DNA of 64,000 nt from an uncultured Spirochaetota bacterium (GTDB lineage Bacteria > Spirochaetota > B62-G9 > DRHN01). The first letter of the stretch is position 1. Every line of letters starts with the position of its first letter. The DNA is taken from assembly GCA_964583615.1 (NCBI GenBank), contig CAZOWM010000010.1, positions 11,480-75,479 on the forward strand, in the 5' to 3' direction. The notes under the pieces are model-generated. The model was not told the DNA's origin. It saw only the letters and a list, made by a program, of their open reading frames with translations, and made no database searches. Positions 1-64,000 of the stretch are shown here, one piece after another. A program made the translations under genes and the position numbers.

Positions 1-53
1 CGTTTTCCTCTCTCTGGTTTTGCACGATTTTATCGATTTTTCGGAGTCAAACC

Positions 54-1235
54 ATGAAACAGTATAAATTATTCGTCGTTTTTCTCGTGTGTGCCCTGAT
101 TTACTGCGTTCTTCCGGCACTCGCTCCCTCAGATGAAGTAACAGAAATGTGGGCGCGGCTCTACAAGCAGGCCGACACGCTGAAGCAGAAGTATGAGATC
201 ATGCAGAACATTGTCGAAATGCACGACAGGGACATCAGTCCCCTGCTGATCGATGCGCTCGATGAGCTTATCCAGCAGAGCCTCTATCTCGACAGAAAGG
301 AAAAGGCCATTCTCAATGATCTCAAGATTATGGTCGTGAAGAAGCTCGGCGACCTCAGGGCGGCGAATGCCGCGGAATACATATTTACCGTGGTGATCGA
401 AGCGGACGACCCGCAGCTCAAGAGCGAGGCGCTCATCGCACTTGGAGAAATCGGGGCTGCAGAGTATGCGCGAGACATATCACTGATCTTGAGAAACCTC
501 ACCCTCTGCCGCGGGGAGGACGTGCGTGCGGATGAGGCGGTGGCATACGGATGTGTTCTGGCCCTGGCAAAACTGAAGGACCCGATCGGATATCTGCCCG
601 CGTTCTTTACCACCACTGCAGGATTTTCTCGAAAGATCAAGGACGAGGCGGAGAGGGCGCTCGTCACCATGACGGACGATCCTTCCGAAATTCTCGCCGG
701 GCTCGTGAAAAACGAGTCGTCATTCGACATGAAGCTCGAGGGATTGAAGGCTGAAAACCGTTCCAATGCACCGTCGGAAAAAAAGACTGCGGTCGCCACC
801 ATTGCGCTGAACGAGGGTCTGATCAACAAATCCGCCGATAAGGATGAGGAAACGGTTCTCAGAGAGCTCAGGCGTCTGGCTATGCAGATGATAATCGACC
901 TCGGAAATGCAGAAAACCGGACCATACCACTGCTTGAAGATGTTCTCTATCTCAACAACGACGAGAGTGAGAAGGTTTTTGCCATCGAGGCTCTGCGTTC
1001 CATATCGGGAGAAGAGGCGGCCGGAGCGCTCGCGAGGTTCCTCGGGTATCAGAACGACAGGCAGCAGTCTGGGGTGAGCATCGGAGACAACAGGGTGGTG
1101 CTCGCAACCATCAAGGCACTGGGCAGCGTGCAGAGCAGGGTGGGGTACGAAGAGCTTCTGCGGTCGAAATATGCGGGCTATCCCGCCATTGTGGCTCGTG
1201 AGGCGGACAAAGCCCTGAAATCTCTCAGTGAATAA
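54..1235 (+). CDS. HEAT/PBS-lyase-repeat protein with N-terminal signal/anchor
   Basis: 393 aa. Hydrophobic N-terminus, repeated helical motifs (ALIALGEIG, AIEALRSI, TIKALGSV), GGAG SD at 43-46. Confidence 0.8.
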   Translation: MKQYKLFVVFLVCALIYCVLPALAPSDEVTEMWARLYKQADTLKQKYEIMQNIVEMHDRDISPLLIDALDELIQQSLYLDRKEKAILNDLKIMVVKKLGDLRAANAAEYIFTVVIEADDPQLKSEALIALGEIGAAEYARDISLILRNLTLCRGEDVRADEAVAYGCVLALAKLKDPIGYLPAFFTTTAGFSRKIKDEAERALVTMTDDPSEILAGLVKNESSFDMKLEGLKAENRSNAPSEKKTAVATIALNEGLINKSADKDEETVLRELRRLAMQMIIDLGNAENRTIPLLEDVLYLNNDESEKVFAIEALRSISGEEAAGALARFLGYQNDRQQSGVSIGDNRVVLATIKALGSVQSRVGYEELLRSKYAGYPAIVAREADKALKSLSE

Positions 1236-1367
1236 AAGTGTTCGCTTTCGCAGTTCTTTTTCTTGAAAAACCTCTTATGAATCTTCCGCGCACGGCAAGG
1301 GCATCGGGAGTCCTTTTTCCTCCTTCATGCTAACACCCACGCCACGGTTGCCGTGCGCCATTTTCGT

Positions 1368-1394
1368 TAAATTTATCGAGATAAGTGTCGAATA
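1368..1394 (+). promoter_or_regulatory. Candidate sigma-28 (FliA/SigD) promoter for the PilZ gene
   Basis: TAAATTTA-N11-GTCGAATA versus consensus TAAAGTTT-N11-GCCGATAA, 33 nt upstream of a flagellar-brake gene. Confidence 0.4.
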
Positions 1395-1427
1395 ATAAAT
1401 AAATAGAATCTTATCTCTGAGGAAACA

Positions 1428-2504
1428 GTGCGAGTAGTATTAATTTTCTCCATCATTTTTGTTATTATTGTCTTCGTTGTTATCCGTTTTCGGGGAGGAA
1501 AAAAGCGGTTTCCATGGTACGAGTTTTACAGCAGGGGGCGTAAAGAGGGTTTCTCTTTCAAAGAGATCAAGTTCTTAAAGGAGATTGCAGTTCAGAACAG
1601 GCTCGAAAAACCGCAGTCAATCTTCTGGTCGACGCGGCAGCTCGACCGGTGCCTGAAGCCCGCAATACAGAAAATCAATGCCGATGATGGAATGGAACCT
1701 GTGGAAAAAGCCGCAATCATTCACAAGCTCCTGCAGCTGAGGAAAAAGGCCGAGTTAAATCTTCCCAAGTACAAGAAACGAATCAGAGATACAACCGCGC
1801 TTCTTCCGCGGCAGCGGCTCGCGGTCCGGGAACAGACATACGGGTCATTCGTGAGCTGGATCGTGGAAATAAACAGGAAATATCTCGTCGTTACTATGCC
1901 TTCGGGGCAGAAAGGGTGGCAGTCTCTCAATTGGAGCGGAAAAAAGCTGGAGATATACTTCTGGCGGCAGGATGACGCAGGCTATACGTTCGAGACGAAA
2001 GTCGTTGAACAAATCACCCATGACGAATACCCCCTGCTCTATCTCACCCACTCCAATAATCTGAGAAGAATGCAAAAAAGAAAAAGCGTCAGAGTGGAGA
2101 CAAATTTTCCCGCCCGATTCAACCCCGTCTCATACTCCAAGGTGGGAGGGGTGAACAAGGCGTTCGTGTCGAAAAGGGTCTACGCGGCGAAAATCATCGA
2201 CCTGTCCGAAACCGGCTGCTGCATGCTCGCGGGAACTACGCTGAAGAAAAACGACAGGCTGAAGATTGATTTTCACATCACAAAGGAAAAAAGAATAATC
2301 GCCCTTGGACTGATCGTTAGCGCGTCGAAAACGGGCGATGAGAGGGTGAGACAGTATCACATCATGTTTTTAAAGATCAGCCCTGTATCGACGAACAATA
2401 TTCTCCTCTATGTCTACAACATATTCGGTGAACGGGCAGACCAGACACAACAGAGAAAGAGAACCACCTCAATTCCTCCCCGGAACAAAGAAAAAGTAAC
2501 CTAG
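1428..2504 (+). CDS. PilZ-domain c-di-GMP-binding flagellar brake protein (YcgR-like)
   Basis: N-terminal TM helix. QKRKSVR (RxxxR) and DLSETG (DxSxxG) c-di-GMP motifs. GTG start. Confidence 0.88.
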   Translation: MRVVLIFSIIFVIIVFVVIRFRGGKKRFPWYEFYSRGRKEGFSFKEIKFLKEIAVQNRLEKPQSIFWSTRQLDRCLKPAIQKINADDGMEPVEKAAIIHKLLQLRKKAELNLPKYKKRIRDTTALLPRQRLAVREQTYGSFVSWIVEINRKYLVVTMPSGQKGWQSLNWSGKKLEIYFWRQDDAGYTFETKVVEQITHDEYPLLYLTHSNNLRRMQKRKSVRVETNFPARFNPVSYSKVGGVNKAFVSKRVYAAKIIDLSETGCCMLAGTTLKKNDRLKIDFHITKEKRIIALGLIVSASKTGDERVRQYHIMFLKISPVSTNNILLYVYNIFGERADQTQQRKRTTSIPPRNKEKVT

Positions 2505-2524
2505 AAAAACCAATAGCAGCGACC

Positions 2525-2550
2525 CGCGGCGTGCCGGCCGCGCTTTTTTT
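2525..2550 (+). terminator. Rho-independent terminator
   Basis: CGCGGC-gtgccg-GCCGCG stem followed by a 7-T run. Confidence 0.75.
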
Positions 2551-2592
2551 CGATAACACATGATGCCCAATTAATTTCACTGTATATTCTAT

Positions 2593-3489
2593 GTGAACAG
2601 ACATTCGCTGACCGAAGGCAGTGCAGTTATGTTTTTTTTAAAGGTTTTATTTCTCTCATGTGCTCTTGTTCCCGATCGGGCGGCAATGATTCTTGCGCGT
2701 ATGCTCAAGTGTGTGTTTTATAGAAAGCTCACCAGGGGAAAATTGAAATTCGTAAAAACAACGCAGGTGATTCCAAAACTCTTTCCTGACCGCGGGCGCG
2801 AGTGGCAGGAGCGGATCATCAAACAAAACTCCCTCCACTACATGAAACTTGCCCTTGAAATGCTGAAGGCGCGGACTTCAAAAACGAAGCGTGCGGTTAT
2901 CAGAAAAATTTATATTGCGGAAGGAAGGCAGTACCTGGAGAGGCTGCTCGAATCAGGCGATGGATTTACCGTTCTCACACTGCACGAAGGGAACTTCGAA
3001 TACGCAGCTGCCTATATCGGGATGATATACCGGCCCATTTACACACCCGTTTCCGTGAGCGACACGAAGGGGAGCAGGATCATGAACTGGGCACGTGAGG
3101 GCCACAACTGCAATCTCATCGAGGTACGGCCCGGTGCGAAAAACGCCGCCCGCGCACTTGCCGAGATGATCCGGCTTCTCAAACGGGGGGAGATCATCTT
3201 TCTCGTGGCAGACCAGAGAGGAACCGGAGGCGACTTCATGGGAGAGCTCTTTGGGAAGATGCTGCGGCAGTACGGCGGGCCGTATATTCTCGGACAGCGC
3301 GCGAAAAAGCTCTTTTTACCGATGTACAGTCTCAGAGACCGGCGCGACAAAATCGCTGTCCATTTCGAACAGCCGTTCTATTTGAACGGAGACGATCTCG
3401 AAACAGACATCAAAAAGGTAACGGGTTTTTTCGAAAAGGTCATGCGGGCGCATCCTGACCAGTATCTCTGGAGCAAGGACAGGTGGTGA
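2593..3489 (+). CDS. LpxL/HtrB-family lysophospholipid (lipid A lauroyl) acyltransferase
   Basis: HEGNFE catalytic motif, ADQ motif, C-terminal PDQYLW..RW. Alternative start at ATG 2629. Confidence 0.85.
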   Translation: MNRHSLTEGSAVMFFLKVLFLSCALVPDRAAMILARMLKCVFYRKLTRGKLKFVKTTQVIPKLFPDRGREWQERIIKQNSLHYMKLALEMLKARTSKTKRAVIRKIYIAEGRQYLERLLESGDGFTVLTLHEGNFEYAAAYIGMIYRPIYTPVSVSDTKGSRIMNWAREGHNCNLIEVRPGAKNAARALAEMIRLLKRGEIIFLVADQRGTGGDFMGELFGKMLRQYGGPYILGQRAKKLFLPMYSLRDRRDKIAVHFEQPFYLNGDDLETDIKKVTGFFEKVMRAHPDQYLWSKDRW

Positions 3490-3860
3490 AACTGCCTCTT
3501 CCGGCACGTGAAGACAGACCCTGCGCACTTTGTTCAGGGTATCGATGCTTCAATCACTGCCTATTGAGTCGATTGCTTTTTTACTTCATCGAATGCATTT
3601 CGTGTGCACTGAAACGCTTCGCAGTTGATAAAAATTATCTTCTCTTGTATACTGTCGAGTGAGTTTGCGCTCGCGACTTTAACGGCCACGAACGCGTTTT
3701 TTGCTGTATTTTCCGCGGTGCTGAACGTGATCTTCAGGAAATTGGAGAAGGTTCCGGGTTTCGATAAGATTCGTGTTGATGCTCATAAGATTCACCTCTG
3801 TATGTAATGCATGCATCATAACTGGAAAATATTTTTTTAATAATCTTAAGGAAGGAGAAC

Positions 3861-4880
3861 ATGCAAACGCTGAAATTTTGTCTCATTGGTGCGGGAAGGG
3901 CGGGTATGGTACATGCGAAAAATATTGCATTCAATCTGAAGAACGCAGAGCTCACTGCAATTGTCGACAAGGAACCCTCTGTCCTGGAGCAGAGAGGGCA
4001 TGAGCTCGGCGTGAAGAATCTGTTCCGGGAGCTCGACGACGCGCTGGGCTCATCGCTTTTCGACGCGGTGGTCATTGTCACCCCCACATTCACACACAGA
4101 GACATTGCCGTAAAGGCTGCACAGGCAAACAAGCACGTGTTCTGTGAGAAGCCGATGTGTGTGCGTGTTGAAGAAGCGAGTGACATGATCGATGCGGCAC
4201 AAAAAAACGGAGTGAAGCTGCAGATTGCGTTTATGCGGAGGTTCGATCCGCCCTTCGTTCACGCGCGGGAGGTTGTCGACTCCGGAGAGCTTGGCGAGGT
4301 AATGATCGTCAAGTCAATCGGAAGAGGCCCCGGGCTTCCGCCCCCGTGGTCGTACAACGTTTCTGAGAGTAACGGCCTGCTGGGTGAAGTGAATTCCCAC
4401 GATTTCGACTCCACACGTTGGATTGCGGGGGGAGAGTACCGCAGAATATACGCGGAAGCGGTGAACAGAAAAGTGCCGAAACTCAGGGACGAGTATCCGG
4501 ATTTTTATGACAATGTCGTGTGCACCGTGCGGTTCGACAACGAAGTGATCGGCACGATAGACGGAACATGCCCTGCGGATTACGGCTATGATGCGCGAAC
4601 GGAGATCGTGCTGACAAAGGGTCTGATTTGCATCGGTGAGATCCGAGGGGAGGCGTACATGAGCTGCGGTGTCAGCGGCGTGATCAACCAAAATGCCTGG
4701 CGCAGCTGGCGCAACAGGTTTAAAGACGCGTATCTTGGTGAGATGAGGAGCTTTATCGATGCGGTACAAAACGACACGCAGACGAAGGTCACAGGGAATG
4801 ACGGGCTTGCTGCGGTTGAGGCGGTTGTCGCGGCGAATGAATCGATAAGAAACGGGTTGCCGGTGGAGATCAAAAGATGA
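3861..4880 (+). CDS. Gfo/Idh/MocA oxidoreductase, myo-inositol 2-dehydrogenase-like
   Basis: GAGRAG Rossmann motif, CEKP, AFMRRFDP, SHDFD, GYD.RTE. Strong SD AAGGAG. Confidence 0.9.
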   Translation: MQTLKFCLIGAGRAGMVHAKNIAFNLKNAELTAIVDKEPSVLEQRGHELGVKNLFRELDDALGSSLFDAVVIVTPTFTHRDIAVKAAQANKHVFCEKPMCVRVEEASDMIDAAQKNGVKLQIAFMRRFDPPFVHAREVVDSGELGEVMIVKSIGRGPGLPPPWSYNVSESNGLLGEVNSHDFDSTRWIAGGEYRRIYAEAVNRKVPKLRDEYPDFYDNVVCTVRFDNEVIGTIDGTCPADYGYDARTEIVLTKGLICIGEIRGEAYMSCGVSGVINQNAWRSWRNRFKDAYLGEMRSFIDAVQNDTQTKVTGNDGLAAVEAVVAANESIRNGLPVEIKR

Positions 4881-6352
4881 ATATGTTTATCGGAGTGGAT
4901 ATCGGTACAACAGGTGTGCGTGCGGGAGTGTACGGAGAGGATTTTTCCCTGCTCGGCACCGGGGAGGGGAAGTCGATTATCAGAAGAGGGCCGAAGGGGG
5001 AAATATACCAGGACACGGACGAAATGTACGCGGAAACCGCAGCAGCGGTGAAAACTGCGCTCGAGAGCACGGGGGTTCGCGGGAGTGCGGTGTCAGCGCT
5101 GTCGTTCGCCGGCCAGATGGCGGGAATCATCGGGATCGACAACAACTGGAACGCGCTCACGCCCTATGACTCGTGGCTCGACACCCGCTGCTCGGGTCAG
5201 GTTTCGGAAATAAAAAAGAAAGCCTACGATCTGGTGATCGAACGCACGGGAAACATTCCGAGTTACAACCACGGCCCCAAAATACTCTGGTGGAAACAGA
5301 TGGAGCCTGAGCTGTTTGAGCGCATCGCGCGCTTCATTCAGCCTGGTGCCTATGTCGCGGGGAGGCTCTGCGGTCTGAACGCGTCGGAGGCGTTCATCGA
5401 CTGGACGTACCTTCACTTCTCCGGATTTGCGGGGAATCAGGGCCTGGGCTGGGACGAGGAGCTTCTCGGGATGTTCGATGTGGCTCCAGAAAAGCTCCCG
5501 CAGATCGTCTCACCGCTCCACGTAGTCGGAAAGGCGCAAAAAGATGAGGCAGCGCTTTTCGGTGTTTTGGAGGGGACCCCTGTGGCTGCGGGGTGCGGTG
5601 ACACGGCCTCCTGTTTTCTCGGCACCGGGGCGGTAAAAAAGGGAATCGCAGTGGATGTTGCGGGAACCGCGTCCGTGTTCGCGCTCACCACGGACAGTTT
5701 CATCACCGACAGATCCGGGCTGGTGTACTGCTCCCGTTCGGTGATAAAGGACCTGTGGTACTCGATGTCCTACATCAACGGCGGGGGGCTCAACCTCGAG
5801 TGGTTCAAGGACACCTTCGCGCAGGATACCACCTTTGAGGAGATGAACAGCGCGATCGAAGACATTTCCCCGGGGTCCGACGGCCTGATTTTCATTCCCC
5901 ATCTCGAGGGGCGCGGGTACCCCTACGAACCCGACATGAGGGGGCACTGGAAGGGGTTCACCAGAAACCACACACGCGCGCACTTTTACCGGTCGATCCT
6001 GGAAGGGATTGCGTATGAGTATTCTCTGTACAAAGAAAAGATACTCGGAATGCTGGGAGGCGAGCTCTCGTACAGCGTTCGCGGCGTGGGCGGAGGCGCA
6101 AAGAGCGGGATATGGAACAGGATCAAAGCCGATATTCTCGGCTGCAGCTACTGCACGATAAACAGGGAAGATATCGGAATACTCGGCCAGGCGATGATTG
6201 CAGCAGCCGCAGTGGGGCACGTGGATGATCTGAGCGCTGCGGCAGGAAAAATAATCAGGAAAGTGGATGAGATCAGGCCGAATGCAGACAATGTGAGAGA
6301 CTATGCCGTATACATTGAAAAATATAAAAAACTCCTTGCAGAAGCAGGGTGA
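4877..6352 (+). CDS. FGGY-family carbohydrate kinase (xylulokinase-like)
   Basis: GVDIGTTGVR, GQMAG, WLDTR, GDTA, GTA, GGGAKS. ATGA overlap with the upstream gene. Confidence 0.9.
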   Translation: MNMFIGVDIGTTGVRAGVYGEDFSLLGTGEGKSIIRRGPKGEIYQDTDEMYAETAAAVKTALESTGVRGSAVSALSFAGQMAGIIGIDNNWNALTPYDSWLDTRCSGQVSEIKKKAYDLVIERTGNIPSYNHGPKILWWKQMEPELFERIARFIQPGAYVAGRLCGLNASEAFIDWTYLHFSGFAGNQGLGWDEELLGMFDVAPEKLPQIVSPLHVVGKAQKDEAALFGVLEGTPVAAGCGDTASCFLGTGAVKKGIAVDVAGTASVFALTTDSFITDRSGLVYCSRSVIKDLWYSMSYINGGGLNLEWFKDTFAQDTTFEEMNSAIEDISPGSDGLIFIPHLEGRGYPYEPDMRGHWKGFTRNHTRAHFYRSILEGIAYEYSLYKEKILGMLGGELSYSVRGVGGGAKSGIWNRIKADILGCSYCTINREDIGILGQAMIAAAAVGHVDDLSAAAGKIIRKVDEIRPNADNVRDYAVYIEKYKKLLAEAG

Positions 6353-6402
6353 CAAGCAGTTTTGTTTTCTCTGATAACCAAAACAATGAAAGGAAAGCCA
6401 AA

Positions 6403-7560
6403 ATGAAAACGCTCAATGTCGGTATTATCGGTTACAAGTTCATGGGCAAGGCCCACAGCAATGCGTGGATAAAGGCGCCGCGTTTTTTCGACCTCGATAT
6501 TCAGCCGGTAATGAAGGTTGCGTGCGGACGGCATGCGGAGCCTCTCGCTGAATTTGCCCGGCGGTGGGGATGGGAGCAGACATGCACGGACTGGAAGGAG
6601 CTGATCGCGCGGGACGACATCGACATCGTGGATGTTGCGGCGCCCCAGAATCTTCACCATGACATCGCCGTGGCAGCGGCAAAGGCGGGAAAGCACATCT
6701 TCTGTGAAAAACCTCAGGCAATGAGCTACGCCCAGGCAAAGGAGATGTACGAAGCAGCCGAAAAGGCGGGGGTGAAGCACTACCTCAATCACAACTACAG
6801 GCGGTGCCCTGCGGTCAGGCTCGCGAAAAAGCTCATCGACGAGGGAAGGATCGGGAGGATCTTTCACTGGCTCGGAGAGTACCTCCAGTCATGGATTGTG
6901 GACCCGAACTTCCCCCTCACCTGGCACCTGAGAAAGGAAACCGCCGGGTACGGACCCCACATAGACCTCAATTCCCACATGATCGATATGGCACGGTATC
7001 TCGTGGGTGAGGTAAGCAGCATCTCGTGTATGACGAAGCAGTTCATTTCAGAGCGGCCCTTGCCCGATGAGGTCGCAGCAGGCACATTCAAGGCTGCGGT
7101 GAAGAAAGGAGAGATGGGAAAGGTCGGGGTCGAGGACGCGGCATTCGTGATTGCCGAGTTTGCAAACGGCGCACTCGGCTGTTTCAATACCACACGGTTT
7201 GCCACGGGGAGGAAAAATTACAACCACTTTGAAATCTATGGAGACAGGGGAAGCCTGATTTTCAACTTTGAGCGCATGAATGAGCTCCAGTTTTACTCCG
7301 CAGAGGACCCGGAATACGCTCGGGGGTTCAGGACCATCATTGCCACTGACCCATCACACGAATACATCGCACACTGGTGGCCCGAGGGGCACATCATCGG
7401 ATACGAGCATGAGTTCGTGCACGCGGTTGTGGATTTCCTCAATGCGATCGACAAAGATACCGCAATCGAGCCCAACTTTTACGACGGAATGAAGGGCATG
7501 CAGGTAATCGAAGCGGGGATCGAGTCTGCGAAATCCGGGAAAGTCGTGAAGATTGCGTAA
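6403..7560 (+). CDS. Gfo/Idh/MocA oxidoreductase (second paralogue)
   Basis: GIIGYKFMGKAHS, FCEKP, HNYRR, DLNSHMID. Start set at ATG 6403 after an AAAGGA SD. Confidence 0.9.
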   Translation: MKTLNVGIIGYKFMGKAHSNAWIKAPRFFDLDIQPVMKVACGRHAEPLAEFARRWGWEQTCTDWKELIARDDIDIVDVAAPQNLHHDIAVAAAKAGKHIFCEKPQAMSYAQAKEMYEAAEKAGVKHYLNHNYRRCPAVRLAKKLIDEGRIGRIFHWLGEYLQSWIVDPNFPLTWHLRKETAGYGPHIDLNSHMIDMARYLVGEVSSISCMTKQFISERPLPDEVAAGTFKAAVKKGEMGKVGVEDAAFVIAEFANGALGCFNTTRFATGRKNYNHFEIYGDRGSLIFNFERMNELQFYSAEDPEYARGFRTIIATDPSHEYIAHWWPEGHIIGYEHEFVHAVVDFLNAIDKDTAIEPNFYDGMKGMQVIEAGIESAKSGKVVKIA

Positions 7561-7587
7561 ACCAGGGATTACATTCTGTAAAAAGGA

Positions 7588-7750
7588 AAGCCTGCATGCA
7601 CACAGAAAAACCGCTGCACCAATCATCACGCACACCGAGCTCTCCAGCTTCGGAAGACAGCAGGCTGAATACCTGATCGAGAGGGGAGTGGACCCTGTGC
7701 GCATCATCATAAGCCACATGGACAGAAGGATAGATATAGAAAAAAACAGA
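7588..7750 (+). pseudogene. Internal fragment of a phosphotriesterase-like lactonase (PTE family)
   Basis: AHRKTAAPIITHTE...QQAEYLIERGVDPVRIIISHMDR matches the PTE core with two metal-binding His. The N-terminal HxH and C-terminal Asp regions are absent and there is no credible in-frame start. Confidence 0.75.
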
Positions 7751-7820
7751 GGGTGCGCAGATGACGGTGAAAAATCCTGCAAAAGCGCTTTGTTTCACAA
7801 AGCTTTGAGGAAAAAGAACA

Positions 7821-8891
7821 ATGAATGAAAAAGAACGGGTGAAAAGGTTCATAAGGTTTGAGAAAACAGACTTCGTCCCCTGGCAGATCAACTGCACTTC
7901 CGAGCTCGCCGAGCGCTATATGCGCAGTCTGGGCCTTGAAGAGAGGTCGTGTACCGTTCGCGGGAAAAATGTGTACAGGTTCACCGCTCTCGACGATTAC
8001 TTCGGAAACCATCTGGCATTCCTTAGAAACCGCGCCGTTGACAGCGTTCGGGAGATCAGGCCGGGTTTTTTCAAAGACGAATGGGGGGTGGTGTGGGACA
8101 GAAGAATCGACAAGGATATCGGAAATCCCATCTGCGGACTTCTCGACGGCATGAACCTCTCAGCCCTCGAGGTGCCGGACCCTCTCGACCCGCGCCGGTT
8201 CGAGCATTTCGACCCGCTGATCAGAGCACACGAGGGCAGGTATATCATCGCAAAGTTTTCCTACAGCCTTTTCGAACGGGCGTGGGCGATACGGGGGATG
8301 CAGAATCTGATGATCGATTTCATACAGAACCCGTCGTTTGTGCACGACCTCTTTTCCGTCATTACGGAGTTCAACCTGAAACTGTTGAGGCACTGTGAGC
8401 ATTATCCTATCGACGCTGTGTATTTCGGTGATGATTGGGGAGGGCAGCGCGGTCTTCTGATAAGCCCCGATACCTGGCGCACATTCATAAAACCCTGTCT
8501 GAAACAGATGTACGCGCAGGCCCACAGCCAGGGGTATGATGTGTTTATTCACAGCTGCGGAAACATATCCGCGTTGCTGGATGACCTTATCGAGATCGGG
8601 CTCAACGTGTTCAACCCATTCCAGCCTGAGGTGATGGACATCGAAAAGCTGATGGAGAAGTACAGCGGCAGGCTCGCCTACTACGGGAGCATCAGCATAC
8701 AGCGCACGCTTCCTTTCGGCACACGGAAAGATGTGAGAGAAGAAGTAAGTCACAGACTCATGCTCGCGCAGAAATACGGAGGGCTCATTCTTTCACCCTC
8801 ACACGACATGCCGCACGACATACCGCTTGAAAATACAAAAGCGATGCTGGAAACACTCAGAGCGCAAGAGGCGGTTTTCCGCAGTGCATGA
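7821..8891 (+). CDS. Uroporphyrinogen decarboxylase / MtaA-CmuA superfamily protein
   Basis: DEWGVVW, FERAWAIRGMQN, FGDDWG.Q, HSCGN, NPFQPE, LSPSH. Confidence 0.88.
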   Translation: MNEKERVKRFIRFEKTDFVPWQINCTSELAERYMRSLGLEERSCTVRGKNVYRFTALDDYFGNHLAFLRNRAVDSVREIRPGFFKDEWGVVWDRRIDKDIGNPICGLLDGMNLSALEVPDPLDPRRFEHFDPLIRAHEGRYIIAKFSYSLFERAWAIRGMQNLMIDFIQNPSFVHDLFSVITEFNLKLLRHCEHYPIDAVYFGDDWGGQRGLLISPDTWRTFIKPCLKQMYAQAHSQGYDVFIHSCGNISALLDDLIEIGLNVFNPFQPEVMDIEKLMEKYSGRLAYYGSISIQRTLPFGTRKDVREEVSHRLMLAQKYGGLILSPSHDMPHDIPLENTKAMLETLRAQEAVFRSA

Positions 8892-8926
8892 GGTTCTCAT
8901 CAGGGTATTGTGCGCTGTATTTCCTC

Positions 8927-8955
8927 TTGACACGCGGCGGCCGCGTTGATACTTT
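8927..8955 (+). promoter_or_regulatory. Sigma-70 promoter for gntR and downstream genes
   Basis: TTGACA (8927-32), 17-nt spacer, TACTTT (8950-55), with an extended -10 TG at 8947-48. Confidence 0.7.
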
Positions 8956-8994
8956 ATGTAATAATGTAATAACAACAATACAGAATTACATATC

Positions 8995-9741
8995 ATGGAC
9001 CTCAAAAGCTCCACGCTCAACAAGGAAATACCCGTACCCCTGTACTATCAGCTCAAGGAGATACTCATTGAGCACATCAGGCAGGCGCGACAGGGCGACC
9101 CCATACCAACGGAGATGGAGCTGTGCGAACAGTTCAACATCTCAAGGCCCACGGTACGGCAGGCGGTAAACGAGCTCGTCGTGGAAGGCTATCTTCAGCG
9201 GGTGAAGGGAAAGGGGACGTTTATTGCGCGGTCCAAGATCAAACAGGACTTTCTCGTCTATCTCGAATCGTTCAACAGCGAGATGATGCGAAAGGGTCTT
9301 GTGCCCTCAACGCAGGTTCTCGAGTTCAAACGGGAACGCTGCAACAGGCAGGTGAGCGAGGTGCTGGAAGTCAAAAAAGGAAGCGAGGTCATAAAGCTCA
9401 GCCGGCTGCGGTTTGCAAACGAGGAACCGATCGTGGTTGTTTTGACCTATCTGCCTTCTGAAGACCTTCCCGGTCTTCTTTCGGAGGACTTTGTGAACGG
9501 GTCACTCTACACGATCATCGAACGCGATTACCGCCTCACGGTCGAAAGAGCGGTGAGGACCCTTGAGTCCATCGGTGCCGGTGAATATGTGTCGGGGCTT
9601 CTCAAGATCAAAATGGGCGCGCCGGTTCAGTACATAGAAACCGTCACTTATCTCGCGGGGGGAAAACCGATTGAGTTCTCAAAAGCCTACTATCGAGGGG
9701 ACAGGAACAGGTTTACCTTCGAACTTCTGAAAAAACGATAA
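8995..9741 (+). CDS. GntR-family (HutC/UTRA) transcriptional regulator
   Basis: PLYYQL, IPTEMELCEQFNISRPTVRQA HTH, RVKGKGTF, C-terminal UTRA domain (YRGDR..F). Confidence 0.93.
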   Translation: MDLKSSTLNKEIPVPLYYQLKEILIEHIRQARQGDPIPTEMELCEQFNISRPTVRQAVNELVVEGYLQRVKGKGTFIARSKIKQDFLVYLESFNSEMMRKGLVPSTQVLEFKRERCNRQVSEVLEVKKGSEVIKLSRLRFANEEPIVVVLTYLPSEDLPGLLSEDFVNGSLYTIIERDYRLTVERAVRTLESIGAGEYVSGLLKIKMGAPVQYIETVTYLAGGKPIEFSKAYYRGDRNRFTFELLKKR

Positions 9742-9756
9742 GAAAGGAGCACTCAT

Positions 9757-10686
9757 ATGAGTAAGGTACTGATTTCACCCCGTTCATTGACGCGGGACGG
9801 GCACCCCTCGCTCGATCTTTTGAGAGAGGCGGGGTACGAGGTCGTGTTCTGCACTCCGGGAAAACAGCCGACTGAGGAAGAGCTTATACGGCTTCTTCCG
9901 GGCTGCGTCGGGTTTTTGGCCGGAGTGGAAAAGATCACGGCAAAGGCGCTCGATGCGGCAAAGGGCCTCAAGGTCATCTCGAGAAACGGCTCGGGCATTG
10001 ACAACATCGATCTCGAAGCCGCGGAAAGGCTCGGCATCACGATCTGCAAGACAGAGGGTGCCAACGCAAAAGGAGTGGCGGAGCTTACGGTCGGCCTGAT
10101 GTTTGCACTCGTACGGCTTATCCCGCTTCACGACAGGACGATGAAAAGCGAGAGGTGGGAGAGAAAAAAGGGTATAGAGCTCGAAGGCTGCACGCTCGGG
10201 CTCCTCGGGTGCGGGCAGATCGGAAAAGAAGTGGCCCTCCGGGCGCTGGGGGTCGGCATGAAGGTGGCTGCGTTCAGACGACACCCCGACCTGTCGTTCG
10301 CGCCGTCCGATTCGTTCAGCTGGGGGTCATTCGACGAGGTGATCGAAAAGTCCGACATGATCAGCCTGCACAGGCCTGCTTCTCCTTCAGGAAAGCCCGT
10401 GATCGATGAGGGAGCCATTTTAAAAATGAAAAAAGGCGTGTACCTCATCAATACCTCCAGGGCAAGCCTCCTCGAGGATGCCTCTGTGCTCAAGGCTCTT
10501 GACGACGGGCATATCGCTGGTTTTGCAACCGATGTATATGACAAAGAGCCTCCGGATGATTACAGTCTCGTGCATCACGAACGCGTGATCGCCACCCCTC
10601 ATCTCGGCGGCTATACAGATGAGAGCGTTGACCGCGCGACAACGGCAGCGGTGGAAAACATCATCAACACGCTGAAAGCAAAATAA
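9757..10686 (+). CDS. D-isomer-specific 2-hydroxyacid dehydrogenase (SerA/glycerate dehydrogenase-like)
   Basis: SRNGSGIDNID, GCGQIG, INTSR, DVYDKEP, TPHLGG. No ACT domain. Confidence 0.9.
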   Translation: MSKVLISPRSLTRDGHPSLDLLREAGYEVVFCTPGKQPTEEELIRLLPGCVGFLAGVEKITAKALDAAKGLKVISRNGSGIDNIDLEAAERLGITICKTEGANAKGVAELTVGLMFALVRLIPLHDRTMKSERWERKKGIELEGCTLGLLGCGQIGKEVALRALGVGMKVAAFRRHPDLSFAPSDSFSWGSFDEVIEKSDMISLHRPASPSGKPVIDEGAILKMKKGVYLINTSRASLLEDASVLKALDDGHIAGFATDVYDKEPPDDYSLVHHERVIATPHLGGYTDESVDRATTAAVENIINTLKAK

Positions 10687-10765
10687 AAACGGCCCGGCTG
10701 GCAGCTTTACAGTCAGCGTGAAGGGTACCGTTTTCATTCAATAACACGAATCAAAGGAAAGGGCC

Positions 10766-11425
10766 ATGGAAAAGACAGAACTGTATGAAAAAATGGAAGA
10801 ATGCGGTGTGGTTCCAGTCATCGCCATAGAATCGCCGGATCTGGCGGTTCCCCTTGCGGATGCGCTCATCAAGGGAGGGCTCCCTGTTGCAGAAATTACT
10901 TTTCGGACAAAAGCGGCTGCAGAGGCGATCAGCATTCTGAAAAAGGAGCGGCCGGACATTTTCCTGGGAGCAGGAACGATCCTCACCGTGGACCAGCTGC
11001 TGAGCGCAAAGGAATGCGGCGCGGTGTTCGGAGTCACCCCGGGCCTGAACCCCGAGGTGGTAAAGAAAGCTGTGGATATCGGATTCCCTCTGTTTCCGGG
11101 GGTGATGACGCCTTCTGAAATAGAGCAAGGGCTGTCGTTCGGAATAAAGGTGCTCAAGTTTTTCCCTGCCGAAGCAAGCGGCGGCGTGTCAATGCTCAAG
11201 GCGGTGTCTGCCCCGTACAGCCACCTCGGGGTGCGGTTCATCCCCACAGGAGGGGTCAATCAAAACAACCTCACAGACTACCTGGCGCTTCCTCAGGTCA
11301 TAACGGCAGGGGGGACGTGGATCGCGAAAAAGGACATGATCTCACAACATCAGTGGGATTTGATCGAAAAAAATGCCGCTGCAGTGGTTGAGACCGTTTC
11401 CAGGATTCGCGGGGAGCGCTTCTGA
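10766..11425 (+). CDS. eda: KDPG/KHG aldolase
   Basis: EITFRT, GAGTIL, TPSEI, LKFFPAE (Schiff-base Lys), PTGGV. Confidence 0.93.
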   Translation: MEKTELYEKMEECGVVPVIAIESPDLAVPLADALIKGGLPVAEITFRTKAAAEAISILKKERPDIFLGAGTILTVDQLLSAKECGAVFGVTPGLNPEVVKKAVDIGFPLFPGVMTPSEIEQGLSFGIKVLKFFPAEASGGVSMLKAVSAPYSHLGVRFIPTGGVNQNNLTDYLALPQVITAGGTWIAKKDMISQHQWDLIEKNAAAVVETVSRIRGERF

Positions 11426-11469
11426 ACGGTGCGGACTATTAATCACATGTGAAGGTTTTGGAGGATACA

Positions 11470-12078
11470 ATGAAACCGGTTATCAAGGACAACATGGTGT
11501 TGAAGCCATTTACTGTGGGATGGGACCCGAATGACGGGATAATGGACGATCCGGACAATCATGTTGAGCGCTTTCTCAGCACGCTCACGAATATGTTTTA
11601 CGATGCGGATGCGGCAGAGCGCTTTTTGAAAGAACACGGAGATGTACTGCTCTACGAAGTGTATGAGAAAACGATTCCCCAGAGAGACGGAGAGATTCAG
11701 TTTTGCTCGAGCATCACCCACCCGGGAAAAATCGGAGCAGAGTACTTTATGACAAAGGGGCATTTTCACGCCCGCCGCGACACCGCGGAGATTTACTACT
11801 GCCTGCGGGGAAAGGGGTATATGCTCATGGAGCTGGAAAACGGAGAATACGAAATCGGTGAGCTCCTGCCGGGAAAGACCGTGTACGTGCCCGGAAATTA
11901 TGCACACCGCTCGATCAATGTGGGAGACGAGACACTCATTTCGCTCGCAGTGTATCCTGGAGATGCGGGGCACGATTACGGGTCGATAGAGACGAGCGGG
12001 TTCAAGCACGTGGTCGTTGAGAAAAACGGGAAACCGGAAGTGATCGAAAACCCGCGCTACGGGCGCATGAAGGCGTAA
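11470..12078 (+). CDS. Archaeal-type cupin glucose-6-phosphate isomerase family protein
   Basis: MTKGHFH, AEIYYCLRGKG, AHRSIN.G, AGHDY metal-binding motifs. GAGGA SD before ATG 11470. Confidence 0.85.
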   Translation: MKPVIKDNMVLKPFTVGWDPNDGIMDDPDNHVERFLSTLTNMFYDADAAERFLKEHGDVLLYEVYEKTIPQRDGEIQFCSSITHPGKIGAEYFMTKGHFHARRDTAEIYYCLRGKGYMLMELENGEYEIGELLPGKTVYVPGNYAHRSINVGDETLISLAVYPGDAGHDYGSIETSGFKHVVVEKNGKPEVIENPRYGRMKA

Positions 12079-12107
12079 ACACGAAAAGGTGCGAGGAGGG
12101 TAACTGT

Positions 12108-13937
12108 ATGAAATATAAAGGTGCGTATCTTGGAAAGATGTTACGGGTGAATCTCAGCACGAAGCGGACGAGCATTCAGCAGCTCAAAGAGAACGAGGTC
12201 GCCAAGCTGCTTGGAGGGCGGGGCCTCGCAGCGAAGTTATACTACGACGAGATCGGGCCGGAGGTCAAACCCCTTGACCCGGAGAACAAGGTAATCTTCG
12301 TCACCGGTCCGCTTACAGGAGTACGGCTTCCTTCGACGACGAAATTTCAGCTCGCGACAAAAGGCGCGGAAACCAACATGTACCTGTGCTCCAACTGCGG
12401 CGGTGATTTCGGCCCCTATCTCAAGAAAAGCGGGCTGGACGGAATGATCATCGAAGGAAGGGCGGACGACTGGACCTATTTGATGCTTATTAACGGGGAG
12501 GTGACCTTCGGTGATGCGAGACCCATGGAGGGAATGACTACGGGCCAGACTCTCAAGGCCCTCAAAGAGGCAATCGGAGACTCACGTGCGGCTGCGCTCT
12601 CGATCGGCCCGGCAGCCGAAAAACTCGTGCGCATCTCCTGCATCTGCGTGGACACGCGGGCGTTCGGACGCGGCGGCGCAGGAGCGGTGCTGGGATCGAA
12701 AAAGCTGAAGGGCATTGTCGTGAAAGGTTCGGGCAAGATTCCTGTTGCAAATCAGTCAAAGATCGATGAATTCAGGAAGGCGGCGATACAAAATCTCAGG
12801 GAAACACGCGCCAATCACACAAAATACGGAACACCTCAGTACATCGAAGTGATAAATGAGCTCGGCTGCATGCCCACGAGAAACTTTCAGACCACCTATT
12901 TCGAAGGCGTAAGCAAAGTCGACGCGCACGTGATGTACGACCAGTATCTCGATAGGAACTACGCCTGCTACATGTGCCCTGTTGCGTGTGGAAAGGTGTG
13001 CATTGTGAAAGAGGGGCCGTACAAGGGGGCGCAGGCCCGCACTGAGTATGAAACGATTGCCCTTCTCGGCCCTGATTGCGGAGTAGACGACTTCGGCGCA
13101 ATCGTGAAGGGAAACGAAGTGTGTGACGAACTCGGAATCGACACGATGTCAGGCGGTAATGCTGTTGCGCTTACCATGGAGCTCTATGAAAAAGGGCTTA
13201 TTACAAAAGAGGACACAGACGGTATCGAAGCCCGCTTCGGTTCCGGGGACGCGCTGATCGGGATCCTCAGGCTGATCGCCGAGCGGAAGGGTATAGGTGA
13301 TCTGCTTGCCGAAGGAATGTCAGGTGTGCTTGCGGCGCATCCCGAATGGAGCCCCTATATCATGCAGGTCAAGGGTCTGCCTTTTGCAGCATATGATCCG
13401 CGCGGGTTTTACGGAAACTCCCTCACCTACGGCACATCAAGCAGGGGTGCGTGCCACAACGTCGGCGGATGGACGATCCGTGCGGAGCTGACGAGTGGAA
13501 AATACGACAGGTACGCTCTCACGGGCAAGGGCCTCCTGGTAAAGACCATCCAGGACAACAGAGCCTATGTTGACAGTCTCGGGATCTGCACGGTGGTGAG
13601 AGGCTCCATGAATTTTTCGGACAGCCCGGAAGGCGGGGTCATGGAGGCGGTCACAGGGTACGATTTTACTCCTGAGCTTCTGGCTATCGGAGAGCGCATC
13701 TACACCCTCGAACGGCTGATCCTCAACAGGGAGGGCATCAGAAGAAAAGACGACATGATGCCTGAGAGAATCATGAAAGAGGCTGTCCCTTCCGGGCCGA
13801 TTAAAGGGCAGCGCCTCACCCCTGAAATGTACAATGAGATGCTCGACGAGTATTATGAGGTCCGCGGGTGGGACAGTGAAGGGGTCCCCACAGAGGAAAC
13901 GATTGAAAAACTGGGGCTCAAAGAGATTATTTCCTGA
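12108..13937 (+). CDS. aor: Aldehyde:ferredoxin oxidoreductase (W/Mo-bis-pterin AOR family)
   Basis: GRGG.GAV.GSKKLK, CYMCPVAC 4Fe-4S motif, EYET, DELGID, AYDPRG, GACH. 609 aa. Confidence 0.93.
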   Translation: MKYKGAYLGKMLRVNLSTKRTSIQQLKENEVAKLLGGRGLAAKLYYDEIGPEVKPLDPENKVIFVTGPLTGVRLPSTTKFQLATKGAETNMYLCSNCGGDFGPYLKKSGLDGMIIEGRADDWTYLMLINGEVTFGDARPMEGMTTGQTLKALKEAIGDSRAAALSIGPAAEKLVRISCICVDTRAFGRGGAGAVLGSKKLKGIVVKGSGKIPVANQSKIDEFRKAAIQNLRETRANHTKYGTPQYIEVINELGCMPTRNFQTTYFEGVSKVDAHVMYDQYLDRNYACYMCPVACGKVCIVKEGPYKGAQARTEYETIALLGPDCGVDDFGAIVKGNEVCDELGIDTMSGGNAVALTMELYEKGLITKEDTDGIEARFGSGDALIGILRLIAERKGIGDLLAEGMSGVLAAHPEWSPYIMQVKGLPFAAYDPRGFYGNSLTYGTSSRGACHNVGGWTIRAELTSGKYDRYALTGKGLLVKTIQDNRAYVDSLGICTVVRGSMNFSDSPEGGVMEAVTGYDFTPELLAIGERIYTLERLILNREGIRRKDDMMPERIMKEAVPSGPIKGQRLTPEMYNEMLDEYYEVRGWDSEGVPTEETIEKLGLKEIIS

Positions 13938-13981
13938 GCCGCACCGCTCGATTCGGGCAACCGGACCGAACTTCGAAGAGG

Positions 13982-14287
13982 ATGAGATATTGTATGGGCA
14001 CGATGCGTGTAGATGAAGCACGGTCTGAGGTTTGCGTCACACTGAAGTATCTTGCATCAATCAGAGACCGGACCGGGTGCAGGGAGGAGAGCGCATATTT
14101 TCCTCAGGGGAGTACCCTCATGGATGTCCTGGTCCTGCTCGGAGAAAAGTACGGGATTTCTCTGCCCGACCCTCAAATACTCCTCATTGTAGACGGGAGA
14201 GGATGGAAACAGCTCCCCATAAAGTTCTCCACGCCGTTGCAGTCCGGAAACACGATCTGCCTTCTTCCACCCATCGCAGGGGGGTGA
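13982..14287 (+). CDS. MoaD/ThiS sulfur-carrier protein
   Basis: Ubiquitin-like size, C-terminal LLPPIAGG, follows aor. Exact start uncertain. Confidence 0.85.
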   Translation: MRYCMGTMRVDEARSEVCVTLKYLASIRDRTGCREESAYFPQGSTLMDVLVLLGEKYGISLPDPQILLIVDGRGWKQLPIKFSTPLQSGNTICLLPPIAGG

Positions 14288-14347
14288 AGCAGAAAGGACA
14301 CATACGCCTGATAGAGTGCACCGTGACGCTTGTATGAGGGGGCCCAT

Positions 14348-15115
14348 ATGGAAGAAAAAATACCGTTTCTAACGCAGGCCGAGAAAGAACGTTACAACCG
14401 GCAGATGATCCTTCCGGGGTGGGGAGAAGAGGGACAGCGAAAGCTCAGAACAACAGAAGTCTTCATTGCGGGTGCCGGAGGGCTGGGCAGCGCTGCCGCT
14501 CTGTACCTTGCTGCTGCTGGTATCGGGAGCATCAGAATCTGCGATTCGGGAAAAGTCGAACATTCCAATCTGAACCGCCAAATTCTTTATACCGGCGATG
14601 CTGTGGGAGAAAAAAAGGCGGATTTCGCGGTTCGTGCGGTTTCGCAGCTGAATCCTCACGTGCAGATCGAGCCTCTTTTTGGAAGCATCGAACCGGGCAC
14701 TATTTCGTCTCTTGTCGGTGAAGCGAAAATCATCATCGACTGCCTCGATAATTTTCCCGCCCGCTGTATTCTCAACGAATATGCGGTCGGTATGCGGCTC
14801 CCGTTGATTCACGCGGGAGTGTACGGTTTTTCCGGACAGGCTACCTTCATACACTCACCTGAAACCCCCTGCTTGAAATGCATATTCCCGGAGACACCGC
14901 AGCCTGCGGCCTTGCCCGTGGTTGGCACTGCCGCCGGAATACTCGGGTGTGTCGAGGCGCAGGAAGCGTTGAAGTACCTTATCGGCAAAGGAAGGCTTCT
15001 CAAGAACAGGCTCCTCATCTGGGATGGCGACGGGTCGAGCTTTGAGGAGATTCACGTGGAGAAAAACCCTGAATGTGAGGTGTGCGGCACACCGGAGGCA
15101 AAAGGCTCAGAGTGA
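14348..15115 (+). CDS. moeB: MoeB/ThiF adenylyltransferase
   Basis: RYNRQ, GAGGLG, SNLNRQ, DCLDN, CLKC and CEVC zinc motifs. GAGGGG SD. Confidence 0.9.
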   Translation: MEEKIPFLTQAEKERYNRQMILPGWGEEGQRKLRTTEVFIAGAGGLGSAAALYLAAAGIGSIRICDSGKVEHSNLNRQILYTGDAVGEKKADFAVRAVSQLNPHVQIEPLFGSIEPGTISSLVGEAKIIIDCLDNFPARCILNEYAVGMRLPLIHAGVYGFSGQATFIHSPETPCLKCIFPETPQPAALPVVGTAAGILGCVEAQEALKYLIGKGRLLKNRLLIWDGDGSSFEEIHVEKNPECEVCGTPEAKGSE

Positions 15116-15172
15116 TAAATACCGGGCTGGTGCCGGCCGCGTTTTCACACTGCGCGGTTGCTTCTCATGCGC

Positions 15173-15520
15173 TCACTTCTCTTCCGGAGGAAGAATGTCG
15201 TCTACCGTGAAGGGTTTACCATCTTTTCCCGCAGAAAAAAGCACGTAGTGGCCGCTGAGTTTCTCGTAATAGTAGGGTCTTCCCCATGCATCTTTCAGGA
15301 TGCCGGTGTCCTGTATGTTTTTATTTTTGAAAAGTTCTTCGAGGGTATCCGGGTATTCGCCGAACTCCCGTTTGTAGAGTTCGAGTGCAAGGGACATGGT
15401 TTTCAACCCGTCATGTGTGATGAGGGAATTGACGGAATCCGTCGGTGTTTTCCTTGATTCACAGCAAAGCGTACCGCAGCTGAGAATGAAACACAAAAAT
15501 ATGAGAGAGAATATATTCAT
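15173..15520 (-). CDS. GspG C-terminal-domain (T2SSG-like) small exported protein, probable lipoprotein
   Basis: ALELYK..FGEYP..LEEL, DAWGRPY.Y, LFSAGKDG...DDI. Possible lipobox ILSC. No prepilin G-F cleavage site. Confidence 0.7.
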   Translation of the reverse strand: MNIFSLIFLCFILSCGTLCCESRKTPTDSVNSLITHDGLKTMSLALELYKREFGEYPDTLEELFKNKNIQDTGILKDAWGRPYYYEKLSGHYVLFSAGKDGKPFTVDDILPPEEK

Positions 15521-16737
15521 AAAACCCTCTCCGCGATTCGTCGGGTATTTTGTTCCACGTAGCGCCTGATCTCTTCTGCCATGAGCTTTATGCTCCCCCT
15601 TCCCGCCATTCTTATTTTACCATTTTCCTCGATTTTTTTTAACAGGAAACCGTCTTTGAGAGTATCAAGTATGCTCCACGCGATACGCTCTGGGTCCGGC
15701 GGTCCGATCTGAAGCGAAAGGCCGAGAAGGCGTTTTTGCGCGACCAGGAATTTTTCCGTCATCTGGGGGCCTTTTCCCCAGAATGCGAAGACGGGCTTTC
15801 CCAGTCCGGCCGCCTGCTCGTTGCCTGTCCCGGACAGTCCGATAACGGCCCTCGATTCATTGATGATGTCCCCGAACGAGGTCTGGGAAATCACAATTTC
15901 CGCCGTGCTCCGGGGCAGCTCGTACTGAAGCGCGTCCCGGATGAGTATTTCTTCTGTTTTCGGGACCTGTCGAAGGTGGAAACCATGCACCACTTTTTCC
16001 CGGTCAAGATTTGGAGACAGCGCGACAGCGAACAGCAACAGCAGGTCTTTTTCAGCAAGTTTTCGCACAATATGGAACGCGACCTGAAGGTTGCCGTACG
16101 CTTCCTTTTTGCTTCCCGGAAGTATTCCCACTAGTGTCCTCTTAACTGGAAACCGCGGGCCCTCGGAAAGCGAGAAGCAGTCCATCATCGGGTTTCCCGT
16201 GCATTTCACGTTTTCGAGCCCTTTTGAGGCGAGGTAGCGTGCGGTTTTTTGGTCCCTCACAAAAACGAGCCCTGCAAATCTTTTCAGCCACTGCCTCTCA
16301 ACCGTGCTGTAATGCTGTTTGAACGCCTTTTTGGATCCGTACCATTCTGATTGCTGAACACCGACAAAGATGCGGTTCGCTTTTGGCTTTTTTGTGTATA
16401 TACCGTTGAGGAGGAGGAGGTAGGGATCTCCTGTAAGAACGAGGTAATCGGAGTGTGAGGAGGCCTTTCTCAAAGACATTCCGAGTTTGAGAGTTTTATG
16501 AAAAAACCCGTTCAGGATATCGTTGAACAGGTCCCTGAAGCTTCGGACAAACCCTTCGCTTGGAAAATTAGGCCCCCTGCCTGCGAGCTCAATTCCTGAA
16601 TCTGTGTAGAATTTTCCTCCCCCAACTGTAGGAAACCCATTCACCGTGCAGCCGGGAAAGTATTGGGGGAATACACGCGCGATGTGCGCGGATACATTGT
16701 CTTCTCCGTACCCGTTCGAAATAAAGAGAAATTTCAT
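15517..16737 (-). CDS. Lipid-A-disaccharide-synthase-related (LpxB-like) GT-B protein
   Basis: FISNGYGED, P.VG.G, PSEGF, GNPMMD, LPGS, GTGNEQAAGLGKP; resembles the cyanobacterial LpxB-related family. Confidence 0.8.
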   Translation of the reverse strand: MKFLFISNGYGEDNVSAHIARVFPQYFPGCTVNGFPTVGGGKFYTDSGIELAGRGPNFPSEGFVRSFRDLFNDILNGFFHKTLKLGMSLRKASSHSDYLVLTGDPYLLLLNGIYTKKPKANRIFVGVQQSEWYGSKKAFKQHYSTVERQWLKRFAGLVFVRDQKTARYLASKGLENVKCTGNPMMDCFSLSEGPRFPVKRTLVGILPGSKKEAYGNLQVAFHIVRKLAEKDLLLLFAVALSPNLDREKVVHGFHLRQVPKTEEILIRDALQYELPRSTAEIVISQTSFGDIINESRAVIGLSGTGNEQAAGLGKPVFAFWGKGPQMTEKFLVAQKRLLGLSLQIGPPDPERIAWSILDTLKDGFLLKKIEENGKIRMAGRGSIKLMAEEIRRYVEQNTRRIAERVL

Positions 16738-16754
16738 TTTTTCAGCCGCTTTTT

Positions 16755-17525
16755 CTATTCGCCTGAACGAACGGGGTTTCTCAACACGCCGATTCCCTCA
16801 ACCTCGATCTCGACGGTATCTCCATCCTTCATTGGACCGACTCCGGACGGTGTTCCGGTGGAGATGATGTCACCAGGATTGAGCTTCATGATGAAGGAGA
16901 CAAAGGAAAACAGAAAAAACATGGGAAAAATGAAATTACATGTGTTGGAAAACTGTTTTTCACCCCCGTTCAGCCTCGATCGTACATTCACATTGTTGGG
17001 GTCGAGTTCTGTTTCTATGACGGGACCGATCGGACAGAACGTGTTGAATGACTTTGACCGCGTCCACTGACCGTCTGTTCGCTGCAGGTCGCGCGCCGTG
17101 ACATCGTTCAGACAGGTATATCCGAGAATGTAGTCTTCTGCGTCATCCTGAGGTATTTTATACGCCTCTTTTTTCACCACTGCGGCCAGTTCAGCCTCAT
17201 AGTCAACTCTTTTCGATGATGATGGCAGCACAATAGCGTCTCCGGGGCCGATCACCGCGGTGGCCGGCTTTATAAAGAGCACAGGCTCTTCGGGTATGTG
17301 ATGGTCGAACTCCTGTGCGTGGTCACGATAGTTGATTCCGACGGCAATGATCTTTGTAGGTGTTACCGGTGCAAGGACCTTGAGCTTTTCAAGGCGGACC
17401 GATTCTTCTTCCTGCGTACGGAAAACTGAGAATATATCGCCTTTTATCATATGCACACGTCCGTTTTTCAAAACTCCATAGCGGTTATCATTTTCCTGTT
17501 CCTGTGAATACCGTATAATTTTCAT
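16755..17525 (-). CDS. Fumarylacetoacetate hydrolase family protein
   Basis: KIIAVGINY, EPVLFIKP, DYEAEL, NDVTARD, WTRSKSF, GDIISTGTPSGVG. Confidence 0.93.
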   Translation of the reverse strand: MKIIRYSQEQENDNRYGVLKNGRVHMIKGDIFSVFRTQEEESVRLEKLKVLAPVTPTKIIAVGINYRDHAQEFDHHIPEEPVLFIKPATAVIGPGDAIVLPSSSKRVDYEAELAAVVKKEAYKIPQDDAEDYILGYTCLNDVTARDLQRTDGQWTRSKSFNTFCPIGPVIETELDPNNVNVRSRLNGGEKQFSNTCNFIFPMFFLFSFVSFIMKLNPGDIISTGTPSGVGPMKDGDTVEIEVEGIGVLRNPVRSGE

Positions 17526-17641
17526 CTGGCCGCTCCGAAAAGTGCGTAAAAACGATGTTTTTTCACCTGGTTGGTAATATATTATAGTGGTAAATTTTTG
17601 ATATACAACATTATTTTATCTTTATGCGCAAGGGTTTTTCG

Positions 17642-18877
17642 ATGAAAAAGGTCATACTTGTATTTTTATTTGTTCTTGCTGCGTCAAATATGTATGCGAA
17701 GAAGATAGAAATAAGTTTCTGGCACAGCCTCGGGTTTCACGTGAAGGAACTCATCGAACAAATGGCTGAAGAGTACAACACGGATCATCCGAAAGTCAAG
17801 GTCAACCCTGTATTCCAGGGACTCTACGAAGAAATGCAGGTAAAGATGCTCGCGGCAGCGGTCACCCGGCAGCTTCCTGATGTTGCGCAGGTCCAGATAG
17901 AGTACCTCGATCCATATGTGGAAAACGGAATACTTGACCCCATCGACGACGAAATCCCTTCTGACCTCCGTGAGGACATTCTCGACAAATTTTGGGGCGT
18001 CGTTTCCCGGGATGGGCATATTTACGCGGTTCCATTCTGTATAAGCACGACGGTGTTTTTTTACAATGCGGATATTTACAAGGAAGCGGGATTGGATCCT
18101 GAGAACCCCCCGCGTACGTGGGAAGAGATGATTCGGATGGGAAAAAAGCTTACACGAGATACGGACGGAGACGGGAAGTATGATAAATATGCGATGATGT
18201 TCTGGGCCGACGGGTTTTACGGCATCATGCCCATTTTCTGGGCAAACGGCGGTGAGTTCTTTTCACCGGACGGAAAGGTAGTTCTCACCTCAGATGAAAT
18301 GGTTCGTACAATCAGAATGCTGATGGATTTGATCTTCAAGTACAGGATCATGCCGCGGAACTGGACTGACTGGGAGGGAGGACAGGCATTTCTCACCGGT
18401 GACCTCGCAATGGGTTCGTTCACGGGCGCGGCAATTAGCTATGGAGAGCAGAATCTTCCGTGGACATTGAAGATAGCTCCCCTGCCTGCAATAAACGGAA
18501 AACGCTACACAGTGCTCGGTGGATCGGCACTGACGAACTTTAGCTCGAACAAGAAGAAAAGCAGGGCAGTCAACGATTTCATCTTCTGGTGTGTGAGCAA
18601 GGAGAACACGATACGGCTGCACGAGAAGATAGGGTACATACCGGTTCGAAAATCCGCCCTCGACTCTCTCGAGCTGAAAGCCTTTCTCAGGGAGAATCCG
18701 AATTTCGCCGTTTCGATCGAGGGGGTCGAGTACGCACGGCCCCTTCCTGCGCACGTCGAATACTACAAGATGAACAAACTGATACGCGACATGCTGCAGC
18801 GGCTCATACTGAATGAAGCGGACATAGAAGAGGAGCTCGCAAAGACGGAAAGACAGATAAACGACCTCATCGAATAA
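17642..18877 (+). CDS. ABC transporter substrate-binding protein (UgpB/SBP_bac_1 family)
   Basis: Signal peptide, EISFWHS, PDVAQ, YAVPF..ST.VFFYNADI, P.TWEEM, GGSAL, GYIPVRKSA. Confidence 0.88.
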   Translation: MKKVILVFLFVLAASNMYAKKIEISFWHSLGFHVKELIEQMAEEYNTDHPKVKVNPVFQGLYEEMQVKMLAAAVTRQLPDVAQVQIEYLDPYVENGILDPIDDEIPSDLREDILDKFWGVVSRDGHIYAVPFCISTTVFFYNADIYKEAGLDPENPPRTWEEMIRMGKKLTRDTDGDGKYDKYAMMFWADGFYGIMPIFWANGGEFFSPDGKVVLTSDEMVRTIRMLMDLIFKYRIMPRNWTDWEGGQAFLTGDLAMGSFTGAAISYGEQNLPWTLKIAPLPAINGKRYTVLGGSALTNFSSNKKKSRAVNDFIFWCVSKENTIRLHEKIGYIPVRKSALDSLELKAFLRENPNFAVSIEGVEYARPLPAHVEYYKMNKLIRDMLQRLILNEADIEEELAKTERQINDLIE

Positions 18878-19218
18878 ATTGGAATGCATTTTTATTTTCG
18901 CTCAGGAGAGTATCACTTCACTCCGGAATTCCTGAAAACATCATACTTTCAACATACGAGGGTTTCTGAAATAATCCCCTATGCAGTGCTCTGCACCATA
19001 AAACGAAGCGGTTATCCACATCAACGTGTACAGGCGGCTGCTTTTTCAGCAGTTGAGTGGTGTAACCGATTCCACGAAGGATGTATTCAACGGGGGGCGA
19101 AACCTTTTATCCGAAAGAAATGCAGCACAGGATTATGTTGGAATTTGCGTGTCACTAGTATTAGGTTAGAAAAAACACACGGTGAAAAACCGGGACGCTG
19201 TGATCAGGGAAGGGTAAC

Positions 19219-20946
19219 ATGACACTGTTTGATACCAGGATGAAATATGTCCTTTCGTTCGTAAAAAAATTTATCTGGGCTATGGCCGGTGTCATTGTGC
19301 TTCAGTTCGTCCAAAACTACGCCTTTACCATGCTCCCAAGGGTGAGCACCAACTTCATTTTCGAGCTTTTCACACCGGAAAATTTTCACGAGATATACAA
19401 GTATTTTTTTGTCGCTTTGGGGATCATCATTGTCAGAGGGGTGCTCGGGTACATCACCACTTACTCTCTGGCTGTATACTCTGAAAATGCGGTCAACAAA
19501 CTGAGGGTAAATTTTTTCACGCACCTCATCAATCTCCCTCTCCACTACTTCAAAAAGAACAAAACGGGGAATTTCATCACCATTATGATCGATGATATGA
19601 GCAAAATCCGAGCGGACCTGTATGAAGGCATTGTGAGGATCATATCCCAGTCCATATATGCGATTATTGTTTTAACGAAGCTCTTACTTTTGAATTACAA
19701 ATTGACTTTCATCAGTTTTGTGGCATTTCCTGCAGTGTACGTTCTGATCAGGGTTCTCGGTAAGAAAATGCGCCGAACGAGTAAAAAACTTCAGCAGAAC
19801 GTGTCGAATCTCTCCTCAAACCTTCACGAAACGATCACCGGCGTGGATGTGGTGAAGGCGTTTGCAAAGGAAGATTACGAAAAAGAGAAATTTTCCCGTA
19901 CCTCGGAGGATTACAGAAAGACTTCTCTTAAACTCAAGGTGCTCAACAGCGCGTTCAAGCCGCTCAACCACTTCATCTTCTATTTTTTCGGTTTCATCCT
20001 GATCGGCATTGCGGGGCTTTTCATCGTACGGGGCGAGTGGACGGTCAAGGGTCTGAGCGAGTATCTCATGCTTCTCGCTATCCTTTTCACGCCACTGGAC
20101 AACATCCCGAAGACAATCGCGAATTTCAAGATTGTGAGCGCATCGGTCGACAGGGTGTACAATGTCGTGAAAACCGTTAGCACGATTACCGACCCGCCAC
20201 ATCCGGTTGAAAAAGACATTGAAGGGAAAATACAGTTTCAAAACGTGTATTTTGCATACGACAGCGAGACGGTATTGAACGGCATCAACTTCACTGTAGA
20301 AAAGGGTGACATCCTCGCGCTTGTCGGTTCCTCGGGAGCGGGAAAAACTTCGATAGTGAATCTAATCCTGCGTTTTTACGATCCTGTCAGCGGTGCGGTT
20401 GCGGTCGATGATATAGACGTGAAAAAATACAGCATCAAGTCCCTCCGCTCACAGATCGGGATCGTCTCCCAGAACATCGTACTTTTCAATGACACTATAT
20501 TCGAGAACATATGCTACTCGAATCAGGATGCATCAAAAGAAGAGGTTATCGAGGCGTCAAAAAAGGCCCATGCCTATGAGTTCATCTCCAGGCTCCCAGA
20601 GCAATTCGACACCATAGTCGGGGAGAGGGGAACTAGGCTTTCAGGCGGTGAGAAACAGAGGATCGCGATTGCGCGTGCCGTGCTGACAAACCCCCAGATA
20701 TTGATACTCGATGAGGCGACATCCTCCCTTGACTCGGAGTCGGAGCACTACATTCAGATGGCGCTCAACGAGCTCATGGAAGGAAAAACTTCCGTGGTCA
20801 TCGCCCACAGATTGTCAACGATCACCCACGCAAACCGCATTCTTGTCATCGAAGACGGGCAGATCAATGCCCAGGGCACGCACGAGCAGCTTCTCGAAAA
20901 AAATGCGATTTACAAGCGGCTGTATACGCTTCAGTATTTCAGATAA
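19219..20946 (+). CDS. MsbA-like ABC exporter (fused TMD-NBD)
   Basis: About 6 TM helices, GSSGAGKT Walker A, LSGGEKQR signature, ILDEATSSLD, IAHRLST. Confidence 0.92.
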   Translation: MTLFDTRMKYVLSFVKKFIWAMAGVIVLQFVQNYAFTMLPRVSTNFIFELFTPENFHEIYKYFFVALGIIIVRGVLGYITTYSLAVYSENAVNKLRVNFFTHLINLPLHYFKKNKTGNFITIMIDDMSKIRADLYEGIVRIISQSIYAIIVLTKLLLLNYKLTFISFVAFPAVYVLIRVLGKKMRRTSKKLQQNVSNLSSNLHETITGVDVVKAFAKEDYEKEKFSRTSEDYRKTSLKLKVLNSAFKPLNHFIFYFFGFILIGIAGLFIVRGEWTVKGLSEYLMLLAILFTPLDNIPKTIANFKIVSASVDRVYNVVKTVSTITDPPHPVEKDIEGKIQFQNVYFAYDSETVLNGINFTVEKGDILALVGSSGAGKTSIVNLILRFYDPVSGAVAVDDIDVKKYSIKSLRSQIGIVSQNIVLFNDTIFENICYSNQDASKEEVIEASKKAHAYEFISRLPEQFDTIVGERGTRLSGGEKQRIAIARAVLTNPQILILDEATSSLDSESEHYIQMALNELMEGKTSVVIAHRLSTITHANRILVIEDGQINAQGTHEQLLEKNAIYKRLYTLQYFR

Positions 20947-21280
20947 ACAGCATACCGGACTCTCCCTTTCTGGGATGGTTTATTTGTGATTTTCCAACCA
21001 AAACGTTGAAAGTCCCCGAAGAGGCATGTGATTTTTTTCTCTTCCACAACTCACAGGCTGGGTTGAAGTGTGCCAAAATAGGCAGCAACGATCGCAATTC
21101 GTGACAAGTGAGTATATTTTTTTTTGTGGTGTGTTATTATACTTGTCAACTTCTTCAAGATAGAGTCAAGGTATTTAAAACAGATTTGATCACACAACTC
21201 GTATAAAAAACTGCCGATAATGTCTGATGAAGGGGTCTCATATACACAAGCAGGCAACGTTGATTTGGCAAGGAGTGGAG

Positions 21281-22390
21281 ATGCCTGAAGTATTAAAACA
21301 ATTTTTACTGAATGATATCATTGAGTTCGGCACATACGGTGTCAGTATTCTCGATATCTTGATCATCGTTCCCATTATTTTCGTTGATTTTACCATCTTC
21401 AGGGCAGTGAACAGACTGCTGAAGAAACGCAGGCTCCTCGAAAAACCGTTTGTGAAGGCGCTTGCAAAAGTATTCAGGTGGGTTCTTCACTTTCTCGCAT
21501 TTATCGGTGTCATGAGCGTCATCGGTGTGAAGATCGAGAACATCTTCGACTTCATCTATGCAGTGCTGAACTTCAAGCTTTTTACCATCGCAAATACCCA
21601 CATCAGCCTCCTGACGATCATCGTCATGGTCGTTGTCGTATATGTTTCTGCAAAACTCTCGAAGGTCGTCCGAAATTATTTCGACAAGTCCATTTTTCCA
21701 CGTTTCAACATCGAGGAAGGGCTCCGTTTTTCTCTTTCGAAATTCGCAGGATACCTTGTCATTGCGATCGGAGTGATCATCGCGCTCCAGGGTCTCGGCG
21801 TCAAGCTCTCCGCGCTCGCAGTCTTTGCAGGAGTCCTCGGCGTTGGAATCGGGTTCGGCATGCAGAGCATCACCGCGAATATCGTCTCAGGGATCGTCAT
21901 TCTTTTTGAGCGGCCCATTAAGGAGGGGGACATGATCAGGTTGAGCAATACCATCGGGGAGGTTCTCAAGATCAATCTGAGATCCTCGATCATCAGAACG
22001 ATATACAACGAGCACCTGATTGTACCGAATTCAGATTTCATCAACGGTGTTGTGGAGAACATGTCCTGGGGTGACATCCGTCTCAGGCTCAGCGTGAAAG
22101 TCGGTGTTTCCTATGGGACCGATCCTTTTGTTGTGCAGAAAGCGCTCATCGAGGCTGCGGAAAAAACGGAGAACGTCATGAACAATCCGGAACCCACGGT
22201 ACTGTTCAGAGATTTCGGGGACTCGTCGTTGAATTTCGAGCTTCTTGCGTGGATAGAAAATCCCGCACTCAGATTCATTACAGAGAGCAGCATCCGCTTT
22301 ACCATCGTTGAAATTTTCAAAGAGTACGGCATTACCATTCCCTTTCCGCAGCAGGATGTGTATATCAAAACGATGCCGCGTGAACAATAA
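21281..22390 (+). CDS. mscS: MscS small-conductance mechanosensitive channel
   Basis: GVLGVGIGFGMQSITANIVSG, ERPIKEGD, VPNS, V.VSYG.D, FGDSSLNFEL, IPFPQ.D. AAGGAG SD. Confidence 0.92.
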   Translation: MPEVLKQFLLNDIIEFGTYGVSILDILIIVPIIFVDFTIFRAVNRLLKKRRLLEKPFVKALAKVFRWVLHFLAFIGVMSVIGVKIENIFDFIYAVLNFKLFTIANTHISLLTIIVMVVVVYVSAKLSKVVRNYFDKSIFPRFNIEEGLRFSLSKFAGYLVIAIGVIIALQGLGVKLSALAVFAGVLGVGIGFGMQSITANIVSGIVILFERPIKEGDMIRLSNTIGEVLKINLRSSIIRTIYNEHLIVPNSDFINGVVENMSWGDIRLRLSVKVGVSYGTDPFVVQKALIEAAEKTENVMNNPEPTVLFRDFGDSSLNFELLAWIENPALRFITESSIRFTIVEIFKEYGITIPFPQQDVYIKTMPREQ

Positions 22391-22520
22391 AAAGATGTTT
22401 ATATATACATCATTTGTATAAGTACAATTTATCGAACTCCGCGCTGAAAATGTTGTCCTTTTCCCCTCCCCAGTCTTAGAATATTTCATCATAGATTTCG
22501 TTCTTCACAAGGAGGTAAAG

Positions 22521-23807
22521 ATGGGGAAATATACGTTGAAATGCCTTGCGTGTGAAAAGGAATACGAAGACGACTTCTTCAGGCTCGAATGTGACAATCG
22601 GCATGTTCCCTCCCTTCTCAGAACGGAGTATGAAAAGGATAAAATCAATGTAAAGGAAGACAGGCCGGGTATGTTCAAATTCGAAGACTTTCTGCCTGTA
22701 AGCCGCACGCTCGACGTAAAAGGCGCTCCTGTGACGTACAGAAGCGAGCAGCTTGCGAAGTACCTCGGACTAGAGAATCTTTTCATTATTTTCAACGGCT
22801 ACTGGCCGGAGAAGGGTGCGTATATGGAGACCGCTTCCTTCAAGGAGCTCGAGGCGCCCTCCGTGCTGGGCAGAATACCGGAAAACTGTACAGACACCAT
22901 CGTGGTGGCATCTGCAGGAAATACCGGCCGGGCATTCGCATATGTCTGTTCCCGAAACCATATTCCTCTCGTGCTCGTCGTACCGGAGGAAAACAAAGAT
23001 GAAATCTGGTCCACAGAGCCGTACAACTCGAACGTCAGGCTTGTGTGTGCGGGCGGCAACAGCGACTATACAGATGCAATCATGCTCGCAGGCAAGATGA
23101 CCGGATTGAAGGGATTTTTCCCGGAAGGCGGGGCAAAAAACGTTGCGCGCAGAGATGGGATGGCAACCACTGTCCTCGATGCGGCCCACAGAATGAAAAA
23201 AATCCCGGACCATTACTTTCAGGCGGTTGGTTCAGGAACAGGGGGCATTGCTGCATGGGAGTCCTACGTGCGGCTCCGTGAAGACGGAAGCTACGGTGAT
23301 GGAAAGATGACGCTTCACCTGTCTCAGAATGCTCCCTTTACACCGATCACGGATGCATGGAACGGAGGGCAGAGGTCATTTCCGGAGCTGGATGAAAAAC
23401 GTGCCAAGGAAGATATACGGCGGATAAAGGCGCACGTTCTCAGCAACAGAAAACCACCATACTCGATTAAGGGCGGAGTGTTTGACGTAATGTCGGACTC
23501 TTCGGGGCGAATGTACTCCGTGACGAACGAAGAAGTGATCAAGGCGCAGGAGCTCTTCGCCCATTATGAGAAAATCGATATTCACCCTGCAGCCGGCGTT
23601 GCACTCGGTTCACTCATACAGGCGAAAGAACAAAAACTCATACGGAGCCACGATTACATTGCGCTGAACGTGACAGGCGGAGGAGAAGATCGGGTAAAAG
23701 ATGAACTCCAGATTCACTTTCTCGAGCCTCTGGTTACATTTACCGATGAGGAGATACATTGTGACGGAATCGAAGAAATGCTTCAGGACATTCTTGTTAC
23801 ATACTGA
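22521..23807 (+). CDS. Cysteate synthase (PLP-dependent, threonine-synthase fold; Methanosarcina MA3297 type)
   Basis: SFKELEA PLP-lysine motif (threonine synthases have SFKDRG), FNGYWPEKGA, ASAGNTGRAF, GAKNVARRDGM.T, YFQAVGSGTGGIAAWE, VLSNRKPPYS. Strong AAGGAGGT SD. Confidence 0.85.
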   Translation: MGKYTLKCLACEKEYEDDFFRLECDNRHVPSLLRTEYEKDKINVKEDRPGMFKFEDFLPVSRTLDVKGAPVTYRSEQLAKYLGLENLFIIFNGYWPEKGAYMETASFKELEAPSVLGRIPENCTDTIVVASAGNTGRAFAYVCSRNHIPLVLVVPEENKDEIWSTEPYNSNVRLVCAGGNSDYTDAIMLAGKMTGLKGFFPEGGAKNVARRDGMATTVLDAAHRMKKIPDHYFQAVGSGTGGIAAWESYVRLREDGSYGDGKMTLHLSQNAPFTPITDAWNGGQRSFPELDEKRAKEDIRRIKAHVLSNRKPPYSIKGGVFDVMSDSSGRMYSVTNEEVIKAQELFAHYEKIDIHPAAGVALGSLIQAKEQKLIRSHDYIALNVTGGGEDRVKDELQIHFLEPLVTFTDEEIHCDGIEEMLQDILVTY

Positions 23808-24006
23808 TGTGTGACCCGTTGAAGCCGGAAAGCACAGCTCGCCAACCCAGACACAAAAAAAGCGGGTAAATGAATTGACACCTTTTGTGGCGCTTCTCTC
23901 AGATAAAATTTCATTATGAATCATTAATAATAATAATTTTTATTTATTTGATTTATTTTATCACAAATATCATCATTGTGTGCATCTCAATGAAAAGGAG
24001 GTTTGT

Positions 24007-24138
24007 ATGCCTGAACGTGTACACGAAAAAAGAAGAATAAAGAGGAAAAAGGTCGGAGTTGACTGGTGGGCGGTCATCTGTGCCATCGTTGCCCTTTTGG
24101 TGGTAAAACTGGGCATCGTGCAGAAAATTCCGTGGTAA
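24007..24138 (+). CDS. 43-aa single-TM membrane peptide (below the ORF-track cutoff)
   Basis: MPERVHEKRRIKRKKVGVDWWAVICAIVALLVVKLGIVQKIPW. AAAAGGAG SD 6 nt upstream; ends 16 nt before the exporter start. Confidence 0.75.
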   Translation: MPERVHEKRRIKRKKVGVDWWAVICAIVALLVVKLGIVQKIPW

Positions 24139-24154
24139 AAAAGAGGGTTCATCC

Positions 24155-25234
24155 ATGAGAGAACGTAACAAATTTGTACGAAATGCGCTGGAGTATGTTC
24201 CAGGTATTGCCATGCTCGCGGTCATCGGACTCTGCGGCAAGTACTTGGAACGTGTGGTTGCCTCAGTGCTCAGTGATTCTGCCCGTGTTGTTTCAAGTGA
24301 CATGTATATTCTTTTTGCCATCATCATTGGAATCATCGTCGGAAACCTCGTAAAAATGCCTTCAATATTCAGGAAGGGAATTGCCACGTACGAGTTCTGG
24401 CTGAAATTCGGGGTTGTGCTCATCGGCGCGAAGCTGGCGATCCAGGAGCTCTTCCTTCTCGGAAGCCTCGGGATAGTGCTTGTTGTGCTCGAAATCATTG
24501 CCTCGATCCTCATCGTACGGCTGGTATCGAGAAGATTCCGGCTCTCTGAGAAGCTCTCCAGCCTCATTTCCATCGGCGTCGGGATCTGCGGCGTGTCGGC
24601 GATTGTGGGGTGCGCTCCCGCAATCGATGCGGAAGAAAAGGATTCCAGCTATGCGATTGCAATCATTCTTATATTCGGAGCGATGGCACTCGTGCTGTAT
24701 CCTGCCATAGGTAAGCTCCTCGACATGACCGACAAGAGTTTCGGCATGTGGGCGGGGCTTGCGGTGGACAACACAGCAGAAGCCGTGGCAACAGGGCACA
24801 TCTACTCCGAGACCGCAGGGAAGTACGCCACTATGACAAAGCTCATGAGGAATGCGCTCATGGGTATCACCATTCTCGGATTTGCTGTCTATTATGCCAG
24901 AAAAGGGCTCGCCAAGGACATTCAGCACAAGGGAAAGTTCCTCTGGGAGAAATTTCCCAAGTTCGTGATCGGATTCATCCTTTTCACGATACTGGCTTCC
25001 ATCCGGTTCGAGAACGGGTACGTGCTCCTCACGAAGGAGCAGATCGGTGCGCTGAAGAACCTCTACAAGTGGGCGTTCATGCTCACCTTTGCAGGTGTCG
25101 GGCTTTCGACGAGCATCAGGGACATGAAAGGAACGGGATTCAAACCTTTCGCGGTAGGAATCACCACCGAACTGGGAGTGGGTCTCTTTACTCTCGTGCT
25201 GATATTTCTCCTGAACTTCTCCGGAATGCTGTAA
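24155..25234 (+). CDS. YeiH / putative sulfate (sulfonate) exporter family membrane protein
   Basis: About 10 TM helices, LKFGVVLIGAKL, GVGICGVSAI...PAI, GMWAG..VDNTAEAVA, TKLMRN, FPKFVIGF. Confidence 0.9.
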   Translation: MRERNKFVRNALEYVPGIAMLAVIGLCGKYLERVVASVLSDSARVVSSDMYILFAIIIGIIVGNLVKMPSIFRKGIATYEFWLKFGVVLIGAKLAIQELFLLGSLGIVLVVLEIIASILIVRLVSRRFRLSEKLSSLISIGVGICGVSAIVGCAPAIDAEEKDSSYAIAIILIFGAMALVLYPAIGKLLDMTDKSFGMWAGLAVDNTAEAVATGHIYSETAGKYATMTKLMRNALMGITILGFAVYYARKGLAKDIQHKGKFLWEKFPKFVIGFILFTILASIRFENGYVLLTKEQIGALKNLYKWAFMLTFAGVGLSTSIRDMKGTGFKPFAVGITTELGVGLFTLVLIFLLNFSGML

Positions 25235-25276
25235 GCTGTACTGCAGAAAAAAGGGGGTGCACACCCCGTGTGTGTG

Positions 25277-25303
25277 AAGGCGGCCGTGAAGGCCGCCTTT
25301 TCT
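25277..25303. terminator. Bidirectional terminator between the convergent exporter and sugar permease genes
   Basis: AAGGCGGCC-gtgaa-GGCCGCCTT perfect 9-bp stem, followed by TTCTT on the + strand. Confidence 0.8.
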
Positions 25304-25309
25304 TGATAC

Positions 25310-26398
25310 CTACATACCGAACTTCCGCCTTCGCCACTGGTCAAAAATGACAACTGCAACGATGACGATCCCCATGACCACGCGCTGCCAGAAAGCAGAG
25401 ACATTGAGCAGGTTCAGCCCGTTTCCCAGAACTCCCATGATAATTGCGCCGATCAGGCTTCCGATAATGCTCCCTTCACCGCCAAAGAGGTTTGTGCCGC
25501 CGATAACCACAGCTGCGATGCATTTTAGTTCCACACCGGTTGCCATAAGAGCGTTTGCGGAATTCATACGGCCTGTCAGCACGATGCCCGCAACAGCCCC
25601 CATCATCCCCATGATGGTATAGGTGGCGATTTTTATCCGGTCTACCTTGAGTCCGGAAACTCTCGACGCTTCCTTGTTGCCGCCGATGGCAAGTATCGAT
25701 CTTCCCAGTACCGTCTGACTGAGGATAAGCCAACCGATGCCGACCATAATGAACGCGATCAGGGGGCCTGTGGGAATACCAGCAACCTCCTTTCCCCCCA
25801 TCCAGATGATGGGTTCCGGAAGATACCCTTTCAGCTCGGTTGCGGTCAAGTGCGAGGGGATGGGGAGCCCTCCGGTTACCAGAAGAGCCACTCCCCGCGC
25901 AGCTTCCATCATTCCGAGTGTTGCAACGAAGTCGGGGATTCGTCCTTTTGCGATTACAAGGCCGTTGATGGTACCGGCGATTGTACCGACGAGAAAGCCG
26001 GCAAACACCGCAAGCCACACATTGATGGGACCGAAGGTTGTTCCAATGAACGTAATTTCCTGTGTGGCAAGAACTGCCATGATTGATGCAGACACTGCCA
26101 TTATCGCGCCTACAGAGAGGTCGATTCCCGCGCCGATGATCACCATGGTCTGGCCTACTGCAAGTATGATGAGATAGGCGTTCTGCTGCCCAATGTTCTT
26201 CAGGTTGTCGATGGATGCAAAGTGCGGTGAAGCGATAGAGAAGTACACTACAAGCAGAAGGAGAGCGATTATCGGACCGCCCTGTAGAAGCGTTGCCCAG
26301 CTGAACTTACTCAGGCCCATACTTCGTATCATACGCGTCAAAACAGATACGCTTTCACCGGGGTTTCTTTCTTCCTTCGAAGATTGGCGCATTCTCAT
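25310..26398 (-). CDS. Sugar ABC transporter permease (RbsC family)
   Basis: GIDLSVG, FVATLG, T.LGRSI.AIGGN.EASRVSG, ELKCIAAVVIGGT.L.GGEG. Confidence 0.92.
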   Translation of the reverse strand: MRMRQSSKEERNPGESVSVLTRMIRSMGLSKFSWATLLQGGPIIALLLLVVYFSIASPHFASIDNLKNIGQQNAYLIILAVGQTMVIIGAGIDLSVGAIMAVSASIMAVLATQEITFIGTTFGPINVWLAVFAGFLVGTIAGTINGLVIAKGRIPDFVATLGMMEAARGVALLVTGGLPIPSHLTATELKGYLPEPIIWMGGKEVAGIPTGPLIAFIMVGIGWLILSQTVLGRSILAIGGNKEASRVSGLKVDRIKIATYTIMGMMGAVAGIVLTGRMNSANALMATGVELKCIAAVVIGGTNLFGGEGSIIGSLIGAIIMGVLGNGLNLLNVSAFWQRVVMGIVIVAVVIFDQWRRRKFGM

Positions 26399-27918
26399 TC
26401 TCCTCCAATAACTGCGTATCTTAGAATATCCTCCTGAGTGGCTTCTCCTCTTTTAAGCTCCGCTGTTATGCTCCCGCGGCACATGACGAGAATTCGATCC
26501 GCGATCGCCATCACTTCGGGAAGTTCAGAGGAGATCATGATGATTCCGACTCCTTGTTTTACGAGCTGACTCATCAGCCTGAACACTTCCGTTTTTGAAC
26601 CGACGTCTATCCCCCTCGTGGGTTCGTCGAAGATCATGATTCTGGAATTGCTGCAGATCCACTTCGCGAGCGCGACCTTCTGCTGGTTTCCGCCGCTGAG
26701 GAACTCGACTTTCTGATGCACCCCGGAAGTGTGGATATTGAGCTCTCTTATGAATCTTTCCGACAAGCTTCTTTCGTTTCGCCTTTGGAGAAATCCGAAG
26801 CGCCGAAGCCGGCCGAGGCTTGCGAGCGTGATGTTCGCCGATACATGGAGCCTGGGAACCAGGCCGTTTTTTCTATTCTCCGTGAGGTATCCGAGCCCGA
26901 GTTCGATCGCGTCCCAGGGGGATGAAATGCTTACCTCTCTCCCGTCGATGTAGATACTCCCGCTGTCGATTTTATCGATCCCGAAGAGAGCGCGTGCGAA
27001 CTCCGTCCGGCCCGCCCCCATCAGGCCGGAGATGCCCAGTATCTCTCCCTCATGCAGGCTCAGATTTATATTATACAGCTTTCCTTCGGCGTTGAGGTTC
27101 TCTATCCTCAGGATTTCCTTCCCTATTTCTACTGTTTCCTTTGGGAACTGTTCTTTGAGCTCGCGGCCGACCATCATCTTTATCAGCGTGCCCTCATCCG
27201 ATTCTTGAACGTTCAGGGTGCCCATTTTTTTTCCGTCCCTGAGTACTGTTACACGCTGACCGATATGCGGGACTTCATCGAGGCGGTGAGACACATACAC
27301 GATTCCGACGCCTCTTTTCCGCAGACGTCTGATAATGTCGAACAGCCTCTCACGTTCCTCCGCGGAAAGGGCTGAGGTGGGTTCATCGAGGAGGAGTATG
27401 CGCACATTAATCGAAAGCGCCTTCGCAATCTCAACAAGCTGCCTCTCTGCCATTCCAAGAGTCCTGACTCTCTGTTTCGGATCCACGTGCACGTCGAAGT
27501 CTCTGAAAAGGCTTTGCGTTTCCTCATACAACCGTGTCCAGTGCACGGTACCTGTCGAATGCTTCGGGAGCCTTCCCAGATAGATATTTTCCGCAACGCT
27601 GATACTCGTCACCAGGCTCAGCTCCTGGTACACCATTCCGATTCCCAGCTCCCGCGCGTGGTGGGGATTTTCTATCTCAACTTCTTCTTCTTCCAGGAAT
27701 ATTTTTCCGCCGTCCTTGGGCAGGGTTCCACTGAATATTTTCATAAGGGTCGATTTCCCCGCTCCATTTTCACCGAGGAGCACATGCACTTCTCCTGCCT
27801 TGAGGTCGAAGTCAACATCTTCCAGCGCGTGAACCCCGGGGAACTTTTTGTCGATGGCTTCAGCTTTCAGGAGATAGTCCTCCACTTTCATACCCTTGCT
27901 CCTGTGATGGATGGTCAC
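26395..27918 (-). CDS. Sugar ABC transporter ATP-binding protein (RbsA family, tandem NBD)
   Basis: GENGAGKST, DEPTSAL, LSGGNQQK, DEPTRGIDVG. Confidence 0.93.
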   Translation of the reverse strand: MTIHHRSKGMKVEDYLLKAEAIDKKFPGVHALEDVDFDLKAGEVHVLLGENGAGKSTLMKIFSGTLPKDGGKIFLEEEEVEIENPHHARELGIGMVYQELSLVTSISVAENIYLGRLPKHSTGTVHWTRLYEETQSLFRDFDVHVDPKQRVRTLGMAERQLVEIAKALSINVRILLLDEPTSALSAEERERLFDIIRRLRKRGVGIVYVSHRLDEVPHIGQRVTVLRDGKKMGTLNVQESDEGTLIKMMVGRELKEQFPKETVEIGKEILRIENLNAEGKLYNINLSLHEGEILGISGLMGAGRTEFARALFGIDKIDSGSIYIDGREVSISSPWDAIELGLGYLTENRKNGLVPRLHVSANITLASLGRLRRFGFLQRRNERSLSERFIRELNIHTSGVHQKVEFLSGGNQQKVALAKWICSNSRIMIFDEPTRGIDVGSKTEVFRLMSQLVKQGVGIIMISSELPEVMAIADRILVMCRGSITAELKRGEATQEDILRYAVIGGE

Positions 27919-28724
27919 AACGCGGTGTAACCGCCGTCAATGCTCAGAGCCGTACCGATCGTGTACTTCGCTTCATCGGATGCGAGAAATAAAATACCCG
28001 CCGCGATCTCTTCAGGTTTTCCCATTCGCTTCAAAGGCCTGTCCTCGGAAAGCTCCCTCAGTGTGGTCTCGGGGTCTTCAGAGCTGTTGATGACCTTTTC
28101 CACGAGAGGAGTAAATACTCTTCCCGGACACACACAGTTGACCCTGATATTCTTATCGGCAAAATCCACAGCCGAGCTCTTTGTGAATGCAACGACTCCG
28201 CTTTTTGAAACATTGTACGCCACCTGATTACGTATTGCAACGAGCCCTGCTTCGGAAGCGATGTTCACGATACTCCCCCCTCCGGTTTTCACCATCTCCG
28301 GAATACAGTACTTCGTGCAGAGAAACACGCCAACGAGATTCACGCTCAGAATTCTGTCCCACTCCTGCTCGCTCGTGTCAACAGCGGTTCCGGTTGTAAA
28401 AATTCCCGCAACATTCACGAGAATGTCGATTCGAGAATACGCGGAAACCGCAAAACGCACCATGTTCTGTACATCCGCGGTCTTTGATACGTCGGTGCGG
28501 ACAAAGGCTGCGTCCCCGCCTTTGCTCCGGATACGCTCCACGGTGTCATTTCCCGCTTTAGTATCGATATCGGCAGCCACCACATGCGCACCCTCGTCTG
28601 CAAAAAGCAGCGCTGTTGTTTTTCCAATTCCTGATCCCGATCCGGTGATAATAGCGCTCTTGTGCGCAAGTTTCATCTTTTCTCCCCGTTCGCACGGATG
28701 GGGATGGATGCTCGAAGCCGCCAT
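27915..28724 (-). CDS. Short-chain dehydrogenase/reductase
   Basis: TGSGSGIG, NVAG, SIVNIAS, YNVSK catalytic motif, RVNCVCPG. Confidence 0.92.
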   Translation of the reverse strand: MAASSIHPHPCERGEKMKLAHKSAIITGSGSGIGKTTALLFADEGAHVVAADIDTKAGNDTVERIRSKGGDAAFVRTDVSKTADVQNMVRFAVSAYSRIDILVNVAGIFTTGTAVDTSEQEWDRILSVNLVGVFLCTKYCIPEMVKTGGGSIVNIASEAGLVAIRNQVAYNVSKSGVVAFTKSSAVDFADKNIRVNCVCPGRVFTPLVEKVINSSEDPETTLRELSEDRPLKRMGKPEEIAAGILFLASDEAKYTIGTALSIDGGYTAL

Positions 28725-28743
28725 CCACCCCCACCGTTTTTCA

Positions 28744-29940
28744 CTACTTCCGCGGTGAACCGCCTTCCTTGATTATATCCCACTCTATGGGCTCCAAAGC
28801 GGGATTCGGATAGAAGAGCCGAGCGTTGTCCTTGTACATCGTTCTTGGCCGTATGTCGAATATATAGGGAACTTCACCGCCGAGCGCGAGTGTCACTGCA
28901 AACTCCGTTCCGTACCACCCCCATTCCGGAAAACCATGGTGAGTTTCGGCTATCATCTTTCCTTCAGCGACACGGTCAGCGGACTCAGGCGTTACATCAT
29001 TGGTGAAAATCGCAACATACTTGTCACCGATATCGCCCATGCCCGCGATCTCGAGCCGGCCTTTCCCTTCGCATGCGAGCATCGCTCCAAGACCCATTTC
29101 ATTGGAGGCAGCCCATATCGCATCGAGTGTGCCTGGAGGGTTGGCGGTGAGAAAATCTTCCGCAGCCTGTATTCCCTTCTCCCGGTTCCAGTCCGCGGGA
29201 AGAGTGCCGACGATTTCTATCCCTGGAAAGGGGTCGACAACCTCGTGAAACCCGTTGAGCCTGGCCGTAGAGAAAAACCCTCCAGCAATTCCCTCGATAA
29301 TTGCCACCCGTGCTTTGATATTGGAATTCGCGGGGTAAACGTCCTCATACAGGTCCTTCCACCAGGCAAGATCGAGATAGGTATCGCCGTCTACGTCCAC
29401 ATTGGGTCCCTTGCCCAGCACACCCGGCCCTCCGAAGTAATCGAGAAGTGCATATGCGGAGATTCTTCCCGCATCCGTGTTGTCAAAACCGATGTAGGAT
29501 GCAACATCAACACCGGGAATGGGCTCAAGAAGATTGACAATGATCACAGGAATTCCCTGTTCGTTTGCCTTTTTGATCGTGGGTTTTATCACCTCGACTT
29601 CGATTGGAGAGATCGCGATGACGTCGACTTTTCTCTGAACATAATCTTCGATGATTGCGACTTGGTCGGCGAATGCGACATGCGTTGCGGGTGACTGAGA
29701 AATGACCTCCACTTCGATCCCGTTCTCCCGCGCGTCTTCGGCGCTTTTCTCGAAGTAATCTGTTGCTGTTTTAAATACACCGGTGATGTCGGGCGGGGTC
29801 CAGCCGATTGTAATTTTCTCAGGCGCTTTCCTTCTTGATGAAGCAGCCAACCGCGCATCGTGGTGCTGTGCAACGAAGATACACACGAGCGCAAGCACAA
29901 CTAGCGTTGAAATTGCGAGCAGTTTCATTTTTTTTGCCAT
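28744..29940 (-). CDS. Sugar ABC substrate-binding protein (RbsB/Peripla_BP_4 family)
   Basis: Signal/anchor, DQVAIIED, KANEQGIPV, SYIGFDN, ARLNGF, ADWNRE.G, ASNEMGLGA. Confidence 0.88.
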   Translation of the reverse strand: MAKKMKLLAISTLVVLALVCIFVAQHHDARLAASSRRKAPEKITIGWTPPDITGVFKTATDYFEKSAEDARENGIEVEVISQSPATHVAFADQVAIIEDYVQRKVDVIAISPIEVEVIKPTIKKANEQGIPVIIVNLLEPIPGVDVASYIGFDNTDAGRISAYALLDYFGGPGVLGKGPNVDVDGDTYLDLAWWKDLYEDVYPANSNIKARVAIIEGIAGGFFSTARLNGFHEVVDPFPGIEIVGTLPADWNREKGIQAAEDFLTANPPGTLDAIWAASNEMGLGAMLACEGKGRLEIAGMGDIGDKYVAIFTNDVTPESADRVAEGKMIAETHHGFPEWGWYGTEFAVTLALGGEVPYIFDIRPRTMYKDNARLFYPNPALEPIEWDIIKEGGSPRK

Positions 29941-30202
29941 TTCCTTCTCCTTTATGGTAGATTTATAGTGGATTATGTGTAGTATTGAGGTGACAAGAAG
30001 AATGTGTAACAGTAGAAGTGTATTTCTTTATGCCGTGTCTTGATGAAAATGTGAAATAGAGACCCGCTTACTACACATATTTTCATGGAGAAAAACTCTC
30101 TTTTCTCGCACGGAACGCATATTATTGTATACCTTTTACATCCTGTGTCAAATATATTCTTTTTGCTGACAGGCGAATCGTTAAGAGATGGGGGTAACTG
30201 AA

Positions 30203-30532
30203 ATGGTGCACCGGTATAAAATTTACTCGTATTTAGATAAACAAAGAAATCTCAATATTGGAAAAATTCTCGATCCCAACGGGGAATGGGTGAGATTCAA
30301 AGAATGCAATAGATACTCGAAAGAAGTGTGCGACGAAAATTACGTGCTCCAGCAGAAGTGTACCGCTCTGGAGGAACAAAACAAACAGTTTCTCAAAGTG
30401 CTCGACTGGTATGCAGATATCGACAACTGGCTTCCTCCCGAGAGCGGGGCGGACGTTCTGGTGTCCGAAGCGGAAAAGGATCAGGGAGAAAGAGCGCGTT
30501 CGGTCCTTATGGAAATCAGCGAAAGCGATTGA
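30203..30532 (+). CDS. Hypothetical protein with coiled coil, phage-like motifs
   Basis: 110 aa from ATG 30203 (GGGGGT SD). GEWVRF, LDWYAD..NW, DQGERARSVL. Confidence 0.55.
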   Translation: MVHRYKIYSYLDKQRNLNIGKILDPNGEWVRFKECNRYSKEVCDENYVLQQKCTALEEQNKQFLKVLDWYADIDNWLPPESGADVLVSEAEKDQGERARSVLMEISESD

Positions 30533-30652
30533 AATGTTCCGGCAATTCGCATGTGTGGCGCGCATCCTTTGCGTGAGGGTATATTTAAAGAGGTGCCGTT
30601 TCAGGCACCTCTTTTGTTTCACGGTATGCGCGAACAGTGGCCAGGCGCTCAC

Positions 30653-31036
30653 CTAATCGGTAAAGCGTGTGGAACCGGAGTACTCGTAAGAGCTTGAAAA
30701 TGCAATGACCAGCATCATTACAATTCCGACAATGGGAATAATGATGCTGACTACAATAAGAGCCGGGTGTACGGAAAAGGCGAGATAGAACTTCACGATC
30801 CAGATGATGGCGAAGATGATGTTCACAATCGGAATAAACAGGAGAAATATGTTCCATCCGCTCTTATCGATGATATGGAGCAGGGCGACCAGCTGAACGA
30901 ACGGAATGAATGCCACCCACACGTTTTTGATGTTCGCCTTTTTCCCTGCCATAAACAGTGAAATTGCATAAACAGCATACCATACCAATCCGTAAATCCA
31001 TCCTGTGTCTTTCGCTGTCTCAAGATAACCGGGCAT
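30653..31036 (-). CDS. Small membrane protein (DUF5684/DUF805-like)
   Basis: KKAN....W.AFIPF, W..FLLFIPIVNII, 4 TM helices. AAGGAG SD. Confidence 0.8.
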   Translation of the reverse strand: MPGYLETAKDTGWIYGLVWYAVYAISLFMAGKKANIKNVWVAFIPFVQLVALLHIIDKSGWNIFLLFIPIVNIIFAIIWIVKFYLAFSVHPALIVVSIIIPIVGIVMMLVIAFSSSYEYSGSTRFTD

Positions 31037-31191
31037 TTTTTGCTCCTTCTTTGTTTGATCTAATAAGTATAATGTATGAAATCACGGTTTTCCTCTTTTT
31101 CTTCAGCTTTTAACACAGTACCCACACGGGAAAACACCGTTACTTGTTTTTCCAGGTTGCCAAGAACAATCTTTTAATGTACCATTGAGGC

Positions 31192-32076
31192 ATGAATACG
31201 AAACAGCTGAAACTCTTCATGCTCATTGCAGACATCAAGAGCTTTTCAAAAACAGCGGAGCTCGAGGCGCTCACCCAGCCTGCGGTTACTCAGCAGATTA
31301 TCAGGCTCGAAAAGGAAATGGGCTCAGTTCTTTTCCGCAGAAGGCACAAGAAGATCGAGCTCACCAAAAAAGGAAAACTCTTCTACAAGTTCGCAAAAAA
31401 TATGCTGACGATGGTTGACAACCTTGAAAAGGAGATGAGAATCATCGATCAGCGTGATGAAAGCTATCTTCGCATCGGTTCCAGTCATATCCCCACCTCG
31501 GAATTTCTCTATCAGAAGATCGCTGACTTCAAGAAAGCCCATCCCCATGTCTACATCATCTATGAGCTCAGCGACACCGAGAGCATCTCATACATGGTCG
31601 AAAACGAGTTGCTCGACCTCGGTTTTGTGGGAGCAATCACAAACAACAACCTTCAGTACAGAAGTTTTTCAGGGGACGAGCTGAAACTCGTTGCGAATAA
31701 GGATTTTGACGTGCCCTCCGAGATATCGCTTTCCGCACTGAAGGATATTCCGCTGATCATTAATCAGAAGCAGTCGGGTGTTAGAAAATATCTCGAAAAA
31801 AAACTAGAAGATTATAACATACTGTTTTCCGATTTAAACATCATCTCAGAAATCGGTCTTCCCGACGCGCTCGCGAGTGTTGTGCTCCATGGAGCAGGGT
31901 GCGCCTTCATCCCGTCTATTGTACTCGAACGGGAGATAAATAAGAGGGAGCTGAAGATTATCACGGTGAAGAACTTCAAAGCGTACAGAAGCTACTATTC
32001 GATCACGAAAAAAGGAGCTCTTCTTTCGAAACTTGCAGAGGAGTTCCTCAATTCCTTTATTACTGCGTCTGAATAA
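31192..32076 (+). CDS. LysR-family transcriptional regulator (CysL-like)
   Basis: SFSKTAE...LTQPAVTQQIIRLEKEMG HTH, LRIGSS, LDLGFVG, GAGCAFIP. Confidence 0.92.
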   Translation: MNTKQLKLFMLIADIKSFSKTAELEALTQPAVTQQIIRLEKEMGSVLFRRRHKKIELTKKGKLFYKFAKNMLTMVDNLEKEMRIIDQRDESYLRIGSSHIPTSEFLYQKIADFKKAHPHVYIIYELSDTESISYMVENELLDLGFVGAITNNNLQYRSFSGDELKLVANKDFDVPSEISLSALKDIPLIINQKQSGVRKYLEKKLEDYNILFSDLNIISEIGLPDALASVVLHGAGCAFIPSIVLEREINKRELKIITVKNFKAYRSYYSITKKGALLSKLAEEFLNSFITASE

Positions 32077-32093
32077 AATACTACAAAAAATTA

Positions 32094-32122
32094 TTGAAAT
32101 GGGTGTTTTCCTGCGCTATATT
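32094..32122 (+). promoter_or_regulatory. Sigma-70 promoter for the TPR-barrel-exbBD-tonB operon
   Basis: TTGAAA, 17-nt spacer, TATATT in an AT-rich intergenic region. Confidence 0.55.
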
Positions 32123-32206
32123 GTTCATAAGTATTTGAAAAAATGTATTTTTCACCATCGGCACTTTTCCGGCACCATTTCTAACATAAATCAAAAAAGA
32201 CCGACC

Positions 32207-35131
32207 ATGAAAAAAGAAAAATTCACGAACATTGTAAAGATTGTGTTCCTGTACATGATTTTCGCGATCACCCCCCTTTCCCTTTCGGCGATGACAAGGG
32301 AAATGGAGCTGTTTTCAGACGCAGAGAGCAGGTATTACGGAAAGAGTTATGTGATCGCCCTCGAAATGTACGACGAGTTCCTGAAGAAATTTCCGCTCTC
32401 GGACCTCGTCCCCGATGTACAGTACAGAAAGGCGGTCTGTCTGTACAGGCTGGGGGATCTCGAGCGGGCGATGTTGCTGTTCAGCACAGTCGAAAAGCGG
32501 TACAGGGCAACGAAGTACATTACGTACGTTCCGTTCTGGAAAGGGCTCATCTATTTTCATCAGGCGGATTATGGAAATGCGGAAGAGCTTTTGGAAGCTT
32601 TCGTGCAGGAAACGAAAGACAAGGACCTGAAACTTCAGGCGATGCTCCATCTGGCAATCAGCGAGCTCTCTCAGGACAAGTTTGCTGATGCATATGAAAC
32701 GATGAAACGTCTGGAAGACGCAAAGCGTCCGGATACACTCTCACCCTATGAAGCGCTCGTTCTCAGCCACATACTTTTGAAAAAAAACGCCTACAGCGAG
32801 CTCATCGCATTTCAGGACGGCATCGATTATACGGAGTTTTCCGAGGCCTGGAACGAGAGAATGCGCCTCTACAAAGGGGAAGCGCTGTGGAACCTCCAAG
32901 AGGAGAAACGTGCGGAGGAAGTGTACCGCTCGCTTACGGACGCCCATCCCGACGTATCTGCCAGTGCATTTCGGCGGCTTTATTTGATTGCACAGCAGAA
33001 TAATGATATTGAGCGTATGGAAGAAATCATATTACAGGCGGAAGAAAAGTTCAGCGGTTCCCCGGAGACGCTGGTGGACCTCTGGCTCGGCATCGGAATC
33101 GAGAGTTTCAACCGCGGGGAGGCGGATCTTGCGCGCTACTTTTTGAACAAGATCTGGATAATGAGAGAACAGCAGGAAGTTTCTGAAGCCGTTCCCGTGT
33201 ACCTTGCAGAAATCCATCTCCTCGAAGGCGAGGTGGAGTCAGCGAAGCGTGTTCTTGAAGAGTACATCGAAATATACAAACGCGAGCCGGCTGTCGTTTT
33301 GCTTCGGCTGGGAAACATTTATATGTACGGAGGGGAGTTTGAAAGAGCTTCGGAGATGTTTTCCCGCGTCGACGCGCTGTATCCGGGCACCGTTCATGCG
33401 CAAAAGGCGCGGTATCTGCTGGCTTATGCGCATTATAGAAAGGGGGAATACACGGAGTCACTTGCACTTTGCCTCGAATTGACGGAGAGAAAAAACATCG
33501 AGACTCATCTGAAACCCGGGATACTGCGGCTCACCGCACTGAATTACAGGAGACTGAGAAAAATCGAGGATGCGGCGCGGACCCTGGAAGTGTATCTTGT
33601 ATTCTACCCCCTGGACCTCTCTGCACAGGTTGATTTGACGAAACTGCTTTTTTCTTCCGGGAAATACAAGGATGCGATCAGCCACGCGGACGGAGTCCTG
33701 CAAAGCCGGCCCTCCATGCAGCAGACGGAAATAAGCTCATATCTTCTCCTCAAATACATTCAGGGGCTGTCGCAGATTCGCCTGAAGTCCTACGCCGAAG
33801 CGCATACAGCATTCCAGGAAATCACGGCCGGCAGGGTACAGGATGCGGGGCTCGAAGAGATTTTTCCCTATATTGAGTACTACCGCGGATGGATACTTTA
33901 CAGATTGAACGACGTAGAGAGTGCCAACGATGTTTTCAAACGGTTTGTGCGTTCCTTCAGAGACCACGAGCTTTTCGCGCAGGCTCTTTTCATGTCTGCG
34001 TGGTGCGCGTACAGCCTCGGAAACTACGAAGAGTCCAACAAACTCTTCGCCCGTCTCGCGGATGATGAATCAGGTCCGTACGGGGAAAAGGCGCGTTTTC
34101 TGCGGGCAAAGAGCCTGGAGAGCCTGAAAATGAGTTCGGAATCGGAAATACTCTTTAAAAACCTCTACAAAGAGAGTCCGGATTCGCCTTTTGCAGATGA
34201 CGCGCTCTATGAGCATGCAAATCTGCTCGGAGAGAAGGGCGCTATTGAAGAAGCTGCGGAAAAATACCTCGAGCTCCACAGCAGGTATGCGGCGAGTCCG
34301 CTCGCGGATGAAGCGCTCTACAGGAGGGGCGAGCTCTATTTCAACAACGGGAAATTCGACCGGGCCAGAAGCTCCTTTCGAGAATACCGCGTGCACTATC
34401 CAAAGGGCACGCTCATTGACGCCGCCCTCTACTGGGAGGGCCTTTCCGCCTACAACGACGGAGACAGCGCGGAGGCTTTACGACTGTGGGAGACCCTCAT
34501 CGAATCCCATACGGCAAGTCCGTTCAGGCCTGACGCGCTCATGAAAATCACAGACGCAAGAATCGAAAACGGTGATTATCGGAATGCACTCGAAAGCGTC
34601 AACGCGCTCCTGCAGGAGTATCCGGAGTACTCTGCACGGGTGAATGCGAACCTCACGGCAGAGCAGGTGCGGTATCTCATCCACGGTATGTCGCCCGTAG
34701 AGGCGGAGCTGACTGCCCGAATAAGTACACAGGGAGGGGTGCAAACCCGGAAAGGCAGAGAAGCAATGGTTGAGCTCTCGCGGTTCTACATATTCGAGGA
34801 TGAAGACAAGATCGAACGCGCGTTTCAGATGCTCAGTCAGGTAGTGGAATACAAGCAAGACCCTGTCACAGCGGCCCAAGCGCAGTTTCTTTTGGGTGAA
34901 TATTATGAGAAGAAAGGTGAGTACACAGAAGCCGGAAAGGAGTTTTTCAAAGCGTCGCTCAAGGATACGGAAGGCGCGGATTTTCGGGCTTATTCCATTT
35001 ACAGAGCAGCGCTGTCGATGAAACAGGTGGGAAAGTCGAGAGAAATACAGGAACTCGTGAGCAGGCTTGAAAAAAATTATCCGCAGTCCGAGTGGACACA
35101 GAAAGGAAAAAAGCTCCTGGAGGAAGAGTAA
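32207..35131 (+). CDS. Large exported tetratricopeptide-repeat protein (about 970 aa, CpoB/YfiO-like repeats)
   Basis: Signal peptide, many TPR units (A.Y..G..Y, YP.S..A..AL), ends YPQSEW..K. Start set at ATG 32207. Confidence 0.88.
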   Translation: MKKEKFTNIVKIVFLYMIFAITPLSLSAMTREMELFSDAESRYYGKSYVIALEMYDEFLKKFPLSDLVPDVQYRKAVCLYRLGDLERAMLLFSTVEKRYRATKYITYVPFWKGLIYFHQADYGNAEELLEAFVQETKDKDLKLQAMLHLAISELSQDKFADAYETMKRLEDAKRPDTLSPYEALVLSHILLKKNAYSELIAFQDGIDYTEFSEAWNERMRLYKGEALWNLQEEKRAEEVYRSLTDAHPDVSASAFRRLYLIAQQNNDIERMEEIILQAEEKFSGSPETLVDLWLGIGIESFNRGEADLARYFLNKIWIMREQQEVSEAVPVYLAEIHLLEGEVESAKRVLEEYIEIYKREPAVVLLRLGNIYMYGGEFERASEMFSRVDALYPGTVHAQKARYLLAYAHYRKGEYTESLALCLELTERKNIETHLKPGILRLTALNYRRLRKIEDAARTLEVYLVFYPLDLSAQVDLTKLLFSSGKYKDAISHADGVLQSRPSMQQTEISSYLLLKYIQGLSQIRLKSYAEAHTAFQEITAGRVQDAGLEEIFPYIEYYRGWILYRLNDVESANDVFKRFVRSFRDHELFAQALFMSAWCAYSLGNYEESNKLFARLADDESGPYGEKARFLRAKSLESLKMSSESEILFKNLYKESPDSPFADDALYEHANLLGEKGAIEEAAEKYLELHSRYAASPLADEALYRRGELYFNNGKFDRARSSFREYRVHYPKGTLIDAALYWEGLSAYNDGDSAEALRLWETLIESHTASPFRPDALMKITDARIENGDYRNALESVNALLQEYPEYSARVNANLTAEQVRYLIHGMSPVEAELTARISTQGGVQTRKGREAMVELSRFYIFEDEDKIERAFQMLSQVVEYKQDPVTAAQAQFLLGEYYEKKGEYTEAGKEFFKASLKDTEGADFRAYSIYRAALSMKQVGKSREIQELVSRLEKNYPQSEWTQKGKKLLEEE

Positions 35132-36744
35132 TGGTCAGGTGGATTTTCACATCATGCGTGGTAGTATTGTTTTTTACAGCAGGAACGGGTGCCGGAATCT
35201 CTCAGGAGCTCGAACCGGAAGAGCCTGAGATCATTCTTCCCTCCGTTGTGCTCGAAATCGAGGATCTGAGCGTTGAGCGTATGACGGAGGCTCTGCCAGA
35301 GGAGGAGGAGCTTTTGCCTTCGGAACCACCGCTTCCGCTCCCAGAAGCAGAGGAGCTCGAGGTGCGAGAGCCACAGCTCGACCTCACACTCCCTCCTACA
35401 GGGCCTTCAGTATTTGAGATAAAGGAGGGGAAGTATCTCTCTGCAGAGGCGATATTGGGGACAGGAACGGCAAACGAATTCTACAGTAAAATATCGCTCT
35501 TTTTTCTTGGGGAAAGACCGGAAGGAAAGATCCTCTTCCAGCACGAGACGATCGACGGATTTTCATCGGAATCACCGGGCACGGGCTACAACACACGCGA
35601 AGACACGCTGGATGGATACATAGACTTTGATCTGAAAAACGGCGAGTTCAGCTTCGAAGGCTCGTTTTCTGAGCTCGAGAGAGGGCTTCAGGAGAATGGG
35701 GTGTATTTTTCAAAGATCAACCGGTTCGTCGACCTCGGTGTAAGCTCCGCGCACCGGTTCAACGACTGGTTTTCCTTGAAGGGGTCGATGTCCGGATCAG
35801 CGGCAAACCAGGTGCTCACCGACGGACCATCCCCTGCTGAGCGAATTGTCGAATACCACATTCTGCCCTCAGTCGCGGCTGAGTTCAGTTTCCAGAGGTG
35901 GTACTTCGGAATTGAGCCGCGCGCGAGCTACAGGAGCATTCCGGACATATCGGATCTTTCAGCCGGGAGGATGCAGGTCAGGGGGTATTTCGGGGCGGAC
36001 GTCACGGATTACCTTCATCTCGACGGCGGTGCCGGGTGGTTCTGGAGCGAGGAGACTGCGAACCTGTTTCCCTTTGATCTCACACTCACCGCGGCGCTCG
36101 GAGACTTTCTGTCGTTCAGGATCGGCGGTGGGTACAGAATCATCGAGTATCAGCTCAGAGATGTGTTCAGAGAGTATCAGCTCTCAGATGTTCCTGCTGC
36201 TCTCGAGGACAACCACGGATGGTACGGTGATGTCCGCACAAACTGGATTCCCTCTCAGGGGTGGATCGTTGATGCGGGAGCGCTCTACTTTCACAACAGC
36301 AGTATGCCGACTTTCGGGAGAACGGTCGATGCCGCAACCGGGCTTTTCCCCTTCACACAGGGTGAGGCGCAGCAGCTCAGTGTTGACGCAGGCATACGGT
36401 GGATCATTTCCGAGCTTTTCTCGGCACGAGCAGGGATGGAGATAGAGATTGGAGAACGGCCTGAGTTCTCCCCGGAGAGGAGGCTGACGATTGACATGGA
36501 TCTCGTGCAGCCGCAGGGGAAGTACGGGGCAGGGGCTTCGCTCGATCTCATAACCGGAGTCAACGACTCGAATCAGCTGCCGGTCCTTGACCTGAACGGA
36601 TTTTTCCGGCTCAATCAGTACGTCCGGTTCATGATTGAAGCAGACGACGTGCTCTCCGTATTTCTCGAAGATTCCAGGTACAGCTGGGAGCCGTATGTAG
36701 ACCCCGGTTTTCTATTGAAAGCAAAGGTACACATAAATTTTTAA
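35131..36744 (+). CDS. Outer-membrane beta-barrel protein, TonB-receptor-like but short
   Basis: Signal peptide, acidic Pro-rich N-terminus, alternating beta-strand pattern, terminal AKVHINF signal. TAATG coupling to the TPR gene. Confidence 0.75.
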   Translation: MVRWIFTSCVVVLFFTAGTGAGISQELEPEEPEIILPSVVLEIEDLSVERMTEALPEEEELLPSEPPLPLPEAEELEVREPQLDLTLPPTGPSVFEIKEGKYLSAEAILGTGTANEFYSKISLFFLGERPEGKILFQHETIDGFSSESPGTGYNTREDTLDGYIDFDLKNGEFSFEGSFSELERGLQENGVYFSKINRFVDLGVSSAHRFNDWFSLKGSMSGSAANQVLTDGPSPAERIVEYHILPSVAAEFSFQRWYFGIEPRASYRSIPDISDLSAGRMQVRGYFGADVTDYLHLDGGAGWFWSEETANLFPFDLTLTAALGDFLSFRIGGGYRIIEYQLRDVFREYQLSDVPAALEDNHGWYGDVRTNWIPSQGWIVDAGALYFHNSSMPTFGRTVDAATGLFPFTQGEAQQLSVDAGIRWIISELFSARAGMEIEIGERPEFSPERRLTIDMDLVQPQGKYGAGASLDLITGVNDSNQLPVLDLNGFFRLNQYVRFMIEADDVLSVFLEDSRYSWEPYVDPGFLLKAKVHINF

Positions 36745-36754
36745 GGAGAGGAAC

Positions 36755-37453
36755 ATGCTTGATATAATGCAGAGGGGCGGGATAATCATGTGGATTATTC
36801 TTTTTCTGTCGATCGTTGCCGCGATCATCATCATCGAGAGACTTCTTTATTTCAGGAAGATTCGGATCGATGAGGAAAAGATGATCAACCGGCTGAAGTC
36901 GACGCTTCGCAAGCAGCATTTTGACGAGGCGATTTCGATATGTGAGAACAACCCTTCCCCGATCACGAATCTAATGAGGGTCGGTATCGAAAACCGCCAC
37001 CATGCCCCGGATACCATAAAGGAAACGATCCTCGATGCGGCGAATCTCGAGATACCGCAGATGGAAAAGCACCTCCCCGCACTCGGGACAGTCACACACA
37101 TTGCACCTCTGCTCGGCCTTCTGGGAACGGTGACCGGAAATATCTCGGCGTTCGGGGTACTGGGAAAGCTCGGGTCTGTCGGAGACCCCGCACTTCTCGC
37201 CAAGGGTATATCGGAGGCGCTTCTCACAACTGCAGCGGGACTCATCGTGGCAATTCCCGCAATAATATTTTACAACTATCTCGTCAACAAGGTCAATCAC
37301 ATGATTATCCGTCTGGAAAACCGGGTGAACGAGCTCGTGCTCCTGCTGGAAACACACAGAGAGGAGATAATAAAACCGGGGGAGGATATTTCTTCTCCGT
37401 CTCAACCCCCGGATGGGGGCATGCGCCCACTCGACGGAGGGGGACTGATATGA
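36755..37453 (+). CDS. exbB: MotA/TolQ/ExbB proton channel
   Basis: APLLGLLGTVTG.I..F, LAKGISEALLTTAAGLIVAIPA. Confidence 0.92.
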   Translation: MLDIMQRGGIIMWIILFLSIVAAIIIIERLLYFRKIRIDEEKMINRLKSTLRKQHFDEAISICENNPSPITNLMRVGIENRHHAPDTIKETILDAANLEIPQMEKHLPALGTVTHIAPLLGLLGTVTGNISAFGVLGKLGSVGDPALLAKGISEALLTTAAGLIVAIPAIIFYNYLVNKVNHMIIRLENRVNELVLLLETHREEIIKPGEDISSPSQPPDGGMRPLDGGGLI

Positions 37454-37866
37454 AATTTCGGAGAAGGCTCACCACACGGACAAATGTGGAACTTGTGCCG
37501 TTGATCGACGTGGTATTTCAGCTCGTGGTGTTCTTCATGGTTTCCACCACGTTTATCCTCACCCCGGGGATAAACATCGTGCTTCCGGCCTCGCAGTCGT
37601 CAGAGCCGGTTGCGATGACCAGAATGGTGGTCTCCATTGTTTCCAGCGACGAGCTGTATCTCAACAAGGACCGCTACACACTCGAAGGGTTGAGCAATAA
37701 ACTCGCAGAGCTCAGCGAGGAGGAGAAAAACGCAATAAAGACGGTAATCATCGAAGGCGACAGCGCCGTCTCCTACAATCTCATGGTGGAAGTGCTGGAT
37801 GTTCTCCGGTTGAGCGGATTCAAGGGAGTAAACCTGAAAACACGCGAAGAAAAGGAAACAAGCTAA
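37450..37866 (+). CDS. exbD: ExbD/TolR
   Basis: VELVPLIDVVFQLVVFFMV (TM Asp), IEGDSAV.Y..MV.VLD. Confidence 0.92.
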   Translation: MKFRRRLTTRTNVELVPLIDVVFQLVVFFMVSTTFILTPGINIVLPASQSSEPVAMTRMVVSIVSSDELYLNKDRYTLEGLSNKLAELSEEEKNAIKTVIIEGDSAVSYNLMVEVLDVLRLSGFKGVNLKTREEKETS

Positions 37867-37868
37867 AA

Positions 37869-38792
37869 ATGTACACGGCACACCAGAACAGAAAGCGCAT
37901 GTTCATCAGCTTAATCATCGCGTTCCTGTTTCACGCAGCGGTTTTTACCGGGGGGCAGTTTATTCTTCCTGAGGATATCGGAAAGATCGAGGAGTACCAG
38001 GGCCCTCTGCTCGTGACCATAGAACGGGAGCGTCCCCCCCAGCCGGTCGAGGTGGTGAAGAAAAAGCCTGCGGTGAAAAAGGAGGACGTGCCGAACAGAC
38101 CTGAAGTGAAAAAAGAAAGCCCCCCTCTGCGCAGGGAAAGCAAAAAGAAACAAACAAGCTCAGTGCCTTCTGTTCAGGAAAGGGGAATCGTCCCAGACAC
38201 CTCAGGTCCGGCGGTTCATGACCAGAATGTCGAGCTCATAGAGATGGAGAAATTCTGGGAGTCGATTCCCGCGCCCCTGGATGAAGAAGAGGGGCTTCCG
38301 CCCATCACGACCCGGGAATACAGGGAAGAAAAGAAAGACGAGGCTGTTCCCTTTCAGTCGAAGTCTGAGATCGCGCGCGAGAGCCTCACATTCGACGTAG
38401 GGAAACTCGATGCGGCACTCGAGAATGAAGCCGTGTCTGTTTCGAATGAGGGAACCGCGCGGGGTCCGGCATCGGACACCGGTAAGATCGAAGCTGCACA
38501 AATGCCGCTCATCGTGTGGGACGACACCTCACAGGAAAGAGCGTTCACGTACAGAGGCCCTTTTCCGGAAATTCCTCTCTGGGTAAATAATGAAGGGCTC
38601 GAGCTGAGAGCAGCGATTTCATTTGCGGTTACCGCGGAGGGACACACAACGGGAGTGAAGGTAAGGGTGTCTTCAGGTTATTCGGATGTTGATTCAAAGA
38701 TCCTCGATGCGGTTCGGAAAATGAAATTCAATCCACTCCCCGGAAGCGGCCTGGTAACCGGGACGATCACCTACATCATCAGTCCGAGATGA
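37869..38792 (+). CDS. tonB: TonB-family energy transducer
   Basis: N-terminal S..IAFLFHA anchor, Pro/Lys/Glu-rich linker, C-terminal SSGYSDVD..ILDAVRKMKF.P. Confidence 0.85.
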   Translation: MYTAHQNRKRMFISLIIAFLFHAAVFTGGQFILPEDIGKIEEYQGPLLVTIERERPPQPVEVVKKKPAVKKEDVPNRPEVKKESPPLRRESKKKQTSSVPSVQERGIVPDTSGPAVHDQNVELIEMEKFWESIPAPLDEEEGLPPITTREYREEKKDEAVPFQSKSEIARESLTFDVGKLDAALENEAVSVSNEGTARGPASDTGKIEAAQMPLIVWDDTSQERAFTYRGPFPEIPLWVNNEGLELRAAISFAVTAEGHTTGVKVRVSSGYSDVDSKILDAVRKMKFNPLPGSGLVTGTITYIISPR

Positions 38793-38814
38793 CAGCCTCT
38801 GCTGGAAATGTGCT

Positions 38815-39510
38815 TCAATTTTCGTACGTCCTGGTCGGATCGTACATTCCTTCACGGGCCTCGCCGTTTATGCTGGGGATCGTGAAAACCTGTCCGGGCA
38901 AGATGAGGTGAGGATTGTGGGGATTTTTGAGTTTCTCCCTGTTTGCCTCATAGATGATTTTCCACTTCCAGGGGTCGTTGTAGATGAATTCGTACTCCGC
39001 TATTCGCCAGAAGCAGTCGCGCCGTCTCGGGATGAGGCGGACCTTGTAATATTTTGGAAGCGGCTCTGCCGGAACGAGATCTTTGAGTACATTGAGAACA
39101 CGGTTTGAGTAATCGATGCTTCTTTCATACTGCTCCGCACCGTAGGATTGTTTCGCGATTGCGAAATCAGCCGCTGCCTGGCTGAACTCCCCGGGATGAT
39201 CATTCTCAATCCCCTCTGCACGTGCATGATCGAGCCTGCCAGAGGCACGCTGCATGAGCGTGTTTGCCTTATGTCTCTGCACGAGCATGGTCGCGTAGGT
39301 GTCGGCTTTTTTTATATGTTCTCTCGCCTTTTCAGCATACTCATAGGCCGAATCGTACTTTCCTTCTTCGTAGGCTTTCTCCGCCTTTCTGTTCAACTCT
39401 TTTGCCTTCCGATAGTCGGGATTATCGAAAAGCGACTGCCCTACTGCTGCGATTGCGCAGAGGACCGTACACATAATAACCGTGATAATAATCAGTGTTT
39501 TCCTTTCCAT
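38815..39510 (-). CDS. LysM peptidoglycan-binding protein (spirochaete type)
   Basis: Signal peptide, helical repeats, RDCFWRIA...YNDPWKW..IYEAN...NPHLILPGQ...IP. Confidence 0.88.
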   Translation of the reverse strand: MERKTLIIITVIMCTVLCAIAAVGQSLFDNPDYRKAKELNRKAEKAYEEGKYDSAYEYAEKAREHIKKADTYATMLVQRHKANTLMQRASGRLDHARAEGIENDHPGEFSQAAADFAIAKQSYGAEQYERSIDYSNRVLNVLKDLVPAEPLPKYYKVRLIPRRRDCFWRIAEYEFIYNDPWKWKIIYEANREKLKNPHNPHLILPGQVFTIPSINGEAREGMYDPTRTYEN

Positions 39511-39576
39511 GTGAAAGTCCTTCGTCTTATCTATGATATTCGCCCCGATTGACAGGGCGCAGAAGACATCGGGCTG

Positions 39577-40200
39577 CTACAGTCCCGCTGCTTCGACCTT
39601 TTGTTCCACCTGCTGAAGCTCGCTTTTCGATCTCTCGATCGATTGTTCCGCCCTCTGTTTTTTCACAAGTGTCTGCTTTCTGACTTCCTCGAAAAGCGAT
39701 TTTGCTTTCTCGAGAAGAGAAACCGCTTTCTCATGGTTTCCCGCCTCCTGTTCTCTCAAACCCTGTTCGTAGGTTTCGAGCGCCTCGGCATACTCTTGCT
39801 TCATTGCAACCGATGCCTTGTTTTCATCCGCTTCCTTTTTTATTGCGGCTACTTCATTTCCGAGCCCCTTTGCGTACGCGGGATACCCTTTTTTGATTAC
39901 CGCATCGAAAAACCGTGTCGCCTCTTCGAATGCCTTCTTTGATTTGCTGTTATTCTTGGTGTAGTACTGCTCTCCCTCTGCGTACTCTTTTTCCCCGTTT
40001 TTGTATTCTTCCGGCGCATACTGGTCGAGGTTGTGATTCCGAATTTTCTCCCTCAGCAGTTTCGCCTCCGCGTATTCTTCCGAGGGAGGGGTGGACGCTT
40101 TTTTCCCATCCTTCAGATCCTTTTTCTCAGGGGAAGAGGCACAGGATATCATTAATCCGCATAGTATGAGTGCAATACACAGAAATGAGTATTTTTTCAT
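39577..40200 (-). CDS. Helical lipoprotein (DUF4398-like)
   Basis: LMISC lipobox, YAP.EY..GEKEY helical repeats; upstream of and co-oriented with the LysM gene. Confidence 0.8.
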   Translation of the reverse strand: MKKYSFLCIALILCGLMISCASSPEKKDLKDGKKASTPPSEEYAEAKLLREKIRNHNLDQYAPEEYKNGEKEYAEGEQYYTKNNSKSKKAFEEATRFFDAVIKKGYPAYAKGLGNEVAAIKKEADENKASVAMKQEYAEALETYEQGLREQEAGNHEKAVSLLEKAKSLFEEVRKQTLVKKQRAEQSIERSKSELQQVEQKVEAAGL

Positions 40201-40397
40201 TTATCATTCTCCCTATTTGTTATATCGTCAGACAGTAGAGCAATTCTTTAGCCTTCTGACGAAAATCAGGGCTATTTAAATTTTAGTGTATTTGCAATCT
40301 CTTTTCAAATAAATCTTGTTAATTCTCATATGCATGAAAATTACTTGTTTGTGCACATGTCTGTGCTGTATAGTTGAAGGGTATTGGATTACATGTT

Positions 40398-42491
40398 ATG
40401 GAATACGGGCAAAAAAAGAACGGCGCATTGAGAAGGCCCGAGGGGGAATGGATCCTTGCAAACAGGCGTGGAGGATATGCCCTCGGGACCGCGGATCTCA
40501 TCAACAGGCGAAAGTACCACGGACTTCTCGTGGCGTATGTCGAGGGTGCGGGCAGGGTCCATCTCGTATCCACTGTTGAGGAGAGGATCGGAACAGAAAG
40601 TGAGCACGCCTTTCTTGACGCGCACAGTTACCACGATCTCGTGTATCCGCACGGACATCTGCACCTCATTAGTGCCGCACTCAGGCCCTATCCGGGATTT
40701 GTGTATTCCTTCCGGCTCATGGGGCGTGAAGTGCGTGTGGGAAAGGAAATCCTCATGGCGGAAACCTCCAACCTCACCCTCGTGCGGTACACCAATATGG
40801 GCACTGCGTCGCTTGATTTCGCGTTCCGTTACCAGTTCAGCATGCGAGACCACCATCATGTCAACAATCCCGGTACGTTTGACGCGCTCTCGGTGTTCTT
40901 TGAAGTCGAGAACCGCGGAAAATTTCGTGAAGGAAAGGTGCTGAGGCCTGACAACGGCGCGGAGGCCTTCATCTACACCTCCGCCGGTGAGCTCGGTCGT
41001 GAAATGCTTGTCTTCCGGAACATCGTGTACAGTGTTGAGCGAATGCGGGGGTACGATTTTCGGGAGGATCTTGTGTCGCCCTTTATACACCGGGGGACGC
41101 TCGAGAACGGCCGGTCGCTGATTACGGTGTTCTGCGACCACGAGAGAAACGACCTGAAGAATCTTGACCCGCGCGTTCTGTATGATGAAATAAAAAGCCG
41201 CTATTCCGCATACACCGTGCCTGAGGGGCATCCGGCGCAAATGCCATGGGATGGCCCGGGGCACACGGGGGTGGTAAAAAAGAGACGCGCGCGATCCCGT
41301 ATGAGTATCGAGCAGTACCGGTGTCTTCTCGAGCTGATGCTCGATGATTTCCGGACGGAAAACGACATCATCGCAGGTTTTCCCTGGTTTTCGCCCTGGG
41401 GGAGGGACACGATGATCGCGCTCGAAGCGTACATGAAACAGGAAGGCAATACCGGGTACACATTCAAGGTACTAAGAACGTACGGAGAAAGGATGATGAG
41501 CGGAATCGTTCCCAATGTACTCGGTGAGGCAGGCAGGGGTGGGAACTACGACACCATCGACGCTTCGCTCTGGTTTGTGCTGAGGGTTTTTGAGCTTTTC
41601 GCAAGCCTCGATACTGAAGAAAAGGAGATACTGCTCGGATTCTGCGAACAGGTCGTGCTCAATTACCGCTTCAACGGCGACCTGCTATTTTACTTCGACC
41701 CCGCCGACTCGCTCCTCTCGATTCGGGACGGGATCGGTTCCGCACTGACGTGGATGGATGCAAAAATCGGCGGTATTCCCGTCACTCCCAGGTACGGAAA
41801 ACCGGTCGAAATAAACGGACTCTGGTACAATGTACTCGAGGCGGTAAAACGCATGGCCGGTGAAATGAACAGAGAAGAGCTTTTATTCGGATCATACAAA
41901 ATGGAGATGGATGAGCTGAAAAGCTGTGCAGACACGGCAGGGCGGATGATGAAGCGATTTTATCACTGCGGTATCTGGTGCGACAGGATCGAAAAGGGAA
42001 CGCCGGTGTGCGAAATCAGGCCCAATTTCGTGATTGCCTGCTCCCTGCCCTTTGACTTCGCCGACTCGGCAGGGCTGTCGTCTGCAGTAGCTACCGCACG
42101 AACACATCTTCTTACAGGGTTCGGCCTCAGGTCGCTTTCGCCGGAAGACGTGAACTACAGAGGCGTGTATGAAGGAGATCAGGACAAGCGTGACAGGGCG
42201 TATCACCAGGGAACCGCGTGGACGTGGCTTTTGCTTCCCTATGCGAAACTCGTTCGCAAAACCGTAGGGCGGAAGGCACGTCTGAAAATTGAGCTGGAAG
42301 AGATCGCTCGCGGAATACGGGAGCGTGTCATGCAGGGCGCTCTCGCGTCGATCGCAGAGGTATGGGACGGTGACACACAGGATGTTCCGAAAGGCGCTCC
42401 CGCCCAGGCGTGGTCGGTCGCAGCTCTCTTCTGTATCGAAGAAATGATAGAGCGGCTGGACATAAAACAAGAGAAGGACGGCACATATTAG
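40398..42491 (+). CDS. Glycogen debranching enzyme, amylo-alpha-1,6-glucosidase (archaeal/Bacteroidota type)
   Basis: W.L.N..GGYA, RKYHGLL, AGFPWF..WGRDT, DASLWF, TWMDAK, GKPVEIN.LWYN, YHQGTAW, AQAWSVA. Confidence 0.92.
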   Translation: MEYGQKKNGALRRPEGEWILANRRGGYALGTADLINRRKYHGLLVAYVEGAGRVHLVSTVEERIGTESEHAFLDAHSYHDLVYPHGHLHLISAALRPYPGFVYSFRLMGREVRVGKEILMAETSNLTLVRYTNMGTASLDFAFRYQFSMRDHHHVNNPGTFDALSVFFEVENRGKFREGKVLRPDNGAEAFIYTSAGELGREMLVFRNIVYSVERMRGYDFREDLVSPFIHRGTLENGRSLITVFCDHERNDLKNLDPRVLYDEIKSRYSAYTVPEGHPAQMPWDGPGHTGVVKKRRARSRMSIEQYRCLLELMLDDFRTENDIIAGFPWFSPWGRDTMIALEAYMKQEGNTGYTFKVLRTYGERMMSGIVPNVLGEAGRGGNYDTIDASLWFVLRVFELFASLDTEEKEILLGFCEQVVLNYRFNGDLLFYFDPADSLLSIRDGIGSALTWMDAKIGGIPVTPRYGKPVEINGLWYNVLEAVKRMAGEMNREELLFGSYKMEMDELKSCADTAGRMMKRFYHCGIWCDRIEKGTPVCEIRPNFVIACSLPFDFADSAGLSSAVATARTHLLTGFGLRSLSPEDVNYRGVYEGDQDKRDRAYHQGTAWTWLLLPYAKLVRKTVGRKARLKIELEEIARGIRERVMQGALASIAEVWDGDTQDVPKGAPAQAWSVAALFCIEEMIERLDIKQEKDGTY

Positions 42492-42561
42492 TCGTCCAAG
42501 AGCAGTTCCGGATGATGTTCTATCGATCTTTCAAGGAGCGTATTTTCAAATTAGAGTTCTA

Positions 42562-43737
42562 ATGCTGACATGGGAGTTTCCCCCCTATGGGCGGGGGGGG
42601 CTTGGAAAGGCATGCTACGGCCTGGTGAGCGGGCTCCTCGAGAAAGGTGTTCAGGTACAGCTCCTCATCCCCTGTGAGGGAACAGCGGGAGTGTATGTGC
42701 TGAAAGAGCCCGGGCATGCGAACACGCTTTCGGAGCACTTTGAGCCTTTTGTTCATTCTGAGAGTATGTATCAAAAAACATGGGAAGGGCATTGCAGGGG
42801 GGAGTACACAAAAGATTACTACGCGGCCGGCGCGGATCTGCTTCTCAGTGGCTCATTTAGGTTTTCCATGCCGGCGGCATGCATCTCTATCGGGGAATTT
42901 GATCTCATTCACGCCCACGACTGGGCCACATTTCCTGCGGCTCTGCAGCTCAGAAGCTTGACCGGAAAACCTCTTGTCTGTCACATCCACTCAACGGAGT
43001 GCGACAGATCCCCGGGCAAGGGGGAGGAGCGTATACACGCGGTGGAGCGGGCGGGTCTTTCCGTGTGCGAGAGAGCAATTGCAGTCTCAAACTACACGGC
43101 ATCTGTGATCCGGGACCGCTACGGTATCGATTTTTCCAAGATCCGTGTGGTGTACAATGCGTGCGGAAAAGATAATACGGCGAAACGGACGGCGCGAATA
43201 TTCAAAGACCCGGTCGTGATCTTTTCGGGACGGGTCACACAACAGAAGGGGCCCGAAACCTTTCTCAAAGTTGCAGAGCGTGTCGCGGCACGGTTGCCTG
43301 CCATACGGTTTCTGATGGCAGGTTCAGGCGACCTCTTCTGCAGAATCGTTCACCAATCAGCGTCAATGGGGTTTGGGACACGGTTTCTACCTCTGGGGCA
43401 CCTTCAAACAAAAGAACTGCAGCGTGTCCTTTCTGCAGCGGACATACTCCTTGCACCCTCTGTGGCCGAGCCGTTCGGGCTTTCAGTGCTCGAGGCAATG
43501 AGCTTCGGGGTGGTACCTGTTGTCTCGGCCCGCGCCGGTGTGTCGGAGATTGTCGAACACGTGATAAAGGTGGACCCCGGCGACATTGATGGCATGGTGA
43601 GCGCAGTGGTCGGCCTGGCCGAGGATCATGGAAAACGGCGGTCCATGGCCCGTGCCGGGGCGCAGGAAGCGAGCGCGCTTACATGGAATACTGCAGCGGA
43701 GGCGGTCGTGGATATCTACGGAGAACTTGGATGCTGA
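42562..43737 (+). CDS. GT4 glycosyltransferase (glycogen-synthase-like)
   Basis: WEFPP...GGLG.ACYGL, HAHDW, HSTE.DR, GR.T.QKGP, EPFGLSVLE. True start may be ATT 42550. Confidence 0.88.
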   Translation: MLTWEFPPYGRGGLGKACYGLVSGLLEKGVQVQLLIPCEGTAGVYVLKEPGHANTLSEHFEPFVHSESMYQKTWEGHCRGEYTKDYYAAGADLLLSGSFRFSMPAACISIGEFDLIHAHDWATFPAALQLRSLTGKPLVCHIHSTECDRSPGKGEERIHAVERAGLSVCERAIAVSNYTASVIRDRYGIDFSKIRVVYNACGKDNTAKRTARIFKDPVVIFSGRVTQQKGPETFLKVAERVAARLPAIRFLMAGSGDLFCRIVHQSASMGFGTRFLPLGHLQTKELQRVLSAADILLAPSVAEPFGLSVLEAMSFGVVPVVSARAGVSEIVEHVIKVDPGDIDGMVSAVVGLAEDHGKRRSMARAGAQEASALTWNTAAEAVVDIYGELGC

Positions 43738-44885
43738 AAGTAATGCTCAATGTGTTTTTCCACGAGCCGTACCCTTACAGACCGGTGAATGTGTTCGACC
43801 CCTTTACTTTTCTTTCACTTTTTGACGAAACGGAGATGCGGTCCCGGGTTGAGACTGAAGCCGCATACAGATACAGGCCTGTCTGCAGAAAACTCGTTCA
43901 CCTGTGCAGGGACCACGCGAAGGAGTTCAAAGTTGTTGTCTCGGTATCGGGGTGTGCGCTCGAGAGCTTCAAGCGTTACTGCCCGGACATTCTGCAGCTG
44001 CTTGAAATAATTTCTGATTCCTGTTGTGCGGAATTCACAGGTGAGACCTATTACCACTCCGCTTCTTCCCTTTTCGACATCGCTGAATTCAGAGAGCAGG
44101 TCTTCATGCACGCAGAGCTGATCCGCCGGGTGTTCGGAGCCGAACCTTCTGTTTTCCGAAATGCCCTGTTCTCCTACGATGAGGAGTCAAGGGATGCTCT
44201 GCAGTGCTTTCGGCAGTTCAGGGCCATTTTCACGGAGAGCGGAAAAAAGAGTTTTGTTCCCGCCCCGTTTGCACTGTACAGGGCGGGAGAAAATGAAACC
44301 ATTATATTTCTCAATTCATGGAACTTTTCGTATTATATTAATCCTTGCGGATATGGACAAACTCCCGGGGATGATGTATTTTCCCTGCTCCGTCGTTTCT
44401 TCTCACCGGAAGACCGGGAAGAAGATCTGTATTTCTATCTGTTTCTGGAAAGCGCGTTCACCCCAGGCACGGTGTGGGAGCGCGTGGTGGAGAACGCATC
44501 AATGCATTTGAGTAAGTGCAGGGACGTCTCTTTTGTGCTGCCCTCTGAAATCCTGAGAGAGGCCGAGGGCAGGAAGGCTGATCTTCCCGTGTTCGAAACA
44601 GGAAAGCCTGTCGGGAATACCCGGGAAATCTCTTCGCTTCTGAATGATCTTCAGCGAAGCGCCTCCGAGACGCTCTATTCCATTATCCGGAAAATACGGG
44701 AAGACGGGGCGTGCGACATTCTTTCCACAGTTCGGAGGCTCACTTCAGTGGAACATCTTCTTTCCATGGCTCCGCGTTCCGGCCCCTGCCGAACGGCAGG
44801 CAAAAGCACCTTCGGTCAGTGTTCGCCTGAAGAGGCGTATTCCATGTTTTTAACAACTCTCGCGCGTATCGAGGAAACGCTCTGA
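43731..44885 (+). CDS. GH57 alpha-amylase homologue, apparently catalytically degenerate
   Basis: AYRYRP, SVSG..LE, EFTGETYYHS, FRN, NDLQR match GH57 architecture; catalytic motifs are altered. Confidence 0.75.
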   Translation: MLKVMLNVFFHEPYPYRPVNVFDPFTFLSLFDETEMRSRVETEAAYRYRPVCRKLVHLCRDHAKEFKVVVSVSGCALESFKRYCPDILQLLEIISDSCCAEFTGETYYHSASSLFDIAEFREQVFMHAELIRRVFGAEPSVFRNALFSYDEESRDALQCFRQFRAIFTESGKKSFVPAPFALYRAGENETIIFLNSWNFSYYINPCGYGQTPGDDVFSLLRRFFSPEDREEDLYFYLFLESAFTPGTVWERVVENASMHLSKCRDVSFVLPSEILREAEGRKADLPVFETGKPVGNTREISSLLNDLQRSASETLYSIIRKIREDGACDILSTVRRLTSVEHLLSMAPRSGPCRTAGKSTFGQCSPEEAYSMFLTTLARIEETL

Positions 44886-44895
44886 GGAGTATCTT

Positions 44896-47424
44896 ATGGC
44901 CTTGAAAAACATTTTCGTATACCCGAAATATCCCGAAGAACTGATGAAGTTGATCGACCTTTCCTACAACCTGTGGTCTCTGTGGGACCTTGACGCGGTG
45001 AAGATCTATTTACGGATCGATCCCAATCTTTTCCGTTCCGTGAACCAGAATCCGATTGCCTTCCTTCACGCCGTTCCCGAAAAGAGACTCGAGGAATTGT
45101 CACGGGACAGGGCATTTCTCACAGATCTCGAAAGAATCTGGGAAAAGTACAGGACCTATGTGGGACGCAGCACACGATACGGCGAGCTGTTCGCGCAAAA
45201 GAGCATCGCGTACTTTTCCATGGAGTACGGCCTGCACCACTCCATATCGAACTACGCGGGAGGTCTCGGAATACTTGCAGGAGATCATCTGAAAGGGGCA
45301 TCCGACCTTGGGGTCCCCCTCACCGGTGTGGGGCTATTTTACACCTATGGGTATTTCAACCAGCGTATCAACCTTAACGGTATGCAGGAGGAGGTGTACA
45401 GAACTTCAAGCGTCTACTACATGCCGGTAAAGGAGTACAAGGCTTCAGACGGTAAACCGCTTACGGTGTCAGTCGAAATTCTCGGCACAGAGGTGAAGGT
45501 GAAGGTGTGGTACGTCAATGTGGGAAAGGCAATACTGCTCCTGCTGGACACCAACCTCGAGGAAAATCCGCCCCAGTTCCGCACGATTACCAATCATCTT
45601 TACGACGCCAATAAGGACACCCGTTTTATGCAGGAAATTGTTCTCGGTTGCGGTGGAATGAGAACGCTTGAGGCGATTGGAATAGAACCCGACATCTTTC
45701 ACCTCAACGAGGGACATTCCGCGTTTCTCATCGTCGAGCGCCTCATAGACCTCATGAAAAAAAAGAAATACTCATTTGAAGAGGCATCCGCGCTCATCAA
45801 AAACAGCACCGTGTTCACCACGCACACGCCTGTTGAGGCGGGAAACGAAAACTACCCCGTCGACATGATTAAAAAGTACCTGGAAAAGGCCGTGAAAACA
45901 ATCGGCCTCTCGTTTGATACGTTCATCAAGTACGGATTTCTTCACGATGGGAACACGTTCTGGCTGCCTGCCTTCGCAATCAGGTTTTCCCGGTACGTCA
46001 ACGGTGTTTCACGGCTTCACAGCGAAGTCTCGAGAAATATGTGGCGCGATCTCTTTGCTCAGAAGGATGTCCGCGAGATACCGATCATCAACATTACAAA
46101 CGGTGTGCACTACTCGTGGCTTGCGGATGATATGCGGGAGCTGTTCTCGAGCTACGTATCCCCAGATTACCACTATGAGACGCTGAACGATGCAGGCATG
46201 CAGAGGATAATGGACATTCCCAATGAGGAGATATGGGATGCGCATATAAAAAGAAAACGAGAGATGATCATCTTTTTACGGCGCGTCACAGAAGAGCAGT
46301 ACACGCAGAAAGGCTTCTCCCTCGTGAAGATAAAAAAGGCCAAGGAAATGCTCAACTTCAGCCATTTGACGATCGGGTTCGCACGGAGGTTTGCCACTTA
46401 CAAGCGTCCGACACTTCTCATCAGGGACCGGGAGCGGCTGAAAAAAATACTTACAAGCAATGAGAGGCCTGTACAGATTATTTTTGCTGGGAAGGCTCAT
46501 CCGGCTGATTTTTCCGGCAAGAACATGATTAAAGAGGTGCTGGACTTCGCACGAGAGTTCGGTCTGGAAGACAGGGTGATATTCATCGAGAACTACTCCA
46601 GAGAGATCGCAATGCACCTCGTTCAGGGAGTCGATATCTGGCTGAACACACCGATCAAGCTGCTTGAGGCCTCCGGCACCTCAGGTATGAAAGCGGGAAT
46701 TAACGGAGTACTGAACCTCAGCATACTCGACGGATGGTGGCCCGAGTGCTACAACGGTAAGAACGGGTGGGCGATCACGGCGGGTGATATATACACCGAA
46801 CCGGAGCTCAGGGATTCCGCGGAAGCAAACCAGATTTACGACCTGCTCGAAGAGGAGATCGCGCCTCTGTACTATACCCGCGATGAGCGCGACATTCCGG
46901 TGAAATGGGTAAAAATAATGAAGGAATCAATGTACACTGTGTACAAGGATTTTAATCTCAACCGAATGATCTCCGAGTACTGCGACAAATTCTATGTCCC
47001 CGCATTGCAGTCACGGGAGCGAATGCTCGCAAACGACGGAACAGGCCTCAAGGACACCGTACAAAAGGCGGAACAGGTCAAAAAGTGCTGGAGCAAGGTG
47101 TACATAAAAGAAGTATTCGCCGACATCGACGGTCGGGAAGTGCTCTTCATTAACGACACCATTCACTTAGAGTGCTATGTGTATCTTGATGAGGTGGACC
47201 CCTCATTGATCAGCGTAGAGCTCTTCTCTATAGTGGAAAAACAGCAGAAAACAACCACCATTCCTCTTCGGTTCGTCGAAAAATACCAGGATAAGTCCGC
47301 GAAGTACGAAGGAAGTTTCACGCTTGATGAGCCCGGAATGCAGAGCATCAGGGCAAGGCTTTTACCCGCTGATGAAGATATCCGCGTCCTTTATCCCGAA
47401 CTCGTGCAGTGGAAAGAGATATAA
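44896..47424 (+). CDS. glgP: Alpha-glucan (glycogen) phosphorylase, GT35
   Basis: YFSMEYG, GGLGILAGD, HLNEGH, FTTHTP..AG, ARRFATYKR, EASGTSGMKA PLP motif, DGWW. Confidence 0.95.
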   Translation: MALKNIFVYPKYPEELMKLIDLSYNLWSLWDLDAVKIYLRIDPNLFRSVNQNPIAFLHAVPEKRLEELSRDRAFLTDLERIWEKYRTYVGRSTRYGELFAQKSIAYFSMEYGLHHSISNYAGGLGILAGDHLKGASDLGVPLTGVGLFYTYGYFNQRINLNGMQEEVYRTSSVYYMPVKEYKASDGKPLTVSVEILGTEVKVKVWYVNVGKAILLLLDTNLEENPPQFRTITNHLYDANKDTRFMQEIVLGCGGMRTLEAIGIEPDIFHLNEGHSAFLIVERLIDLMKKKKYSFEEASALIKNSTVFTTHTPVEAGNENYPVDMIKKYLEKAVKTIGLSFDTFIKYGFLHDGNTFWLPAFAIRFSRYVNGVSRLHSEVSRNMWRDLFAQKDVREIPIINITNGVHYSWLADDMRELFSSYVSPDYHYETLNDAGMQRIMDIPNEEIWDAHIKRKREMIIFLRRVTEEQYTQKGFSLVKIKKAKEMLNFSHLTIGFARRFATYKRPTLLIRDRERLKKILTSNERPVQIIFAGKAHPADFSGKNMIKEVLDFAREFGLEDRVIFIENYSREIAMHLVQGVDIWLNTPIKLLEASGTSGMKAGINGVLNLSILDGWWPECYNGKNGWAITAGDIYTEPELRDSAEANQIYDLLEEEIAPLYYTRDERDIPVKWVKIMKESMYTVYKDFNLNRMISEYCDKFYVPALQSRERMLANDGTGLKDTVQKAEQVKKCWSKVYIKEVFADIDGREVLFINDTIHLECYVYLDEVDPSLISVELFSIVEKQQKTTTIPLRFVEKYQDKSAKYEGSFTLDEPGMQSIRARLLPADEDIRVLYPELVQWKEI

Positions 47425-47441
47425 TCGTAAAAGGAAGAAAT

Positions 47442-48353
47442 ATGGAACCCATAATCGAGGCGCGCGATCTGGCCAAAAAGTATGGAAAGCTTACTGCGGT
47501 AAACGGGATATCGTTCACCGTGTACAGGGGTGAGAGCTTCGGGCTTCTGGGCCCGAACGGAGCGGGGAAAACCACCACCATACGGATGATCTACGGATTT
47601 TCGCCGATGAGCGCGGGAGATCTCAGGGTGTTCGGGCTCGACATTACGAAACAGAGCCGGGAAATCAAAGCGCGGATCGGGGTGTGCCAGCAGGAAAACA
47701 GTCTCGACCCCGATCTCACGGTCAGGCAGAACCTAGAGGTGTTTGCCCGCTACTTCGATATACCGCAGAAAGAGGCGAGAGGGATAACTGAGTCTCTGTT
47801 GCGGTTCATCGCAATGGAGCACCGCAAAGGTGAAAAGGTCACCTCACTTTCCGGCGGGCTCATGCGGCGGCTCGTTCTCGCACGCGCGCTCATAAACAAT
47901 CCTGACCTCATTATTCTCGACGAGCCGACCACAGGTCTGGATCCGCAGTCTCGGCACCAGGTCTGGGAGCGGCTGGAGCAGCTCAAAGCCCGCGGGCTCA
48001 CGATCCTCCTCACCACCCACTACATGGAGGAAGCCGCAAGACTCTGTGACCGCATCGTGATCGTCGACCATGGAAAGATACTCGTGGAGGGAAAACCGGC
48101 TGAACTGATACGCATACACGTGGGGAAAGAGGTGATTGAAGTCGCAGAGCCTGACAGTGAGCTCATACGGTGGGTCGCTGAGCGAAACTTCGATCACGAG
48201 AATCTCGGACACCGCCTGATCATCTACAGCAAGGGAGGAGAAGATTTGTTTCATGCTATCACCGCGAACTACTGCACGGGCGGGTGCGATCTGCGACTTG
48301 CAACCCTCGAAGACGTGTTTCTAAAGCTCACAGGGAGAGATTTACGGGAATGA
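47442..48353 (+). CDS. ABC-2 exporter ATP-binding subunit (NodI/DrrA-like)
   Basis: GPNGAGKTT, LSGGLMRR, LDEPTTGLDPQSR, TTHYMEEA, LEDVFLKLTGR.LRE. Confidence 0.92.
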   Translation: MEPIIEARDLAKKYGKLTAVNGISFTVYRGESFGLLGPNGAGKTTTIRMIYGFSPMSAGDLRVFGLDITKQSREIKARIGVCQQENSLDPDLTVRQNLEVFARYFDIPQKEARGITESLLRFIAMEHRKGEKVTSLSGGLMRRLVLARALINNPDLIILDEPTTGLDPQSRHQVWERLEQLKARGLTILLTTHYMEEAARLCDRIVIVDHGKILVEGKPAELIRIHVGKEVIEVAEPDSELIRWVAERNFDHENLGHRLIIYSKGGEDLFHAITANYCTGGCDLRLATLEDVFLKLTGRDLRE

Positions 48354-49132
48354 GAAGTGCCGGCATATCAACACGGTTTCTGAGAGTGTGGCAGAGGAAC
48401 ATGACGGTCTACAAAAAGGTGTGGAAGATAAACTTCCTCCCTCCCATCCTCGAGCCGCTGTTCTACCTTTTCGCATTTGGGGCAGGGCTCGGCGCGCTTG
48501 TGGGGAGCATCGTCTATGAGGGAAACGCCGTCTCCTACATCGGCTATATCGCACCGGCGTTGATTGCAGTCAACATGATGTACAACTCCTTTTTCGAAAA
48601 CACCTACGCCTCCTTTGTCCGGATGTACTACCAGAAGACCTTTGATGCAATGCTCGCAACACCGCTTTCCTTGGAGGAGATCATCACAGGAGAGATAGTG
48701 TGGGGCGCAACAAAATCTTCCATCGCAACGGCTATAATGCTCATTGTGATCAGTTTTTTCGGAATCATCCATTTGCCGCACGCATTGCTTTTACTTCCTC
48801 TTGCGTTTGTCGGAGGGATGGCATTCAGTTCGGTAGGGATGTTTTTTACGGCGATCATGCCGAGCATCGACTCCTTCAACCTCCCGATTTTTCTCTTCAT
48901 TACCCCGATGTTTTTGTTCAGCGGCACTTTTTTCCCGCTCGAAAACCTCCCCCTCTGGGCGCAGAAAGCAGCATTTGTGTTCCCCCTCACCCATCTCGTG
49001 AAAATGTGCAGGGCGCTCGGGCTGGGCCATATGAACGCGCCGCTTCTGTACAATCTGCTCTACCTTGTTTTGTTCTCCGGTGTATTTTTCCCCATTGCAC
49101 TCTATGGGATGAAGAAGCGTTTGATAAAGTAG
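48350..49132 (+). CDS. ABC-2 exporter permease (NodJ-like)
   Basis: EPLFYL.AFG.GLG, YYQKTFDAMLATPL, PMFLFSGTFFP. ATGA overlap with the ATPase gene. Confidence 0.9.
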   Translation: MRSAGISTRFLRVWQRNMTVYKKVWKINFLPPILEPLFYLFAFGAGLGALVGSIVYEGNAVSYIGYIAPALIAVNMMYNSFFENTYASFVRMYYQKTFDAMLATPLSLEEIITGEIVWGATKSSIATAIMLIVISFFGIIHLPHALLLLPLAFVGGMAFSSVGMFFTAIMPSIDSFNLPIFLFITPMFLFSGTFFPLENLPLWAQKAAFVFPLTHLVKMCRALGLGHMNAPLLYNLLYLVLFSGVFFPIALYGMKKRLIK

Positions 49133-49158
49133 TTTTCTGCTCTCCAGGAACTGAGTCT

Positions 49159-50094
49159 TCAGATTCCCGAACCTTGCTCAAACTTTTCATGCTTGGCGGT
49201 TCTCTGCGAGATTATGCTTCCTTCGGGCACGTCGCGTGTAATCCAAACGTTTCCCCCGATCACTGAGCCTCTGCCGATTTTGATGTTTCCGAGAATGGTG
49301 GCGCCGGAATAGATGATGACGTCGTCCCCGACGACCGGATGCCTGTCAATGCCCTTCACCGGGTTGCCGTGAATATCGAGAGGGAAACTCTTTGCGCCGA
49401 GTGTTACACCCTGGTAGATTCTCACCCTGTTCCCTATAACACAGGTCTCTCCGATTACCACACCCGTTCCGTGGTCTATGAAGAAATAATCACCGATTCG
49501 GGCGCCCGGGTGGATGTCGATGCCGGTCATGCTGTGGGCCTGCTCCGTGATGATCCGCGGGATGATCGGCACTTTCAGCTCGTGAAGCAGATGCGCAATA
49601 CGGTAATAGGTTATGGCGTGAACTCCGGGATAGCAGAAGAGCACCTCATCTCTGCTCGTTGCCGCGGGATCCCCCTCGTATGCAGCCTGGATGTCCCAGG
49701 CAAGCCTGCTCTGAACCTGAGGGAGGGCGCTCAGGAACCCGAGGGTGATCTTTTTCGCCCTTTCTTCACACTCGGGACACCCGATGCCGAAGTGACCGCA
49801 TTCGAAGCAAAACCCCCTTCTGACCTGCTCACGAAGTTCCCTGTGGATTTGGTCGAGTGACGCACCAACATGGTAGCGAATGCTTTGCGCACTCAGCTCG
49901 GAATTCCCGAAATACCCGGGAAACAAGACGAGCCGGACTTTCTCCATGATGTCCACGATTGTATTCCGGGAGGGGAGGTGCCGATGTGTTGTGCTGAGCT
50001 TCTTCAGCAGATCAGGACCAAACTCCGGAGCACAGAGTTTTTCGACAACAGAGGAGAAGTCAAAATCTGTATTTTTTATGAGTGAAGATTCCAT
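49159..50094 (-). CDS. cysE: Serine O-acetyltransferase (long CysE/EpsC type)
   Basis: GDPAA, CYPG, TGIDIHPGA, FIDHGTGVVIGET, YQGVTLGA, RHP. AAGGAG SD before ATG 50094. Confidence 0.92.
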   Translation of the reverse strand: MESSLIKNTDFDFSSVVEKLCAPEFGPDLLKKLSTTHRHLPSRNTIVDIMEKVRLVLFPGYFGNSELSAQSIRYHVGASLDQIHRELREQVRRGFCFECGHFGIGCPECEERAKKITLGFLSALPQVQSRLAWDIQAAYEGDPAATSRDEVLFCYPGVHAITYYRIAHLLHELKVPIIPRIITEQAHSMTGIDIHPGARIGDYFFIDHGTGVVIGETCVIGNRVRIYQGVTLGAKSFPLDIHGNPVKGIDRHPVVGDDVIIYSGATILGNIKIGRGSVIGGNVWITRDVPEGSIISQRTAKHEKFEQGSGI

Positions 50095-50132
50095 TGCTGA
50101 ACGCTCCTTTTCGTAAACAATAACTGCATTAA

Positions 50133-50160
50133 TTGACATGGGGAGAATTTTTTTTATTAT
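50133..50160 (+). promoter_or_regulatory. Sigma-70 promoter for the metY-metX operon
   Basis: TTGACA, 16-nt spacer, TATTAT. Confidence 0.6.
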
Positions 50161-50167
50161 ATTCAAG

Positions 50168-50189
50168 TACTAATATTATAATAATAGTA
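50168..50189. promoter_or_regulatory. AT-rich palindromic operator candidate
   Basis: TACTAATATT-AT-AATAATAGTA, 9 of 10 positions inverted-complementary, just downstream of the -10 box between divergent cysE and metY. Confidence 0.5.
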
Positions 50190-50233
50190 TTGGTTTGTAA
50201 AGGAAAAATACACTATCTGAATGAGGGTTTGCC

Positions 50234-50780
<547 letters not shown>

Positions 50781-50815
50781 TTCCCAGCAGGACAGGGAAA
50801 AAACGGGGCATACAA

Positions 50816-51928
50816 ATGTCAGAAAATGTGCCTGGGAGCAGCGACAGCGGACGTTCCGCCAAACCACTCACGTACGCGAAGTATGTTACTTTCCCCGAAC
50901 CTCTTCACCTGCAGCTCGGAGTAACCCTCGAGAATGTGACAGTGTGCTTCGAAACCTACGGGAACCTCGACCCCGATGGCGGCAATGCAGTGTTGATTTG
51001 TCATGCATTGAGCGGAGATTCTCACGTAGCTCGCCACGATCGAAACGATGACCCCGGGTGGTGGGATATTGTCGTGGGCCCCAAAAAACCGATCGATACG
51101 GAACAATTGTATGTCATCTGCCCCAACGTGCTTGGAGGGTGCCGGGGAACGACAGGTCCGAATACAATAAATCCTCAGACCGGCAGGAGGTACGGGCGCG
51201 AAATCCCGACGATTACGATCGGGGACATCGTGGCGGTTCAGAAACGGCTGGTTGATCACCTCGGGATCGGAAAACTGCGCGCTGTTGTGGGAGGCTCTCT
51301 GGGAGGACAGCAGGTGCTCTACTGGGCTCACAGGTATCCGGACAGATCCTGCGGATATGTACCCATCGCCACCGCGTCAAGTCTGCCGAGCCAGAGCCTT
51401 GCGTTCGATATCGTCGGCAGGAACGCAATCCTTCACGACCACAATTACCACAAGGGCCGGTATTACGGAAAAAAAAAGGGACCAGACAAGGGACTGGCCA
51501 TTGCGCGGATGATCGGCCATATAACCTATCTTTCCAGGGAGTCGATGCGGATAAAATTCGACGCCGACAGAAATCACCCAAGAGATATTCCAACGGAGTT
51601 CGAAAAACGGTTTTCCGTTGGTTCCTATCTCGGTTACCAGGGGGATCGATTTGTGGAGCGGTTTGACGCGAACAGTTATCTCGCCCTTTCTCTAGCTATG
51701 GATCTCTTCGATTTGGGACGTTCGCCGGAAAGCAATGGTATTCTGCGCTACAAATGGTACGACACACCGAACATACGCTTTTTTTCCATCGATGATTTCG
51801 AAGACTTCTGTACAGAGCTGGACATCCATATTCACAAAAAGATTGCCATCGACACGGAAGCAGGCACAGAGGTATTTGAGGACCAGAACAGGAATGCGGA
51901 TTTGGCGATCTTTGTTCTCAGCCGGTAA
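50816..51928 (+). pseudogene. metX: Homoserine O-acetyltransferase N-terminal part fused in frame to a MetW-like C-terminal tail (internal deletion)
   Basis: HALSGDSH, GGSLGG nucleophile, ARMIGHITY and RFDANSY are present. After DLFDLGRSPE the sequence switches to YKWYDTPNIRFFSI.DFE.FC...ADLAIFVL (MetW tail). MetX catalytic Asp/His region is missing. Confidence 0.8.
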
Positions 51929-51943
51929 GAATTTTTATACCTG

Positions 51944-54900
51944 TCACAGGACCCTGATGATCTCCTTGATCCCGTAGGCATCCTCGATGTATTCCCGTGC
52001 TGAGCTGTCCCAGTAATATACGGACCTCTCGGCTTTTCGGCGTGCCCTCTGGATCGTTTCATCGTCAGATGCCTCAAAAAAGACGGCGCACCTCTGCATT
52101 GCGTCGTAAAACGAGCCTGCAGTGTAGTCGGCGAAGAGGAACCCGTTTCCATCGATTCTCTTTCCTCTTACCACGATCGGGTGAACCGTGTCGCGAAGCC
52201 CGCCCGTCGCACGCGCCACCACGAGACAGCCGCATGCAAAGGCCTCGAGCTGAGAGATGCCGCCTGGTTCGTACAAGGACGGCATGAGAAATATGTCGGA
52301 ACCCAACAAAGCCTCCGCCACATCGACAAACCCAATGCTTACGGATACGCTCTCGGGATAGTAGTTCGACAGTTTGATGAGCCCGCCTGCGATCTCTTCC
52401 CCTCTTTGATCTCCCGATGGCAGCGGTCCTCCTATGATCCCCTGACACTTCAAGGTTTTGAAAATTCCCTGCGATGCTTCAAGGAGAAGCTGAAATCCTT
52501 TCTGATCAACGATCCGATGGATCATCGAGAACAGCACGCGATCTGGATCAATCGTAAAGTTGTGTTTCGTTTGAAGAAGGAGCTTGTTCCGCATCCGTGT
52601 GACGAGCTCTCTGCGTGTTTTCTGCTTGATCGTGGTGCAAAAATCAGGGCTTTTCAGGATTTCCGGGAAGCGGGACTCGATTTTATTTTGCAGGGATTCG
52701 TTTTTTCTGATTTCTTTAATGAGAAGCGGATAAAAGGTTTTGACGAATCCCGAATCCCTAAGACGTTTTTTTACCCTTCCGACGAAGTCCCTACCTATGG
52801 CGTTGTTGATTCCCTTCACGTTGAACAGGATTGTTTCGAGGCCGTCGCTCGCAATCTCGATCTGTTTTGCGTAAGAAGGGCTTACCGTGATGATGCGGTC
52901 CGCCAGCCGTATTCCTGCCGCCATGCAGTTTATCCGTGTATTGAACACCGGATCGGTGAACTCATCGGCCAGGTGGGAGGGAAGATTGAAGAGCGTGAAG
53001 TGATCGAACCCTCTTTCAAAACGGTTGTAGGAGTCGAAATACTGCCACCCGACATTGTGAAGAATGTGCACAAATGAAGTCCTGCGGAAGTTGTCATTTC
53101 TTGAGTAAAACGGATCTCCTCTTACGATTCCGTTGAAAATCCCTGCGAAAGCATCGTTCGTGAAGGTAAACAGCGGATGCAGCCCGAAGGTGGTGATCAC
53201 CTCTGCGCAGGCACGTGAAAAGGCGATCCTGCGTCTCAGCTTCTCTTCCGCAGTGTATCCCCAGTAAAGCCCGTCAAAGAACTCATGATGGTCAACAAGG
53301 TAATAGGTCACTCCGTCGACAATCCCGCTGTGAACGCCCACCTCGTATTCGGAGTCCATGATTTTGAACCTGACATTGATCCCGGTGTAGGAGATCCTGT
53401 ACCTCTTTACCGCGGACCTGAGCTTGTCAATCTGTTGCCTTTCACCGTGCCGGTACAGAGGTGTGATCACATACACCTCTTCTCCCATTGCCACGAGCTC
53501 ACGCGGGAGCTCGTACACCACGTTGGCGAGTCCCCCAATTTTCGAAAACGGTTCCGCTTCAGCGGAAATGAATACAAGCGATCCCCTCCTGTTGTGCTCT
53601 TTGAGGCTGATTCCGAGCTCTCGAATGTGTTCATTAGAGCTTTTCGCACATTTGTCGATAAAGCCGAGAAGATCTGTGCCTGATTTGATCCTGTTGTGAA
53701 ACAGGTAATAGAAAGTGCGCATGAGTCCCAGTTCGAGAAAGTGTCTCTGCCCGTTCCAGAAGAGCGGAATGAGATGTTCTTCAATAAATCCGTGGAATGA
53801 ATCGAATGTGCCGGCATGTTCTGCGAACTGCAGAAACGCGAAATTACTGGGAAAATGAGCAATCTTTTCGATAGAGCAGAGCCTGAGAAATGAATCTCTG
53901 AGAAAATCCCTGTACAGAGGTCCGGGCTCTGTTACCAGGAACATATTCAGGATCTTTACCCTGTCGGTGTACGATACTACCGTCTGCAGTTTCGAGACCC
54001 GAAGCTCTCTGCCGGTATAATAGCTTTTTTTCCCCGTTACATGAGAATAAATCGGATCTTCTATGCTGTAGTGGGTGTTGTCTTCGAGCGGAAGACGCGG
54101 GTTGTCGAATTGGAGCAGTACGGACTGGTTGGTCTCCGAAAAATTGAACGCGCCGATGATAAACTTTTTTTTAGTGCACTTCATCGCTCCTGCGACGAGA
54201 GTGTTGTTCGTCCACAGCAGATATCCTTTCCCGGTGTTTTCCCTGTGGAACGCGTAGAGCCATGTGTAAAACCGCTCGATCGCCCTGGTTGAGGCTGTTT
54301 CGAACTGGTTCCAGTTTACATAGATGTTATCGAGAAAGACTTTCCATCCCTCTCCCTCCGCGCTTCCCTCATAATCCATCAGCATGTTGCTCATGAATGA
54401 AGTGAGCGTAGTTGCGGCCTTCAGCCCCTGCAGCCCGAAGGTGTTCACTGCACGCCGCTCATCGTGATTTCCGAGTATGCCGAGAAGCTCTGTGCCGGGT
54501 GGCAGCGCAGACGGATAGTATGTGTCGTACAGGTGGTACACCTCCCTTACATCCACCTTTCCGTGAATAATGTTTTCACAGATCTTGAAAAGCGCGGAGT
54601 TGTAAGGAATAAAACCTGACCGGGTCAAAACCCTCTCTCTCCCCCAGTAACATTCTGCAATGTTGATAAAGAACGTCTTTCCCATCTCCTTCAGCTTGCG
54701 TTCAATCGCGAGTGTGAGATAGTAGTGAAAAGGGCTTGCGATGATATCCCTGCATGCGGAATCGTAATACCCGGTGGTGACGAAGTGATCGTCTTCTCTG
54801 TCGTTGACGATGATGGTCCCCTCCACCATGTCCTCGTGGGTTCGCTTCTTTCCATACACGTGAGGATAGTTGTTTTTCTTCATCATTATGGGGACTGCGT

Positions 54901-56800
54901 GCGCGGAGTCGAACCGTATTCCGTCTATGTCGTATTTCTCAATCATTGTGACGATGGAGCGCGCGATGAACTCCCACACCTCGAATTTTCGGTAATTGAG
55001 CAGCTTTCCGTCGTTCCAGCTGCTGTATCGGCCGTCTGTTGCAGCGCGCACAACAAGCTCGCCCGCATCGTTGTAGCAACGTACATCGAACTGATCCGGA
55101 AGGGCAAGACTCCTGCGGTTTATATGTGGAACAATGTCCACGATAATTTTTATACCGAGAGCGTGCGCTTTCTGCACGAGATCTATGAACTCTTCTTCAC
55201 CGCCAAGAGAAGGCTCTATGACCGTGAGATCCATGGGGGAGAAAGGTGAGGGTGAGGTCGCTTCAGGGGCCCAATCCTCCCTGTTGCTTCCCCTTTTCTG
55301 CACTCCAAGTAGATAGAGTGCGGTGACAAAGTAACGTTTCTTCAGGTCCTCCAGATGTGCGGCAATATCCGAAAAATTCCCCAGGCGGATCACCTCACCG
55401 TTTTCGTTGTACACGAGGCCGGGGTGTTCAGGGTCATCCCAGTACACCCGGGTGTGGCCGTGTATGTCTGGAAAAATCTCGAGTATGATTTCTCCTCTCA
55501 TGTCGGGGATTACATTGACTCTTCCGCTGAAACCGCTCTCGTGAATCCACGAACTTTTATTTTTCAACTTCTTGAATACCACATACTCGTATGCCCCGAG
55601 GGTGTTGAATGACTTTTCTGCCCTGTAGCGGCCTGATTCAGTATCGAAACAGAGGGTGATGTCGACATATTCGAGGTCCACCTCATGAGTGAGCTCGTGT
55701 TTCGAGCTGTATTCATAAAAACGGATGAAATACCCCGTCTTTCGTTTCGGGAGATCAAATGTAAAAATGTGAGAGCTCCCTTTACGCACGGTAATGAAGC
55801 GGGTGGCGAGGGGAACGTCAAACTCCTTTGGTGAAAACAGCCGCTCGAGAATGATGTTCGCCTGGTTTCGCACTTCGTGAATGTCGTGCCCGGATGCCGC
55901 AACGAGAAGGCGGACGATCTCGTAGATGGAGGCGAGGTCATATCCCTTTTTGTATCTCCGCGCGAGCTGTGCGAGGAGCGAGACCGCCTTCATATTTTTG
56001 TCGTAATCGAATGCCATTTCGTCTTCGGGCCGGCGCGCGTCCAGAAACTGGAGGATCGACTGACGCTGCTGTACACTGAGGCCTTTTATCTTCCTCACAG
56101 CGGGAATTTCCCTGTATCTTACTTCCCTGATCTGTGCCGCGCTGATGATCGCAAAAACGAGTGTCTCGAGCCTCCGTGAGGAATCTGGAGGGATAGGCTC
56201 GACATGGGAGTAACCGGTTTCGATCGCCCGCTCCTCCACCTCGAGAAGCGTCTTGAATGCTTCGTAAAAAGCGGAAAGCCCCCGATCTTTCTCGTGAGCG
56301 AGAATGTCAAAAAGATAAAGTCCGAGGTAGATCGTCGGCACTTCTGACCACCGCGGCCCCTGACCGACGTGGGTGAGCACGAAGCATTCGTCCGACTCAT
56401 AATAAAGTGATGGAATACCAGGACGTTCCTTGATAAGAACAAACCGACGTCCGATCAGGCGTTCGTTCCCGATTTCTGCAAGCGCCTGATGGAGCGTCAG
56501 CACCGCATGCATGATGCGCGAAGAAAGACGGGTATTGCCGAGAAGGTTTTTCTTTACGGTGAAGTTGTACAGCGCGGCATTGTCGAATATCTGGTTTTTG
56601 ATCTGTACGAGGTCTGACAGCAAATACTGAGGGGAGGTGCCGTTTTTAACCCGGTTGACAATATCGTTGTCAGGATAAAGTGGGAAACATCGAAACTCCG
56701 AGAAAGCGGTGACGATTTCCTGTTTGATCGCATCCTGCACACCATCAGGTGGTTCGCTTTTCCGGTATGATCCGAAGTTGGAGAGAAAAGTAAGTTTCAT
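51944..56800 (-). CDS. 1618-aa GH13 alpha-amylase-family / GT5 glycogen synthase fusion
   Basis: GH13 regions DIVPH, RFDSAH, AECYW, NHD. GT5 motifs AEPFSKIGGLANV, HRIVDQKG, PSLYEPGGISQLE, TGGLRDTV. AGGAGA SD. Confidence 0.88.
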   Translation of the reverse strand: MKLTFLSNFGSYRKSEPPDGVQDAIKQEIVTAFSEFRCFPLYPDNDIVNRVKNGTSPQYLLSDLVQIKNQIFDNAALYNFTVKKNLLGNTRLSSRIMHAVLTLHQALAEIGNERLIGRRFVLIKERPGIPSLYYESDECFVLTHVGQGPRWSEVPTIYLGLYLFDILAHEKDRGLSAFYEAFKTLLEVEERAIETGYSHVEPIPPDSSRRLETLVFAIISAAQIREVRYREIPAVRKIKGLSVQQRQSILQFLDARRPEDEMAFDYDKNMKAVSLLAQLARRYKKGYDLASIYEIVRLLVAASGHDIHEVRNQANIILERLFSPKEFDVPLATRFITVRKGSSHIFTFDLPKRKTGYFIRFYEYSSKHELTHEVDLEYVDITLCFDTESGRYRAEKSFNTLGAYEYVVFKKLKNKSSWIHESGFSGRVNVIPDMRGEIILEIFPDIHGHTRVYWDDPEHPGLVYNENGEVIRLGNFSDIAAHLEDLKKRYFVTALYLLGVQKRGSNREDWAPEATSPSPFSPMDLTVIEPSLGGEEEFIDLVQKAHALGIKIIVDIVPHINRRSLALPDQFDVRCYNDAGELVVRAATDGRYSSWNDGKLLNYRKFEVWEFIARSIVTMIEKYDIDGIRFDSAHAVPIMMKKNNYPHVYGKKRTHEDMVEGTIIVNDREDDHFVTTGYYDSACRDIIASPFHYYLTLAIERKLKEMGKTFFINIAECYWGRERVLTRSGFIPYNSALFKICENIIHGKVDVREVYHLYDTYYPSALPPGTELLGILGNHDERRAVNTFGLQGLKAATTLTSFMSNMLMDYEGSAEGEGWKVFLDNIYVNWNQFETASTRAIERFYTWLYAFHRENTGKGYLLWTNNTLVAGAMKCTKKKFIIGAFNFSETNQSVLLQFDNPRLPLEDNTHYSIEDPIYSHVTGKKSYYTGRELRVSKLQTVVSYTDRVKILNMFLVTEPGPLYRDFLRDSFLRLCSIEKIAHFPSNFAFLQFAEHAGTFDSFHGFIEEHLIPLFWNGQRHFLELGLMRTFYYLFHNRIKSGTDLLGFIDKCAKSSNEHIRELGISLKEHNRRGSLVFISAEAEPFSKIGGLANVVYELPRELVAMGEEVYVITPLYRHGERQQIDKLRSAVKRYRISYTGINVRFKIMDSEYEVGVHSGIVDGVTYYLVDHHEFFDGLYWGYTAEEKLRRRIAFSRACAEVITTFGLHPLFTFTNDAFAGIFNGIVRGDPFYSRNDNFRRTSFVHILHNVGWQYFDSYNRFERGFDHFTLFNLPSHLADEFTDPVFNTRINCMAAGIRLADRIITVSPSYAKQIEIASDGLETILFNVKGINNAIGRDFVGRVKKRLRDSGFVKTFYPLLIKEIRKNESLQNKIESRFPEILKSPDFCTTIKQKTRRELVTRMRNKLLLQTKHNFTIDPDRVLFSMIHRIVDQKGFQLLLEASQGIFKTLKCQGIIGGPLPSGDQRGEEIAGGLIKLSNYYPESVSVSIGFVDVAEALLGSDIFLMPSLYEPGGISQLEAFACGCLVVARATGGLRDTVHPIVVRGKRIDGNGFLFADYTAGSFYDAMQRCAVFFEASDDETIQRARRKAERSVYYWDSSAREYIEDAYGIKEIIRVL

Positions 56801-56929
56801 CCGTTCTCCTGTTTTCTTCTCTGTCAGGATGCGACTGAAAGCGCCAGTCCCGGCAGGATGTCACTCTCCCTCGCAGTGATTTTTTCTGAAAAGGTCTTCT
56901 CGGGCTGCCGCCGGTACGGAACTTACCTT

Positions 56930-58657
56930 TTACAGCTTTGAAAAATCAATCGTCCCTGCAATATTCTCCCATCCGAGACATTCGAGATTTTCCTGTATTT
57001 CATCGAGCAGTCGAAGTCTCTCGGTATCATTTTTTGGAAGGATACTGAAAAACATTTCTGCATTTTTCTGAAGATGCTCTTTTTCCAGCTGAAATCTCTG
57101 ATCGGTCGAGATGTGAGAAAAGTCCTCTCTTTCGTACTGTTCATCGCTGATGAAATCGAAGACAGTGTAAGGCGATTTCGAGAGAGAACTGAGACATTTC
57201 TGTACAAATGAAGCGCACCCGCATGATGACGAGAGCGCTGCAATTCCTCCAAAGGGGAGCGTCTCCAGCTGAGCGATGCCGAATGGTTCGTATATCGAAA
57301 ACCCGAACTCCGCGTCGGAACCGATGCGAAGGTCGGAGAATTCGGCTTTTTCAGGTACTCTTTCCCCACAGGATCTCCGGTCGAATCCGAACTGGTTAAG
57401 AAATATCCCCTTGATGTTTCTGGAGCGCGCGTTGAACAGTGACAGGTACGCATATATGTCCTTTTCCGCGCCCACAAGATCAGGCCATCCCTCCCGGTGA
57501 ATGACCGGCCATCCGTACTCTCTTTCCATAACCGCTATTTCAGATGAATTTCTCCCCGTACCGATCAGCGTGGACAGCAGGATGTACCCCCCTTTGATCT
57601 TGTAGCGGTGAAATATTTCATCAAGAATGTAGAGAAACGTTATGTCTCTCCATACCCCCTTGCTCATGACGAGCCGCGTCACATGGGTAAATATAATATC
57701 CGGATCGAAGTTGAAGAGATTTCCGATATAGTTTCGTAGCTGTTCCCTGCTTCGAAGCTTTTCTTCGTGAGAAATGTAACGCAGCGGTATCCCATTATAC
57801 ACTACTTTCAGCTTATTTTCATCAACATCCGGTATGAGGTACCGGTATTCTTCCTTGATGATGTCGCTCACCGCGAATATGTAGTCAAACCCTTTGCTCC
57901 GCTTCACGAGTGCCGAACGGTAGCTTTTCTGGGCTCCGTATTCGTCTTCAAAAGACCTTCCTTTTCTCATATTTTTCCGCATGGTAGAGTAGAAAGCGAT
58001 ATCGTGGCCCGCAATGGTTTCAACCATGTTTCTGCAGGGCGAAATCTCATGCGCGTAGAGCACCGTCCTGTGAATCACTTTGCCCGTGTCCTCTAAAAGA
58101 AGCGAGAGGATCGAAGGGATACCCATGTACTCATGGGAAAAGTGGAACACCGTGCTCTGGTCCGGGTAGAGAAGGCGCAACAGCGCGGGATAGGGGATCG
58201 CGATTCGGAGGTACTGTTCGTAGTCCCAGTCAGAATACTGGTCGGATTCAATTCCGCACACTTCCCAGATCCTGTGCTTGAAAAGATTCACTTCTTTCGT
58301 GTTCATCCTGTTTATGCCTATGAGGAGTGTGTCAACGGTGTTTTTCTTGTTGATGTTGAATTCACTGACAAGAGTCCGCTTTCCGTACACGATATCGATG
58401 TGATACTTCGAAATGAGCTCCATGAAGATGTCGTGATAGTCTGCCGAGTCGTAGTTATCCAGGTTTGAGTACAGTACCTCTCCGCCCTTGCCGAGCCGTG
58501 AAAAAACGTCACCGCTGTATGAGAACAGCGGACCGAAGAGCAGGGTTTTTTCAAAGAATCCTTTGTAGCTGTCTGCGGTGCAGAGGCCGGTGATTACCGA
58601 CCCGATTCCGCCGATTTTCTGTACCGCTTCGTGGGTGATGTGTACTCCTATTTTCAA
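56930..58657 (-). CDS. Divergent glycogen-synthase-like GT-B glycosyltransferase (GT3/GT5-related)
   Basis: HEAVQKIGGIGSV, FHFSHEY, RL..SKG, YEPFGIAQLE (E-x7-E). Confidence 0.75.
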   Translation of the reverse strand: MKIGVHITHEAVQKIGGIGSVITGLCTADSYKGFFEKTLLFGPLFSYSGDVFSRLGKGGEVLYSNLDNYDSADYHDIFMELISKYHIDIVYGKRTLVSEFNINKKNTVDTLLIGINRMNTKEVNLFKHRIWEVCGIESDQYSDWDYEQYLRIAIPYPALLRLLYPDQSTVFHFSHEYMGIPSILSLLLEDTGKVIHRTVLYAHEISPCRNMVETIAGHDIAFYSTMRKNMRKGRSFEDEYGAQKSYRSALVKRSKGFDYIFAVSDIIKEEYRYLIPDVDENKLKVVYNGIPLRYISHEEKLRSREQLRNYIGNLFNFDPDIIFTHVTRLVMSKGVWRDITFLYILDEIFHRYKIKGGYILLSTLIGTGRNSSEIAVMEREYGWPVIHREGWPDLVGAEKDIYAYLSLFNARSRNIKGIFLNQFGFDRRSCGERVPEKAEFSDLRIGSDAEFGFSIYEPFGIAQLETLPFGGIAALSSSCGCASFVQKCLSSLSKSPYTVFDFISDEQYEREDFSHISTDQRFQLEKEHLQKNAEMFFSILPKNDTERLRLLDEIQENLECLGWENIAGTIDFSKL

Positions 58658-58778
58658 AACCGACTCCTCTGATGAGATCGCAACACGAAAGTACTGTAAA
58701 ATATAATGTGTGCACCTACTGTTATGTAGGGAAATTTCTCCTGATTAATATCCTTTTTGAATCGACCGATAAATAAAC

Positions 58779-59408
58779 ATGAATACCATCCACAAATTCA
58801 GGCGGCGAAAAATGGCATCGAAAAACGCTCCTTTCATGATTATTCTCACTTTTCTCGGGCTTTTCCTCTTCGGAACGGTGTGGAACGCACGTGTGCTCCA
58901 CGCTCAGACTGTCCCCACCTATTCGTTCGTATCTTTTGAGACGACGTACAGCAGCATCATCGGATCTGCGAGGAGGGAAGGGTATCATCTGAAGGAAGAA
59001 GAAATCACCTCGCGCTACGGTAAGTACCATATTTTCCTTGAAAAACCGCTCACCTATTATACGGAAAATATATATCTGTTTTTCAACGAACAAAAAGGGC
59101 TCATATCCTTTACCGTGCTCTTCACGATCAACGAAAACCAGCCGAGAACCGTCCTCGACAAGCTTGTCGGCTCGATCAGCGAAAAACTCACCGACAAGTA
59201 CGGTCCCAGTGAAAACGAGGCCTACGCATATTTCAAGCTCTACGAGAACACCTATGAGCTCGTGGTGAGACCGCGGCAGAGTTCCTCCGGTTCCGCGTAT
59301 GTGACCTTCAAGCACGTGCAGCGGGACACGGATTACCGGGATTATTACGTGAAAGAGGTTGAAGCGCTGGAAAACGAGGAGATCGAGGAAACGGTTGACA
59401 ATTTCTAA
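58779..59408 (+). CDS. Hypothetical exported protein
   Basis: About 200 aa, signal peptide ending VLHA-Q, protein-like composition. Start may be ATG 58812. Confidence 0.7.
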   Translation: MNTIHKFRRRKMASKNAPFMIILTFLGLFLFGTVWNARVLHAQTVPTYSFVSFETTYSSIIGSARREGYHLKEEEITSRYGKYHIFLEKPLTYYTENIYLFFNEQKGLISFTVLFTINENQPRTVLDKLVGSISEKLTDKYGPSENEAYAYFKLYENTYELVVRPRQSSSGSAYVTFKHVQRDTDYRDYYVKEVEALENEEIEETVDNF

Positions 59409-60493
59409 ATACCGCATCCGTACACGGTGTCCGCGATTGAAGCACGCACCTGATCCATCTGTTCCCTGTCCTGCTTTCGACTCGGGTAGGTCCAGTTTGA
59501 AAGAAGCACGATACCGATATCCCTTTCAGGGTCGCACACGATCGAACAGCCTGTAAAGCCTGTTTTTCCGAATGCCCTGCTCGAACACCCGGAACCCATG
59601 AATCGAGGCTGATAGATCTCCCACCCCAGACCTGTTTTTTCCGTGTTTTCCGCAAGCTGGTTCGTACTGATTCGATTCACCATCTGTTTCGAAAAATATC
59701 GTTTTCCCCTCATTATTCCTCCTTGCAAAAGCATTTCACAAAACGTGAGAAGGTCCGGAGCTGTCGAGAAAAGACCCGCAGATCCGGGTTTCATAATCGT
59801 GCTGAGAGTGTGCGCACTCTCGTCGTGTACTTCTCCCTGAACCATCCGGTTTCGCCATGGGTCGAACTCTGTCGGAACGATTTCCTGCTTTCTTACGATA
59901 TCCTTCGGTGAGAAGGAAGTCCGGTGCATCGAAAGAGGGGAAAAGAACCGAGCCTGAGCGAGTGCGTCCAGGGGGCGGGTGCTGACCCGTTCTACCACGA
60001 TACCCAGCAGAATGCTTGTTGCATTGGAGTAGAAAAACTGTGATCCGGGCGGGCTCCGCAACTCCTTTCTGTAGATGGTTTCAAGTATTTCGCGGGGGGT
60101 TCGTTCTTTCAGAGAGGAGAGGGGAAAGGAAAAATGAAGGGTGTGGGTGAGGAGGTGGTATATCCTTATATTTTCCCTGTAGCTGTGTGAGATCTCGGGA
60201 ATGTAGCGCAGGAGTTTGTCGTCAATATCAAGCGATCCCTCATCCACGAGTTGCAGCGCAAGTGAGGCGGTTGGTATGGATTTAGTGATGGAAGCGACAT
60301 CATAGATTGTGTCTCCTTCGACAGGGGGTGAATGCTTATCATAGGTGAAACGACCGAAGGGATATACGGCCCGTCTTTCTCCTGGTGAGACAATCCCGAC
60401 AACACACCCCGGAAACACTCCTGCTTCTATGGCCTGCGTGATCCTTTCACGGATCAGTGCATCGAAATGTGAACCACCCAGCTTCATACCCAC
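59405..60493 (-). CDS. Serine hydrolase, beta-lactamase/AmpC family
   Basis: SITK (SxxK), LLTHT, FYSN, GEVHD, AGLFST, KTGFTG. Confidence 0.9.
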   Translation of the reverse strand: MGMKLGGSHFDALIRERITQAIEAGVFPGCVVGIVSPGERRAVYPFGRFTYDKHSPPVEGDTIYDVASITKSIPTASLALQLVDEGSLDIDDKLLRYIPEISHSYRENIRIYHLLTHTLHFSFPLSSLKERTPREILETIYRKELRSPPGSQFFYSNATSILLGIVVERVSTRPLDALAQARFFSPLSMHRTSFSPKDIVRKQEIVPTEFDPWRNRMVQGEVHDESAHTLSTIMKPGSAGLFSTAPDLLTFCEMLLQGGIMRGKRYFSKQMVNRISTNQLAENTEKTGLGWEIYQPRFMGSGCSSRAFGKTGFTGCSIVCDPERDIGIVLLSNWTYPSRKQDREQMDQVRASIADTVYGCGI

Positions 60494-60673
60494 ATAAAGT
60501 ATAACGTATTTTCAGGAAAGCCAGTAGATTCCGGTGTTTTTTTTGCGCATCTTTCGAAGATACGTGTGCGTACACAGGGGAGCAGAAAGCAGGGCCGAAT
60601 TTTCTACCAAAATCCCCTGAAGGCGCATATAATTCTATTAACGAGAGAGGAGCCTGCCGGAGGAGGCGTTTCT

Positions 60674-61666
60674 ATGAAAAAGCGAGCGTCTGTTATGATT
60701 GGGATAGTATTTTTTGTTTGTGCGTTATCCGGATGCGTGAGCCCGCGTATCGGATTCATGGGCGGTGAAACTGTGCCTCTGAAGGAGTACACTCTCCAGG
60801 GGACATCGAGGGAGAAGGTGCTTCTTATTCCGATCAAGGGGTTCATTTCTGACGAGAGGCAGGAAAGGTTTTTGAGAAGTGAGCCCAGCATGGTGCAGGA
60901 GATCGTCTCCCAGCTCAGAAAGGCCGAAAACGACAGACACGTGAAGGCGGTGGTGCTCAAGGTCGATTCTCCCGGGGGGACCGTTACGGCAAGCGACGTG
61001 CTGTATCACGAGATACTGTCCTTCAAGGAGCGGACAGGCGCTGCGCTCATAGTATCCATGATGAATGTCGCAGCATCGGGCGGTTACTACATATCGCTCC
61101 CCGCAGATTATATATTCGCCCACCCCACGACGATTACCGGCTCTGTGGGAGTGATATTCGTTCAGCCGAATTTCACCGGCCTCATGGAGAAGATTGGTAT
61201 CGACGTGAACGTGAGCAAGTCAGGAGAGAAAAAGGACATGGGATCTCCATTCCGCGATGCGTCGGAAGAAGAGAAAAATATCATGCAAAACCTCACGGAC
61301 AGTCTCGGAAAACGGTTCGTTGACCTCGTTGCAGGGCACAGAGACGTGACGGCCGCACAGCTCGAGGACATCGCGAGCGCGCGTGTGTATCTCGCGGATG
61401 AAGCCCTGAAGTTCGGTCTGATTGATGAAACCGGCTACATAGAGGATGCGCTCAAAGAGGCGAAGAAGCGCGCAAAACTTCCTCCAAGCGCGAAGGTAGT
61501 GGTCTACCGCAGGGTCAAATACCCTGACGATAACCTCTACAACACGGCGGCATCGAACATGATGGGAAGGGGTTTCTCCGTGGTGAACATCGATCTTCCC
61601 GCCTCCACTGCGCACCTACAGCCCGGATTTTACTACCTGTGGCTCCCGCAGAAGGGTGCCGAATAA
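60674..61666 (+). CDS. sppA: Signal peptide peptidase SppA (36K type, lipoprotein)
   Basis: ALSGC lipobox, VDSPGG, AASGGYYIS, TITGSVGV, KDMGSPFR. AGGAGG SD. Confidence 0.92.
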   Translation: MKKRASVMIGIVFFVCALSGCVSPRIGFMGGETVPLKEYTLQGTSREKVLLIPIKGFISDERQERFLRSEPSMVQEIVSQLRKAENDRHVKAVVLKVDSPGGTVTASDVLYHEILSFKERTGAALIVSMMNVAASGGYYISLPADYIFAHPTTITGSVGVIFVQPNFTGLMEKIGIDVNVSKSGEKKDMGSPFRDASEEEKNIMQNLTDSLGKRFVDLVAGHRDVTAAQLEDIASARVYLADEALKFGLIDETGYIEDALKEAKKRAKLPPSAKVVVYRRVKYPDDNLYNTAASNMMGRGFSVVNIDLPASTAHLQPGFYYLWLPQKGAE

Positions 61667-61718
61667 GGGCACTGTTTCCTTGAAAAATGTGTGATTGTGT
61701 TTTACATTCATCTGCGTG

Positions 61719-61886
61719 ATGAGAACAAATGGAGAAAAGCCACTGGCCTGGGTTGTAACGGTATCCATGGGCCTCGGCCACGAACGCGCGACATTTCCTT
61801 TTCGCAATTTCGCAGAGCAGGGGATTATCACGATCAATGAGAGCGCGCTCACAGGGCAAAAGGAGAAAGAGCTGTGGAGGAGATGA
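61719..61886 (+). pseudogene. 55-aa N-terminal fragment resembling an uncharacterised GT-B family
   Basis: AWVVTVSMGLGHERATFP resembles the MGxGHxRA start of GT28-like proteins; the ORF stops after KELWRR. Confidence 0.5.
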
Positions 61887-62245
61887 TCCGGCTCTTGGGC
61901 TCGAAAAGGGGAAAAAATCCTGCTTATGAGTCTGGGAGGGAAGGGAAACATACGAAAATCGACTCCATCAAATTCAAGATCGAGCAGCTGTGCAGGCTTT
62001 ATACCGGTGCTGACGAAAGGAATAAGAAAAAGATCGAAACGGATATCTCCTACTACAGGGCGGAACTGGAATATCTCTATCAGAAGAATATGAAGAACGG
62101 CTCGAAGAGCAGTCTCTATAATGCAAATCTGGTCATTCCCTGCCTCTTCAACTCAGGATGTATCATCGGAAAACGGGGTATGGCCTCCAACGATGTATAT
62201 TATAAACAAAATATGCACCTTTCGGGAACAGGAAAGCGCGCGTGA
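61883..62245 (+). CDS. Hypothetical protein
   Basis: 120 aa, GGAGG SD, ATGA overlap upstream and GTGA overlap downstream, helical charged segment. Confidence 0.45.
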   Translation: MIRLLGSKRGKNPAYESGREGKHTKIDSIKFKIEQLCRLYTGADERNKKKIETDISYYRAELEYLYQKNMKNGSKSSLYNANLVIPCLFNSGCIIGKRGMASNDVYYKQNMHLSGTGKRA

Positions 62246-62994
62246 ATCGGAAGGGCAGTGAAATCGGCTGGCTTCTCGATGGATTTATCAGTCATCGTGG
62301 ATTTCATACGGGAGACAGTGAAAGACCGGAGAACTCGTTGAAGGCATTTGCTTCTGCGGTCGCTGCCGGGTACGGTATCGAGCTGGATGTTCTTCTTTCC
62401 GCAGACAGTAAGGCGGTTGTGTTTCACGATCAGACCCTGAAGAGAATGACTGGAGTCGAAAAGCACGTGTCGGCGTGTACTGCTGCGGAACTCGGCCGCA
62501 TACGTCTTCTTGGTTCCGAGCAGACGATTCCCCTTCTGAAAGAAGTGCTCGATCTCGTGAAAGGAAGTGTTCCGCTGCTTGTGGAAATAAAAAACGACGG
62601 GAAGCCGGGGGCGCTCGAGGAGACTGTGTTTCAGGATCTTTCCTTCTACACCGGAAAATTCGCTGTTCAGTCCTTCAACCCGTTTCCCCTGGAATGGTTC
62701 AAAGACAACGCTCCTGAGATTGTCCGAGGACAGCTCTCCGGAGATTTCCGAGACGAAGATCTGTTTTTTCTCAAGAAATTCATACTCAAAAACCTCTTCA
62801 TGAACTGGAAGAGCGACCCGCACTTTCTCAGCTATGATGTGCGCTGCCTTCCTTTCTGGGCGGTGAACAGGAACAGGCGCCGCGGCTTCCCGGTGCTTGG
62901 CTGGACGGTCCGTTCACAGGAAGAATACCTTTCCGTCAAACCGCACGTCGACAACATCATATTCGAAAGCTTCATTCCTTCCTCCGCAGAGTGA
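62242..62994 (+). CDS. Glycerophosphodiester phosphodiesterase family protein
   Basis: SHRGFH, PENSL.AF, IELDV, VVFHD..LKRMTG, VEIK, QSFNP. Confidence 0.9.
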   Translation: MNRKGSEIGWLLDGFISHRGFHTGDSERPENSLKAFASAVAAGYGIELDVLLSADSKAVVFHDQTLKRMTGVEKHVSACTAAELGRIRLLGSEQTIPLLKEVLDLVKGSVPLLVEIKNDGKPGALEETVFQDLSFYTGKFAVQSFNPFPLEWFKDNAPEIVRGQLSGDFRDEDLFFLKKFILKNLFMNWKSDPHFLSYDVRCLPFWAVNRNRRRGFPVLGWTVRSQEEYLSVKPHVDNIIFESFIPSSAE

Positions 62995-63056
62995 ATGACG
63001 AATCACTGCTTTGAGACGGTACTGCCCGGTTTTAGTACCTGTAAAGCGAACTATTT

Positions 63057-63998
63057 TCAGTGACCGGGAGTCTGCGCCCGTATGCTCTTCAGTTCAGGGT
63101 GAGCATCCGCTTCCCGCTCAAACGCTTCTTCTCTCAGAGGATTCGTGTAATCAGGGCTCTGAAAAGAGTAGGTAAAGTGTGTGTGGATATCATAGGTTCC
63201 CTCGAGAAGCGCCACGCTGTCTTCCACCATCACGAGTTCCTCGTCTGTTGGTATGACAAAGACTTTTATCTTTGCGTCCGGGGCGGTAATGTCCGTTTCG
63301 ATATTTCTGGATCTCGAGATGAGGTTTTTTTCTTCATCGACCCTGATCCCGAGCATGTCGAGATTTGCGGTCATCTTCGCCCGTATCTGCGGGCTCATCT
63401 CACCGACTCCGGCGGTGAATACCAAGGCATCGACATTCCCGAGTGCCGCAGCATAGGCACCGATATATTTTTTCCCTCTGTAGGTTTCCACCTCGACTGC
63501 AAGCTGTGCCCTTTTATCTCCCTCTCTTGCCGCTTTCAAAATATCCCGCCTGTCTATGTACTTCTCCGTGATGCCCAGAAGTCCGCTCTTTTTGTTGAGA
63601 ATAGTGTTCATCTCGTCGGTTGACACGCCGAGCGTATCCATCATATAGAGGTCGATTGCGGCGTCATGATCACCTGCCCTCGTGCCCATCACAGCCCCCT
63701 CCAGGGGTGTGAACCCCATACTCGTGTCAACTGAGATTCCGTTTTTCACTGCATTGAAGCTCACCCCGTTTCCTATATGGGCGATCACGAGATTCGTTTT
63801 GAAAGGATCTTTCCCGAGGAGTACGGACGCTCGTTTTGCTGTGTAGAGAAAGGAAGTTCCGTGAAATCCGTAACGGCGGATGGCGTGATTCCTATACCAG
63901 CTGTAGGGCAGTGCGTAGATGTACCCGTAATCGGGCATCGTCTGATGCCATGCAGTATCCATGATTGCGATGTGGGGGATACGGGGGAGCACCTCTCT
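63057..63998 (-). CDS. ackA: Acetate kinase (N-terminus lies beyond the window)
   Basis: DTAWHQT, RRYGFHGTS, HIGNG.S, DTSMGFTPLEG.VMGTRAGD, FTAGVGE, IPTDEE. Confidence 0.95.
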   Translation of the reverse strand, partial: REVLPRIPHIAIMDTAWHQTMPDYGYIYALPYSWYRNHAIRRYGFHGTSFLYTAKRASVLLGKDPFKTNLVIAHIGNGVSFNAVKNGISVDTSMGFTPLEGAVMGTRAGDHDAAIDLYMMDTLGVSTDEMNTILNKKSGLLGITEKYIDRRDILKAAREGDKRAQLAVEVETYRGKKYIGAYAAALGNVDALVFTAGVGEMSPQIRAKMTANLDMLGIRVDEEKNLISRSRNIETDITAPDAKIKVFVIPTDEELVMVEDSVALLEGTYDIHTHFTYSFQSPDYTNPLREEAFEREADAHPELKSIRAQTPGH

Positions 63999-64000
63999 TG

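Follow-up and report, generated by a model that had tools for sequence, protein, structure and literature searches.

An uncultured sediment bacterium of the Spirochaetota carries, in the 64-kb stretch of DNA analysed here (the window), a gene of the methanogen cysteate synthase type between the genes of an MscS-family channel and a YeiH transporter, which raises the question of what such an enzyme does in this host, and whether its neighbours deal with its product, cysteate, or with its substrate, sulfite. The four ORFs lie on the plus strand in the co-oriented order mscS, cysteate synthase, peptide gene and yeiH, as the first-pass annotation had it. Judging from the lipid-related genes of the window, an MsbA-like ABC gene (19219-20946) and a lipid A acyltransferase-like gene (2593-3489), the organism is a diderm. 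The explanation favoured here, with a little over even confidence, is a cysteate synthase accompanied by a separately regulated peptide/YeiH cassette, which moves sulfite and is accessory to the enzyme.

Identity and distribution of the cysteate synthase

Profile and structure comparisons indicate that the gene at 22521..23807 (plus strand, 428 aa) encodes a true cysteate synthase. The protein scores 508.6 bits on the equivalog HMM TIGR03844 (cysteate_syn; cutoff 324.9), and all threonine synthase (ThrC) models remain at or below 71 bits against cutoffs of 167–421 (the best, 71 against 303). The closest solved structure is cysteate synthase 9k3c/9k3o (E 1.8e-121, residues 4-410), while the best ThrC structure reaches only 3.4e-09. 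The first-pass annotation had named clustering with ThrC as the outcome that would overturn its assignment; the HMM comparison points the other way, and the identity as a threonine synthase was rejected.

The full-length protein with the SFKELEA motif recognised earlier is present, TASFKELEA being residues 104-112, and the PLP-binding Lys108 is invariant in alignment A1, as is an N-terminal cluster of Cys8, Cys11, Cys24 and His28, whose positions read Cys, Thr, Ala and Cys in 9k3c. Across 77 cysteate synthase sequences, 84 columns are at least 95% conserved, only 31 of them also in the ThrC outgroup. By family membership, the enzyme would catalyse the reaction of O-phospho-L-serine with sulfite to L-cysteate and phosphate (EC 2.5.1.76).

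Of the 98 columns conserved in other cysteate synthase clades, the clade to which the window's enzyme belongs retains 83; where it differs consistently, the substitutions are conservative (W57F, C105A, G215A, A323V). This conservation bears on the suggestion that the enzyme is degradative in this clade, a cysteate sulfo-lyase converting cysteate to pyruvate, ammonia and sulfite, with YeiH exporting the sulfite so formed, a role proposed for SuyZ and TauZ in bacteria that degrade sulfonates. Sulfite elimination from cysteate would be the chemical reverse of the second half-reaction, sulfite is generated in all experimentally studied YeiH, SuyZ and TauZ contexts, and neither a cysteate consumer nor a sulfite source lies nearby. 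However, the retained columns, the score far above the equivalog cutoff, the lack of an evident cysteate importer and the nine clade members that hold the enzyme without YeiH make such a function highly improbable.

That a "methanogen-type" enzyme should be rare among bacteria, as the earlier reading implied, is not borne out. Many bacteria have homologues, 44–67% identical, that already bear the name cysteate synthase, and TIGR03844 members are common, and named as such, in Spirochaetota, Acidobacteriota, Aminicenantes, Cyanobacteria, Bacteroidota and Dehalococcoidales; the enzyme is thus routine: its widespread family is curated and has an NCBI name and a solved structure. What differs by clade is the partner enzyme: ComDE, an AOS acyltransferase, a GH3 amide synthetase or a decarboxylase. 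The archaeal clade, flanked by ComDE and marker-16, shares 44–51% identity (best tblastn segment) with the window's enzyme, as do the Bacteroidales and Spirochaetales clades, most members of which adjoin an AOS acyltransferase. The window's clade, composed of anaerobes, has none of these partners. In other clades (loci L039, L040, L045 and L085) the enzyme adjoins CysH/PAPS reductase, a sulfite producer, so local supply or control of sulfite recurs as a theme.

The peptide/YeiH cassette

The transporter gene at 24155..25234 (plus strand, 359 aa) encodes a YeiH/PSE-family secondary transporter (TC 2.A.98; the family lies within the CPA/AT superfamily, PMC8396727). PF03601 matches it with 237.7 bits over residues 16-334, covering profile positions 1-303 of 304; on TIGR00698 it scores 129.5 bits, below the cutoff of 232.6, and it belongs to a divergent subfamily, the one that bears a micropeptide.

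The micropeptide, the "peptide" of the first reading, is a real conserved protein of 43 aa with a single membrane helix (MPERVHEKRRIKRKKVGVDWWAVICAIVALLVVKLGIVQKIPW), encoded at 24007..24138 on the plus strand. The mechanical ORF list gives a 52-aa GTG ORF (23980-24138), but the conserved protein starts at ATG 24007, which is preceded by AAAGGAGG. Copies 67–77% identical lie directly 5' of yeiH in L006, L010 and L044, relatives ending in (I/V)PW occupy the same position in 50 of 66 metagenome loci, and the substitutions by codon position (108/45/203) follow a coding pattern. Searches among Pfam and NCBIfam models did not reveal any match to it.

The spacers between enzyme and peptide genes of the window, L006, L010, L044 and L104 share the invariant run ...TTAT...ATAA.T.TTATTTATT.G..., and the AT-rich conserved block that contains it (23909..23981, plus strand), found by spacer alignment, is a candidate for the cassette's own promoter/operator; it has no Rfam match even at E ≤ 1. 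Before the cysteate synthase start, the region 22453..22520 (plus strand) contains the promoter-like hexamers TTGTCC and TAGAAT, 18 nt apart, followed by the ribosome-binding site AAGGAGG; the promoter scan, by consensus only, is weak evidence, with 8 sites in the region where shuffled sequence would give 5.8. Downstream of yeiH, the hairpin GGCGGCC-GTGAA-GGCCGCC followed by TTTTCTT (25279..25304, plus strand) is, as read from the sequence, the likely terminator of the cassette, facing a convergent sugar ABC operon; the consensus terminator scan flagged only an adjacent minus-strand hairpin (25267-25254).

Comparison within the clade indicates that peptide and YeiH form a separate, dispensable, modular cassette. 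It is present in 4 of the 13 genomes of the window's clade and missing from the other nine, among them the closest relative, L083, whose enzyme is 87% identical and which shows a clean 1.5-kb presence/absence difference. At the same time, the adjacency of cysteate synthase and YeiH recurs in at least four different arrangements: on the same strand in the window's clade; convergent in L009, with a distant YeiH paralogue confirmed by PF03601; as a divergent GntR-YeiH-ThrC unit in Aminicenantes L013; and divergent in L089, where the enzyme comes from another cysteate synthase clade. The YeiH/MscS neighbourhood is not unique to this genome; uniqueness was the other outcome that would have spoken against the first-pass annotation. 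The coupling is nevertheless loose, since nine clade members lack the cassette and most loci of the YeiH subfamily lack cysteate synthase.

A LysR-family regulator gene (31192..32076, plus strand) is separated from yeiH in the window by a sugar-ABC/SDR operon and two small genes (25310-31036). In relatives (L003, L004, L006, L007, L008, L012, L087 and L088), members of the same protein cluster, c13, lie 64–503 nt after the enzyme gene or just after yeiH. The best NCBIfam model of this LysR is NF040786, the selenium-metabolism-associated LysR (223.7 bits, cutoff 250); on the YeiE model NF040889 it obtains 95.5 bits against a cutoff of 480, and orthology to YeiE was rejected on this score.

Sulfite as the probable substrate of YeiH

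In the YeiH subfamily, 13 of 80 metagenome loci adjoin a NIR_SIR sulfite reductase and/or siroheme synthase, seven adjoin an Stf0 sulfotransferase and four adjoin cysteate synthase, the copies in sulfite-reductase operons being only 43–53% identical to the window's YeiH. Published experiments also concern sulfite. Deletion of yeiH makes Salmonella highly sulfite-sensitive, and sulfite induces activation of yeiH by YeiE (10.1101/2025.07.27.662810); the YeiH-family gene bp2808 of B. pertussis is induced 140-fold by excess cysteine, and the authors call it essential to adaptation to this excess and treat BP2808 as a sulfite exporter (10.64898/2026.04.22.720190); yeiH of H. denitrificans (in the pair Hden_0834/0835), with a LysR neighbour, is up 526-fold on thiosulfate, and the founding family member, SuyZ of P. 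pantotrophus, comes from a cysteate degradation pathway (PMC11582611). The literature on the PSE family contains a transport assay for none of its members. The export of sulfonate or cysteate by YeiH, as first proposed, agrees poorly with these experiments on sulfite stress (10.1101/2025.07.27.662810; 10.64898/2026.04.22.720190; PMC11582611) and with the 20 of 80 loci that adjoin sulfite reductase/siroheme or Stf0 genes; of the three ideas put forward earlier, the link to sulfite fits best. Gene context and literature together suggest that YeiH is a transporter of sulfite (a sulfur oxyanion) and that the cassette most likely handles sulfite, the toxic substrate of the enzyme, rather than exporting cysteate.

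In the favoured explanation, the enzyme would join sulfite to O-phosphoserine, giving L-cysteate, and the two-gene cassette directly downstream, comprising the 43-aa membrane peptide and the YeiH/PSE transporter and presumably regulated separately, would transport sulfite, or a sulfur oxyanion close to it, through the membrane. Most likely it would act as a valve, for overflow or protection, on the reactive substrate of the enzyme, uptake being less likely; with the sulfite-sensing YeiE-YeiH pair as the model, the likely regulator would be the LysR that follows the enzyme or YeiH in relatives. Against this explanation count the distance of the window's YeiH from the copies in sulfite-reductase operons and its score below the TIGR00698 cutoff, a LysR that is no YeiE orthologue, the loose coupling, and a window with neither sulfite source nor cysteate consumer, as does the Stf0 context, which uptake of sulfate would explain better than export of sulfite. 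Since most relatives have the enzyme but not the cassette, the enzyme serves a function independent of it, probably that of providing cysteate for a pathway whose genes lie elsewhere in the genome.

MscS and the fate of cysteate

BLASTP searches against the six frames of the window, with references from related loci, did not reveal homologues of ComDE, marker-16/ComF or AOS acyltransferase, in agreement with the earlier statement that the window holds no comDE or cysteate acyltransferase gene; group II decarboxylase, CysH, GH3 and E1 dehydrogenase likewise gave no homologue in the 64 kb. Neither the coenzyme M pathway (ComDE and marker-16/ComF near the synthase) nor, as judged by the lack of an AOS homologue, the capnine/sulfobacin pathway (AOS-family acyltransferase and ketocapnine reductase) is thus represented in the window. 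Among the other genes, as annotated with Pfam, no enzyme stands out as a consumer of cysteate, and the 64 kb contain no sulfite source.

It is rather unlikely, although not negligibly so, that cysteate from the enzyme goes into a capnine-type sulfonolipid, or some other sulfonated metabolite, through genes elsewhere in the genome, YeiH and MscS being irrelevant. The pathway from cysteate to sulfonolipid is established in Bacteroidota (PMC11211663), AOS-family acyltransferases lie beside or near the enzyme in a sister Spirochaetales clade, a Dehalococcoidales MAG and a Muribaculaceae MAG, and the host is a diderm with lipid-related genes in the window. Yet the 64 kb have no AOS homologue, none of the 16 loci of the window's clade has one in the 7 kb around the enzyme, and the repeated, independent adjacency of YeiH is hard to ascribe to chance.

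The mscS gene (21227..22390, plus strand, 387 aa; the start at 21281 read previously is an in-frame ATG 18 codons downstream) encodes a protein with TM2/3, beta and C-terminal domains (PF21088, PF00924 and PF21082, all above cutoffs). Of the 11 loci from clade genomes that extend at least 2 kb upstream, 9 have mscS upstream of the enzyme, and in 5 of 12 loci (L003, L006, L008, L087 and L088) unrelated genes for sugar kinase, SDR or E1 dehydrogenase separate the two. Nothing beyond conserved gene order in one clade ties MscS to cysteate; the adjacency looks like inherited gene order, and MscS is probably a conserved neighbour and bystander.

These data weaken the osmolyte idea drawn from MscS and, with it, the improbable alternative that cysteate or a simple derivative is an end product, a compatible solute or an excreted compound, with YeiH exporting the sulfonate and MscS acting as a release valve. 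The MscS-type channel MscCG of Corynebacterium mediates glutamate efflux, a comparable arrangement. The window's clade alone has no soluble cysteate-modifying enzyme beside the synthase, a membrane protein (YeiH or DUF819) occupies the downstream position, mscS stands upstream in most clade loci, and the distant locus L085 couples the enzyme with a methyltransferase, an aminotransferase and a BCCT osmolyte-type transporter. But the link to MscS is absent outside one collinear clade and interrupted within it, the closest relative has no YeiH, and inorganic sulfite, not sulfonates, is what all experiments on YeiH and the contexts of the subfamily (sulfite reductase, siroheme synthase, Stf0) indicate. 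A bolder combination is equally doubtful: cysteate as the end point, a solute or excreted sink, of a stand-alone sulfite-fixing synthase in a Spirochaetota/Acidobacteriota/Aminicenantes clade, together with a two-component PSE sulfite transporter in which the 30–43-aa "DWWAV...IPW" micropeptide is an obligatory subunit not described before.

Comparison with known systems

The enzyme belongs, above the equivalog cutoff, to the same family as MA3297 of Methanosarcina acetivorans (TIGR03844; cysteate synthase of Graham et al. 2009, as cited in PMC4045070 and PMC3516359) and shares its SFKE lysine motif; in the best segments, it is 44–48% identical to the orthologues of Methanosarcinales. Downstream of the archaeal genes come ComDE and, in most cases, marker-16/ComF, which serve coenzyme M; the window, from a bacterium, has neither. 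Bacteroidales loci, representing the Bacteroidota cysteate synthase (Cys/CapA, PMC11211663), are about 50% identical to the window's enzyme, which, unlike them, has no adjoining cysteate acyltransferase. As for MscS/MscK-type channels, the window's MscS aligns best, among NCBIfam models, with the C-terminal channel portion of MscK, and its scores fall far short of all equivalog cutoffs.

The locus adds comparative evidence on YeiH/PSE transporters, which were tied to sulfite experimentally only in 2025-26: one YeiH subfamily repeatedly adjoins sulfite-consuming enzymes (sulfite reductase, cysteate synthase) and carries a conserved, unannotated micropeptide partner. With YeiE-YeiH of Salmonella, BP2808, Hden_0834/0835 and SuyZ, the window's YeiH shares PF03601 membership and an association with sulfite-handling genes, and a LysR gene in the ancestral neighbourhood is common to the window and known YeiH systems. 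The conserved micropeptide upstream of the window's YeiH is undescribed in the studies of Salmonella, B. pertussis, H. denitrificans and SuyZ; the window's LysR is co-oriented rather than divergent and is not a YeiE orthologue; and the partner enzyme in the window consumes sulfite and does not produce it.

Cysteate synthase and the layout of its locus

The first-pass annotation had described co-oriented mscS, cysteate synthase, peptide and YeiH genes; the arrangement is confirmed, the four open reading frames extending over window positions 21227–25234. MscS (21227–22390, plus strand, 387 aa) matches PF21088, PF00924 and PF21082, and YeiH (24155–25234, 359 aa) matches PF03601 with 237.7 bits; a convergent sugar-ABC/SDR operon (25310–29940, minus strand) lies 3' of YeiH. 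ORF calling and clustering were mechanical, and taxon labels were taken from the titles of MAG records. The nearest named relatives are uncultured Spirochaetota MAGs, and on these MAG labels alone the host is probably a member of the Spirochaetota; the DNA of the locus was also seen on short contigs (Logan SRR9706179, JGI 3300031654).

HMM searches clearly indicate that the PLP enzyme (22521–23807, plus strand, 428 aa) is a cysteate synthase and not ThrC: it scores 508.6 bits against the cysteate synthase equivalog model TIGR03844 (cutoff 324.9), versus 36–71 bits against six ThrC models (cutoffs 167–421). The best match among solved structures is 9k3c/9k3o, deposited as "Cysteate synthase" (E 1.8e-121, residues 4–410), the top ThrC structure reaching only E 3.4e-09. 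Lys108, within TASFKELEA, is invariant; among 77 cysteate synthase sequences, 84 columns reach 95% conservation or more, and just 31 of them are common to a ThrC outgroup. Of 98 columns conserved in other cysteate synthase clades, the window's clade retains 83, and its consistent changes (W57F, C105A, G215A and A323V) are conservative. In its best tblastn segment the enzyme shares 44–51% identity with the archaeal clade whose members adjoin ComDE and marker-16, and likewise 44–51% with Bacteroidales and Spirochaetales clades, the majority of whose members adjoin an acyltransferase of the AOS (sulfonolipid pathway) family. Cysteate synthase activity has been demonstrated in members of the archaeal group, according to the citation of Graham 2009 in PMC4045070, and in members of the Bacteroidales-type group (PMC11211663). 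Given the HMM and structure matches, the conserved columns and the identity to groups with shown activity, the formation of L-cysteate from O-phospho-L-serine and sulfite is taken as very probably retained in the window's enzyme. The family is common (8000 of 8000 scored candidates pass E ≤ 1e-10), and many homologues from Spirochaetota, Acidobacteriota, Aminicenantes and Cyanobacteria already carry the name "cysteate synthase"; the locus adds a new member to this known family, next to a neighbour that is informative yet loosely coupled.

An N-terminal Cys/His cluster of the synthase (C8, C11, C24 and H28) is invariant in a 15-sequence alignment, whereas 9k3c has Cys, Thr, Ala and Cys at these positions; the cluster may be a metal site peculiar to some clades.

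No plus-strand terminators were found between the MscS, enzyme and peptide genes by a consensus scan, in which promoter-like matches were no commoner than in shuffled sequence. A riboswitch or other RNA in the spacers was rejected, Rfam giving 0 matches in 20900–25400 at E ≤ 1; across the whole 64-kb window there were no Rfam matches at gathering thresholds and no tRNA genes were found. ThiS and ThiF (14032–15115) were rejected as sulfur-transfer partners; their genes come after an aldehyde:ferredoxin oxidoreductase gene, an arrangement which we take to be cofactor-related.

Elsewhere in the window, an O-acetylhomoserine sulfhydrylase-type gene (Cys_Met_Meta_PP) persists as a remnant at 50234–50780, its N-terminal piece and C-terminal tail lying in different frames and its middle missing; it is flanked by a hexapeptide-repeat transferase read as CysE-like (49159–50166, minus strand) and by MetX-MetW (50816–51928). 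A 1618-aa protein (51944–56800, minus strand) combines alpha-amylase-like and glycogen/starch synthase domains, near a glycogen cluster of debranching enzyme, GT4, GH57 and phosphorylase genes (40374–47424).

Partner genes across the enzyme clades

Partners were surveyed in 80 genome loci with a rough tree (neighbour-joining only) and checked by Pfam and NCBIfam. The partners of the archaeal clade are ComDE and marker-16/ComF of the coenzyme M pathway. The window's clade, comprising Spirochaetota, Aminicenantes and one Eubacteriales-labelled MAG, is without a soluble cysteate-using enzyme among its partner genes; here the synthase is accompanied by MscS, by YeiH or DUF819, by LysR and, at two loci, by a 2-oxoacid dehydrogenase E1. 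The first-pass annotation had seen no comDE or cysteate acyltransferase gene in the window, and the absence extends to the surveyed partner enzymes of other clades, no homologue of any being found within the 64 kb.

An AOS acyltransferase adjoins the synthase in a second Spirochaetales clade, a Dehalococcoidales MAG and a Muribaculaceae MAG, frequently accompanied by a CysH in divergent orientation and a two-domain glyoxalase/VOC protein; the Spirochaetales and Dehalococcoidales loci (L038–L041, L043, L045, L047 and L054) represent sulfonolipid-type gene content beyond Bacteroidota. One cyanobacterial clade (L018, L025, L026, L029, L031, L033–L037 and L055) carries, 3' of the synthase, a GH3 enzyme whose nearest NCBIfam model is, weakly (95 bits), the lyso-ornithine lipid synthetase OlsH; the product of such a pair may be an acyl-cysteate or an amide of cysteate. 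Moorena, Symploca and Richelia loci (L016, L017, L019, L020, L023, L027 and L030) contain a group II PLP decarboxylase and a TauD-methyltransferase fusion, which points to conversion of cysteate into taurine or into a natural product derived from taurine. A locus of another lineage (L085, 8001–15993), with cysteate synthase, O-methyltransferase, class III aminotransferase, PAPS reductase, BCCT transporter and EamA genes, resembles a small gene cluster for a sulfonate metabolite or an osmolyte.

Within the window's clade, a TPP-dependent E1 (split alpha/beta or fused) abuts the synthase in L003 (4814–6858) and L015 (1795–4074) and could act on sulfopyruvate; E1 genes of this type are absent from the window. 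The separately found Acidobacteriota locus L084, whose enzyme is 60% identical, matches the Eubacteriales-labelled MAG in context. The order cysteate synthase, DUF819, (BNR/sortilin protein), PIP-synthase-like CDP-alcohol transferase, PfkB kinase and thioredoxin-like protein is common to Acidobacteriota-, Aminicenantes- and "Eubacteriales"-labelled MAGs (L084 8001–15232, L011, L053, L013). DUF819 fills the same downstream position in the Acidobacteriota-type loci; YeiH and DUF819 as interchangeable homologues were rejected (hhalign probability 0.2, with thin profiles), their connection existing only via the published CPA/AT classification (PMC8396727).

The micropeptide–YeiH cassette

L083 (GCA_975851135.1), with an 87% identical enzyme, is the closest relative found; it shares the window's gene order, sugar-ABC operon included, and is without 1.5 kb containing an AT-rich block, the small ORF and YeiH. 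The cassette of small ORF and YeiH is present in 4 of 13 clade genomes (the window, L006, L010 and L044) and is accessory. YeiH and LysR are adjacent in relatives (comparison with L006/L087), the sugar-ABC/SDR operon and two small genes (25310–31036) being inserted between them in the window; the insertion is common to L083, though that locus has no cassette.

The small ORF (24007–24138, 43 aa) starts at ATG 24007 after AAAGGAGG and ends 16 nt 5' of YeiH. Copies 67–77% identical occupy the same position in L006, L010 and L044, and the micropeptide is absent from every locus without YeiH. Substitutions at codon positions 1, 2 and 3 number 108, 45 and 203, a distribution indicative of selection on a coding sequence. 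Searching JGI metagenomes for the window's YeiH subfamily yielded 80 loci, some duplicating genome loci (the peptides of L087 and L088 are identical to that of L006, and L104 to L010); a related small ORF precedes YeiH in 50 of the 66 whose upstream sequence reaches 200 nt or more. These relatives comprise 49 distinct single-helix sequences of 30–43 aa, with a core of approximately xDWWAV...LVKxG...(I/V)PW followed by the stop codon. The micropeptide matches no Pfam or NCBIfam model, and the spacer 5' of it, in which the AT-rich block is conserved, has no Rfam match. The micropeptide is a real gene tied to YeiH, and its family may be an unrecognised transporter subunit.

The cassette adjoins a NIR_SIR sulfite reductase and/or CysG-type siroheme synthase in 13 of the 80 metagenome loci, a Stf0 sulfotransferase in seven and cysteate synthase in four. 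The typical order of the first group is sulfite reductase, siroheme synthase, peptide, YeiH, a second sulfite reductase-TusA fusion and a CysK-like enzyme; soil and peat operons (L090, L093–L095, L097, L099, L102, L119 and others) continue with ThiF, YeiH thus being embedded within a sulfur assimilation island. Three of the four synthase loci belong to the window's clade; in the fourth, L089, the enzyme is divergent from the cassette and belongs to the AOS-type clade. Independent pairings occur in L009, with a distant PF03601 paralogue convergent to the enzyme, and in Aminicenantes L013, with a GntR-YeiH-ThrC unit divergent from it. The enzyme–YeiH neighbourhood therefore recurs in four different arrangements and is not unique to this genome; since a family present in roughly one copy would be expected no more than 7 kb from any one gene in ~0.4% of genomes (our own estimate), chance is an unlikely explanation.

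YeiH belongs to the PSE family (TC 2.A.98, CPA/AT superfamily; PMC8396727), whose founder SuyZ comes from cysteate degradation (PMC11582611). H. denitrificans yeiH, with a LysR neighbour, is up 526-fold on thiosulfate (PMC11582611); deleting yeiH renders Salmonella highly sensitive to sulfite, YeiE driving yeiH upon sulfite (10.1101/2025.07.27.662810); and excess cysteine induces the YeiH-family gene bp2808 of B. pertussis 140-fold, a gene described by its authors as essential for cysteine-stress adaptation and treated by them as a sulfite exporter (10.64898/2026.04.22.720190). The YeiH contexts share an inorganic sulfur oxyanion, most likely sulfite, the substrate of the enzyme. The sulfite-generating contexts argue for export as the putative direction; sulfate uptake would be a better match to the Stf0 context.

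Probably inherited gene order and a putative sulfite valve

Eleven genome loci of the clade extend 2 kb or more upstream of the enzyme, and 9 of these have an orthologous MscS there, the exceptions being L015 and L021. This MscS immediately adjoins the enzyme in L005, L007, L009, L010, L044, L083 and metagenome locus L104; a sugar kinase (L006, L087, L088), an SDR (L008) or six genes including the E1 dehydrogenase (L003) intervene in others. The clade-wide collinear order is SBP, MscS, enzyme, (YeiH), LysR, TPR protein, 550-aa protein, ExbB and ExbD, continuing in the window at 31192–37866; outside the clade MscS-like genes occur just twice, distant and on the opposite strand. MscS next to the enzyme is read as inherited gene order. 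The interpretation in the first-pass annotation is supported in part: the enzyme identity stands, a sulfite valve is preferred for YeiH, and the functional tie to MscS is not upheld.

The LysR gene (31192–32076, plus strand) scores 223.7 bits against the "selenium metabolism-associated LysR" model, narrowly missing its cutoff of 250, and is not an orthologue of YeiE, the sulfite-sensing regulator of Salmonella; it probably controls the cassette. The enzyme is read as biosynthetic, and it occurs without YeiH in most relatives; the peptide–YeiH cassette would putatively serve as an optional sulfite valve beside this sulfite-using enzyme. Such a valve is in keeping with the arrangement in other cysteate synthase clades, where a sulfite producer, CysH, lies beside the enzyme.

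Follow-up and report, generated by a model that had tools for sequence, protein, structure and literature searches.

A five-gene locus of Spirochaetota encodes a Ton/Tol-type motor together with a TPR solenoid and a predicted plugless 22-strand outer-membrane barrel

An uncultured salt-marsh spirochaete carries, within the window analysed here (the whole stretch of 64,000 nucleotides), five tightly packed plus-strand genes that span positions 32207–38792. Their products are, in order, a 974-aa all-TPR protein, a 537-aa outer-membrane barrel, ExbB, ExbD and a TonB-family protein. We propose, with a probability of roughly one in two, that this operon encodes a self-contained force-transduction machine of the Ton/Tol type, so far seen in Spirochaetota only, with envelope coupling as its likeliest output. 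An envelope machine of this make-up, including a predicted plugless 22-strand barrel as the outer-membrane partner, has not been described before.

Table 1. Position and main characteristics of the operon genes and of neighbouring features
Feature	Length	Coordinates	Strand	Remarks
LysR-family regulator		31192..32076	+	PF00126, PF03466; immediately upstream
Sigma-70-like promoter match TTGAAA-17-TATATT		32094..32122	+	10/12 positions; 85 nt upstream of TPR start; weak candidate
Secreted TPR solenoid	974 aa	32207..35131	+	Tandem CpoB/BamD-type TPR units throughout
Outer-membrane barrel	537 aa	35131..36744	+	22 strands (predicted), residues about 102–536; signal peptide; C-terminal Phe
N-terminal box of barrel	residues 28–49	35212..35277	+	EPEEPEIILPSVVLEIEDLSVE; directly after signal peptide, in disordered tail
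ExbB/TolQ-family proton-channel subunit	232 aa	36755..37453	+	MotA_ExbB PF01618 4.9e-33
ExbD/TolR-family subunit	138 aa	37450..37866	+	PF02472 4.5e-27
TonB-family transducer	307 aa	37869..38792	+	C-terminal TonB_C domain, residues about 233–302
LysM-like secreted helical protein	231 aa	38815..39510	-	Convergent; outside conserved unit
Helical Lys/Glu-rich lipoprotein	207 aa	39577..40200	-	Lipobox LMISC; outside conserved unit

The gene calls and all four junctions agreed with the original prediction, which had described five tightly coupled genes. The TAA stop of the TPR gene and the ATG start of the barrel gene have one base in common (TAATG), a 10-nt gap separates the barrel gene from that of ExbB, the ExbB and ExbD genes overlap in ATGA, and 2 nt lie between the ExbD and TonB-like genes. 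Because of these overlaps and the conserved synteny we regard the five genes as an operon, and since each of them has many full-length homologues, arranged elsewhere in the same order, they are no chance ORFs. As judged from sequence, the domain identities of the TPR, ExbB, ExbD and TonB-like proteins are solid. Fragments of an in-situ metatranscriptome mapped over the barrel gene and over the ExbD/TonB junction. A scan for sigma-70 promoters gave 13 sites compared with 7.1 ± 3.5 in shuffled sequences, which is not above the shuffles; the match upstream of the TPR gene therefore agrees with the consensus but is no evidence of function.

Conservation of the operon, on which the original prediction had made its reading depend, was borne out. 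The order of the five genes is kept in 34 of 34 GTDB species loci, wherever the contig extends far enough (one of them is without ExbBD), and in more distant metagenomic members as well. The motor genes follow the barrel gene in all loci but one where the contig reaches them, and the overlap of TPR stop and barrel start recurred in all six of the related contigs whose gene calls were examined. The flanking genes vary between loci, and beyond the five no protein-coding gene is common to all. Every organism-labelled match, the 34 GTDB species loci included, belongs to Spirochaetota; relatives in Bacteroidota, which had been suggested as worth seeking, were not found among these matches. Because the N-terminal motif of the barrel served as seed for the genome scan, the restriction to Spirochaetota may be overstated.

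The locus had also been described as facing LysM and lipoprotein genes and as lacking TolB and Pal. The first description stood as to arrangement, with a convergent LysM-like gene (22 nt from stop to stop) followed by a lipoprotein gene on the minus strand, but not as to membership in the system. Both genes are missing from every related locus except that of a near relative (L042, 89% identical), and since they are adjacent only in close relatives we place the two proteins outside the unit. The C-terminus of the LysM-like protein matched the NCBIfam models for the LipL71 C-terminus (2.4e-12) and PRK11198 LysM (4.7e-07), no match to the Pfam LysM model was reported for it, and the lipoprotein gave weak family matches only. 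The second description stood: no TolB, Pal/OmpA, Plug or TonB_dep_Rec domain occurred in the operon or in 30 further ORFs of 11.4–64 kb, and neither TolB nor Pal is among the gene families common to related loci. On the other side of the operon, a LysR gene precedes the TPR gene in five loci (L006, L013, L015, L016 and L042) and not in the others; a link between this regulator and the operon is possible. Farther upstream, on the opposite strand, lies a sugar ABC transporter (25310–29940) that is not a conserved neighbour. Sugar ABC transporters and glycogen genes abound in the window as a whole, and none of them is conserved beside the operon.

The TPR protein carries a signal peptide, in which the cleavage motif P..L.A is conserved, and is without a lipobox. 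In Pfam it matched TPR_16 (3.5e-46), TPR_6 (1e-44) and YfiO (3.4e-20), with no match to TolA_bind_tri (PF16331), that is, no coiled-coil trimerisation domain. Among NCBIfam models, tol_pal_ybgF (TIGR02795) scored 218 bits over eight separate stretches, in each case for the TPR unit only, and BamD scored 145 bits. The AF2 model (pLDDT 91) consists of about 54 helices in TPR-like hairpins throughout, and Foldseek returned generic TPR solenoids and nothing more specific. The protein has 27 full-length orthologues, which bear the IMG label ‘TolA-binding protein’.

The barrel gave zero matches to Pfam or NCBIfam models and no match in a PDB sequence search, and its family comprises 486 clusters at 50% identity. 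In the AF2 model (pLDDT 78, pTM 0.72) it has 22 strands, and the best Foldseek matches of that model were barrels of the TonB-dependent transporters FepA, PfeA, BtuB and OprC (E 2e-16 to 1e-14, TMq ∼0.6). A plug domain is absent from this monomer model, in which residues 15–100 are disordered, and none of 44 family members matched Plug (PF07715) or TonB_dep_Rec (PF00593), even at E up to 1. As modelled, the protein is thus a barrel with the fold and strand number of TonB-dependent transporters but without a plug, and not the canonical plugged receptor against which the original prediction had been set. Its predicted external loops are short, and two of them, L2 and L3 (predicted; residues 138–160 and 181–190), are strongly conserved. 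A 22-strand barrel with no plug would form a very wide pore, and therefore something must occlude it. A mere tether would need no barrel of 22 strands, and the transporter-like fold, which argues for a conduit, speaks in this respect against an envelope coupler.

The N-terminal box ranks among the most conserved segments of the barrel. Its near-invariant consensus is EPxEPxI(V/I)LPxVxLEIEDLSVE, with invariant or near-invariant columns at P29, P32, I34, L36, P37, L41, E42, I43, E44, D45, L46, S47 and E49. The box is present in every related locus and confined to the barrel gene, and it is degenerate in the most distant family members. We infer that it may be a docking motif, either for the C-terminal domain of the TonB-like protein or for the TPR protein.

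The motor subunits lean towards TolQ and TolR. The best NCBIfam model for ExbB was TolQ with 111.9 bits (equivalog cut-off 221), compared with 67.6–73.2 bits, likewise below cut-off, for ExbB models; for ExbD it was TolR with 69.3 bits (equivalog cut-off 127.3), compared with at most 54.2 for ExbD models. This likeness is a leaning only because the scores are below the equivalog cut-offs. ExbB is highly conserved across related loci, and the transmembrane Asp of ExbD (PLIDVVFQL) is kept across 33 sequences. The TonB-like protein begins with about 10 cytoplasmic residues and one transmembrane helix containing His22; the linker that follows, about 195 aa rich in Pro, Lys and Glu, is disordered and poorly conserved. 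The C-terminal domain of the protein matched TonB_C (PF03544) with 26.0 bits (cut-off 24.6) and TIGR01352 with 44.5 bits (cut-off 27.1), and aligned with the TonB C-terminal-domain structures 8rd6, 1xx3 and 2gsk_B. This architecture is kept in distant loci, where linkers reach about 350 aa. The transmembrane His is found in 60–90% of sequences; in the most distant members it is replaced by Tyr or Trp, a substitution that counts against a force-transduction reading.

The assembly is neither a canonical Ton nor a canonical Tol-Pal system, as originally predicted, given its plugless transporter-like barrel and a locus without TolB or Pal. With the Ton system it shares the ExbB and ExbD domains, the latter with the transmembrane Asp, a transducer made of one transmembrane helix, a proline-rich linker and TonB_C, an outer-membrane partner predicted to be a 22-strand barrel of the same fold (BtuB, FepA, PfeA), and a short conserved motif at the mature N-terminus, where a TonB box would lie. 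It differs in that the barrel has neither plug nor Plug/TonB_dep_Rec signature and has short predicted external loops, the box is longer, acidic and punctuated by prolines, the barrel comes with an obligatory giant TPR partner to which it is translationally coupled, and the motor is genetically dedicated to one barrel. Tol-Pal with CpoB (YbgF) resembles the system in the sub-cut-off preference of the motor subunits for TolQ and TolR models, in the CpoB/BamD-type repeats of the TPR protein and the IMG label of its orthologues, and in the encoding of all parts by one operon. In Tol-Pal the disordered N-terminus of TolB is gripped by TolA, and the tail of the barrel may be gripped in the same manner. 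The differences are that the transducer ends in a TonB-type domain, that the outer-membrane partner is an integral barrel, and that the TolB beta-propeller and the OmpA-like lipoprotein Pal are absent from the locus. CpoB itself, at about 260 aa, trimerises through a coiled coil at its N-terminus and has its TPR region at the C-terminus, whereas the protein described here has 974 aa, is TPR throughout and is not a lipoprotein.

Two further systems are similar in part. SusC/SusD of Bacteroidota likewise pairs the gene of a transporter-fold barrel with that of a TPR-containing partner. However, SusD, a surface lipoprotein of about 550 aa, has Pfam families of its own, and none of them gave a match here, where the TPR protein lacks a lipobox; moreover, SusC has a plug, and the gene order is reversed. 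The OmpM/SlpA tethers of Terrabacteria are also large barrels that connect the outer membrane inward through an N-terminal extension into the periplasm, and OmpM is reported to be both tether and channel (PMC10628300). In these tethers the extension consists of coiled coils whose SLH domains attach passively to the cell wall, and they have no sequence relationship to the barrel of the spirochaete, whose tail is a short linear motif with, as we infer, an energised TonB-like protein as its partner.

Transporters are captured at their TonB box, and TolB at its TolA box, by beta-strand augmentation. We suggest that the C-terminal domain of the TonB-like protein would capture the N-terminal box of the barrel by the same means, and that the proton-driven motor would then pull on the barrel. 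The TPR protein, whose synthesis keeps pace with that of the barrel, would dock on the barrel's periplasmic side as a scaffold or lid, and may also guide the long linker of the TonB-like protein, in the way that GltD guides GltG in Myxococcus. The periplasmic TPR bridge of the original prediction is thus a putative arrangement, and the results favoured none of the outputs suggested there, namely outer-membrane assembly, lipid homeostasis or export, in particular. As output we would expect an energised mechanical link between the outer membrane on one side and the inner membrane and cell wall on the other, with a role in maintenance or division like that of Tol-Pal, and the wide barrel may be gated as well. 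Such a Tol-like role in envelope coupling is our leading guess, with gated transport as its main rival; we favour it because Spirochaetes are reported to lack Pal and to have OmpA as sole outer-membrane tether (bioRxiv 10.1101/2021.05.31.446380). A fuller version, in which Spirochaetota have a PMF-driven outer-membrane coupler of their own, the TonB-like protein pulling the tail of a plugless transporter-derived barrel that the TPR protein closes or holds in trans, is put forward tentatively. Such a coupler would be a functional counterpart of Tol-Pal, and possibly its evolutionary cousin.

The main rival is a specialised form of TonB-dependent uptake, which we consider rather unlikely. Here a divergent transporter would be closed in trans, whether by its own tail, by conserved loops folding inward or by the TPR protein; the pull of TonB on the box would open it for a bulky substrate, for example oligosaccharides in saccharolytic sediment spirochaetes. 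The closest structures are indeed TonB-dependent transporter barrels of equal strand number, the TonB_C domain scored above its cut-offs, the box is located as a TonB box would be and the predicted loops L2 and L3 are strongly conserved, but the plug is lacking and so is the family signature in all 44 members. Likewise, the abundance of sugar ABC transporter and glycogen genes in the window would suit uptake, yet the adjacent sugar genes are not conserved neighbours, nor are any genes for a binding protein, an ABC transporter or a degradative enzyme. The uniform one-to-one synteny with the motor and the invariant motifs resemble a housekeeping machine more than a substrate-specific locus. An ordinary Ton system, with an ordinary TonB-dependent receptor and an unrelated TPR gene alongside, is scarcely credible even though the domains of ExbB, ExbD and TonB all occur and the fold of the barrel is transporter-like. 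A plugged receptor of the ordinary kind is contradicted by the missing plug and by the lack of Plug/TonB_dep_Rec matches in any member, and an unrelated TPR gene by its overlap with the barrel gene and its invariable synteny with it.

A PMF-energised conduit for the export of a polymer or protein is improbable. It would be comparable to the exopolysaccharide systems AlgK/AlgE, BcsC, PgaA and PelB, which combine TPR, barrel and synthase, or to TonB-dependent secretion via Oar. The translational coupling of TPR protein and barrel recalls the fused or adjacent TPR–barrel pairs of synthase-dependent secretion, and the barrel is wide and without a plug; against this, known exopolysaccharide barrels have 16–18 strands, not 22, and do not need TonB. 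No synthase, glycosyltransferase or polymer-modifying gene was conserved with the operon in the related loci compared, and the structural matches of the TPR protein were generic. Action of a TonB-dependent transporter in secretion has a reported precedent (PMC6434023). Still more improbable is a reduced relative of the Agl-Glt/Nfs core complex, or of FSU_2396-2403 of Fibrobacter succinogenes, that handles surface material for adhesion, gliding-like transport or coat assembly. In Agl-Glt a motor, a TonB-like transducer, a giant TPR protein and outer-membrane barrels form a mechanical machine (PMC11761067, PMC3169522). The parts lists are equal, with a TolQR-like motor, a TonB-like transducer, a large periplasmic TPR protein and a barrel or OmpA linkage to the outer membrane in one cluster, the basal function of which is unknown in non-gliding bacteria. 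Comparable too is the binding of the tail and C-terminal domain of GltG to the periplasmic TPR protein GltD (about 1200 aa), and the TonB-like protein weakly matched the AgmX/PglI C-terminal domain model (E 0.0066). However, the operon has one ExbD instead of the two TolR-like subunits of the AglR motor and a single TPR protein instead of three (GltD/E/C), its transducer lacks cytoplasmic FHA or GYF domains, and its barrel, transporter-like with 22 predicted strands, is unlike the small porin-like or OmpA proteins of Agl-Glt (GltA, GltB, GltH). The taxa reported to have the core complex do not include Spirochaetota.

Proton-driven 5:2 motors (ExbBD, TolQR, AglRQS and others) are now regarded as general engines for the energy-poor outer membrane. 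Further motor–transducer systems are, according to recent work, still to be discovered (PMC12204202), and the operon adds one with a new outer-membrane partner, a barrel family for which there is no Pfam or NCBIfam model. If the barrel is a transporter, TonB-driven gating would be possible without a covalently attached plug. If the machine is an envelope coupler, it bears on how Spirochaetes, which have periplasmic flagella and no Pal, tether and constrict their outer membrane, and it would help to explain outer-membrane attachment and constriction at division with flagella inside a wide periplasm. Either way, the five genes make a defined target for genetic work in whichever tractable spirochaetes possess them.

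The gene calls bore out every coordinate and junction of the original prediction, which had described five tightly coupled genes converging on genes for a LysM-like protein and a lipoprotein. The operon genes, at 32207-38792, were separated by nearly zero intergenic DNA. A single sigma-70-like match was located upstream of the operon at 32094-32122 in a promoter scan of the window that overall gave no signal above shuffled sequence, and the same was true of the terminator scan. The one promoter of the original prediction was not confirmed by this match.

Genes of the operon and the two genes converging on it, in window coordinates
Gene or product	Position	Strand	Junction or orientation
TPR gene, 974 aa	32207-35131	+	TAA stop shares one base with barrel ATG
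Barrel gene, 537 aa	35131-36744	+	start overlaps TPR stop
ExbB-family gene	36755-37453	+	begins 10 nt past barrel gene
ExbD-family gene	37450-37866	+	ATGA overlap with ExbB gene end
TonB-family gene, 307 aa	37869-38792	+	2 nt after ExbD gene
Protein with LysM-like C-terminus, 231 aa	38815-39510	-	converges on operon
Helical lipoprotein, 207 aa	39577-40200	-	converges on operon

A word-indexed search with the single barrel sequence returned 24 homologues, and the profile of our more diverse barrel alignment (A2) returned the identical 24 proteins from the word-indexed protein database, with none added. An exhaustive profile search resolved a barrel family of 486 clusters at 50% identity (216 with E <=1e-30); among the 150 clusters listed most were full-length (~540 aa) and roughly twenty were shorter fragments. 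Genomes, one per GTDB species, were scanned with the other alignment (A1), A2 being too diverse to serve as a seed; the scan depends on the N-terminal motif of the barrel protein, so that divergent members can be missed. It detected 34 loci, all from metagenome-assembled genomes and labeled Spirochaetota, Spirochaetales or Spirochaetaceae, with one 'uncultured bacterium'. The operon proved to be conserved, the order TPR-barrel-ExbB-ExbD-TonB-like being retained in all loci as far as the contig reaches, with the exception of locus L023, which is without ExbBD. Six public contigs, among them that of the most distant relative listed, showed the same five-gene order in their gene calls, and the TPR stop overlapped the barrel start in all six. 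In L023 (5048-16149; MAG MFD04408.bin.1.18, CAWGAA010000002.1) the TonB-like gene directly follows the barrel gene, an apparent frameshift divides the TPR gene, and a 1866-aa ORF follows; here either the motor is encoded elsewhere or the gap is a long-read assembly artefact.

An all-against-all ORF comparison of the neighbourhoods left the five operon genes as the only true gene families common to all loci, the other widely shared ORF clusters being antisense shadow ORFs within the operon. Flanking genes varied by lineage. The LysM-like protein and the lipoprotein, which the original prediction had placed facing the operon, were found beside the operon only in the 89%-identical relative (L042); because they are not conserved neighbours we regard them as incidental and dropped them from the system. 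No paralogy between the two proteins was detectable. A LysR-family regulator gene (31192-32076) lies directly upstream of the operon on the same strand. It occupies this position also in L006, L013, L015, L016 and L042, where its conservation far exceeds that of the barrel (E 1e-130 to 1e-152), and it is absent in other lineages. Nine more distant loci (L002, L023, L031, L032, L033, L035, L038, L039 and L040) carry a sixth gene, with no counterpart in the window, for a secreted protein of ~440 aa; it adjoins the TPR gene upstream in the two loci with gene calls (L002, 3744-5069; L040, 1655-2962). Its invariant GGFNCSGFxKWxxDG and RDPxFGLDWxRNLA motifs and several His residues are reminiscent of a Cys/His hydrolase. 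Assignment to the NlpC/P60-type cysteine peptidases, suggested by the invariant NCSGF and His, was not supported by any Pfam or PDB sequence match.

The window comes from an uncultured spirochaete of salt-marsh and marine sediment. Metatranscriptome contigs from such sediment matched window positions 35131-36527, 37625-37870 and 38827-39798 at >=99% identity, stretches that lie in the barrel gene, across the junction of ExbD and TonB, and in the genes for the LysM-like protein and the lipoprotein; at very low depth and with DNA carry-over possible, these matches weakly suggest that the organism is transcriptionally active in situ. Immediately downstream of the operon, and not a conserved neighbour of it, is a glycogen/alpha-glucan cluster (40374-47424) encoding a debranching enzyme (GDE_N, GDE_C), a GT4/GT5 synthase, a GH57 enzyme and an alpha-glucan phosphorylase with DUF3417. 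An unusually large alpha-glucan fusion is encoded on the minus strand at 51944-56800, where a 1618-aa ORF joins an alpha-amylase-like region (residues ~474-558) to a GT5 + GT1 starch/glycogen-synthase module (residues ~1076-1570). The gene for a tungsten-type aldehyde:ferredoxin oxidoreductase (AFOR_N, AFOR_C) at 12108-13937, with a ThiF-family gene further downstream, is consistent with an anaerobic fermentative lifestyle.

The unusual part of the operon is the barrel. No model in Pfam or NCBIfam matched it, its profile found nothing meaningful among PDB sequences, and 44 diverse members of the family gave 0 matches to Plug or TonB_dep_Rec even at E up to 1. The AlphaFold model (pLDDT 78, >85 over most of the barrel) predicted 22 strands spanning residues ~102-536, and Foldseek placed it closest to the barrels of the TonB-dependent transporters FepA, PfeA, BtuB and OprC (E 2e-16 to 1e-14, TMq ~0.6, identity ~10%). 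The model contains no plug domain, and residues 15-100 are predicted to be disordered. Within this tail, directly after the signal peptide, lies a box, EPEEPEIILPSVVLEIEDLSVE (residues 28-49), that is invariant or nearly so across 22 homologues and ranks among the most conserved segments of the barrel protein in the 44-member alignment (mean identity 30%). The box was found in the barrel gene only, both in the window and in all fetched loci; in the most distant members it is degenerate, yet still proline-punctuated, acidic and strand-like. Residues 39-49 of the box (VVLEIEDLSVE) resemble a conserved segment near strand 21, FMIEADDVLSVFL (residues 500-512), which reads IxLIVEVEDLLYP in barrel relatives. 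This likeness could be due to chance or could hint that the tail pairs with the barrel itself.

The TPR protein begins with a signal peptide whose cleavage motif is conserved, and it lacks a lipobox. It matched TPR_16 (3.5e-46), TPR_6 (1e-44) and YfiO (3.4e-20) among many TPR families in Pfam, and with NCBIfam models the CpoB/YbgF TPR unit was detected 8 times in separate stretches (218 bits); the BamD model matched too. Its AlphaFold model (pLDDT 91) consists entirely of helical hairpins, with ~54 helices, for which Foldseek returned generic eukaryotic and bacterial TPR solenoids and nothing more specific; a match to the Campylobacter flagellar-motor periplasmic scaffold was taken as non-specific. 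The motor subunits were unambiguous (ExbB, PF01618, 4.9e-33; ExbD, PF02472, 4.5e-27), and the transmembrane Asp is kept in ExbD. NCBIfam TolQ/TolR models outscored those of ExbB/ExbD, all of them below equivalog cut-offs. The TonB-like protein comprises a short cytoplasmic end, a single transmembrane helix in which a His is largely conserved, a linker of ~195 residues that is poorly conserved and rich in Pro, Lys and Glu, and a C-terminal TonB_C domain that scored above Pfam and TIGRFAM cut-offs and aligned to solved TonB C-terminal domains. In L035, L036, L039 and L040, the most distant members (e.g. the TonB-like gene of L040, 8696-9703), Tyr or Trp takes the place of the His and the linker lengthens to ~250-350 residues of low complexity with abundant Ser, Ala, Gly and Pro; wherever the contig extends that far the pattern of the C-terminal domain persists, L035 being cut off.

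The operon would work like a Ton or a Tol system, yet it differs from both: the barrel has no plug domain, TolB and Pal are absent from the operon, and the TPR protein does not have the CpoB architecture. The original prediction that this is neither standard Ton nor Tol-Pal was therefore upheld; its observation of the operon stood in full and its interpretation in part, the two converging genes falling outside the system. The operon would be a proton-driven trans-envelope machine of the Ton/Tol kind, not a separate category. A canonical plugged TonB receptor was rejected on the absent plug, and SusCD, BamA/BamD and TPR-barrel exopolysaccharide secretins were each rejected on a failed defining feature. 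By its parts list, the operon comes nearest to the Agl-Glt 'core complex' and to cluster FSU_2396-2403 of Fibrobacter, where a motor and a TonB-like protein are combined with TPR proteins and an outer-membrane protein (PMC3169522, PMC6851124). Subunit number, the domains of the transducer and the barrel set it apart from them. The searchable literature, whose coverage is incomplete, held no description of the operon in spirochaetes or of the barrel family, and spirochaetes go unmentioned in a 2025 survey of periplasmic force transducers (PMC12204202). The operon is real and conserved and, as far as that literature shows, previously undescribed.

Beyond the established elements, namely motor, transducer, barrel fold and synteny, a probable mechanism can be inferred from related systems. 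In Ton systems, strand addition joins the C-terminal domain of TonB to the TonB box at the N-terminus of the transporter, and TonB pulls on the plug; in Tol-Pal, the disordered N-terminus of TolB is bound by TolA in this manner. Given these precedents, and since the box, a linear element with alternating hydrophobic residues, is the sole strongly conserved periplasmic element of the barrel, its most likely partner would be the TonB-like domain. The TPR protein, presumably made in fixed proportion with the barrel, would act in the periplasm as either scaffold or lid. In addition it may guide the long linker of the TonB-like protein, a track function of the kind predicted for GltD with GltG in the Agl-Glt machine of Myxococcus (PMC11761067).

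As to what the pulling would achieve, we lean towards an energised coupling between the outer membrane and the inner layers, because motor and TPR protein alike recall Tol/CpoB, the operon is built as a fixed one-to-one module instead of a motor shared by many receptors, and genes for uptake or degradation do not accompany it. Its chief rival, to which we give about half that weight, is TonB-gated transport with a plug supplied in trans: 22 strands in a transporter fold point to a conduit, and with no plug so large a barrel must have something to close it. Coupling is also favoured by a report that in Spirochaetes OmpA is the only tether of the outer membrane and Pal is missing (bioRxiv 10.1101/2021.05.31.446380). 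The chief interest of the operon lies in a plugless barrel with a conserved N-terminal box, and in the part that the operon may have in tethering the outer membrane in a phylum that lacks Pal.
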